Positions 1-34,846 of a DNA stretch of 34,846 bases are shown in pieces. The notes below the pieces were generated by a model that ran no database searches, was not told the origin of the DNA, and saw nothing but the letters and a program-made list of their open reading frames with translations. Position 1 is the stretch's first letter, and each line of letters begins with the position of its first letter. A program made the position numbers and the translations under genes. Origin of the DNA: Ruminiclostridium sp. (GTDB lineage Bacteria > Bacillota > Clostridia > Acetivibrionales > DTU013); NCBI GenBank assembly GCA_012027035.1, contig VEPD01000380.1, forward strand, positions 1 to 34,846. The letters run 5' to 3'.

Positions 1-731
1 AGGATTTAAGAGAGACTTCGGGATTTGAGCTCAACCGGGAAAATCCCTGGTTCGTCCTTTTTGAAAAACAGCTGAAATTATATAAAAAGGCTGCAGAGGG
101 TAAGTTCGGGATCAGCCATTTCATACTCATCAACGGATTGAATTTTTTATTTGAAATCAGAGGAGCAACTGATACGTATTATGATGTACTTGAAAACCCG
201 GTCCTGACCAGAAGTGTAATGGAATTTTCATATAAACTGAACGTCTGGGTGCAGGAAACTTTTTTCAACAGGATTGGTCTGTATGATGGCGGTACATGCA
301 GCAATATGGCCCAGTGGATACCCGGAAGGATCGTATCGGAAAGCGTTGACCCGTTTCATCTGACTTCTGCCGGTATGTTTGAAGAATGGGGAAGGAGCCC
401 TATAGAAAAGGTGTTTGCCCATTTTGATGGAGGGATTATACACATTCATACCAACGGATATCATTTATTATCAAATGCAGCGGATATCAAGGGACTGAAA
501 TGCATTTATATGGTTGACGAGGACTTCGGGACGCAGGCATATGAAAGGATATGCGAACTGGATTCCAAAAGGAAGAGCATACCTCTTTCATTATCTATTC
601 CATGGGATATTTTTAAGGCTAAACTGGATAAAAAAGAGCTGCCTCCAAATATTTTATACAACGTCTCCGGCGTTCCGGACGTCAAACAGGCAAACACTCT
701 TATGCAGGAGGTATGGGGATACAGGGCTTGA
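1..731 (+). CDS. hypothetical protein, 5'-truncated by the window edge (possible paralog of the next gene)
   Basis: Frame 3 is open from nt 3 (DLRETSGFELNRENPWFVLFEKQLKLYKKAAEGKFGISHFILING...) straight into tracked ORF 138..731, so the TTG at 138 is probably internal. Stop at 729-731. The C-terminal layout HIHTNGYHLL..IKGLKCIYMVDE loosely parallels AYGCCEDL..IPNLRCIAVTPW in 771..2054. Confidence 0.5.
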   Translation, partial: DLRETSGFELNRENPWFVLFEKQLKLYKKAAEGKFGISHFILINGLNFLFEIRGATDTYYDVLENPVLTRSVMEFSYKLNVWVQETFFNRIGLYDGGTCSNMAQWIPGRIVSESVDPFHLTSAGMFEEWGRSPIEKVFAHFDGGIIHIHTNGYHLLSNAADIKGLKCIYMVDEDFGTQAYERICELDSKRKSIPLSLSIPWDIFKAKLDKKELPPNILYNVSGVPDVKQANTLMQEVWGYRA

Positions 732-770
732 ATGACTGTGCTGTTTAAAACGTGAAAAGGCAGGAGAGAA

Positions 771-2054
771 ATGGTAGTGATTATGGATTTTGAAAAAGAC
801 AAAATAAGATTGAGAGAGCTTGCTTATCAGGTTAAGGATATTGCCGCCAAGCCGATCCAGTGTGAAAGGCGAGAACTCTGGCGCAGCCTCAATTCATTGA
901 AAATGAAACGTCCGATGGTCAATGTAAACGGGTTTATGTGGTGGCAGGAAGTATATCCTGACGCGGCTGCCCTGCAATGTGAACATCCCGCAGCGAGAGA
1001 TGCGGAGCGGGATATGCTCCAGGCTCTGTTCCATGATTGGATCGGGGATGATACGGTAATTGAGCCCTGGATTGTACTGAACAGCGTATACGGACCTCCT
1101 TATCATAACAGGCCGGAGATGGGCGATATGTTCCGGGTCGGCAATGCGTGGGGAATAGAATACCGCTTGAGCGATAAGCCGCATCCGGACGGATCCTGGG
1201 CTTTTGAACCTGTCATCATTGATCCTGATGATGTAAAAAAGATGGTTAAGCCACATCATATTATAGATGAAGGAAAAACCACAGAAAACTTCAATTATGT
1301 GAATGACGCCATTGGCGATATATTGCCGGTAATCACCGATAGGGGACCCATGATCAGGACCTATGGCGGAAGTATAATCCATGACTTGATCATACTAAGA
1401 GGGTATAATCAAGTGCTTTATGACCTGTATGACAATCCTGAATGGCTGCATGAATTGCTCGAATTCATGACGACCGGCGTCAGGGATTTGCACGCTGAAT
1501 GTGAAGCCGGCGGGGATTTGAGGCTCATCAATACATTCAACCAATCCATGACGTACTGCGAAGAGCTGCCGGACCCGTCGCCAAGCGAGAGGAGCGTCAC
1601 ACGGAAAGAGCTGTGGCATTTCTATGAAGGCCAGGAGTTCACATGTGTTTCACCTCGGATGACGGATGAATTTTGCATACAATACCACAAAATATTGGCC
1701 GGGGAATATGGACTTGTGGCATATGGCTGTTGTGAAGACCTGACAAATAAGATAAGTTTCTTAAAAACGATACCAAACCTACGGTGTATTGCAGTAACAC
1801 CCTGGGCGGATATGAATAAATGCGCGGAGCAAATCGGAAAGGATTATGTCTATTCCTGGAGGCCAAATCCGGCGGCTACTCTTTGCCGGGGATTTGACGC
1901 CGACTTTCTGCGCAAGACACTCGATGACGGTCTGAAACAAACCCGAGGCTGCAATGTGGAAATAAACCTGAAGGATGTAAAAACCATAAAGCATAATATA
2001 AATGCCGTCAAAGAATGGGTAGATGTCGCAATGGATATTGTGACAAACTATTGA
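771..2054 (+). CDS. hypothetical protein (427 aa), family not recognised with confidence
   Basis: Long ORF with an AGGAG 4-5 nt upstream of ATG 771. Same strand and tight spacing (39 nt) after the previous gene. No diagnostic motif recognised. Confidence 0.6.
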   Translation: MVVIMDFEKDKIRLRELAYQVKDIAAKPIQCERRELWRSLNSLKMKRPMVNVNGFMWWQEVYPDAAALQCEHPAARDAERDMLQALFHDWIGDDTVIEPWIVLNSVYGPPYHNRPEMGDMFRVGNAWGIEYRLSDKPHPDGSWAFEPVIIDPDDVKKMVKPHHIIDEGKTTENFNYVNDAIGDILPVITDRGPMIRTYGGSIIHDLIILRGYNQVLYDLYDNPEWLHELLEFMTTGVRDLHAECEAGGDLRLINTFNQSMTYCEELPDPSPSERSVTRKELWHFYEGQEFTCVSPRMTDEFCIQYHKILAGEYGLVAYGCCEDLTNKISFLKTIPNLRCIAVTPWADMNKCAEQIGKDYVYSWRPNPAATLCRGFDADFLRKTLDDGLKQTRGCNVEINLKDVKTIKHNINAVKEWVDVAMDIVTNY

Positions 2055-2402
2055 GGAACACGGAGAAGGAAAAGGCTTCCGAATATGTGTGCGACCCTTT
2101 AACGGCAACGGCGCTTGAAGCTATGGACGGAAGAGGAAAGACGGTTGATCAGGCTATAATGATTTCCTGGGACCTGCTTTTTGGCGGAAAAGCATTTGCA
2201 GGACGGCTTAAGGCGGCTTGAAACAGGAAAGGATTATCCATCCACGTATTATCTGATCCAGACACAATAATCCGGATATTAGTCACCCTAATTAACAGGT
2301 TTAGGACTGTGAGGTGATGTTATTTGCTTGTAGTTATTATGGACTGTTTAAATTCAATCGGTTAGGATTTTGCTAATTTCAAAATTTAAAACTAGGAGGT
2401 AA

Positions 2403-5400
2403 ATGATGTTAATTGTAAATTTAAAAAGAGGGCACAGATTCTTAGGATTATTATTAATTATAGCGTTGTCATTCACAATAAGTAACCTGGTTATCAATCC
2501 ACTAAAAGTAGAAGCCGCAGTACAAGCTACTTATTATGTAGCGCCGCCGCCAGCAGGCAGCGATTCAAATCCCGGCACGCTTGCACAGCCTTTTGCCACA
2601 ATCCAGAAGGCCCGTGATGTGGTTAGGACAATTAACAGCAATATGACCGGGGACATCATTGTCTATATCAGGCAGGGAGATTATTATATAAGCAGCACGG
2701 TCGAATTTACAACCGCCGATTCGGGCACCAACGGCTACAACGTAATATACAAGAACTATGACGCCATAGGAAGTCCGCATTTTATTGGCGGACAGCAGGT
2801 TACAGGATGGTCGCAGTACTCGGGGAATATATACAGGGCGTATGTAGGTACGACCCGGTTTGACACGCTTTATGAAAACGGGAAAAGGGCAAGGAAGGCG
2901 CGTTATCCCAACTATGTCTTCAATCCTGACTTTCCGAACACACAGGGTCCCTATCTTGAGGCGGGAGGACCGGATACATCTTCTTTTGTGACTTATATGA
3001 TATACAGAGCAGGCGATCTGGACCCGTCAGGATGGGGGGATTTGAGCGAGGCGCAGCTTGTTAACTGGGAAGGCAAGGGCTGGAACTGGTTTAACAGCCA
3101 GAATGAGATCTCAAGTATCGATATTCCCAACCGCAGAATAAATTTAGTGAGAGAGACGAAATATCCTATTTACGGGACGTCGTGGATAGGAGGGCCTTTT
3201 GGCGCCCGGTACTATATACAGGGCGTATATGCATTGTTGGACCAGGCGGGCGAGTATTATTACAACCCTTCGGACGGATACCTTTACTATTGGGCTATGG
3301 ATGGGGCGATAGCAAATCAGACGATTATTATTCCAAAGGTAAAGAAGCTCATTTCGGTAAAAGGGACAAATGATACAACAAGGGCGCACAATATCACGTT
3401 TGAAGGGCTTTTCTTCGAATACACCGATTTTAACCAGTGGTACCGTTTTTCATACAATACGGTGAACGGTTCGGGGGAGAACCATGTGTATCCCAATTGT
3501 GACGCCCAATTCGAGATGATAGAGCACCGTCAGGGCATGTTGTACTTTGAGGATACCGACCATATAACCGTAAAGTTTTCCCATTTGAAAAACTCAGGGT
3601 ATTCGGGTATTTTTGCATTCGATAAAAACGAGTATCTTACGTTTTACGGCAACCTGATAGAGCATACGGGAGGTTCCGGCATAGCTATACAGGGGAAATA
3701 TCCCGGGGAAGGCGGGAGCGATTACCAGACCGTACAAAACAACCGTATCCATGATGTAGGTGAGATGGCCGGGTCGGTTGGTAATATATACCTGGGCGGA
3801 AATGTCGGCCAGTCAGAGGTGTCTTACAATGAACTCTATAACAGCCCGAAATGTGCCATATTTATGGTCAGCCAGAGTACCGACCAAAATGGAAGCCCAA
3901 TTCCCAGGAGCGCTTTCACTAACGAGAACAATTATATCAGATATAATAAAATACGGCTCACCAATCAGGATACAGGGGAAAACAACGCCGTATATAACGG
4001 CGGCGGCTATGCATCTACACCGTATTTGACCAGTTATTTCGAGCAGAATACGGTCCAAAATGTTCCCAAAGCGCCGTCGTCTCACGATTCTCAATCTACC
4101 GGATTCGGCGTAGATGACTCTATGCGCGGACAGTCGTTTACAAATAACAAAGTAATCGATCCTGATTGGACAGAACCTATTGAGTATGGTAATACTAAAC
4201 CGTGGGGCGCCAATACCACCGCATTGCCGGCTACGTCCACAAACAACAATTGGATTCCCGACGGCAGCGGCGGTTCGACTCAAAACACGAGTTTTAACGA
4301 TTCACTGATGGATTATGGCAATATAGGTCTAAAAAGCGATTTCCCGGATGCATATGGCGGACCTTATTTAACAGAAGCAGAAAATTACTTGAGTAAATCC
4401 GGCGTGACGGTTGGTAAGGGCGGTAGCGGACTGATTGTGCAGGAAGCTGAGGCTGGAGATTGGGTAAGCTATAGTAAAGTAAACTTCGGCAGCGGTACAA
4501 CCGGATTTCAAGCTTATGTGGCTATGCAGGGTGCAAGCGGAGATTCGATAGAAGTCAGGCTTGACAGCTTAACTGGGACGCTTGTGGGTACTTTGAATTT
4601 AGCCAATACTCCGGATTGGTATACATATCAACTACAAAGTATCTCATTGTCGGGTGCAAGCGGTGTGCATGACGTATATTTAAAATTTGCAGGAACAGGC
4701 GCCAATGCCAATGTAGATTGGTTTAAATTAACAGGCGTTACACCACCGACGCCTACGCCGACACCGACGCCTACGCCGACACCGGCGCCAAGAAACGCGT
4801 ATTCGACAATAGAAGCTGAGAGTTACAACAGTTCATACGGCGTGGCGTATTACAGCGGTTATGGTACCGGTACGACCGTACAGGATGCTGAGGCTGGAGA
4901 TTGGGTACGCTATGATAACGTGGATTTCGGCAGCGGCGCATCCGGATTTGATGCAAGTATAGCAATGTCGGGGCAAACAGGAGATTCGATAGAAATCAGA
5001 CTTGACAGCTTAACAGGGACGCTTGTAGGCACCTTGAACTTAACCAATACCGCCGACTGGTATACGTATCAGACGCAAAGCTGTTCTGTGTCGGGGGCCA
5101 GCGGTGTACATACCTTGTATTTGAAATTTGCAGGAACAGGCCCCAATTGCAACATTGATTGGTTTAAATTCACCGGCGGCGCAACGCCAACCCCCACGCC
5201 AACCCCCACACCGACGCCTGATCCCAGTCTGAAAGGCTTCTGGAAGTTAAATGAAAGCAGCGGTACGACAGCTTCCGATTCATCAGGAAACGGGTATAAC
5301 GGGACGCTATATAACGGCCCTGTCTGGACGTTGGGGCATAACGGAAATGCATTGGATTTCGATGGGACAAACGATTATGTAGAGGTACCGTATAATTCGA

Positions 5401-5855
5401 ACCTGAATACCTCGCAGTTTTCCATCCTCTTCTGGGCAAAAGTAGAAGGCGGGTCCGGCACGTACAGAAGCCCTGTTACGTCCAGGAATGCAGGCGCTCA
5501 ACCTAATGACGATTGGGGTTATATGTTCTATGCAGCCAATGATAATTACTGGAAGTTCTGGATCGGATATGGAACTAATGTGGCGATGCTTACGGGAAAT
5601 GCCGTGACATCAGAGTGGATTCATCTGGCTGGAACATATGACGGGACGGCAATGAGGTTCTACAATAACGGTAATCTGATAGGATCACCATTAAATACGT
5701 CGTTTGTCGTAAATTCCTCGAAACCTCTGCGTATAGGAGCAGGCGCTACAGAAGGAGCTGCGAATTACTTCTTCAACGGCTTGATTGATGATGTAAGAGT
5801 ATACAACAGGGCATTATCGCAGTCCGAAATCCAGAATATAATGAACGGAACATGA
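2403..5855 (+). CDS. secreted multidomain carbohydrate-active protein: signal peptide, right-handed beta-helix (pectate-lyase-fold) domain, 2x CBM6-like modules with PT linkers, C-terminal LamG/ConA-like domain
   Basis: RBS AGGAGG 2394-2399; ATG 2403 or, with better spacing, ATG 2406. Signal peptide MMLIVNLKRGHRFLGLLLIIALSF..KVEA/A. N-terminus YYVAPPPAGSDSNPGTLAQPFATIQKA is typical of beta-helix enzymes, with repeats NSGYSGIFAF/HTGGSGIAIQG. Two EAEnY..AEAGDWV.Y..V.FGSG..DWFK modules. LamG-like NGNALDFDGTNDYVEVP..LIDDVRVYNRALSQSEIQ. Confidence 0.85.
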   Translation: MMLIVNLKRGHRFLGLLLIIALSFTISNLVINPLKVEAAVQATYYVAPPPAGSDSNPGTLAQPFATIQKARDVVRTINSNMTGDIIVYIRQGDYYISSTVEFTTADSGTNGYNVIYKNYDAIGSPHFIGGQQVTGWSQYSGNIYRAYVGTTRFDTLYENGKRARKARYPNYVFNPDFPNTQGPYLEAGGPDTSSFVTYMIYRAGDLDPSGWGDLSEAQLVNWEGKGWNWFNSQNEISSIDIPNRRINLVRETKYPIYGTSWIGGPFGARYYIQGVYALLDQAGEYYYNPSDGYLYYWAMDGAIANQTIIIPKVKKLISVKGTNDTTRAHNITFEGLFFEYTDFNQWYRFSYNTVNGSGENHVYPNCDAQFEMIEHRQGMLYFEDTDHITVKFSHLKNSGYSGIFAFDKNEYLTFYGNLIEHTGGSGIAIQGKYPGEGGSDYQTVQNNRIHDVGEMAGSVGNIYLGGNVGQSEVSYNELYNSPKCAIFMVSQSTDQNGSPIPRSAFTNENNYIRYNKIRLTNQDTGENNAVYNGGGYASTPYLTSYFEQNTVQNVPKAPSSHDSQSTGFGVDDSMRGQSFTNNKVIDPDWTEPIEYGNTKPWGANTTALPATSTNNNWIPDGSGGSTQNTSFNDSLMDYGNIGLKSDFPDAYGGPYLTEAENYLSKSGVTVGKGGSGLIVQEAEAGDWVSYSKVNFGSGTTGFQAYVAMQGASGDSIEVRLDSLTGTLVGTLNLANTPDWYTYQLQSISLSGASGVHDVYLKFAGTGANANVDWFKLTGVTPPTPTPTPTPTPTPAPRNAYSTIEAESYNSSYGVAYYSGYGTGTTVQDAEAGDWVRYDNVDFGSGASGFDASIAMSGQTGDSIEIRLDSLTGTLVGTLNLTNTADWYTYQTQSCSVSGASGVHTLYLKFAGTGPNCNIDWFKFTGGATPTPTPTPTPTPDPSLKGFWKLNESSGTTASDSSGNGYNGTLYNGPVWTLGHNGNALDFDGTNDYVEVPYNSNLNTSQFSILFWAKVEGGSGTYRSPVTSRNAGAQPNDDWGYMFYAANDNYWKFWIGYGTNVAMLTGNAVTSEWIHLAGTYDGTAMRFYNNGNLIGSPLNTSFVVNSSKPLRIGAGATEGAANYFFNGLIDDVRVYNRALSQSEIQNIMNGT
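4362..5225 (+). repeat. intragenic tandem duplication: CBM6-like module + Pro/Thr linker, two copies (4362-4790 and 4791-5225)
   Basis: The nucleotide-level repeat is visible, e.g. gctgaggctggagattgggta at ~4446 and ~4888, and ggagattcgatagaa..cttgacagcttaac.gggacgcttgt in both copies. PT linkers lie at 4740-4790 (TPPTPTPTPTPTPTPAP) and 5181-5225 (ATPTPTPTPTPTPDP). Confidence 0.85.
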
Positions 5856-5866
5856 CAGTAATTTGT

Positions 5867-5918
5867 GCAGGGCAGGCCGTTTATTTTTAATGAGCGGCCG
5901 CCTGCATATTGGTTTTCT
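5867..5918 (+). terminator. candidate rho-independent terminator after the beta-helix/CBM gene
   Basis: GC-rich imperfect stem GCAGGGCAGGCCG (5867-5879) / CGGCCGCCTGC (5895-5905), about 11 bp with two bulges. The tail ATATTGGTTTTCT is T-rich but not contiguous. Confidence 0.45.
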
Positions 5919-6024
5919 GCAAGGAATAAAGAGCATTATCTTCATATAAAAAATGGAGGAGATCTGCATGGTTATTTTTTTAATCTTAACTTAAAGCTTT
6001 AAGCAGAGGAAAGGAGGGGTCAAA

Positions 6025-7044
6025 TTGAAAGCGGCTTATGTAAAAGCACCCTTTCAGTTCGATCTGAGAGAGGTTGATTTAAGGCAAATCAATGCAGACG
6101 AGGTTTTAATCAAAGTAAAAGCCTGCGGAGTTTGTGGACACGATATGATTATGGCTTCCTATGGGGCTACAGAATGGCAGCCTTTCGGGCATGAAATATC
6201 AGGGGTAGTTGAAAAAGCAGGTGCAGTTGTGAAAAATGTGAAGCCCGGCGACAGGGTTGTCCTGGAGAGCGGGACATTTGACAGGTATTCTGACAATTCG
6301 CGAAATGGAAGGGTGGACTTGGACAATAAGGGGCCGAATTTCTGGCTTAAAGATAATGATACCATGGGGTTTGCCGAATACATAATCGTACCCAATGAAG
6401 TGTGTGTGAAATTTAACGGTCTGTCCTTCAAGGAAACTTCAATAATCGAGCCTCTGGGCGTATCACTTGACCTTGCCACAACAGCAGATATAAAGCTGAA
6501 TGATGATGTACTCGTCATAGGTCTTGGCCCCATAGGCTTGATGGCTTTAAGGCTTGCCAGGGCGATGGGGGCGAGAAAGGTCTATGGTGCAGAGCTTTCC
6601 ATTGCTTCCGCGCGAATTGATCTAGCCATGAAGTTTGACGCGGACGAAATCATATGTACCGATAAGATACGGTTGGAGGATTACAAGTTTGCACGAGGTG
6701 GAGTTGACAGGGTGCTTGTCACAGCCCCGCCGAAAACTATTCCATCCGCAATAAGTATCTGCAATGTAGGAGGGATTGTTGCATTCCTGGGCATAGATTA
6801 CGGCCCTGAAGGAAATGTCACCTTTGACTCCAATGTATTTCATACGAAAAAGCTTCAACTTAGGTCATCTTTTGCATCACCTGCACTTTACTTCCCAAGG
6901 TGCATCGAGCTGATAAAGTCCGGTGTTATAGATGCAAACGCTCTGATAACGCATACGTTCAAACTGGAGGATATTGCTGAAGGAATCACCGGATTCAGGG
7001 ATGACCGTGCAAAAGGAATTAAAGCCATTATGGAGGCGGACTGA
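6025..7044 (+). CDS. zinc-dependent alcohol/polyol dehydrogenase (MDR family)
   Basis: TTG start with RBS AAGGAGGGG 6011-6019. Catalytic-zinc motif CGVCGHD and Rossmann motif VIGLGPIGLMA. 339 aa, typical for sorbitol/threonine-dehydrogenase-like MDRs. Confidence 0.85.
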   Translation: MKAAYVKAPFQFDLREVDLRQINADEVLIKVKACGVCGHDMIMASYGATEWQPFGHEISGVVEKAGAVVKNVKPGDRVVLESGTFDRYSDNSRNGRVDLDNKGPNFWLKDNDTMGFAEYIIVPNEVCVKFNGLSFKETSIIEPLGVSLDLATTADIKLNDDVLVIGLGPIGLMALRLARAMGARKVYGAELSIASARIDLAMKFDADEIICTDKIRLEDYKFARGGVDRVLVTAPPKTIPSAISICNVGGIVAFLGIDYGPEGNVTFDSNVFHTKKLQLRSSFASPALYFPRCIELIKSGVIDANALITHTFKLEDIAEGITGFRDDRAKGIKAIMEAD

Positions 7045-7095
7045 GCGGCTTTTCCGGTAAAACGGCATTGCCGATTGAAAATAAGGGGGATATGA

Positions 7096-8139
7096 ATGAA
7101 ACCTAAATTTGGGATTATAGGATGTGGAAGTATTTCGCGCTTCCATTTCAGCGGGTTGAAAAAAGCGGGGGCAGAGATTGTACACATAGCAGATATCAAC
7201 GAACAGGCGGCAGCTCCATATGTTAAAGAGTTTGGAGCAAGATTTTCGACAGACTGCCTTAGAGTGTTGGAGGATCCTGAAGTAACTGTTGTAAGCGTAC
7301 TCACCGGCAGCAAGCACCATCGTGAAATATGTCTTGCGGCACTGGCAGCCGGCAAGGACGTCATCTGTGAAAAGACCATGATGGACAATGCGGATGAGGC
7401 GGAGGAGGTAGTCATAGCCTCACTGACATCGGGGAGACTTTTTTTCACAGCTTTCATGAAGAGATTTTTTCCGGCTGTCCAAAAGGCAAAAGAACTGCTT
7501 CCCTCGCTTGGAAGGCTTTTTAGCGCGCAGGTGCGGGCATACCAGAACTGGGGAAACTTCTATGAATTGGACAATGCCGATGAATACGGATGGATTTTGA
7601 AGAATTACGGCGGAGCGGTGGTTAAATGTGCCGGAAGTCATATGATTGATATGACGCTGGACTTCCTCGGCAGGCCAGAAAGCTTGTATGCCCATGTGGA
7701 TTATGTGCCGGGCTCCAGGCTGGACAGGAAGGCGTCAGCTATTTTTGAATATAAAAATGGAATGACGGCAAGCTTTGAAACGGCGGTACATCCCTTGAAA
7801 AAAATCGGATATGAGCATAATTCATGGGATGAATACATTCAGATAAACGGGGTAAACGGATGTATTGATATTTATACGGTCATGTGGGATCATCCTGAAA
7901 ACAACGGTGCACTGCTGGTCCATTATGATAATGAAAGAGAAACATCGACTGAATACAGGTTTGACGCAGTGAATCCCTTCGACCTGGAAATGGAATATTT
8001 CTGCGACTGTCTGGAGCAACGCAAGCAAGGCAATCCCGGGGTGATCGACGGGTTTAATGTGGATACGGTTATCGGGGCCATATCGGAATCATCTCAGAAG
8101 AAGGCTGCCGTCAAAATCGATTGGCGTGGAATATTGTAA
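7096..8139 (+). CDS. Gfo/Idh/MocA family NAD(P)-dependent oxidoreductase
   Basis: N-terminal KFGIIGCGSISRFH dinucleotide-binding motif and a CEKTM (EKP-like) motif. 347 aa. Confidence 0.85.
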   Translation: MKPKFGIIGCGSISRFHFSGLKKAGAEIVHIADINEQAAAPYVKEFGARFSTDCLRVLEDPEVTVVSVLTGSKHHREICLAALAAGKDVICEKTMMDNADEAEEVVIASLTSGRLFFTAFMKRFFPAVQKAKELLPSLGRLFSAQVRAYQNWGNFYELDNADEYGWILKNYGGAVVKCAGSHMIDMTLDFLGRPESLYAHVDYVPGSRLDRKASAIFEYKNGMTASFETAVHPLKKIGYEHNSWDEYIQINGVNGCIDIYTVMWDHPENNGALLVHYDNERETSTEYRFDAVNPFDLEMEYFCDCLEQRKQGNPGVIDGFNVDTVIGAISESSQKKAAVKIDWRGIL

Positions 8140-8308
8140 ATAAGGGAGTTTCAAGGCTGTTGCAAAAATCGGCTGGTGTGGAATTTGTGAGGGAAATTCC
8201 ATATAACAAAGCTCGAAGTAAAAGGCCGGATGGGAGAATACAAATGACCATATATTCCGGCTGATTAGGCCGGATTTATGCAAGGACAGATAAGAGGGAG
8301 GGCTGCGT

Positions 8309-9520
8309 ATGAATGAAGAAAAAGAGTTGCAGGTGGTTGTTGCAGGACATATCTGCTTTGATATCATTCCTGCATTCAAAAAATCGGAAGCAGCCGAAAT
8401 GAAGGATTTGTTTATTCCGGGAAAGCTTATCAATATGGGAAGCGTAAAGGTTTCAACAGGCGGGCCGGTCTCAAATACCGGAATTGCGCTTTCCATACTG
8501 GGCATTCGCACAAAGCTGATGGGCAAAATCGGAAATGATTATTTTGGCGATGGAGTATTAAAGCTTTTAAAGGAGAGAAATGCCGATAATGGGATGGTTG
8601 TGGTGGAGGGTGAAGAGACATCCTATACCGTAGTTATTGTCCCACCTGGCTTCGATAGGATATTTCTTCACAACCCCGGAGCAAACAATACATTTTGTTC
8701 CGGCGATATTAACTATGAATTGGTGAAGCAGGCCAAATTATTCCATTTCGGATACCCACCGCTGATGAGAAAGATATTTGACAACGACGGAGAGGAACTG
8801 ATAAAGATTTTCAAAAGGGTGAAAGAACTGGGAGTGACGACCTCCCTTGATATGTCGCTGCCCGATGCATCATCCGAATCAGGCAGGGTTAACTGGGAAA
8901 AACTTCTAAAAAATCTTCTGCCATATGTGGACATATATATTCCCAGTGTTGAAGAAACCATGTTCATGATCCAGCGGGAGGAATTCGACTGCCTCAATGA
9001 AAACGCTAAAGGGCATGACATGCTTGAAAACCTGGATATGAACAAACTCCAGGGGCTGGGGGAAAAGCTGGTTTCCTACGGTGCAAAAATTGCCGTAATC
9101 AAGTGCGGAGTAAATGGATACTACATACGCACTCAGGACAGGAATGTATTGGAAGCTATGGGCAGTGCACTGCCTGCAGATATCGACAACTGGTCGGCCA
9201 GGGAGCTTCATGAAGAAAGCTTTCATGTGCCGGATGTCGCTTCGGCCACAGGCTCGGGAGATAGTAGTATTGCCGGTTTCCTGGCGGCTTATGTGAATGG
9301 AAAATCAATTGAAGAAGCTATTAGGATCGCTTGTGCGGTTGGCGGGCAGAATGTGCAGGTTTTTGACGCAATCAGCGGGATTAAGACCTGGGAAGAAACC
9401 CTTGCCATGATCCCAGGCTGGAAAAAGAACAGGCATGCTATTTTCGGGGATTATTGGAAATATGATAACGCTCGGAATGTCTGGGTGGGAAAAAAGGACG
9501 GGATGCATTACTCAGCATAA
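8309..9520 (+). CDS. PfkB/ribokinase-family carbohydrate kinase
   Basis: N-terminal VVVAGHICFDIIP and C-terminal ATP/anion-hole motif DVASATGSGDSSIAGFL. RBS GAGGGAGGG lies upstream of ATG 8309. Confidence 0.8.
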   Translation: MNEEKELQVVVAGHICFDIIPAFKKSEAAEMKDLFIPGKLINMGSVKVSTGGPVSNTGIALSILGIRTKLMGKIGNDYFGDGVLKLLKERNADNGMVVVEGEETSYTVVIVPPGFDRIFLHNPGANNTFCSGDINYELVKQAKLFHFGYPPLMRKIFDNDGEELIKIFKRVKELGVTTSLDMSLPDASSESGRVNWEKLLKNLLPYVDIYIPSVEETMFMIQREEFDCLNENAKGHDMLENLDMNKLQGLGEKLVSYGAKIAVIKCGVNGYYIRTQDRNVLEAMGSALPADIDNWSARELHEESFHVPDVASATGSGDSSIAGFLAAYVNGKSIEEAIRIACAVGGQNVQVFDAISGIKTWEETLAMIPGWKKNRHAIFGDYWKYDNARNVWVGKKDGMHYSA

Positions 9521-9547
9521 GTGAAAAAATAACTTCGCATATAAATT

Positions 9548-9584
9548 TCTGAAAATACAGCCGATTTCCGTCGGTATTTTCAGA
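9548..9584 (+). other. strong hairpin in the kinase/GH38 intergenic region (non-canonical terminator or regulatory stem)
   Basis: Perfect 11-bp arms TCTGAAAATAC (9548-9558) / GTATTTTCAGA (9574-9584). It is followed by an A-run rather than a T-run, so it is not a textbook intrinsic terminator on the + strand. Confidence 0.35.
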
Positions 9585-9670
9585 AAAATGTGAAGTAATA
9601 TTTTCAGTGCTTCTTAAAATAATGTGCCGGTCTCCTCAAAGAACTATTGGGTATATAGCGGAGGATGATT

Positions 9671-12496
9671 ATGAGTCAAATCAAAAAGGATGTCGGATAT
9701 GTCGTACCCCATACGCACTGGGACCGGGAATGGCGTTATCCCATCTGGCAGAGCAGACTGCTGTTGGTGGATTTTATGGACAGGCTGCTAAAAATCCTTG
9801 ATAGCGATTCGGACTACAGGTCTTTTGTACTTGACGGACAGAGTGTGGTTGTTGAAGATTACCTGGAAGTAAGGCCTGAAAAGAAAGATAAGATTATTGA
9901 ATATGTGAAGCAGGGAAGGATATCCACAGGTCCCTGGTATACGCTTCCCGACCTCTATCCTGTGGATGGAGAATGCCTGGTAAGAAACCTTTTGAAAGGG
10001 ATAAGATATTCCGATAGCCTGGGAGGACATCTCAAGGTGGGCTACAACTCTTTCGGATGGGGTCAGACCGCCCAGTTTCCGCAGATTTATCTGGGCTTCG
10101 GCATAGACATGGCGATTGCCGCCAAGTATGTGTCCAAAGGCAGGGCGCCGCAGTGCGAATATATCTGGGAAGCCCCCGACGGGTCCAGGATACTTTGTAC
10201 CCGCATGGGAGAGCATGCAAGAGCTAACTTTTTTATGAATGCGCATATTCCCATCCTTTACGGATTTCAGTACTTATCCTCGAAATACCGTTTTGACTGG
10301 AACAGGACGGGGACTGTATTCCACCAGGCGGATGCAAGCCATGCGGTACAAGACCATTTTCTGCTCAAGGGCAATGAATATATTCATGAAGAAATGATCT
10401 GTGAGGCTGTACAAAAGGCATGGGAAGCCATGAATGACACCATACTGAAAAACCACCGGCTGTTGATGGATGGGAGCGACTCTTCCACACCGCAGCCAAT
10501 GCTTACTGAAATCATACGTTTAGCTAACGGAATATCCGGAGGACGGGAATTGGTCCATTCAACCCTTGAGGAATATATGGCAAGGCTGAAAGAGGAACTG
10601 CCTTTAAATTCTCTTTGCACAGTAAAGGGTGAACTCCGCGACGGCCCTGCATCTGCCTGTTCCGGTAATGCGCTTGCCACACGGTCATATATCAAACGCC
10701 TCAACCGGAAAGCCCAGAGCATGTTGATTAAAGCAGCGGAACCTCTTTCGGCGATGGTCTCTCTGCTGGGGTGTGAATACAGGAAAAGCTTTATTGATAT
10801 TGCATGGAAAAATCTGCTTCAATCCCAGGCCCATGATTCCATTAACGGCGTCACCCAGGACAAGACGGCAGAGGATACGGTGAACAGGTTGAACCAGGTG
10901 CTTGAGATATCGGATGTGGTTACAAGCCAGGTCCTTGGCGAACTGACCGGGAGGATTGATACTACCTTTCTTGGGGATAAGGATGCTGCGCTGGTAGTGC
11001 TAAATACGTCTGCATTCCGGCGCTCCGAGATAGTATGCGTGTTTGTGGACTTCCCTCAAGAGTTCAATGTCTGGGACTTTGAGGTGACAGACAGTGAAGG
11101 GCGCTTAATAGATAAGCAATTGCTTTCAAGGAAGGAAAAAGTAGTACCGGTCCATGACCTGAATACAAGGCCCTGGCCCTTCTATACTGACAGGTACTGT
11201 TTTCTGCTGGATACAGGTAAGATACCCGCCTGCGGATATAGGACCTTCAAGTTGTCTTCTACAAAAACCTTCAACCGGAACGGTGTTTTCTGGGCGGATA
11301 TGCGGACGTCAAAAGGCGGGGATATATCCAGGGTACCCAATACATTGGAAAATGAGTACCTTAAAGCGACAGTCCATGCTGACGGTACTGTAAGCCTGCT
11401 TGACAAGGAAACGGCAATCTGTTATCGGAACCTGAATTATTTTGAGGATACGGGAGACTGCGGAGATTACTGGGTGTATTATCCTCCCTATAAAAACCGT
11501 ACATATTATAGTAAGGGCTGCAATGCGGAGTTCTGGATGGAAGAGAACGGCCTCCTATCCGCAACTATCTGCGCTAAACTGGCAATGAGAGTGCCGGTAA
11601 GGTCTGAACGGCCTGAAAGCGGCATAGGCAGTGAAAGCAGCCGAAGTATGGAAACAGTTGAAATTCCCATAACCGTAAGATATACCTTGAAGCGTGGAGC
11701 AAGAAAGCTGGAGGTATTGCTGCAGGTGGAAAACCGTGCCGAGGACCACCGGATGCGTGTGATGTTCGATACCGGAATACATGCGGAAAAATCTGAGGCG
11801 GAAGGGCATTTTACTGTTGACAGGCGGCCGGTCAAGCCTGCAAGAGATGAAAAGGCCGGATACTATCCTGAAATGCAGACGTTGCCGCTGCAGAGGTTTG
11901 TCGGGCTCAACGACGGAAACATAGGCTTTGCCTTACTGAGCAATAGTTTGTTTGAATACGAGGCTATGGACAATGAAGCAGGAACCCTGGCCCTTACCCT
12001 GTTCAGAAGCGTCAGGAACATCATATGCACCGAATTTCGGTCGGCGGGGGTTTTCCCCCAACAAAAGGGCGGGCAGTCGTTGGGTATGCAGGAGTTCGAA
12101 TATGCCCTCTATCCCCATAAACGTGACCTGATTGCTGATGGTGTTTACGCCGAAAGCGAAAGACTGGAGGTACCGTTGAGAATAGCGCAGACCAACCGGC
12201 ACAACGGAAGCCTGCCGCGGGATATGTCGTTCATGGAATTACAACCGGATAACCTTGTATTAAGTGCATGGAAGCTTGCAGAAGATAGAAACTCGTATAT
12301 TTTAAGGCTTTTCAACCCCTCGGATGAATCTGTCAACGGTACGATGAGGTTCTTCAAGCCTGTTATTAAGGCGTACCTTACCAATCTGAATGAAGAAAGG
12401 CGTGATTGTCTGAAACCGTATGATGAAGGCAAGCTGCTTGAAATAACTGCCGGTTCAAATAAAATTGTAACAATTGAATTGGTTTTTGGTGAATGA
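9671..12496 (+). CDS. glycoside hydrolase family 38 alpha-mannosidase (MngB-like)
   Basis: N-terminal VVPHTHWDREWRYP and QAHDSINGV motifs; ~940 aa. GGAGG at 9660-9664 favours ATG 9671 (MSQIKK) over the tracked ATG 9665. Confidence 0.85.
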   Translation: MSQIKKDVGYVVPHTHWDREWRYPIWQSRLLLVDFMDRLLKILDSDSDYRSFVLDGQSVVVEDYLEVRPEKKDKIIEYVKQGRISTGPWYTLPDLYPVDGECLVRNLLKGIRYSDSLGGHLKVGYNSFGWGQTAQFPQIYLGFGIDMAIAAKYVSKGRAPQCEYIWEAPDGSRILCTRMGEHARANFFMNAHIPILYGFQYLSSKYRFDWNRTGTVFHQADASHAVQDHFLLKGNEYIHEEMICEAVQKAWEAMNDTILKNHRLLMDGSDSSTPQPMLTEIIRLANGISGGRELVHSTLEEYMARLKEELPLNSLCTVKGELRDGPASACSGNALATRSYIKRLNRKAQSMLIKAAEPLSAMVSLLGCEYRKSFIDIAWKNLLQSQAHDSINGVTQDKTAEDTVNRLNQVLEISDVVTSQVLGELTGRIDTTFLGDKDAALVVLNTSAFRRSEIVCVFVDFPQEFNVWDFEVTDSEGRLIDKQLLSRKEKVVPVHDLNTRPWPFYTDRYCFLLDTGKIPACGYRTFKLSSTKTFNRNGVFWADMRTSKGGDISRVPNTLENEYLKATVHADGTVSLLDKETAICYRNLNYFEDTGDCGDYWVYYPPYKNRTYYSKGCNAEFWMEENGLLSATICAKLAMRVPVRSERPESGIGSESSRSMETVEIPITVRYTLKRGARKLEVLLQVENRAEDHRMRVMFDTGIHAEKSEAEGHFTVDRRPVKPARDEKAGYYPEMQTLPLQRFVGLNDGNIGFALLSNSLFEYEAMDNEAGTLALTLFRSVRNIICTEFRSAGVFPQQKGGQSLGMQEFEYALYPHKRDLIADGVYAESERLEVPLRIAQTNRHNGSLPRDMSFMELQPDNLVLSAWKLAEDRNSYILRLFNPSDESVNGTMRFFKPVIKAYLTNLNEERRDCLKPYDEGKLLEITAGSNKIVTIELVFGE

Positions 12497-12571
12497 TTTA
12501 GCAGAATTGGACTTTGATGAATTATTCGGTGCAGAGAAAGTGAAAATTTTCAATACAAGGAGAAGCAGAAA

Positions 12572-13714
12572 ATGGTTACAGAGATGCAGAGGGTGATTAC
12601 ACCAAAACAGAGAATGCTTAACGCCTATAAAGGTATATTTTCGGACCGTTTCCCGGTAGCGCCGGAATTCTGGTATTTCTACCCGGCCAAGGTACTCGGC
12701 GTCAGCATGCTGGAGTTTGAAAGGGAGCTGCCCTTCTGGCAGTCTCTGCAAAAAACCTTCGGGAAATTCGGAACTGAAGGGTGGGGAATAGTATTCCAGG
12801 ATGTAATTAATGAGGATATGAAAAAAACCGTAAGACTTGACAAGATTGACGGGACACGCTACAGGGAAACAACTTCGGCAGTTTTTAGGGGGCATGAGTT
12901 TATCAGTACGAAGATATTCGACCTATATGAACCTTCATGGGTGGAAAAGCATATGGTCGATAGCGAAGATGAGCTTCCGGGATGTATTGACATGCTCCTG
13001 TCGGAAAAGAACGGATTCGACTTTGATGGAATTATCAAGGCTCATACCGCCGTAGGAGAGGATTACCTGCTGGAGGTATGGATGGGTACTCCGTTTTTTG
13101 ATTTTATTGCCGAAATGATCGGATTTGAAAAAGCGATCATGTATTTCATCGGTGAAGATGAGGAAATACTGGAGGGATACAGGGACAGGCTTATACAGTA
13201 TCAGAAGGAGTTTATACGCAAAGTGTGCAGGAATACTCCTTATGAGTCTTTTATGCTCGGTTGTTCATATTCCTGTAACTCTCTTATCGGACCGTCGATG
13301 TGGAGAAAATGGGATAGGCCGTATATCCAGGCTATGGCGGATGAAATCCATAAACTGGGGAAGCTGCTGCATATCCATTTTCATGGGCGTTCAATGGAAA
13401 CCGTTCAGGATTTTGCCGATATGGGCGTTGATTGCGTATGTCCGTTTGAAAGAGGCCCAGGCGGTGATGTGGATGGACTTGAAGGATTGAAAAAGGTCAG
13501 GGAGCTTTTGCGCGACAAGGTTACCATGAACGGAAATGTACACACCGTAGAGACATTAATCAGGGGTACCGCTGAAGATGTAAAACGGGAAGTCAGAGAA
13601 ATAAAGGAAGCTTTTGCAGGTTCTGCGCGAATGATTATCGGCACCGGAGATCAGGTAGGGAGGGAAACTCCCGAAGAGAATATTCTTGCAATGATAGAAG
13701 AAGCTAAAAAGTAA
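12572..13714 (+). CDS. uroporphyrinogen decarboxylase (URO-D/MtaA-like) family protein
   Basis: N-terminus ITPKQRMLNAYKGIFSDRFPVAPE, and C-terminus GNVHTVETLIRGTAEDVKREV...IIGTGDQVGRETPEENILAMIEEAKK, fit the URO-D-fold family. RBS AAGGAG 12557-12562. Confidence 0.75.
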   Translation: MVTEMQRVITPKQRMLNAYKGIFSDRFPVAPEFWYFYPAKVLGVSMLEFERELPFWQSLQKTFGKFGTEGWGIVFQDVINEDMKKTVRLDKIDGTRYRETTSAVFRGHEFISTKIFDLYEPSWVEKHMVDSEDELPGCIDMLLSEKNGFDFDGIIKAHTAVGEDYLLEVWMGTPFFDFIAEMIGFEKAIMYFIGEDEEILEGYRDRLIQYQKEFIRKVCRNTPYESFMLGCSYSCNSLIGPSMWRKWDRPYIQAMADEIHKLGKLLHIHFHGRSMETVQDFADMGVDCVCPFERGPGGDVDGLEGLKKVRELLRDKVTMNGNVHTVETLIRGTAEDVKREVREIKEAFAGSARMIIGTGDQVGRETPEENILAMIEEAKK

Positions 13715-13729
13715 AAGGGGTGTGGCGCT

Positions 13730-14419
13730 GTGGAATCGAATAATAAGAAGACAGGCAGTCTCCAATTGGAAAAGCATTATAAAGATGTAACCTTCGGGGA
13801 TATGGTGCAGATCATAGGGCTGAAGAATGTTACCATTTCTGAAGGGTCATGTATTAGTGATAATGTCTGGTTGAATGTTTGCATAAGGGATGAAAAAATC
13901 AGGATGAAGATAGGCAAATGTGTTCTTATTGGACGGCAGTCAATGATTTCAACCGGTGGGTACATGGAAATCGGAGATTTCTGTATTTTTGCCCCAAGGG
14001 TATATGTTTCGGATGCTGATCATGTCTTTGATGATGTTTATCAGCCGATATTGCAGCAGGGCGCAACATTGGAACGCAGTATCATAGTTGAAGAGAATTG
14101 CTGGTTTGGAATAAATACAGTCATTACCGGAAATATCACGGTAGGGCGGTGCAGTATTGTGGCGGCCAATTCGGTTGTAAAAAGCGATGTGCCGCCATTT
14201 TGTGTTGTGGCGGGCATACCTGCCCGTATTATTAAAATGTACAACCCGGGAACAAAAAAATGGGAGGCGGTCAGGAACGAAGATGATATAAGTAAAGCAA
14301 TAAAGATCCGCGGTGAAATAAAATTACCGGACCGTGAAGAGTATAAGAGTATTATTTCAAAAAATTCTACAATGTCACAGGTCTATCCTATTGTTGCCGG
14401 CCGTGGCGAGTGTGTATAG
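13730..14419 (+). CDS. hexapeptide-repeat (LbH) sugar O-acetyltransferase-like protein
   Basis: GTG start. Left-handed beta-helix repeats GINTVITGNITVGRCSIVAANSVVKSDVPPFCVVAGIPARIIK. Confidence 0.75.
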   Translation: MESNNKKTGSLQLEKHYKDVTFGDMVQIIGLKNVTISEGSCISDNVWLNVCIRDEKIRMKIGKCVLIGRQSMISTGGYMEIGDFCIFAPRVYVSDADHVFDDVYQPILQQGATLERSIIVEENCWFGINTVITGNITVGRCSIVAANSVVKSDVPPFCVVAGIPARIIKMYNPGTKKWEAVRNEDDISKAIKIRGEIKLPDREEYKSIISKNSTMSQVYPIVAGRGECV

Positions 14420-14437
14420 CAGAGGAGATGTTCAGAT

Positions 14438-16702
14438 ATGCCTTATGATTCGAGCTATGATTTATATTTTGATGAAGCGATTTCCAGCTGGGATGAAGCG
14501 ATTCCACTCGGGAACGGCCTGACAGGATGCCTTGTCTGGGGAGACGGAATGCCTTTGCGGTTCAGTCTCGACAGGGGGGATCTTTGGGATACAAGGCCTA
14601 CGGATGAAATTCTTGCCGAGGATTATACTTATGAGGAACTTATCAGATTGGTTCGGAATAAGGATCAGGAAGCAATTTTGAAACGGTTTGACCGTTTTTA
14701 CATGAAACCGACGCCAACCAAAATCCCCGCAGGGAAGTTAGAACTTGAATATCGATGTGAATGTAAAAACATACAAAGCAGACTAGGTTTGTCAAAAGCG
14801 GTTGCGGAAGTGAAGCTGGATTTCGGAGAAGCTTTTGCCGTCATAAAAACCTTTCTTCATGCTGCCGACAGGTTTGGAGCCATATCAATCACCGGTAATG
14901 CGGAAATCCCGGCTATAAGCTTAAAATGCCATGACTATGGAGGTATGGAAAGCGAAGAGAAAAAAGACGATAAATCGAAAAGCGGTGTACAGTTCGGAAG
15001 TCTCAGGCAATTGATGTATCCAGCGGCGCAGTTTGTTAAAGAAGGCTTACTGCAGTGGTTTGAACAAAAAACACTGGGCGGGGTTGATTTTGCAGTTATT
15101 GTTGGTCAAAAGCAATCCGGCGGCGGTAAGGCTGCTATCGTATATATAGTCGCAGCAAGTTCCGACGGACCGGACTGGTTGGAGAAAGGCAAGAGAAAAG
15201 TCCTTGACGGCTTGGAGCAAGGTTTTGAGAAGACTTTAAGCAGCCATGAAAAATGGTGGGAGGGTTTTTGGGCGAAAAGCTCCATCACATTACCTGAAAA
15301 AGAATTCGAAAAGCAATGGTATCTTACCAATTACCTGTTCGGTTCGTGTTCCAGGAAGGGCGCTCCGCCCATGCCGCTTCAAGGAGTGTGGACTGCTGAC
15401 GAAGATAGTCTTCCGCCTTGGAAAGGCGACTACCATCACGATCTCAATACACAGATGAGTTACTGGCATTATTTGAAAGCAAACCATCTTGAAGAGGGTG
15501 AATCCTTTATTGATTTTCTATGGGATCTGATACCTCAGGCAAGAAGTTTTGCCGGTGAATTTTTCGATGCGCCCGGCATATGCCTGCCTTCAGTGATGAG
15601 TATCGATGGAAAGTCTCTGGGCGGATGGTCGATGTATTCTACAAACCTTGTAAACCAGATATGGCTGTGCCAGGCTTTTGACCATTACTGGAAATATACC
15701 GGTAACGATGAATTCCTGAAGGAAAAGGCATATCCGTATTTTAAAGAGACGGCCCTTTGCATTTTAAGATGGCTGAAGCCGGGCCCGGATGGCAAATTGC
15801 TCCTCCCTCTGTCAAGTTCGCCGGAGATTCATGATAATTTAATTGAAGCATGGCTGACGCCAAACAGCAACAATGATTTGTCCTTATTGATATACCTTTT
15901 TAAGACTTTAAAGGAAATGGCAGATACTCTCCAGTTTAAGGAACACGATTTCTGGGAGGGAAAATTGAAATTATTGCCTGAGCTTTCGATCAATGAAAAG
16001 AATGTTTTAATGCTGAGCCCTGACGAATCCTTGATGGAAAGTCACAGGCATCTTGCGCATACGATGGCTGTATATCCTCTTAATTTGCTCGATTACCATT
16101 CAAGCGACAGGGACAGGGAAATAATCGATGCAACGGTTGCAAACCTTGAACTGCTTGGGAAAGGTAAATGGATAGGATTCGGTTTCACCTGGATGGCGGA
16201 GTTGTATGCCAGACAATGTAATGGAGAAGGGGCGGCTTATCATCTGAAGCTGTTCTGGGACAATTTCTGCTCTCAATACGGATTTAACCTTAATGGCGAT
16301 TATAAAAAACGCGGCGTTTCAACTTACCACTACAGGCCTTTTACTCTTGAAACAAATATGTGTGCGGCGGATGTACTGCAGGAGATGCTTCTGCAAACCT
16401 ATGGCGGCGTCATACGCGTATTTCCGGCAATTCCCTGCGATTGGAGAAGAGAAGAGGTGCGTTTTGAAGACTTCAGGGGTGAGAAAGGGGTGCTCCTGTC
16501 TGCAACGCTGGCTAAAGGTAAGCTTGAATATATCTTGTTGAAAGCTGAAAGGAAAGCGGACTTCAAAATAGAAAACAGTTTTGAGGCTGAAGAACTTACA
16601 GTCGTTAAAGATACCGGTTTATATAAAATTGCTTGTAAAAAAGGGGAGATATTTGAGGTTTCATTGGGTCAGAACGAAAAATGCAGGATATCCTGCCGGT
16701 AA
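14438..16702 (+). CDS. GH95-like glycoside hydrolase (alpha-L-fucosidase/galactosidase-type N-terminal domain)
   Basis: N-terminus SWDEAIPLGNGLTGCLVWGDG..RFSLDRGDLWD matches the GH95 N-terminal signature (W.eAlPiGNG..G..v.G...e...lN...lW). 754 aa. Confidence 0.7.
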   Translation: MPYDSSYDLYFDEAISSWDEAIPLGNGLTGCLVWGDGMPLRFSLDRGDLWDTRPTDEILAEDYTYEELIRLVRNKDQEAILKRFDRFYMKPTPTKIPAGKLELEYRCECKNIQSRLGLSKAVAEVKLDFGEAFAVIKTFLHAADRFGAISITGNAEIPAISLKCHDYGGMESEEKKDDKSKSGVQFGSLRQLMYPAAQFVKEGLLQWFEQKTLGGVDFAVIVGQKQSGGGKAAIVYIVAASSDGPDWLEKGKRKVLDGLEQGFEKTLSSHEKWWEGFWAKSSITLPEKEFEKQWYLTNYLFGSCSRKGAPPMPLQGVWTADEDSLPPWKGDYHHDLNTQMSYWHYLKANHLEEGESFIDFLWDLIPQARSFAGEFFDAPGICLPSVMSIDGKSLGGWSMYSTNLVNQIWLCQAFDHYWKYTGNDEFLKEKAYPYFKETALCILRWLKPGPDGKLLLPLSSSPEIHDNLIEAWLTPNSNNDLSLLIYLFKTLKEMADTLQFKEHDFWEGKLKLLPELSINEKNVLMLSPDESLMESHRHLAHTMAVYPLNLLDYHSSDRDREIIDATVANLELLGKGKWIGFGFTWMAELYARQCNGEGAAYHLKLFWDNFCSQYGFNLNGDYKKRGVSTYHYRPFTLETNMCAADVLQEMLLQTYGGVIRVFPAIPCDWRREEVRFEDFRGEKGVLLSATLAKGKLEYILLKAERKADFKIENSFEAEELTVVKDTGLYKIACKKGEIFEVSLGQNEKCRISCR

Positions 16703-16719
16703 AGAGGGGGACGTTAAGG

Positions 16720-19700
16720 ATGAGTCTGTTTGAAAAATACCGCTTGAAAAAAGTCATTAACGCTTCAGGTACGATGACTTCCATAGGAGCGTCAAGAGTC
16801 AGCAACCGGGTGATTAACGCAATGTCTGAGATATTACCGGAGTTTGTTGAAATCCGAGAGCTTCAGAGAGCAGCCGGCGTGTGTATTTCGAAAGCGACGG
16901 GAGCCGGGGCCGGCTGTTTAACGGCAAGTGCGGCAGCCGGTATTTCAGTTGCCGTTGCCGCCTGCATGACAGGGAGCGACCTCTATAAAATCGAAAAATT
17001 GCCTGATACCGAAGGTATGAAAAATGAAGTCATACTCCAGAAGGGCCATTCGGTGAATTTTGGCGCAAATATAGCGCAGATGATCAGATTGACCGGTGCA
17101 AAGTGTATTGAAATAGGTACGGCCACCCAGTGCGGAGGATATCAATTCAGAGGTGCGATTAGTCCCAACACTGCCGCCGCAGTATATGTTGTTTCACATC
17201 ACACTGTACAGGGCGGTATGATACGTTTGGAGGAATTTATACAAATTGCCCGGGAGCATAATATCCCTGTTATAGTAGATGCTGCATCCGAGTATGATTT
17301 AAGGGGCTTTATCGCTGCTGGAGCCGATATTGTGATATATAGCGGCCATAAATTTCTTGGTGGACCTACTTCAGGTATAATAGCAGGAAGAGAGGATATT
17401 GTAAAAGCGTGTTACTGCCAGGAAAATGGTATAGCGAGAGGCATGAAGATTGGGAAGGAAAGCATTGTCGGCGCTATGGAAGCCATCGGACAGTGGCTGG
17501 AAAGGGATGCCGCGTTAATAAGACAGGAAGAGGATAACCGGATAGAATATGCATATCAGTACTTAAAAAAAATAAAAGGCCTTTCTGTTGAATACTCGCC
17601 GGATCCTACAAATAACCCCATAACGAGGTTAAAAGTGCTGGTGAACCAGGGAGAGAGCCCTCTAACGGCGGTTGAAATATGTGATGCGTTATCAGGCGGA
17701 AACCCGTCTATAAAAGTAAGGGCTCACACTGCAGACCAGGGGTATTTTTCTCTTGACCCATGCAATTTGCTTGATGGCGAGATTCAGGTTGTGTGCAGGC
17801 GTATTTGGGAAATCATGGGAAATCTTGTTAACAAAGAGTTTTTGACAGAGAATATGGCAGATCCTAACATGCTTTCACAGCTGCGATGGCCTGGAAATGA
17901 CAAACAGACATATCTGGAACTCAATCATTCTATTGAAAAAAGAGTTGCCGATCTTCTCAACAGGATGACACTGGAAGAAAAATTACGAGAGATGAATATG
18001 TTGGGTTCAGTCGGCAGCATTATTAAAGATGGTGTATTTTCGCCTGAACTGGCGCAGCAGTTTTTTAAAGGAATGGGCATAGGCGCTGTTCAGGATCCGA
18101 GGCTTGACCCTGAGGATACGGCTGAGGTAGTCAATGAACTCCAGAGGTTTCTTATAGAAAATACACGTCTTGGAATCCCGGCATTTATCATTGCGGAAAC
18201 ACTTCATGGCGTTATGTCACCCGGAATGACGGTTTTCCCGCAGGCAATTGCATTAGCAAGCACATGGGATACCGAACTTATTAAGGAGATTGCTTCTGTT
18301 ATTGCCAAAGAAGCACGTTCAATAGGAATATCCCAGTCGCTTGCACCCGACCTTGACCTTGCAAGAGAGCCAAGATGGGGGAGGGTGGAGGAAACATACG
18401 GAGAAGACCCTTATCTGTGTGCCCGGTTTGGAGTAGAATATATTAAAGGCCTTCAAGGTGATGGATTGGTCATGGACAATGACCATATAGTAGCTACAAT
18501 AAAGCATTTTGCCGCACATGGAAGTCCCGAGGGAGGAGTTAATCTTTCCCCTGTGCCGGTGGGGGAAAGGCAGCTCAGGGAACTATATCTGCCACCGTTC
18601 AAAGCAGGTATTGCCGAAGCCGGCGCATTATGTGTAATGCCTGCATACAGCGAATTTGACGGGATACCCTGCTCAAGTTCGAAAACGTTGCTCAACGGGA
18701 TTCTTCGCGAAGAATGGGGATTCAAAGGCTATACAATTTCCGATTATTGCGCAATTGATATGCTCGTTTATATGCACCATACCGCTGTATCTTATGATCA
18801 GGCTGCAAAGCAAGCGCTTGAAGCTGGAATGGACATGGAAGCTCCGAATATAAATGCTTTTGGAGAAGGATTGAAAATGCTTGTTAAAAACAGGCAACTG
18901 CCGGAAGAATTAATTGACAGGGCAGTATCAAGGATACTCAGAGTTAAAATTTCCGCGGGTCTTTTTGAAAACCCATATATTGATACAAAAAAAATTAAAA
19001 GTACGGTAAATTGTGATACACATAAAAAACTGGCGCTAAAAGCAGCCCAGGAGTCAATTGTTTTATTGAAAAACAAGGATAACCTGTTGCCGCTGGATAA
19101 AAATATTGAGTCTATTGCCGTTATTGGTCCTAATGCAGACGTTGCACAGCTGGGGGATTATTGTCTGGAAAAGGAAGACGCCGTTTCATTGCTTCAAGGT
19201 ATCACCAGCAGAATTGCTTCGAAAACAAGGTTGTCTTTTGCAAAAGGCTGCGGTATATATGAATTGTCAAAAGACAGGTTTGATGAAGCCATCGAAGCGG
19301 CCAGGAATGCAAAAGCAGCAATTATAGCTGTTGGGGGTTCCAGCATGATGGATTATGGTATGGGTTGGGGACAGGACAGCGGCAATATTAAAACCTGTGG
19401 AGAAGGATTCGACGTTACCGACCTTGGGCTGCCGGGAGTTCAGCAACAGCTGGTAGAGGCAGTAATAAGTACAGGGACACCGACAATAGTAGTTCTTATG
19501 GATGGGAGACCTTCCAGCATTCCATGGATAGCTGAAAACGCTTCTGCTGTTATTGAAGCATGGTATGCAGGTGAAGAGGGAGGGAATGCACTGGCGGATA
19601 TAATCTTCGGAAATGTCAACCCCTCCGGCAGGTTAACCGTTTCTTTCCCGAAAACGGTTGGCCAGACACCCGTTTATTACAATTATAAGCCTTCTGCAAG

Positions 19701-20139
19701 AGGATTCTACAAAAAGCCCGGTTCTCCTGAAAGCCCAGGTAGAGACTATGTATTTATGGACACAAAACCTCTTTTTGAATTTGGATTCGGGCTTAACTAT
19801 ACGGAATTTGAGTATTCGGACTTAAAAATATGGCCTGAAAAAATCGGATGCGACGGCAAGACGGCAGTTAGCGTAAAAGTCAGGAATATTGGTAAACGCG
19901 AAGGCAAGGAAGTTGTCCAGTTATATGTGAATGATGTGGTAAGCAGTGTGACAACTCCGGTGAAAGCGCTTAAAGGGTTTATGAAAATAAATCTGAAACC
20001 CGGCGAAGAGAAGGAGGTTGCTTTTGAATTGGGTTTCGAAGAACTTTCGTTGCTAAATGAGCAAATGGTACCTGTTATAGAACCCGGAGAATTTGAGGTT
20101 ATAGTGGGGAATCTCAGCGCCAGGTTTGAGGTGGAATAG
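16720..20139 (+). CDS. single-ORF fusion: DgaE/SelA-like PLP-dependent ammonia-lyase/aminotransferase domain (N) + GH3 beta-glucosidase with Fn3-like C-terminus
   Basis: N part: MSLFEKYRLKKVINASGTMTSIGAS.. and the PLP-lysine motif YSGHKFLGGPTSGII. C part: IEKRVADLLNRMTLEEKL, KHFAAHGSPEGG, GFKGYTISDY. There is no stop codon between the two parts, read directly at 17780-17950. Start moved to ATG 16720 (RBS AGAGGGGG 16703-16710) instead of ATG 16681, which overlaps the upstream gene. Confidence 0.8.
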   Translation: MSLFEKYRLKKVINASGTMTSIGASRVSNRVINAMSEILPEFVEIRELQRAAGVCISKATGAGAGCLTASAAAGISVAVAACMTGSDLYKIEKLPDTEGMKNEVILQKGHSVNFGANIAQMIRLTGAKCIEIGTATQCGGYQFRGAISPNTAAAVYVVSHHTVQGGMIRLEEFIQIAREHNIPVIVDAASEYDLRGFIAAGADIVIYSGHKFLGGPTSGIIAGREDIVKACYCQENGIARGMKIGKESIVGAMEAIGQWLERDAALIRQEEDNRIEYAYQYLKKIKGLSVEYSPDPTNNPITRLKVLVNQGESPLTAVEICDALSGGNPSIKVRAHTADQGYFSLDPCNLLDGEIQVVCRRIWEIMGNLVNKEFLTENMADPNMLSQLRWPGNDKQTYLELNHSIEKRVADLLNRMTLEEKLREMNMLGSVGSIIKDGVFSPELAQQFFKGMGIGAVQDPRLDPEDTAEVVNELQRFLIENTRLGIPAFIIAETLHGVMSPGMTVFPQAIALASTWDTELIKEIASVIAKEARSIGISQSLAPDLDLAREPRWGRVEETYGEDPYLCARFGVEYIKGLQGDGLVMDNDHIVATIKHFAAHGSPEGGVNLSPVPVGERQLRELYLPPFKAGIAEAGALCVMPAYSEFDGIPCSSSKTLLNGILREEWGFKGYTISDYCAIDMLVYMHHTAVSYDQAAKQALEAGMDMEAPNINAFGEGLKMLVKNRQLPEELIDRAVSRILRVKISAGLFENPYIDTKKIKSTVNCDTHKKLALKAAQESIVLLKNKDNLLPLDKNIESIAVIGPNADVAQLGDYCLEKEDAVSLLQGITSRIASKTRLSFAKGCGIYELSKDRFDEAIEAARNAKAAIIAVGGSSMMDYGMGWGQDSGNIKTCGEGFDVTDLGLPGVQQQLVEAVISTGTPTIVVLMDGRPSSIPWIAENASAVIEAWYAGEEGGNALADIIFGNVNPSGRLTVSFPKTVGQTPVYYNYKPSARGFYKKPGSPESPGRDYVFMDTKPLFEFGFGLNYTEFEYSDLKIWPEKIGCDGKTAVSVKVRNIGKREGKEVVQLYVNDVVSSVTTPVKALKGFMKINLKPGEEKEVAFELGFEELSLLNEQMVPVIEPGEFEVIVGNLSARFEVE

Positions 20140-20227
20140 AGAGTAAGGATAGTTTGTGTAAAAATTGTTTATACAAAGATAATAACAGTTTGTACAAATT
20201 CAAGTTGACTTTTCTAAAGCATAATAT
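20108..20227. repeat. left copy of the long direct repeat flanking the IS (contains the last ~32 nt of the GH3 CDS plus 88 nt downstream)
   Basis: ggaatctcagcgccaggtttgaggtggaatagagagtaagg...ttgacttttctaaagcataatat recurs at 22227-22344 with 3 substitutions and 2 single-nt indels (hand alignment). Confidence 0.9.
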
Positions 20228-20258
20228 CTTGACTTTTACAGCACAAGACAAAAAAATC

Positions 20259-20296
20259 AGCCACAACCTAGTCAATAGAAGGGTTGTGGCTTTTTA
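20259..20296. terminator. bidirectional rho-independent terminator inside the IS, downstream of the transposase stop
   Basis: 10-bp stem AGCCACAACC (20259-20268) / GGTTGTGGCT (20282-20291). It is flanked by AAAAAAA (20250-20256) and TTTTT (20291-20295), so it would stop both GH3 read-through and the transposase transcript. Confidence 0.7.
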
Positions 20297-20315
20297 TCGT
20301 TTTAACAAATGTGTG

Positions 20316-22067
20316 TCAGAAAGGACTCATTTTTTTCACATCGCCTAGAATTTTTTTAATATCTGCGAGGCATAGCCGTTTTCGTGTAAAATCAATTCCA
20401 AACGCATCACCTAGCTCATCAGTTATTTCATTTCTGTGGCCAAACAAGTAGATGTTCTCATGCTCGTTCATACACTCAATTTGTTTCAAGTTTTCAATAA
20501 CCGTTTCAGCGGAATGCTTTCCTCCAGTCTTCTTCTGGATAATGCGTAAGATCGCTAGTGAAATAAAACAGGTAAGAAAATGCGCATTTATATGCTCATA
20601 TTCGTTTACATAGACAGGGCGCGTCTCAAGATTGCTCTTCGTGATCTTAAACGTCTCTTCGATTTCCCATAAGCCGCGATATGTGTCGATGATTTCGTCA
20701 TTGCTCATTTCATGCTCGCTTGTCACAATAGCATAGTACCCGTCATACTTTTCTTCTTCTTTGATTTTGTCGTAGTTAACGGTGAGGCGCTTGACGATGA
20801 TCTCACCGGTTTCCTTGTCGAATTCCAGATTGTCAACGTATGCGGCGGCACCATACGCGGTAGCTTTGTTATACTTTTTCGGATCCTCTACGAGAGCCTC
20901 CGCTTTGGTGATGACTTCGGCACGCTCAGCCCTAGCTTTAAGGAAATATTTCTTTGACCAGAAGACCACTTGTTTTTCATATACATGCTTTGTATTCTGC
21001 GTTCTCCCACTTTCCATCGTAACGTTGATTTCCCTGCGAATTTGCCTGCTCTTGATCATGAAATCGGTGTCGTCAGTTGCTGGTTTCCCCTTGCTGTCAA
21101 TGTAGCCGGAAGGATTCAGTACATACTCCTTGAATGCTTTCGAACCGCCGCGCACAGAAAAACTGAATACATATCCGTTTCTTGGCTTCTCTGGTTTATC
21201 GCCGATCAGATAGTAGATGTTATCGCCGGTGATGATGCCCATATCGGCGACAACGATGATGCGACCGGTATTGTAGTTCTTCCTGACCTCACCGATGACG
21301 GAACGGAAGGTCTCCTTGTCGAGCCTGTTCCCCGGGAAAAGCTCATAGTGCATCGGCACGCCGCTGGCATCCATCGCAAGCCCCATCTGTATGATTGGTT
21401 TCTTGCGGTTCTGCTTCGCCTTCCCGTACCTTCTGTGTTCGTCCTGTTGGCTGACCTCGAAATAGTAGTTGGTCACGTCATAGTAGACGATGCTTGTGTC
21501 GCTCCCGTATTTCTGCCGTATATTGTCGTACAGGAACCGCTGTAGGTCCTCCGATATCTTGTCGTAATGGGTGAGGGCGCGATACATATCGGCAAGTTCA
21601 AAGTCGAAACGCTCAAAGAATTTTGCTTTGTGGTCGAATGACTTTTTCTTTGAACCGGGATACAGCAAGCGCGACATCACAAGAAGGAGCATGATTGAGT
21701 TTGTGTTGAATTTGAAGCCTTCCTTGGCCATCATGGCTTTGAGGAATTCGTGCAGGCCGAGTTCGTGGTAGACCTTCAACGGCACGGCATAGCCGAGGTT
21801 CTTCATCCCCTCCGCCTTTTCTGGCAGGCACTCGTCCATGTCAATGGTGATTGAAACTTTTCTTCTCGTATTGTCTTCGGCAGTCATTTGTTTGGCGACT
21901 GCCTTGAAGTGAGCGATCGGATCGGGGAATTCCTTCTCAAGTTCGTCAAGATAGCCGAGGGATCGGATGGTAGTTCCGGTACTTTTCTTGGTTGCTTTGT
22001 CCCTGTACCGCTTTTCAATGGACAGGTATGTCCTGCCGTTTTTCCTGTTTGACACGTTAAGGCGCAT
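20316..22067 (-). CDS. IS1634-family DDE transposase (IS4 superfamily)
   Basis: N-terminus MRLNVSNRKNGRTYLSIEKRYRD..SLGYLDELEKEFPDPIAHFK is typical of proteins annotated as IS1634 family. DDE/YREK signatures VYYDVTNYYFE, VVADMGIITGDN and YRGLWEIEETFKITK. This is the only long minus-strand ORF that does not shadow a + strand gene. Confidence 0.85.
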   Translation of the reverse strand: MRLNVSNRKNGRTYLSIEKRYRDKATKKSTGTTIRSLGYLDELEKEFPDPIAHFKAVAKQMTAEDNTRRKVSITIDMDECLPEKAEGMKNLGYAVPLKVYHELGLHEFLKAMMAKEGFKFNTNSIMLLLVMSRLLYPGSKKKSFDHKAKFFERFDFELADMYRALTHYDKISEDLQRFLYDNIRQKYGSDTSIVYYDVTNYYFEVSQQDEHRRYGKAKQNRKKPIIQMGLAMDASGVPMHYELFPGNRLDKETFRSVIGEVRKNYNTGRIIVVADMGIITGDNIYYLIGDKPEKPRNGYVFSFSVRGGSKAFKEYVLNPSGYIDSKGKPATDDTDFMIKSRQIRREINVTMESGRTQNTKHVYEKQVVFWSKKYFLKARAERAEVITKAEALVEDPKKYNKATAYGAAAYVDNLEFDKETGEIIVKRLTVNYDKIKEEEKYDGYYAIVTSEHEMSNDEIIDTYRGLWEIEETFKITKSNLETRPVYVNEYEHINAHFLTCFISLAILRIIQKKTGGKHSAETVIENLKQIECMNEHENIYLFGHRNEITDELGDAFGIDFTRKRLCLADIKKILGDVKKMSPF

Positions 22068-22226
22068 TTTGTCCTCCGTATGTACAATGTGGATTTATAT
22101 ACATTATATCACAGTCGGACATTTTCGTACACAAGAATATTACAAATAATCAAAAAAAACAGCCCGACTCGGCTTTTATTTCAATGGTTCTAACCTTTTG
22201 GTATTCAATTATGCTGTAAAACTCCC

Positions 22227-22344
22227 GGAATCTCAGCGCCAGGTTTGAAGTGGAATAGAGAGTAAGGATAGTTAGTGTAAAATAGTTTATACAAAATAAT
22301 AACAGTTTGTACAAATTCAAGTTGACTTTTCTAAAGCATAATAT
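22227..22344. repeat. right copy of the long direct repeat flanking the IS (includes an orphan copy of the GH3 3' end ..NLSARFEVE*)
   Basis: See 20108-20227. The one substitution inside the duplicated coding part (gag to gaa) is synonymous. Confidence 0.9.
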
Positions 22345-22349
22345 ATAAT
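22322..22349 (+). promoter_or_regulatory. near-consensus sigma-A-type promoter pointing into the AT-rich block
   Basis: TTGACT (22322-22327), 16-nt spacer, TATAAT (22344-22349). The -35 lies inside the direct repeat. In the left repeat copy (TTGACT 20205-20210) the -10 is replaced by IS-end sequence. Confidence 0.5.
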
Positions 22350-22462
22350 GTAATTGTACTACAAAATACAAAATACATAACATAAATAACTTTTTTAATA
22401 TTTGATTTATAAGGTATTAGTGGTAAAGTTTATTAAAGGGGGATATATGGTATAGTTATACC

Positions 22463-22664
22463 TTGACATTTTATATAAATCATTTAAAAAGTGGTGGACA
22501 TATAGGACCGATGCATATTCCTAATCTTTAGTACCTTTATGCAGATGATAGTACAAATCAATGTGTGGACGGCTCTTTTCAGGAATAAGACAGATGTTAA
22601 CGGAGTTACTCTTGATGAAATGATCGGATATGTCTTCATAAGCACAATTATGCATATTATCTGA
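22463..22664 (+). pseudogene. decayed N-terminal fragment of an ABC-2 (ABC2_membrane_6-type) permease, frameshifted and truncated
   Basis: Two frames read (L)TFYINHFKKWWTYRTDAYS* (22463-22524) and CIFLIFSTFMQMIVQINVWTALFRNKTDVNGVTLDEMIGYVFISTIMHII* (22512-22664). Together they mimic the N-terminus of the intact permease at 30318 (MYYFKTTFKNSLVYRWSVFFS...INIMLWRVLYQNNITMISYMTRYTIISNIIMMF). Confidence 0.5.
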
Positions 22665-22861
22665 TGCAATAACGACATGAGGTAGCAGTATTGTATATAT
22701 CGTTTACTGATTTCAAGCACTTATTAGAAGTTGGGGGGTGGGTCCCTTGATGGATGATAAGGATCATACAGCGATTAGCCGTTAGTGTACAAGCCAAGTT
22801 TGGAAAATAATGTAGACGAAAGGGCGAAGCTATGCCTTGACGCCATAAACAAGGGAAGTCG

Positions 22862-23389
22862 ATGTCATATTGGTATATATTTTGGGTCTTGACGGGTCAT
22901 GAGAGGCAAGTTGAAAAAAGTATAATGGATCAATTGTATGATGAGAACATTGTACCTTTCATCCCCATGTTGGAAACTCTTTTTAAAAGAGCCGGTAAAG
23001 TGAAGAAGGAGCTAAACATTATGTTTCCAGGGTATGTGTTTGCTGAATCGGATATGGAAAGCGTAGAGTTCTTACAACGCACACATCGTTTCGTCAGGGC
23101 ATCCAAAGATATTATCGGGATTTTAAGGTATGGCAACTCAGATGAGATTGCTGTCAGGGAAGAAGAGCGAGCAACACTCTTGCGCTTTTGCAATGACGAT
23201 CACTGTATTGAGGCTTCAATGGGTTTTATTGAAGGAGGTAGATTTTATATTGAAAGCGGTCCTATGGCAGGGATGGAAAGCGTTATAAAGGAAATTAACA
23301 GAAAAAAGATGGAAGCATCATTTGAATTGGAGTTTATGGGAAATATAACGCGGTTCACAGTGGGACTTGAGCTATTGAGGAAAATATAA
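22862..23389 (+). CDS. loaP: NusG specialised paralog, LoaP-like processive antiterminator (NGN + KOW)
   Basis: 175 aa. NGN start YWYIFWVLTGHERQVEKSI, MFPGYVFAE, and a KOW-like IESGPMAGMESVIKEI. RBS GGGAAG lies 5 nt upstream. It sits at the head of a long same-strand accessory operon, the typical LoaP context. Confidence 0.7.
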   Translation: MSYWYIFWVLTGHERQVEKSIMDQLYDENIVPFIPMLETLFKRAGKVKKELNIMFPGYVFAESDMESVEFLQRTHRFVRASKDIIGILRYGNSDEIAVREEERATLLRFCNDDHCIEASMGFIEGGRFYIESGPMAGMESVIKEINRKKMEASFELEFMGNITRFTVGLELLRKI

Positions 23390-23618
23390 AAACAAATGGT
23401 TAATGTTATGCAAGTCAGGTATGTTGGCATGCGTTATGTAGAGAGTGTGAAATTAGGCGGGTTCACAGTTTACAAAAATCATATGAAAGGTATCCAAATG
23501 GTATATGAAAAAAAGATTATGGGGCATTATATTCGCCCTAATGGGCGGTCGATTCCAGACCGATTAGGATGTTCTTTTTCTCAAAGGTTTTAAGATGGGA
23601 TCACATCCTTTAAAGTAG

Positions 23619-23779
23619 TAGACAACTGTTTTGACCCACTTAGTTTTATTCTCATAGACTTGCGGGAGATAAAAGTTTAATAACTTATCCAACTATAAAT
23701 GATTTAAATAAAACTGTGGCAATACACTCCATCAAATAGTCAAAGCAATAGGAAAAAATAAAAAGTCCACAGTTGTCTA
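23619..23779 (+). promoter_or_regulatory. long-range perfect 11-bp inverted repeat in the loaP-to-adenylase leader; a candidate promoter lies inside it
   Basis: TAGACAACTGT (23619-23629) and ACAGTTGTCTA (23769-23779), separated by 139 nt. TTGACC (23631-23636), 18 nt, TAGACT (23655-23660) is a weak promoter candidate. Confidence 0.3.
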
Positions 23780-23821
23780 AATCCATTATAGCAGATAATC
23801 ACAATATAGGCGAAAGCCGCG

Positions 23822-23870
23822 CGAATTTGGAAAGATTCAGTCGCTACGCTCCTTCATCTTTCCAAATTCG
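23822..23870 (+). promoter_or_regulatory. perfect 15-bp-stem hairpin 50 nt upstream of the adenylase start (candidate leader RNA element; no U-tract)
   Basis: CGAATTTGGAAAGAT (23822-23836) / ATCTTTCCAAATTCG (23856-23870) with a 19-nt loop. It is followed by ATAGCTTACAAG, which is not a T-run. Confidence 0.5.
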
Positions 23871-23920
23871 ATAGCTTACAAGAAGAGAGCGTAAATATTT
23901 AAAAGGAGCGTATGATTTAG

Positions 23921-25393
23921 TTGTTAACTATATCATACAAGAATAAAATGAAGAATGTTACAACTATGATATGGAATCAATTCAAGAGTAAACCAGAGTC
24001 TATCGCGGTTCAGACAATGAAATTTGTTTATTTATATAGTGATTTAGAGATACTTGTGAAAAAGTATATGACAAAAATATGTTCAGTTACAAATAAACAA
24101 AAGTGTATTATCGGTTTGTATCTTTCACGGAGTATTCATTATATAGCTAGTATGATAGCAGTATTGGCCTGCGGTTGCTCGTTTTTGCCACTTGATAAGA
24201 AAATGCCTTTTGATAGGCTACAAAAGATCATTAAAACTTGCAATGTAAAAATTATTATTGCAGATACTGATGTTGTATTTAATGAAAATCTAGCAATAAC
24301 AACTATAACGGTATCCGATGTTTTGTCAATTGAATCAATTGTAGAAGAAGCGCCGTATATTCAATCGATCGAAAGTAAAGATTTGGCATACGTAATTTTC
24401 ACTTCCGGAAGTACTGGTTTTCCAAAAGGTGTATTGATTTCACACTATGCATTATTTCATTTTTGTAATGTTTTTGTGAATGCTATCACAATGAAAGAAT
24501 ATCAAAGCATATTGGCATTAGCAAATACTGCTTTCGATATGTCTATTGTTGATATGCTCGTATCCCTTACAATCGGTATGCGGATTATTTTAGTGACAGA
24601 TCAAGATTTATTGCACCCAAGGAATATCATAAATATTATTAACAAACTAAAACCAGATATAATTCATTTGACCCCATCTCATTTAATATATCTTAAGGCG
24701 TATCAAAGAGAATTTAATTGGGTTTCTAAGGTAAGACTTATTATATTAGGAGGAGAAAAAGTTAACCAATCGCATTTGGAATTGTTAAAAGCGTATTCGG
24801 GCGTACGTATATTCAATGGGTATGGGCCAACTGAAGCAACAGTATGCTTTTCTATAGGGGAATTAACACATGATGATGGAATTCATGTAGGGAAACCTTT
24901 GGAAGGTATGAAGTTCAAAATAGTAGATGATAAGTTTCAAGAATGCACAGTTGGTGAACTATTATTGACAGGTCCATGTTTATCACTGGGATATATTAAC
25001 AACATTGTTCAAACAAGAGAAAAATTTCGATTTGTGCGTAATAATTTGTATTATTGTACGGGTGACATCGCAACAATTGATAAAAATAATAACTTAATTA
25101 TTTATGGGAGAAGTGATAATCAAGTTAAAATTGCCGGACATAGAGTTGAGCTGGAAGATATTGAAGAAAATATAATAAAGAATATTCCACATATTGTGCA
25201 ATGCATTGTTATTTACAAGGAAAAAGTTCTGAATTGTTATTATAAATCATCATGTTCAATCAACATTAATGATACATATATTAAGCTAAAAGCATTATTA
25301 CCGTCTTACATGATACCATCGGTTTTTACAAAGATTCAAAACTTTTCTTTAACTCCAAATGGGAAAATTGACAGGAAGATATTTATTGAATAA
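23921..25393 (+). CDS. standalone adenylation enzyme (ANL superfamily, DltA/NRPS A-domain-like, amino-acid activating)
   Basis: Core motifs LAYVIFTSGSTGFPKGVLISH (A3), FDMSIVDM (A4, with the Asp that binds an alpha-amino group), NGYGPTEATV (A5), YYCTGDIA (A7), GRSDNQVKIAGHRVELEDIE (A8), LPSYMIPS (A9), LTPNGKIDRK (A10). The start is uncertain: TTG 23921 lies 12 nt after AAGGAG, and in-frame ATGs lie at 23948 and later. Confidence 0.85.
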   Translation: MLTISYKNKMKNVTTMIWNQFKSKPESIAVQTMKFVYLYSDLEILVKKYMTKICSVTNKQKCIIGLYLSRSIHYIASMIAVLACGCSFLPLDKKMPFDRLQKIIKTCNVKIIIADTDVVFNENLAITTITVSDVLSIESIVEEAPYIQSIESKDLAYVIFTSGSTGFPKGVLISHYALFHFCNVFVNAITMKEYQSILALANTAFDMSIVDMLVSLTIGMRIILVTDQDLLHPRNIINIINKLKPDIIHLTPSHLIYLKAYQREFNWVSKVRLIILGGEKVNQSHLELLKAYSGVRIFNGYGPTEATVCFSIGELTHDDGIHVGKPLEGMKFKIVDDKFQECTVGELLLTGPCLSLGYINNIVQTREKFRFVRNNLYYCTGDIATIDKNNNLIIYGRSDNQVKIAGHRVELEDIEENIIKNIPHIVQCIVIYKEKVLNCYYKSSCSININDTYIKLKALLPSYMIPSVFTKIQNFSLTPNGKIDRKIFIE

Positions 25394-25420
25394 AATTTTT
25401 ATATAGTGGAGTTGATTATT

Positions 25421-26389
25421 ATGTCAAAAAATGTATATAAGCTTAATCTGGAGATGTTAAGAAAAAAGGATGAGGACATTATAAGAAAGAATAGATTTTT
25501 GTACCAGAAATTAATCCCAATTATTAGTGATGTCGAAAGCTTTAAAATACCTTATGCTATAATCAAAGGTGAGGCATTATCAATACAAGCATATGGTAAA
25601 AAAGGATATCGTAATTCAAAAGATATTGATATATTAGTTCCAAGAAATTACTGTAAGCAATTTCAAGATATTTTGTTGAATCATGATTTTCAAGAAGCTG
25701 TTTTTGATTCTATGGGAAATCAAAGATCATTGACAAGATATGAAAAAATAATGTTTAGGAGTTCACATCAAATCGTACCATATTTTAAGGATTTCTCAAA
25801 TGAGAGGCTATCATTAGATGTTAATGTTGACATATTTTGGGGTGAATATACAGGAAAGAAGATGGACATAGTTGATTTTCTATCAGATACCGTAAATACC
25901 GAATTTTATGGGTTTACAGCTAGGACACTTTCGCCATTAAAAGCGTTCGTTCATATGTGTCTTAATTATTATAAGGATATGCATGCGTTATACTATATAA
26001 TCAAATCTAATCCTTTTACAGAAAAAGTGTTTCAAGATATATATGAATTCTATAAAAGACAAATTGATGCAGATATTGATAAGTTATTAGTTTACACCAA
26101 AACACATGGACTTAACGAAATAATATACTATATTTTATATTATACAAATCAAATTTTTCGAGACGATTGCCTAACGAAAAATGTTGATAAATTTAAAACG
26201 GAGGCGGCTATATTTGAATTAAATAAATACGGTTTAAACAAGAATGAGCATAAAGAATGGCCTATCAGTTTCTTTGATAGAATGAACCATCCCAATTTAT
26301 ATAGTGTAATTAAATCTGATCTAACTGATATGGACAAACAAAAAATTGAAGCTGTAATAAGCATATTTAAAAAAGAAGTGGATGTTTGA
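25421..26389 (+). CDS. uncharacterised nucleotidyltransferase family protein (NTP_transf_5-like)
   Basis: IKGEALSIQAYGKKGYRNSKDIDILVPRNYCKQFQDILLNHDFQ matches the lKG.al....Y...R...DiDlLv signature. ATG 25421 (RBS GTGGAG 25406-25411) is preferred over the tracked GTG 25406. Confidence 0.6.
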   Translation: MSKNVYKLNLEMLRKKDEDIIRKNRFLYQKLIPIISDVESFKIPYAIIKGEALSIQAYGKKGYRNSKDIDILVPRNYCKQFQDILLNHDFQEAVFDSMGNQRSLTRYEKIMFRSSHQIVPYFKDFSNERLSLDVNVDIFWGEYTGKKMDIVDFLSDTVNTEFYGFTARTLSPLKAFVHMCLNYYKDMHALYYIIKSNPFTEKVFQDIYEFYKRQIDADIDKLLVYTKTHGLNEIIYYILYYTNQIFRDDCLTKNVDKFKTEAAIFELNKYGLNKNEHKEWPISFFDRMNHPNLYSVIKSDLTDMDKQKIEAVISIFKKEVDV

Positions 26390-26500
26390 TGCTGTATAGA
26401 ATTTAATCTTTTTGAAGACAAAGTGATTTCAAAAACTAGCTGGAAGGGTACAAGGCAAAAACTAGACGGAAATACTGTAAATTAAGTAATAAATATCAAA

Positions 26501-26737
26501 TTAGTGGCATGATCTTTGACAGCGGATCGCTTGCCACAATAACTGCCAAACTGTGATAGAATAATAACCGAGGTCAAGCATTAATACGAGCGATCGTATT
26601 ATACCTTGCCGATTGATGGTGGGGCGGCCGTCATCAGCATACAAATGTTTGATAAAGGGAGGCTGGCTGTCCAGGTGAGAAGATATAGTATTGTCAGAGA
26701 CAACCTTTGATACCACAGCCAGCCTGCTTCGCTCCAT
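26501..26737 (-). pseudogene. possible transposase N-terminal remnant inside a GC-rich scar in the AT-rich cluster
   Basis: The 78-aa minus ORF ..YADDGRPTINRQGIIRSLVLMLDLGYYSITVWQLLWQ.. resembles the GRP....llr.l.l...g.S helix-turn-helix start of IS5/IS1182-like transposases. Local G+C is about 30/60 at 26581-26640, versus about 15/60 in neighbouring genes. The family is not securely recognised. Confidence 0.3.
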
Positions 26738-27063
26738 TTAGAGAAAGAATAGCATTTCAAGCAGGAGTTTCTGTTGGTAGCCTTAATGAGGAATCCAGTC
26801 TTGTAGTATAAATCACCTCTGTGGTCAGAATAATGTTAAAAAAAAACATCAATCGATTATTGGAGGCGATTTAAAAATGTCAAGGATAATATGAACTAAA
26901 TATGCAAATCAGTGGTAATTTACTGGTAAATATTTGAGAAGAAAGTGGATAATTTTGGGGTATGAACTTATTATCATATCTGAAATACAAGAATCGAAGG
27001 CTCTATGGAGTTTTCGAGAAGATAAATATACATTACATTAATGTTGGAGGGGGATTATTTATC

Positions 27064-27303
27064 ATGGAAAAGTTGGTTATTGAGAAAGTGTTACTTATTG
27101 TTAATGAGTATCTACCTATGAGTGTTAAGATCAATCAAATAGACGATGACCTAATACACTTCGGTATCGATTCAATAATGCTCATTCGAATAGTTGTTTC
27201 TGTTGAGGAAGCATTTCAAATTGAAATTCCGGATGACAAGTTACTTTTAAGTGAGATGGATACTGTAACTAAAATCGCAAATATAGTCATGTCAACCATA
27301 TAA
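27064..27303 (+). CDS. acyl/peptidyl carrier protein (80 aa)
   Basis: Phosphopantetheine-attachment motif LIHFGIDSIMLIRIV. RBS GGAGGGGG 27046-27053 precedes ATG 27064. The tracked start 26962 would add 34 non-homologous residues. Confidence 0.8.
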   Translation: MEKLVIEKVLLIVNEYLPMSVKINQIDDDLIHFGIDSIMLIRIVVSVEEAFQIEIPDDKLLLSEMDTVTKIANIVMSTI

Positions 27304-27335
27304 TTGTCTAATTTATCTGAGAAGAGGGGAATATT

Positions 27336-28928
27336 ATTAATATTTGCTTAATTAATCCACCGGTATCTACTAATATAAAGTATGTAGATCAATCTATTTA
27401 CAAAAAACAGGTACTACATTTAGGGATTGGATACATTGCATCCTTTTTGGAGTTAAATGGATACAACTGTGAGGTAATGGAATGTCCATGTCTTAACATG
27501 AGCCTAAAAGATGCAGAAGTATTTTTAAAAAAACATAAGTTTGATGTATATGGTATTACTGTATTGGAATTCAATTTAATGTTTGCTATTCATTTAGTGA
27601 AGAAAATTAAAGAGATTAATCCCGATTCATTTATATTCATTGGTGGATACTATCCAACTATTTGTACAGAAGAAGCATTTAGCTTGTTTAAAGACATCAA
27701 TTGTTGTGTATTGGGAGAAGGAGAATTAACTTGCTTAGAAATTATAAAAGAACTGGGATGTAAAAAAAACTTAGACAAGATCGATGGTATTGCATATATT
27801 AAAGATAATACTGTAAGAATTAATAAAAAACGTTTGCTTATTGAAAAACTAGATATATTACCAGCGCCAAAGGTTACATATGTTCCAGATACACTCTGTA
27901 TGCCAATAATATCTACAAGAGGCTGTTATGGTAAATGTTCTTTTTGCTCAATACGTACATATTTCCAAAGTTGCATTGGAGAATCCATAAGAACACGAAG
28001 TCCAGAAAATGTCGTTGAAGAAATGAAAACACTTTATGAGAAACATAGGATACGTTTCTTTTCATTTCAAGATGATATTTTCTTTATAAATTCAAAGGAA
28101 GATAAAGCAAGGATTAATATATTTTGCAAAGGTATTGAAAAATACAACCTTAATGTTAGATTTAGGATATCTTTAAGGTCATCCGAAGTACTGACATGTA
28201 GTGATTCTTTAAGAAGACTAAAGGAAGTTGGACTTGATATTGTGTTTATTGGTGTTGAAAGTTTTGTTGATAGACAGTTGAAATTATTTAATAAAGATAT
28301 ATCTGTCAAAACTAACATTGAGGCAATATTGATGCTACAGCAAATGGATATTAACTACTGTTTAGGGCTTATTCTTTTGGATCCATATCTCAATGTTGAT
28401 GAGTATTTATACAACATACGAGCATTAAAGAATATTAATCATTTTAAGTATTGCAACAATGATACTATACTGACCTCATTTACTTCTCCGTTAGTTGCTT
28501 TTCGCGGATCCCCAATATATGATAAAATTAAATCTAGCAAAATGATATCGAATAATGAGGTTGGTTATATTTTCGCTGACGATAAAGTCCGTGTATTATA
28601 TCAATATATTCGAAAATGGAGAACTATTTTGTATCCATTTGTTAGTATGTGTAACATTTCTGTTTCGTTACCAGATTTTGAAATTAAAAATGAATCAAAG
28701 GATATATTGGTACTGAAGTCATTATTGGCAAGACATGATCTAGATTTTTTAGAAGAATTATGCATAGCGTTTTCATCGAGTAATAATAAAAAGAGCCTCG
28801 ATGATGTTGTATTAAAATATGAAGCACTCATAAATAATATTGATCACAGAGTGATTAAGAAGGTGAATCATGATTCAGAAAGGTACAAAATCAATCGAGA
28901 CAGGAAGACTTTTGTTACGGAATTTTGA
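27336..28928 (+). CDS. B12-binding-domain radical SAM enzyme (class B, methyltransferase-like)
   Basis: CxxxCxxC cluster in ISTRGCYGKCSFCSI. B12-binding domain FIFIGGYYPT..CVLGEGELTCLEIIKEL. Homology-like N-terminus INICLINPP...VLHLGIGYIASFLELNGY begins upstream of the first canonical start (TTG 27447). The frame is open from 27321 and has no ATG/GTG/TTG before 27447. ATT 27336 lies 6 nt after GAGGGG (27324-27329). Confidence 0.8.
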   Translation: MNICLINPPVSTNIKYVDQSIYKKQVLHLGIGYIASFLELNGYNCEVMECPCLNMSLKDAEVFLKKHKFDVYGITVLEFNLMFAIHLVKKIKEINPDSFIFIGGYYPTICTEEAFSLFKDINCCVLGEGELTCLEIIKELGCKKNLDKIDGIAYIKDNTVRINKKRLLIEKLDILPAPKVTYVPDTLCMPIISTRGCYGKCSFCSIRTYFQSCIGESIRTRSPENVVEEMKTLYEKHRIRFFSFQDDIFFINSKEDKARINIFCKGIEKYNLNVRFRISLRSSEVLTCSDSLRRLKEVGLDIVFIGVESFVDRQLKLFNKDISVKTNIEAILMLQQMDINYCLGLILLDPYLNVDEYLYNIRALKNINHFKYCNNDTILTSFTSPLVAFRGSPIYDKIKSSKMISNNEVGYIFADDKVRVLYQYIRKWRTILYPFVSMCNISVSLPDFEIKNESKDILVLKSLLARHDLDFLEELCIAFSSSNNKKSLDDVVLKYEALINNIDHRVIKKVNHDSERYKINRDRKTFVTEF

Positions 28929-29418
28929 GAAAAATGACGTTGAATCATTTTTTAGTTGCTGTGGGAGTCGTGTTATTTTGGGTCAATACATGTCTTGGAC
29001 TCCTCACGGCAACATAAAAATAACAAAAAGAATACTTGATATTATAACTGAATCATATAAAAATGACACATACAATTGGGCAATTGTATCAAAAAATAGA
29101 AATGAAGTTATAGGATCAATTTTTGTAAAGAGTTTATTTCCAGAACATAAATGCTGTGAAATAGGGTACTATTTGTGTGAAGATTTCTGGGGAAAAGGTT
29201 TAATGACAGAGGCGGTTGTGGTGGTTGTTAAGTTTTTATTTAATGAAGTCGGAGTACATAGAGTGCAGGCTTTTCATGATATTCAAAATATTGCATCTGA
29301 ACGGGTATTGCAAAAATCTGGATTTCGTTTAGAAGGTACTATGCGTCACAATCGAATTCGTAAAGATGGATCATTTTCTGATGTGAATATTTGGGCAATA
29401 TTAAACGAAGAAGGGTGA
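28870..29418 (+). CDS. GNAT N-acetyltransferase, RimJ/RimL (Acetyltransf_3) type
   Basis: N-terminus SIETGRLLLRNFEKNDVESFF and acetyl-CoA motif FWGKGLMTEAV. RBS AAGGTGA precedes ATG 28870. It overlaps the radical SAM gene by 59 nt in another frame. Confidence 0.8.
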   Translation: MIQKGTKSIETGRLLLRNFEKNDVESFFSCCGSRVILGQYMSWTPHGNIKITKRILDIITESYKNDTYNWAIVSKNRNEVIGSIFVKSLFPEHKCCEIGYYLCEDFWGKGLMTEAVVVVVKFLFNEVGVHRVQAFHDIQNIASERVLQKSGFRLEGTMRHNRIRKDGSFSDVNIWAILNEEG

Positions 29419-29424
29419 ATTGTA

Positions 29425-30303
29425 TTGATAATACTGGAAAAACATATGGATTGTTTCCAAATGTCCTTTGAATATATTTGTGGGGTATATAATGTTAATT
29501 ATATACCTATATACTTAAATTCGTATAACTTTGACTACGGACTTAAATATTACTATATATATAACTTTGAAACTATATTAAAATATATAGGATTAAGAGT
29601 GAGGGATGTGTATTCTATTTCTAACTCGTATTCAATAAGGGATTTATTGTTAAAACACGAATGTATATTGCTATCAATAGATCAATTCTATTGCCCGTGG
29701 CATAGAGCTTATAAAGTATCACATTTTTGCCACAATTGTGTAATAACTGATTGTGATGATGCAAATGTTACATGTTATGATCCATATATTACTAAAAACA
29801 AAGTATTGTTACCATTTGATTATCTGTACAATGGTGTTGACAAAATTATGCTATTTGAAAAGGAATCAAAGGCTAAACAATTGAAAATATCGGATGTGAT
29901 TAGTTATTTACAAAATAGAATTACTGAATTTAGAGTGGATGAAATTGTAAACAACATAATAATCGATTTTGTGCAAATACAACGGGAATCGGTTACTCAA
30001 AAAGACATATATCTATATCCGATGTTAATATGGCTTAAGAGAATTGCTGATGGAAGATATCAATTATTTTATTTATTAATGCACATTGGTATCGATGAAG
30101 AGACTAATAAATTTTTATTAAAAAAGTTATGGGATTGTGTTGAAATCTGGAGTAAGATATACAATATGATTATCAAGTCATTACTGATGCACAATAACAC
30201 CAATAGTGATATACTTTCAAAAATCATTAACCGTTTAACTGATATTATTAAGAAAGAGGACGAAATTTTGGAGATGGTAAGAGGATTTGCGATATATTAT
30301 TAA
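29425..30303 (+). CDS. hypothetical protein, tentatively BtrH_N-like (papain/C39-fold Cys-His carrier-protein-dependent acyltransferase)
   Basis: N-terminal HMDCFQMSFEYICGVYNV..YLNSYNFDYG and SIDQFYCPWHRAYKVSHFCHNCVITDCDDANVTCYDPY fit my memory of the BtrH_N pattern (h...C......l..., vD.yylP......H..lv.GyD....v.v.DP). No search was possible. TTG start lies 7 nt after AAGGGTGA. Confidence 0.4.
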   Translation: MIILEKHMDCFQMSFEYICGVYNVNYIPIYLNSYNFDYGLKYYYIYNFETILKYIGLRVRDVYSISNSYSIRDLLLKHECILLSIDQFYCPWHRAYKVSHFCHNCVITDCDDANVTCYDPYITKNKVLLPFDYLYNGVDKIMLFEKESKAKQLKISDVISYLQNRITEFRVDEIVNNIIIDFVQIQRESVTQKDIYLYPMLIWLKRIADGRYQLFYLLMHIGIDEETNKFLLKKLWDCVEIWSKIYNMIIKSLLMHNNTNSDILSKIINRLTDIIKKEDEILEMVRGFAIYY

Positions 30304-30317
30304 TAGGAGTAGAGTAT

Positions 30318-31079
30318 ATGTACTATTTTAAAACTACTTTCAAAAACTCTTTGGTATATCGCTGGTCCGTATTTTTTTCAGTGGGTAGGTTAGTATTACT
30401 TATTGCTATTAATATTATGCTGTGGCGAGTGTTATATCAAAACAATATCACTATGATTTCATATATGACAAGGTACACAATAATATCAAATATTATTATG
30501 ATGTTTTATTCTCGGGGGGTACATATGAGACTTGCTGAGAAAGTGACATCTGGAGATTTTGCAATAGATTTGATTCGCCCCGTTAATCTGTTTTTTATGT
30601 TTTGGCAGATAGAGGTATCGGGAATAATCTCTAATTTGTTATTATGTGGATTACCAGTAATTGTGATTTATTTTCCATTTATCATCGGAGATACAGAATA
30701 TTATAATGTTTTGCTTGTAATAATTGCGGTTGTTTTAGGTCATATATTGTTTTTCATGATTTATTATTTGCTGGGTTTGACAGCATTCATAATTATAGAA
30801 ATAGAACCTATAGGGCGATTATTAGATGACACAATTCGGCTTATGGCGGGGGGATTTATCCCATTAGCATTGTTGCCCAGCTACCTTGGTAAAATAGCAA
30901 ATGTCTTACCATTTAGGTATTTATATTCTTTTCCACTAGAGCTTCTCTTAGGCGTGAAAAGTGTTGGCAATATTATGAATAAGTTTATTATATTATGTCT
31001 ATGGATTTTTATTTTTGCATTTATCAATATATGTGTATACAAAATTGCTATCAAGAAAATTGCCATTCAAGGAGGTTAA
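30318..31079 (+). CDS. ABC-2 family transporter permease (ABC2_membrane_6-like), subunit 1
   Basis: Polytopic hydrophobic 253-aa protein. N-terminal YRWSVFFS...LWRVLY..., and GDFAIDLIRPVNL typical of this permease family. RBS AGGAG 30304-30308. Confidence 0.7.
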   Translation: MYYFKTTFKNSLVYRWSVFFSVGRLVLLIAINIMLWRVLYQNNITMISYMTRYTIISNIIMMFYSRGVHMRLAEKVTSGDFAIDLIRPVNLFFMFWQIEVSGIISNLLLCGLPVIVIYFPFIIGDTEYYNVLLVIIAVVLGHILFFMIYYLLGLTAFIIIEIEPIGRLLDDTIRLMAGGFIPLALLPSYLGKIANVLPFRYLYSFPLELLLGVKSVGNIMNKFIILCLWIFIFAFINICVYKIAIKKIAIQGG

Positions 31080-31080
31080 T

Positions 31081-31884
31081 TTGTTAGGAAATATACGTCT
31101 TTACGGCACCTTTTTAAAACTTTCCTTAAAAGGACGAATGGAGTATAAATTTTCGTTTTTTTCAAGCATATTAGCAAACTTTTACTGTTACTTTATAACA
31201 TATTTGACGTACTGGGTGATAACGCAACGATTTGGAACTATAAGCGGGTGGGAATATGAGGATTTAGTGATTTTATATGGACTTAATCTGTTTACTTATT
31301 CTATAGCATGTGCATTGTTTTTTAATAGTGCCCTCCAACTTGAACGGGAGATTACTACTGGCCGTTTAGATGGCTACCTTGTTCGTCCCATGGGACTAAT
31401 CCAACAATTGCTATTAAGTCGAATCGCACTACCTGCGATTGGGCAGATTATAGTGTCATTGATTTTTGTAGTAACTGCATTTATACGAATTAGTTGGAAG
31501 ATAACTGTTTTCGGCTACTTTTATTTCTGTTTATCAGTATTGACCGGAGCATTGCTTCAATCAGGTGCTATGATTTTAATAGGTAGTCTTAGTTTTTGGA
31601 TGTTGCGCACGCGCGATTTAGCTATAACAGTTTATTATGATTTGCGATCCTTTATTAATTACCCGATTGTAATTTTTCCATTAATTATTCGCATTTTACT
31701 AACGTATGTATTTCCTTGGGCGTTCATTAACTATTACCCTTGTCTTATCATCTTGAGCAAAGCGAAGACTCAAGAAGAGTACATCCTTGGGCTATTGTCA
31801 CCTATTGTCTCTATTTTGTTTTTTCTATTGTCACTTTGTGTTTTTCACCATGGATTGCATAGATATTCTAGTAGTGGGAGTTGA
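31081..31884 (+). CDS. ABC-2 family transporter permease, subunit 2
   Basis: TTG 31081 sits 6 nt after AAGGAGG (31069-31075) and 1 nt after the upstream stop. The product ..LKLSLKGRMEYKFSFFSS...TGRLDGYLVRPMGL parallels subunit 1. The tracked ATG 31015 overlaps the previous gene. Confidence 0.7.
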   Translation: MLGNIRLYGTFLKLSLKGRMEYKFSFFSSILANFYCYFITYLTYWVITQRFGTISGWEYEDLVILYGLNLFTYSIACALFFNSALQLEREITTGRLDGYLVRPMGLIQQLLLSRIALPAIGQIIVSLIFVVTAFIRISWKITVFGYFYFCLSVLTGALLQSGAMILIGSLSFWMLRTRDLAITVYYDLRSFINYPIVIFPLIIRILLTYVFPWAFINYYPCLIILSKAKTQEEYILGLLSPIVSILFFLLSLCVFHHGLHRYSSSGS

Positions 31885-32874
31885 GTGATAAGCGTGGAGA
31901 ATATTGTTCAAATCGAAAATATTTCTCGTGAATACAAAGTAGCAAAACGGGATGGTGGTTTTGCTAAATTTATCTTTTCTCGAGAGCATGAAATAGTCTA
32001 TGCCGTTAGAAATATTTCTTTTTCGGTAGCAAAAGGTGAATTAGTTGGCTTATTAGGTCCTAATGGATCAGGAAAATCAACCACAATAAAAATGTTGAGT
32101 GGAATCATTACGCCATCAGCAGGGAAGTTGTATGTCATGGGTAATGACCCATTTAAGAGGCGTAAGCATAATGCTTATAACATCGGAGTTGTATTTGGAC
32201 AACGTTCGCAACTGTGGTGGGATTTACCAATTGGAGATACTTTTTACCTGCTCAAAAAGATTTATAAGATTTCTGATGAGACATACAAGCAAAATCTAAA
32301 TCTATCTAAAAAATATCTTGATCTAGAAAGTATTTGGAATCAACCCGTACGCCAGTTAAGTCTTGGACAACGTATGAGGGCAGAGATCGTTGCTGCCATT
32401 TTGCATAACCCCAAACTGTTGTTTTTAGACGAGCCGACTATTGGATTGGATATCGTAGTGAAGCATCAAATTCGTGAATTTATACTAAAACTTAATAATG
32501 ACTATAAGACCACAGTTATCCTTACATCTCATGACATGAAAGACATTGAGGATATTTGTAAAAAAATTATCCTGGTAGACAAAGGCAGAGTCGCTATTGA
32601 TTGTCACATTGATGAATTGAAACAAATGTATAATAAAACTGCAGTTGTGAAATTGTCACTTAGTAGTGCCGTATCAAACATAGCAATACTTGGTGCAAGG
32701 GGGATGTCTGAATTGGGAGGGAGACAATGGTCATTTCTTGTAGATAAAAGTGTTACAACAACAGGGCGTGTTGTGTTTGAGGTTTCCCAAATTGCGGAGG
32801 TTACGGAGCTAGAAATAATTGAACAAGCAATGGAGGATATTCTGCATGATATATATAAAAACGGTGTGAGATAA
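31885..32874 (+). CDS. ABC transporter ATP-binding protein
   Basis: Walker A GLLGPNGSGKSTT, signature LSLGQRMR, Walker B LLFLDEPTIGLD, H-loop LTSHDM. The GTG start directly abuts the upstream TGA. Confidence 0.9.
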   Translation: MISVENIVQIENISREYKVAKRDGGFAKFIFSREHEIVYAVRNISFSVAKGELVGLLGPNGSGKSTTIKMLSGIITPSAGKLYVMGNDPFKRRKHNAYNIGVVFGQRSQLWWDLPIGDTFYLLKKIYKISDETYKQNLNLSKKYLDLESIWNQPVRQLSLGQRMRAEIVAAILHNPKLLFLDEPTIGLDIVVKHQIREFILKLNNDYKTTVILTSHDMKDIEDICKKIILVDKGRVAIDCHIDELKQMYNKTAVVKLSLSSAVSNIAILGARGMSELGGRQWSFLVDKSVTTTGRVVFEVSQIAEVTELEIIEQAMEDILHDIYKNGVR

Positions 32875-32943
32875 CAAATTACCATATTTATTGGTTAAAT
32901 AATAATCTATGAATGATCATACTACCTACTTGAAAGGATAAGT

Positions 32944-34548
32944 TTGATACACTATTATACATATCCATATCAAACAGGACATGAGATGAAAAATTATAAT
33001 AATGGAACTGTAAGAATCAGTGTAATATCAAATATTGTTTGCGAGAACCTTGAATCGTCACTTCGGGAGTGCTTTGAAGGTTACGAAGTTCTCATCACAT
33101 CAATACAATATTGGGACTATATGAACCATAAGTATATGGAGAATTATGCATGCTCAGACCTGATTATTGTATGGTTGAATTTTGAATTCCTGTTTCCAGA
33201 TGCTTACAATCAAGATCATCGCAAACAAGTTGAATCGGATGCTTTTATAAACGACGTTACAAAACTGTGTGCAAGTATAACTGAAAATCTTACTAATGTA
33301 TCGAATTGTAAAGTTTATTGGCTCTTATTTGAGGATTATTTTTTACCAATCCGCCAAATAATTGGGTATGTATACAATTTTTCTATAGTAGATATTTTAA
33401 ATCAAAATTTTGTTAATGTGCATAACCAGCATGTTTTTTGTGTAAATACGAAGGATATTATTGCTGAAATAGGTATACAAAATGCATTTGACAAAAAAAG
33501 TAAATATCGCTGGAGTTCTCCATATTCAAGGGAATTAATCAGCACAGTGGGAAGAGAAATTTATAAACAATATAAAATCGAAAATAGTATGACAAAAAAA
33601 TGTCTTGTTTTGGATTGCGACAATGTTTTATGGGGTGGCATATTAGCGGATGATGGAATTGAAAATATAAAGCTTGGTAGTACTGGATATGGACGAATTT
33701 TTCAAGATTTCCAACGATTTTTGCTATATCTATATAATCATGGCGTTACTCTTTCAATAGTAAGTAAGAACAATTCGAAAGACGTCCTAGATGTATTTAC
33801 AGGACATAGCGACATGATATTGCATGAAAACCATATAGCTTGTTTTCAAATCAACTGGGATAATAAACCGGATAACATTAGAATAATATCAAAATCCTTA
33901 AATATTGGACTTGACCAAATGGTATTTGTTGATGATATGCAATTTGAGATCGAAGCAGTGAGGAGCATGATACCCGAGGTTACTACTATTCTTTTCGAAC
34001 ACAATAGTATTTACGATATATTATCATGTTTTAATTTGAAAATTGATACGAATCTCGCGGATATTGAAAGACGTAATATGACATACCGTACTAATAATTT
34101 TCGAGAGACATTAAAGGCTCAATATTCAGATTATGTAGAATTTATAAATGCGTTAGAAATGAAGATCGATATTCACGAGGCTAAGCCTATTGAATATAAT
34201 CGCATATCAGAGCTTACTCAGCGTACTAATAAATGTACGAATGGAAGACGCTATACAGTGGCTGAAATTCTGCAGAGGATCACCAGAAATGATGTTACAT
34301 TATACGCTCTGACATTATCTGACCGTTACTCTGATTTAGGTCTTGTTGGTTCATTTGAAGTTGAAGACAATACACTAACTGTCTTTAGTCTATCATGTAG
34401 AGCATTGGGAAGGGAGATTGAGAACAGAATGCTAGAATATATAGCTTTAAAACATAAAATAAATTATATATCATTTTCATATACCCAAAAGAATAATGAA
34501 ATAAGAACTTTATTTGTGCAAATATTTCCTGATGCTACGTTTTTATAG
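32944..34548 (+). CDS. FkbH-like HAD-superfamily IIIC enzyme (glyceryl-carrier-protein-forming type) with GNAT-like C-terminal region
   Basis: HAD motifs CLVLDCDNVLWGG (DxDx[T/V]), LSIVSKNN, MVFVDDMQFEIE. C-terminal LSCRALGREIENRMLEYI. The N-terminal VRISVISNIV... region is typical of full-length FkbH-like proteins. The start is TTG 32944 or ATG 32986. Confidence 0.75.
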   Translation: MIHYYTYPYQTGHEMKNYNNGTVRISVISNIVCENLESSLRECFEGYEVLITSIQYWDYMNHKYMENYACSDLIIVWLNFEFLFPDAYNQDHRKQVESDAFINDVTKLCASITENLTNVSNCKVYWLLFEDYFLPIRQIIGYVYNFSIVDILNQNFVNVHNQHVFCVNTKDIIAEIGIQNAFDKKSKYRWSSPYSRELISTVGREIYKQYKIENSMTKKCLVLDCDNVLWGGILADDGIENIKLGSTGYGRIFQDFQRFLLYLYNHGVTLSIVSKNNSKDVLDVFTGHSDMILHENHIACFQINWDNKPDNIRIISKSLNIGLDQMVFVDDMQFEIEAVRSMIPEVTTILFEHNSIYDILSCFNLKIDTNLADIERRNMTYRTNNFRETLKAQYSDYVEFINALEMKIDIHEAKPIEYNRISELTQRTNKCTNGRRYTVAEILQRITRNDVTLYALTLSDRYSDLGLVGSFEVEDNTLTVFSLSCRALGREIENRMLEYIALKHKINYISFSYTQKNNEIRTLFVQIFPDATFL

Positions 34549-34846
34549 CAAAACACGTGTTAGATATGGTATTTGCTGAACATTGGTTCTACAATGGTTT
34601 AACACTCAAGTGAAAGTAAAGACTTCCGTAGTCATCACCCAGTGGATACCTATATGTTGATATTTTTTGGGGAACAAAGTGAAATTAAGCTAGAAGATTG
34701 GGGGGGCTCGATGTGAAAAGACTATTATAAAAGCTATACGAGGCGCATGAATATACCGTTGCGGCGGAGCCGCAGTTCCAGAAAATCGGAAACCGATTGT
34801 CCGGAACTCGGAAACCGCCTATTGCCACAGAATCACTCGCTTAGCC

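Follow-up and report, generated by a model that had tools for sequence, protein, structure and literature searches.

Closthioamide (cta) biosynthesis in Ruminiclostridium cellulolyticum uses the adenylase CtaI, the carrier proteins CtaH and CtaE and the papain-like ligase CtaG (PMC12865890, PMC7183216). CtaG has been experimentally shown to be a ping-pong ligase acting between two carrier proteins through Cys11/His128/Asp144, and the CtaG-type homologues characterised so far all belong to secondary metabolism (PMC12865890); they include BtrH, AsbE and MllDE (PMC7183216, PMC12865890). In the petrobactin (AsbC/AsbD/AsbE) and butirosin (BtrI/BtrJ/BtrH) systems, a loader charges a carrier protein, from which a CtaG-like transferase passes the group to a free amine (PMC12865890).

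The window, which is the whole 34.8-kb stretch of DNA analysed here, contains a low-GC island of ~12 kb (22,230 to ~34,700; 32% GC against 46% in the genome) with a sharp compositional boundary. Beyond ~34,700 the GC content returns to 52%, which places the island border inside the window. The island is foreign DNA and is flanked by an IS1634 element, whose target duplication is long. It carries the following features.

22322..22349, + strand: candidate promoter (TTGACT-16-TATAAT, 11/12 matches), the top-scoring sigma-70-like sequence ahead of loaP
22862..23389, + strand: LoaP-type NusG paralogue, 175 aa (NF033641, 150.4 bits, cut-off 125; NusG N-terminal domain)
23390..23920, + strand: 531-nt leader between loaP and the A-domain gene (folding analysis)
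23921..25393, + strand: stand-alone amino-acid adenylation enzyme, 490 aa (TTG start at 23921; alternative ATG at 23948)
25406..26389, + strand: NTP_transf_5 (PF14907) nucleotidyltransferase of unknown function (83.6 bits)
26390..27063, no strand: 674-nt intergenic stretch with a 78-aa antisense ORF inside (GC profile)
27064..27303, + strand: 79-aa PP-binding carrier protein (CP) whose serine motif is GIDS (profile search)
27336..28928, + strand: B12-binding and Radical_SAM enzyme (B12-rSAM), class B type, ~530 aa (domain matches; CxxxCxxC motif)
28870..29418, + strand: RimL/RimJ-type GNAT acetyltransferase, 182 aa (Acetyltransf_3, 105.8 bits; 59-nt overlap with the rSAM gene)
29425..30303, + strand: 292-aa CtaG/BtrH/AsbE-like protein of papain fold, putative acyl-S-carrier-protein ligase or transacylase (homology and AF2 model)
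30318..31079, + strand: ABC-2 permease 1 (ABC2_membrane_6; 49% identity to the permease of related locus L043)
31081..31884, + strand: ABC-2 permease 2 (ABC2_membrane_6; 50% identity to L043; start as on the Logan contig)
31885..32874, + strand: ABC transporter ATPase (domain match)
32944..34548, + strand: FkbH-family enzyme, HAD-IIIC phosphatase plus FkbH C-terminal domain (TIGR01686, 221.8 against a cut-off of 146.65; alternative ATG at 32986)

The 11 ORFs are intact on a single strand, with conserved catalytic motifs (A-domain cores, CP serine, CxxxCxxC, Cys-His-Asp, HAD I-IV). These profile matches reproduced the gene order, strand and domain identities of the initial annotation, with the BtrH-like protein set aside for separate treatment below. 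Its operon-like gaps of 32, -59, 6, 14, 1 and 0 nt were all recovered on recomputation, the 32 nt between the CP and rSAM genes only because an ATT start at 27336 is assumed. The first ATG/GTG/TTG of the rSAM gene does not occur before 27447, translation from 27321 gives an N-terminus with homology to those of related enzymes, and a Shine-Dalgarno-like GAGGGG lies 7 nt 5' of the ATT; this non-canonical codon is probably the start. In the spacer at 26390-27063, a putative IS-like scar according to the initial annotation, a patch at ~26500-26800 has 45% GC against 28-30% around it, and no similarity was detected in Pfam or plasmid DNA. The sole other known copy of the island genes is on one 10-kb metagenome contig (Logan). 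Gene sub-sets recur in ~100 other genomes, which, together with the one-strand packing and the sharp GC border, shows that the grouping exceeds chance.

As judged from sequence comparison and the modelled ligase, there is about an even chance that the island genes specify a CtaG/BtrH/AsbE-type pathway that is thiotemplated (carrier-protein-dependent) and NRPS-independent, in which building blocks would probably be loaded on one CP and joined by a protease-like ligase. Profile matches support the assignment of two island enzymes, the amino-acid adenylase and FkbH, to CP-loading families. The adenylase matches AMP-binding (E=1.8e-57), scores 290.6 with TIGR01733, slightly below the cut-off of 317, and gives 151-183 bits per domain against the LgrA and GrsA A domains. 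Core motifs A3, A4 (FDMS, Asp235 equivalent), A5, A7, A8 and A10 (PNGKIDRK, Lys517 equivalent) are readable. The DltA models gave only 256-268, about half of their cut-offs (476-560), so a DltA orthologue was ruled out, and the AMP-binding and TIGR01733 scores point to an amino-acid adenylase.

FkbH/OzmB-type enzymes form glyceryl-S-ACP for methoxymalonyl-ACP, tetronates and the glycerate caps found at the N-terminus of certain nonribosomal peptides. The window FkbH resembles them in scoring above the TIGR01686 cut-off and in its intact HAD-IIIC motif set, with invariant motifs I-IV (D224/D226, S274, K308, D330/D331); Cys485 in the SLSCR motif is also invariant. It has 955 homologues, and its relatives in gut anaerobes are 50-56% identical. 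A further likeness is the dedicated CP, which adjoins FkbH in related loci and lies 5.6 kb upstream in the window, where the usual adjacency is broken. Being 41-53% identical to FkbH-adjacent CPs compared with 34-39% to A-domain-adjacent CPs, the window CP is, by sequence, an orthologue of the former, i.e. of the FkbH-partner type. Unlike FkbH/OzmB systems, the window lacks partner genes of the PKS, FabH-like, dehydrogenase or O-methyltransferase type, and its FkbH subfamily is uncharacterised, with the NTP_transf_5 enzyme as constant partner. A six-frame HMM scan found no second CP in the island. One CP for two loaders counts against a thiotemplated pathway, as A-domain-bearing related loci mostly have a second CP, and so does the lack of a release enzyme or PPTase gene in the island.

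The ligase had been called BtrH-like in the initial annotation, which Pfam BtrH_N alone did not bear out (E=0.11-0.12, under threshold), so profile and structural evidence was needed for this identity. An exhaustive HMMER search found 719 representative homologues at E<=1e-3, and the 60 closest matched BtrH_N (41/60), Peptidase_C39_2 (28/60) and DUF4872 (4/60) in Pfam. The triad Cys10-His103-Asp119 corresponds to C3/H96/D112 counting from 29446, and C3, W85, H96 and D112 are invariant in the homologue alignment. The AF2 model (pLDDT 89.8, pTM 0.87) has an N-terminal alpha/beta and a C-terminal helical domain, and its only strong matches in the PDB were CtaG and AziU2/U3 (TM 0.56-0.66, probability 1.0), CtaG being the best among structures with ligase function. 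With this evidence, the BtrH-like protein is credible as an acyl-S-carrier-protein transferase or ligase. Its subtype adjoins A-domain genes in 7/8 other loci (L036, L044, L062, L064, L115 twice, L116 and L117), and L115 has an alternating series of A-PCP and ligase genes. The window has no ligase of the FkbH-partnered subtype, F5_340, which counts against the thiotemplated reading.

Like cta, the island would be a thiotemplated system of stand-alone enzymes from an anaerobic Firmicute, combining an adenylate-forming loader, a small CP and a Cys-His-Asp ligase of the same bipartite architecture as the CtaG crystal structures. As initially annotated, its gene set depends on a carrier protein and has no KS, C or TE domain, no PPTase gene and no precursor peptide; domain and profile searches detected none of the four domains in any island ORF, and no plausible precursor-peptide ORF was found in the island. 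However, structure-aligned identity between the window ligase and CtaG is just 12-14%, there is one CP instead of two, and the window has no ATP-grasp CtaD, decarboxylase CtaF, thioamide synthetase CtaC or transglutaminase CtaJ, while FkbH, NTP_transf_5, B12-rSAM, GNAT and LoaP are not among the described cta components (PMC12865890, PMC7183216). The adenylase/CP/ligase trio also parallels AsbC/AsbD/AsbE, with a weak match of the CP to AsbD, and the ligase homologues match BtrH_N and DUF4872, both of the BtrH domains, even though the window ligase itself falls under the BtrH_N threshold. Loading falls to an amino-acid A domain, as opposed to the aryl-acid ligase AsbC and the ATP-grasp BtrJ, and siderophore synthetase and aminoglycoside genes are absent from the window.

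In such a pathway, the adenylase would form aminoacyl-S-CP and FkbH would convert 1,3-bisphosphoglycerate into glyceryl-S-CP. The cysteine of the CtaG-like ligase could then accept one acyl group and hand it over to an amine, either that of a CP-bound aminoacyl group (the CtaG way) or that of a free acceptor (the BtrH and AsbE way), which would give a small N-acylated amino-acid-derived compound, for example an N-glyceroyl-aminoacyl unit. The B12-rSAM enzyme, for which no equivalog model reaches its cut-off, could C-methylate an unactivated carbon, and the GNAT could acetylate a free amine in a tailoring or self-protection step, with export of the product by the ABC-2 transporter. The steps originally proposed, namely methylation, N-acetylation and the order of off-loading, may apply.

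By family, the LoaP protein is a processive antiterminator, and could keep RNA polymerase transcribing along the 12-kb operon and across its foreign 674-nt spacer. As in the LoaP-controlled dfn and mln polyketide operons of Bacillus velezensis (PMC12691694), the operon is immediately preceded, on its own strand, by loaP and has a long 5' leader. The window operon differs in being only 11 kb and non-PKS, and its leader contains neither the dfn-type UNCG-tetraloop hairpin, the absence of which counts against the thiotemplated reading, nor an obvious NusA-type or any canonical terminator; Rfam gave zero matches. Instead, a GGC-GAAA-GCC mini-hairpin precedes a 14-bp stem free of mismatches (arms 23823-23836 and 23856-23869; -27.2 kcal/mol, z = -3.7). 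The candidate promoter falls within the right-hand copy of the IS1634 target duplication, and sigma-70-like sites occur across the region at chance level.

By co-occurrence, the gene that accompanies CP and FkbH most consistently is NTP_transf_5, in which D68, D70 and D133 are invariant and for which no PDB relative was found by sequence; in the literature we found no mention of its pairing with FkbH. The NTP_transf_5-CP-FkbH cassette is present in 33/48 FkbH-anchored and 49/66 NTP_transf_5-anchored loci, is widespread in gut Clostridia and Bacteroidales, and is usually accompanied by a BtrH-like gene and ABC exporters. Since these core genes are co-conserved elsewhere, random juxtaposition does not hold for the core. 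The full 10-gene set was found in none of the 48 and 66 loci, which counts against the thiotemplated reading; LoaP, B12-rSAM, the A domain and the ABC-2 transporter each occur in few related loci only, and the GNAT, with no homologue in any related locus, is confined to the island. In L043, the same NTP_transf_5, ABC-2, CP, FkbH and BtrH-like set is joined by an aaRS-like amino acid-[carrier protein] ligase in place of the A domain.

About half or more of these cassettes lie within sactipeptide-like RiPP clusters, and the natural acceptor may therefore be a ribosomal peptide. This setting was not visible to the initial annotation, and it opens an alternative: the island could be an orphaned tailoring cassette whose NTP_transf_5-CP-FkbH-BtrH-like ancestor (with or without the A domain and B12-rSAM) decorated a sactipeptide-like peptide. 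Genes for rSAM-SPASM enzymes (23/48 FkbH-anchored and 38/66 NTP_transf_5-anchored loci), HprK-like kinases (12/48 and 27/66) and S24 peptidases (7/48 and 23/66) accompany the relatives. A PqqD-type RRE and short Cys-rich precursors stand beside SPASM genes in several of them (L071:1543, L077:1689, L053 with three tandem copies, L061:1196 and L038:539), and the best NCBIfam matches at RiPP-type loci are StsB sactipeptide maturase, HPr-rel-A PqqD and HprK-related kinase A. In many Clostridia, clusters of this kind, equipped with HPr-rel-A-type accessories (PqqD, HprK-like kinase, NTP transferase), contain orthologues of NTP_transf_5, CP, FkbH and B12-rSAM, and the only relatives of the window B12-rSAM detectable among related loci (26-29% identical) are in five RiPP-type loci. 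The uncharacterised NTP transferase PsmN is required for modification of the phosphorylated lasso peptide pseudomycoidin (PsmK/PsmN; PMC6993621). We nevertheless consider this alternative unlikely. The whole 34.8-kb window has no precursor-like ORF and no PqqD/RRE, SPASM maturase, HprK or S24 gene, and the island ends inside it; with precursor, PqqD and rSAM-SPASM missing, the enzymes would need a peptide supplied in trans from another part of the genome, or would have lost their substrate. Minimal cassettes without RiPP genes exist (ABC exporters, NTP_transf_5, CP, FkbH and BtrH-like, e.g. L046 and L042), and the window ligase subtype accompanies A domains, not SPASM enzymes. No description of the cassette-carrying RiPP clusters was found in the literature, and they appear undescribed.

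Quite unlikely is a Dlt-like decoration of the cell envelope, in which the adenylase and CP, together with FkbH, would put aminoacyl and/or glyceroyl groups on a surface polymer or lipid and the ABC-2 system would carry the carrier or product across the membrane. A stand-alone, DltA-like adenylase and a small CP do recall DltA/DltC/DltB/DltD, DltA models are among the best NCBIfam matches, and glycosyltransferase, pyruvyl-transferase and ADP-heptose genes adjoin the cassette in the Bacteroidales loci L036 and L044. Glycopolymer export is a common role of ABC-2 transporters, and LoaP-class NusG paralogues lead polysaccharide operons. The UpxY class likewise heads capsule operons (PMC11685472). 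However, the island lacks DltB (MBOAT), DltD, glycosyltransferase, polymerase and flippase genes, and the DltC equivalog score, like that of DltA, is far under the cut-off. The permeases are of the ABC2_membrane_6 family (PF06182), presumably different from the Wzm/TagG type, and the characterised homologues of the ligase act in secondary metabolism.

Finally, a decaying remnant or fortuitous mosaic of horizontally acquired genes, whose product is no longer made, may be suspected from the rSAM gene without a canonical start, the foreign 45% GC patch interrupting the operon and the flanking IS1634 beside a 32% GC insert, as well as from the broken CP-FkbH adjacency, the single other copy and the full set conserved nowhere else, yet it is improbable given the 11 intact ORFs with conserved motifs, the 0-, 1- and -59-nt junctions and the Shine-Dalgarno-like site ahead of the ATT.

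Comparison with literature and databases found no characterised cluster or publication with the gene combination of the window, in line with the novelty first claimed. The accompanying statement that it fits none of the known classes was too strong, as NRPS-independent thiotemplated assembly of the CtaG type has already been described (PMC7183216, PMC12865890). The proposed chemistry would have recent precedent in closthioamide, butirosin and petrobactin, but neither the gene combination nor its product has been described.

By sequence and structure, the island, which is the low-GC part of the window, encodes one carrier protein (CP), two enzymes of carrier-protein-loading families and a ligase with the CtaG fold and a Cys-His-Asp triad. 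The GC content averages 45.6% over positions 1-20,139, where carbohydrate-active enzymes are encoded (GH38, GH95, GH3, CBM6 and others by Pfam/NCBIfam). It falls to 32% at ~22,230, remains low until ~34,700 and then climbs to 52%, indicating that the island is complete, 12.4 kb long and foreign. An IS1634-family transposase is bracketed by ~120-nt direct repeats (20108-20227 and 22227-22344, 96-98% identical), which resemble the exceptionally long target duplications that characterise IS1634. The IS would therefore have inserted between the GH3 gene and loaP once the island was already present; the best promoter-like site of loaP is located within the right-hand copy of the repeat. No empty insertion site was found via relatives of the flanking GH3 gene, and the only other copy of the island was a 10-kb Logan contig from SRR8536199. 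Rfam and terminator scans of the island gave nothing beyond chance level. Outside the island, positions 16681-20139 encode an unusual protein of 1152 aa in which a SelA/aminotransferase-class-V-like PLP domain at the N-terminus is fused to a GH3 beta-glucosidase, and its best relative among 185,579 species genomes, in a Cellulosilyticaceae MAG, matched the GH3 part only (51% identity).

On the plus strand of the island, Pfam and NCBIfam identified LoaP, an adenylase, an NTP_transf_5 nucleotidyltransferase, CP, a B12-binding/radical SAM protein (B12-rSAM), a GNAT, a 292-aa protein, two permeases, an ATPase and FkbH. This agrees with the one-strand gene set of the initial annotation, and its intergenic distances were all reproduced, the 32-nt gap requiring an ATT start at 27336. 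The features discussed below include the following:

20316-22067, minus strand, IS1634-family transposase (family match)
25406-26389, plus strand, NTP_transf_5 (PF14907) nucleotidyltransferase
27064-27303, plus strand, CP
plus strand, GNAT, Acetyltransf_3, RimL-type (Pfam/NCBIfam)
29425-30303, plus strand, 292-aa BtrH-like protein, the ligase
plus strand, ABC transporter, two ABC2_membrane_6 permeases and one ATPase (Pfam/NCBIfam)

Canonical NRPS and PKS systems have a C or KS domain and a thioesterase, whereas no KS, C, TE or PPTase was detected among the island ORFs with Pfam/NCBIfam, nor any precursor-like peptide among its small ORFs, as had been noted before. The PPTase for CP is presumably a host enzyme.

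The 292-aa protein had been described as a BtrH-like Cys/His protein. On its own, it scored 13.1 bits against BtrH_N (PF14399; gathering score 29.7; E=0.11-0.12), and word-indexed searches, with the protein or with a four-sequence profile, retrieved itself and one other protein. An exhaustive HMMER search returned full-length matches in 719 cluster representatives (E<=1e-3), which overturned the reading of the ligase as an orphan. Among its 60 closest homologues, 41 matched BtrH_N (best E=1.3e-12), 28 Peptidase_C39_2 and four DUF4872, which is the C-terminal domain of BtrH. Cys3, Trp85, His96 and Asp112 (numbered from 29446) were invariant in these 60 proteins; the triad residues become Cys10, His103 and Asp119 when counting starts at the TTG (29425). 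A first AlphaFold2 model, built on a two-sequence alignment, was discarded (pLDDT 36), and the HMMER-derived alignment gave a model with pLDDT 89.8 and pTM 0.87, consisting of an N-terminal alpha/beta domain (strands 50-139) and a C-terminal helical bundle (helices 148-284). With Foldseek against the PDB, the only strong families were AziU2/U3 and CtaG (TM 0.56-0.66, probability 1.0), followed by C39 peptidase domains. The homologues, the triad, the model and the fold match thus uphold the BtrH-like assignment.

CtaG is the papain-like closthioamide ligase of Ruminiclostridium cellulolyticum, and BtrH, AsbE and MllDE are its recognised homologues; CtaG, BtrH and AsbE pass an acyl group from a carrier protein to an amine (PMC12865890; PMC7183216). 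CtaG acts by a ping-pong mechanism with the triad Cys11, His128 and Asp144, transferring the acyl group from one carrier protein to an amine on another (PMC12865890). The island ligase shares this Cys-His-Asp triad which, with the CtaG-like fold, assigns the island to a class whose mechanism has been described; in kind, the enzymology of the island is known, as thiotemplated assembly that proceeds independently of NRPSs and uses a papain-like ligase. Its genomic partners are a carrier protein and an ATP-dependent loader in the window, and an A-domain neighbour in 7 of the 8 other loci with this ligase subtype. In contrast to the cta cluster, the ATP-grasp enzyme CtaD, the decarboxylase CtaF, the thioamide synthetase CtaC and the two PCPs are all missing, and there is one CP only. 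No description of the combination with FkbH, NTP_transf_5, B12-rSAM and LoaP, or of its product, was found in the literature searched.

The adenylase is a stand-alone enzyme of the amino-acid type (Pfam/NCBIfam), in which the motifs FDMS (Asp235 equivalent) and PNGKIDRK (Lys517 equivalent) are readable; A domains bearing both residues activate alpha-amino acids. The initial annotation had cited DltA/DltC-type pairs as makers of aminoacyl-S-carrier protein. A DltA/DltC identity was ruled out by curated cut-offs: the adenylase scored 256-268 bits with DltA models (cut-offs 476-560), about half of what is required, and is therefore not a DltA orthologue, and CP scored 19.8 bits with the DltC model (cut-off 68). 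No MBOAT (DltB) or DltD genes are present by Pfam. The A domain matched LgrA with 322 bits; this score adds up two domain hits (151 + 169.5 bits) and so provides no evidence for glycine or valine specificity. The hand-read specificity code, approximately D-M-V-S-I-G-G-V-C-K, matches none of the codes known to us and was left unused. CP is a 79-aa PP-binding protein, and a six-frame HMM scan of the island revealed no second carrier protein. It is 41-53% identical to FkbH-adjacent carrier proteins and 34-39% identical to the second, A-domain-adjacent ones of other loci.

The other loading-family enzyme, FkbH, exceeded the cut-offs of TIGR01686 (221.8 bits, cut-off 146.65) and HAD-IIIC (57.6, cut-off 35.75). 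Its HAD motifs I-IV are intact, with D224-x-D226 (LDCDNVLW), S274, K308 and D330-D331 invariant in 12 sequences, as is the C-terminal Cys485 (SLSCR). Enzymes of this family convert 1,3-bisphosphoglycerate into glyceryl-S-ACP. Hundreds of relatives at 50-56% identity were found in gut and rumen metagenomes. For the NTP_transf_5 protein, a profile search of PDB sequences gave no significant match, and the literature found names PF14907 only as 'uncharacterized'. The sole functional lead is PsmN, an uncharacterised NTP transferase, possibly but not necessarily of PF14907, that is required for hexose addition to a phosphorylated lasso peptide (PMC6993621).

B12-rSAM carries B12-binding and Radical_SAM domains, both past Pfam gathering scores, with the CxxxCxxC motif as CYGKCSFC, and so has the class B radical SAM methyltransferase architecture of an N-terminal B12-binding domain and a radical SAM core. 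No NCBIfam equivalog reached its cut-off, so that the family matches assign neither substrate nor chemistry. A locus search with B12-rSAM returned relatives of at most 32% identity in unrelated contexts, which therefore carry no context information. No ATG, GTG or TTG start precedes 27447, leaving 37 conserved N-terminal codons without a canonical start, yet the residues encoded in frame from 27321 onwards can be aligned with N-terminal ends of related enzymes. The start is likely to be the ATT at 27336 (or 27333), as read from the sequence, with GAGGGG 7 nt upstream of 27336; it would reflect the use of a rare start codon or else a recent mutation of ATG to ATT. The exact GNAT sequence is not on record (look-up). 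Between the NTP_transf_5 and CP genes, at ~26500-26800, there is a patch of 45% GC with a 78-aa antisense ORF within DNA of 28-30% GC, a position often occupied by a VOC/glyoxalase gene in related loci. The patch had been read as an IS-like scar, but it has no Pfam hit and no similarity to plasmid DNA or to anything else detected.

LoaP itself is well assigned (NF033641, 150.4 bits, cut-off 125), with the UpxY, NusG and RfaH models far under their cut-offs. In Bacillus velezensis, dfn antitermination by LoaP depends on an essential cis element in which a UNCG-loop hairpin precedes a NusA-dependent terminator (PMC12691694). A simple pattern scan of 22100-23930, which a divergent hairpin could escape, found no T-N-C-G loop with a closing stem of 4 bp or more, and no canonical terminator was predicted in the 531-nt leader. 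Unlike the dfn hairpin, the leader hairpin at 23823-23869 has a perfect 14-bp stem and a 19-nt loop (-27.2 kcal/mol, z = -3.7) without a U-tract, and it lies 52 nt 5' of the adenylase start. It is preceded by a GGC-GAAA-GCC mini-hairpin, the whole element spanning 23809-23869, and could be a site for LoaP or another regulator. Judged by position, LoaP control of the island operon is plausible.

The recurrence of the gene set was assessed in 79 loci collected around FkbH relatives, and ORFs were clustered for the 48 loci with closer relatives (L036-L084).

Occurrence of gene families in the 48 FkbH-anchored loci
NTP_transf_5: 33/48
carrier protein: 33/48
ABC exporter, ~600 aa: 30/48
rSAM-SPASM: 23/48
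340-aa family F5_340: 18/48
HprK-like kinase: 12/48
VOC/glyoxalase protein: 9/48
S24 peptidase: 7/48
A domain: 6/48
B12-rSAM: 6/48
ABC2_membrane_6 pair: 4/48
LoaP: 3/48
GNAT: 0/48

The usual order was NTP_transf_5, CP, FkbH, with F5_340 mostly directly downstream of FkbH. The reciprocal NTP_transf_5-anchored set (n=66) contained FkbH in 49 loci, a carrier protein in 40, ABC exporters in 46, SPASM in 38, HprK in 27 and S24 in 23. BtrH_N was matched by 11 of 29 sampled proteins (F5_340, window-type ligases and other candidates), and F5_340 aligned with the window's ligase subtype at an hhalign probability of 94%, the two HMMs cross-hitting; by these profile comparisons F5_340 can be classed as BtrH-like too, which brings the BtrH-like genes of both subtypes to ~30/48 loci. 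The partner counts from both anchors and the BtrH-like matches show that NTP_transf_5–CP–FkbH–BtrH-like with exporters is a real, recurrent unit, hereafter the cassette, found in Clostridia, Bacteroidales, Anaerolineae and Paenibacillus. Co-conservation of the gene set is therefore partial: it holds for this unit but not for GNAT, and LoaP, B12-rSAM, the A domain and the ABC-2 pair each occur in few of the loci.

In many loci, the cassette is held within a RiPP-type cluster, together with a PqqD-like protein (90 aa; NCBIfam best match, HPr-rel-A PqqD chaperone), a Cys-rich ORF, an rSAM-SPASM protein (NCBIfam best match, StsB sactipeptide maturase), an S24/S26 peptidase and an HprK-related kinase. 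Among cultured strains, Paenibacillus silagei DSM 101953 (L073/L213), Huintestinicola butyrica (L050/L214) and Fumia xinanensis NSJ-33 (L242/L247) have the cassette in a cluster of this type. The short Cys-rich ORFs lie between the PqqD and rSAM-SPASM genes (L071:1543-1710, L077:1689-1850, L053:2789-3220, L061:1196-1381 and L038:539-643), and share a leader of the type M-x-Y-x-x-P-x-(V/I)-x-x-x-S-x-E in clusters that also have NTP_transf_5–CP–FkbH; the one at L071:1543 reads MDYVSPVMRSFSKEDIRNNIIASATCVKAFCSAEHTFTCGVGHVF…, and L053 has three tandem copies. By sequence, these ORFs resemble precursor peptides, and the clusters would make up an undescribed family of sactipeptide-like RiPPs whose tailoring includes a thiotemplated module. 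No published link of FkbH to BtrH, to RiPP/radical SAM or to sactipeptide, lasso or PqqD systems was found in the literature searched. A widespread, apparently unreported cassette of gut anaerobes ties FkbH/carrier-protein chemistry to sactipeptide-like RiPP clusters.

The cassette is not obligatorily tied to RiPPs, as L046 (two ABC exporters, NTP_transf_5, CP, FkbH and a 534-aa BtrH-like protein) and L042 contain it bare amid housekeeping genes. Adenylation enzymes accompany the ligase subtype of the window, to which L062 and the 'F21' proteins of L036 and L044 also belong; it adjoins an A-domain gene in L036, L044, L062, L064, L116 and L117, and twice in L115. The latter, a metagenome cluster at 8150-20954, has the order A-PCP, ligase, A-PCP, ligase, A, CP, CP. 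An asparagine-synthase-like gene precedes these genes, which are followed by a radical SAM enzyme, a methyltransferase, a single stand-alone C domain and a B12-rSAM, and the cluster resembles an assembly line that would build peptides in several steps without condensation domains. Both sub-modules, FkbH/CP/NTP_transf_5 and adenylase/ligase, are recurrent, so that the window is a mosaic of two sharing one CP, to which it adds B12-rSAM (in some relatives), GNAT (nowhere else), the ABC-2 exporter and LoaP.

Other relatives vary this plan. L043 has NTP_transf_5, a carrier-protein domain, FkbH, a BtrH-like gene and the closest ABC-2 permeases (49-50% identical), and no SPASM. At L043:6340-9971, the A domain is replaced by an aaRS-like 'amino acid–[acyl-carrier-protein] ligase' (NF005479-like, below cut-off) and the free carrier protein by an 828-aa protein that ends in a carrier domain, a putative independent route to aminoacyl-S-carrier protein. 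On sequence reading only, GT9-like heptosyltransferase and HldE-, GmhA- and GmhB-like ADP-heptose genes lie beside the cassette in L044 (11575-15939, Bacteroidales), which would suggest a heptosylated product. At L063:4264-5617, ahead of an NTP_transf_5/ABC-2/CP/FkbH cassette, a protein resembling a PEP-utilising-enzyme mobile domain by the same kind of reading (4264-4593) and a 354-aa protein without an NCBIfam match hint at a possible phosphotransfer step in some variants.

A possible, still tentative, reading is that the cassette is a widespread, so far unrecognised thiotemplated module of gut anaerobes that attaches a glycerate-derived unit, and with an A domain also an aminoacyl unit, to acceptors. 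As part of the same tentative reading, sactipeptide-like peptides would be the partners in RiPP/thiotemplate hybrids in most genomes, the island would have branched off to make a new exported small molecule without a RiPP, and NTP_transf_5 would perform new chemistry on the CP-bound (phospho)glyceryl unit or the acceptor. In the most likely mechanism of the island itself, FkbH, by analogy with its family, would load CP from 1,3-bisphosphoglycerate, and both aminoacyl-S-CP and glyceryl-S-CP would form. The ligase would join the acyl group and an amine, for example into an N-glyceroyl-aminoacyl unit, or pass the aminoacyl group to a free acceptor. B12-rSAM would methylate, GNAT would acetylate a free amine, as a tailoring or self-protection step, the ABC-2 system would export the product and LoaP would secure read-through.

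An unlikely alternative is that the island is an orphaned RiPP-tailoring cassette working in trans. The RiPP context of many relatives is in its favour; however, a precursor, a PqqD-type RRE and an rSAM-SPASM protein are present in relatives, and the window has none of the three, nor any RiPP-defining gene within its 34.8 kb, and the island terminates inside it. Dlt-like envelope decoration, which could be proposed from the DltA-like architecture, the ABC-2 transporter and the glycan genes beside Bacteroidales relatives, is more doubtful again, as MBOAT, DltD and glycosyltransferase genes are absent. A decaying mosaic, for which the IS, the foreign patch and the ATT start speak, as does the loss of adjacency between CP and FkbH, is improbable since eleven ORFs are intact and their catalytic motifs preserved.

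CtaG-like papain-fold ligases form a class of ribosome-independent, thiotemplated peptide-bond catalysts that was defined only in 2020-2026, with four pathways assigned. Judging from the island and ~100 related loci, these ligases occur commonly in uncultured Clostridia and Bacteroidales of the gut, where they are linked with FkbH loaders and an uncharacterised nucleotidyltransferase, and often with radical-SAM RiPP machinery. Automated rules for detecting biosynthetic gene clusters that rest on KS, C or TE domains may overlook such clusters. If the proposed chemistry is true, the cassette would provide a new family of products from gut and rumen microbes, an initial functional clue to PF14907 and new parts for engineered assembly lines without condensation domains.
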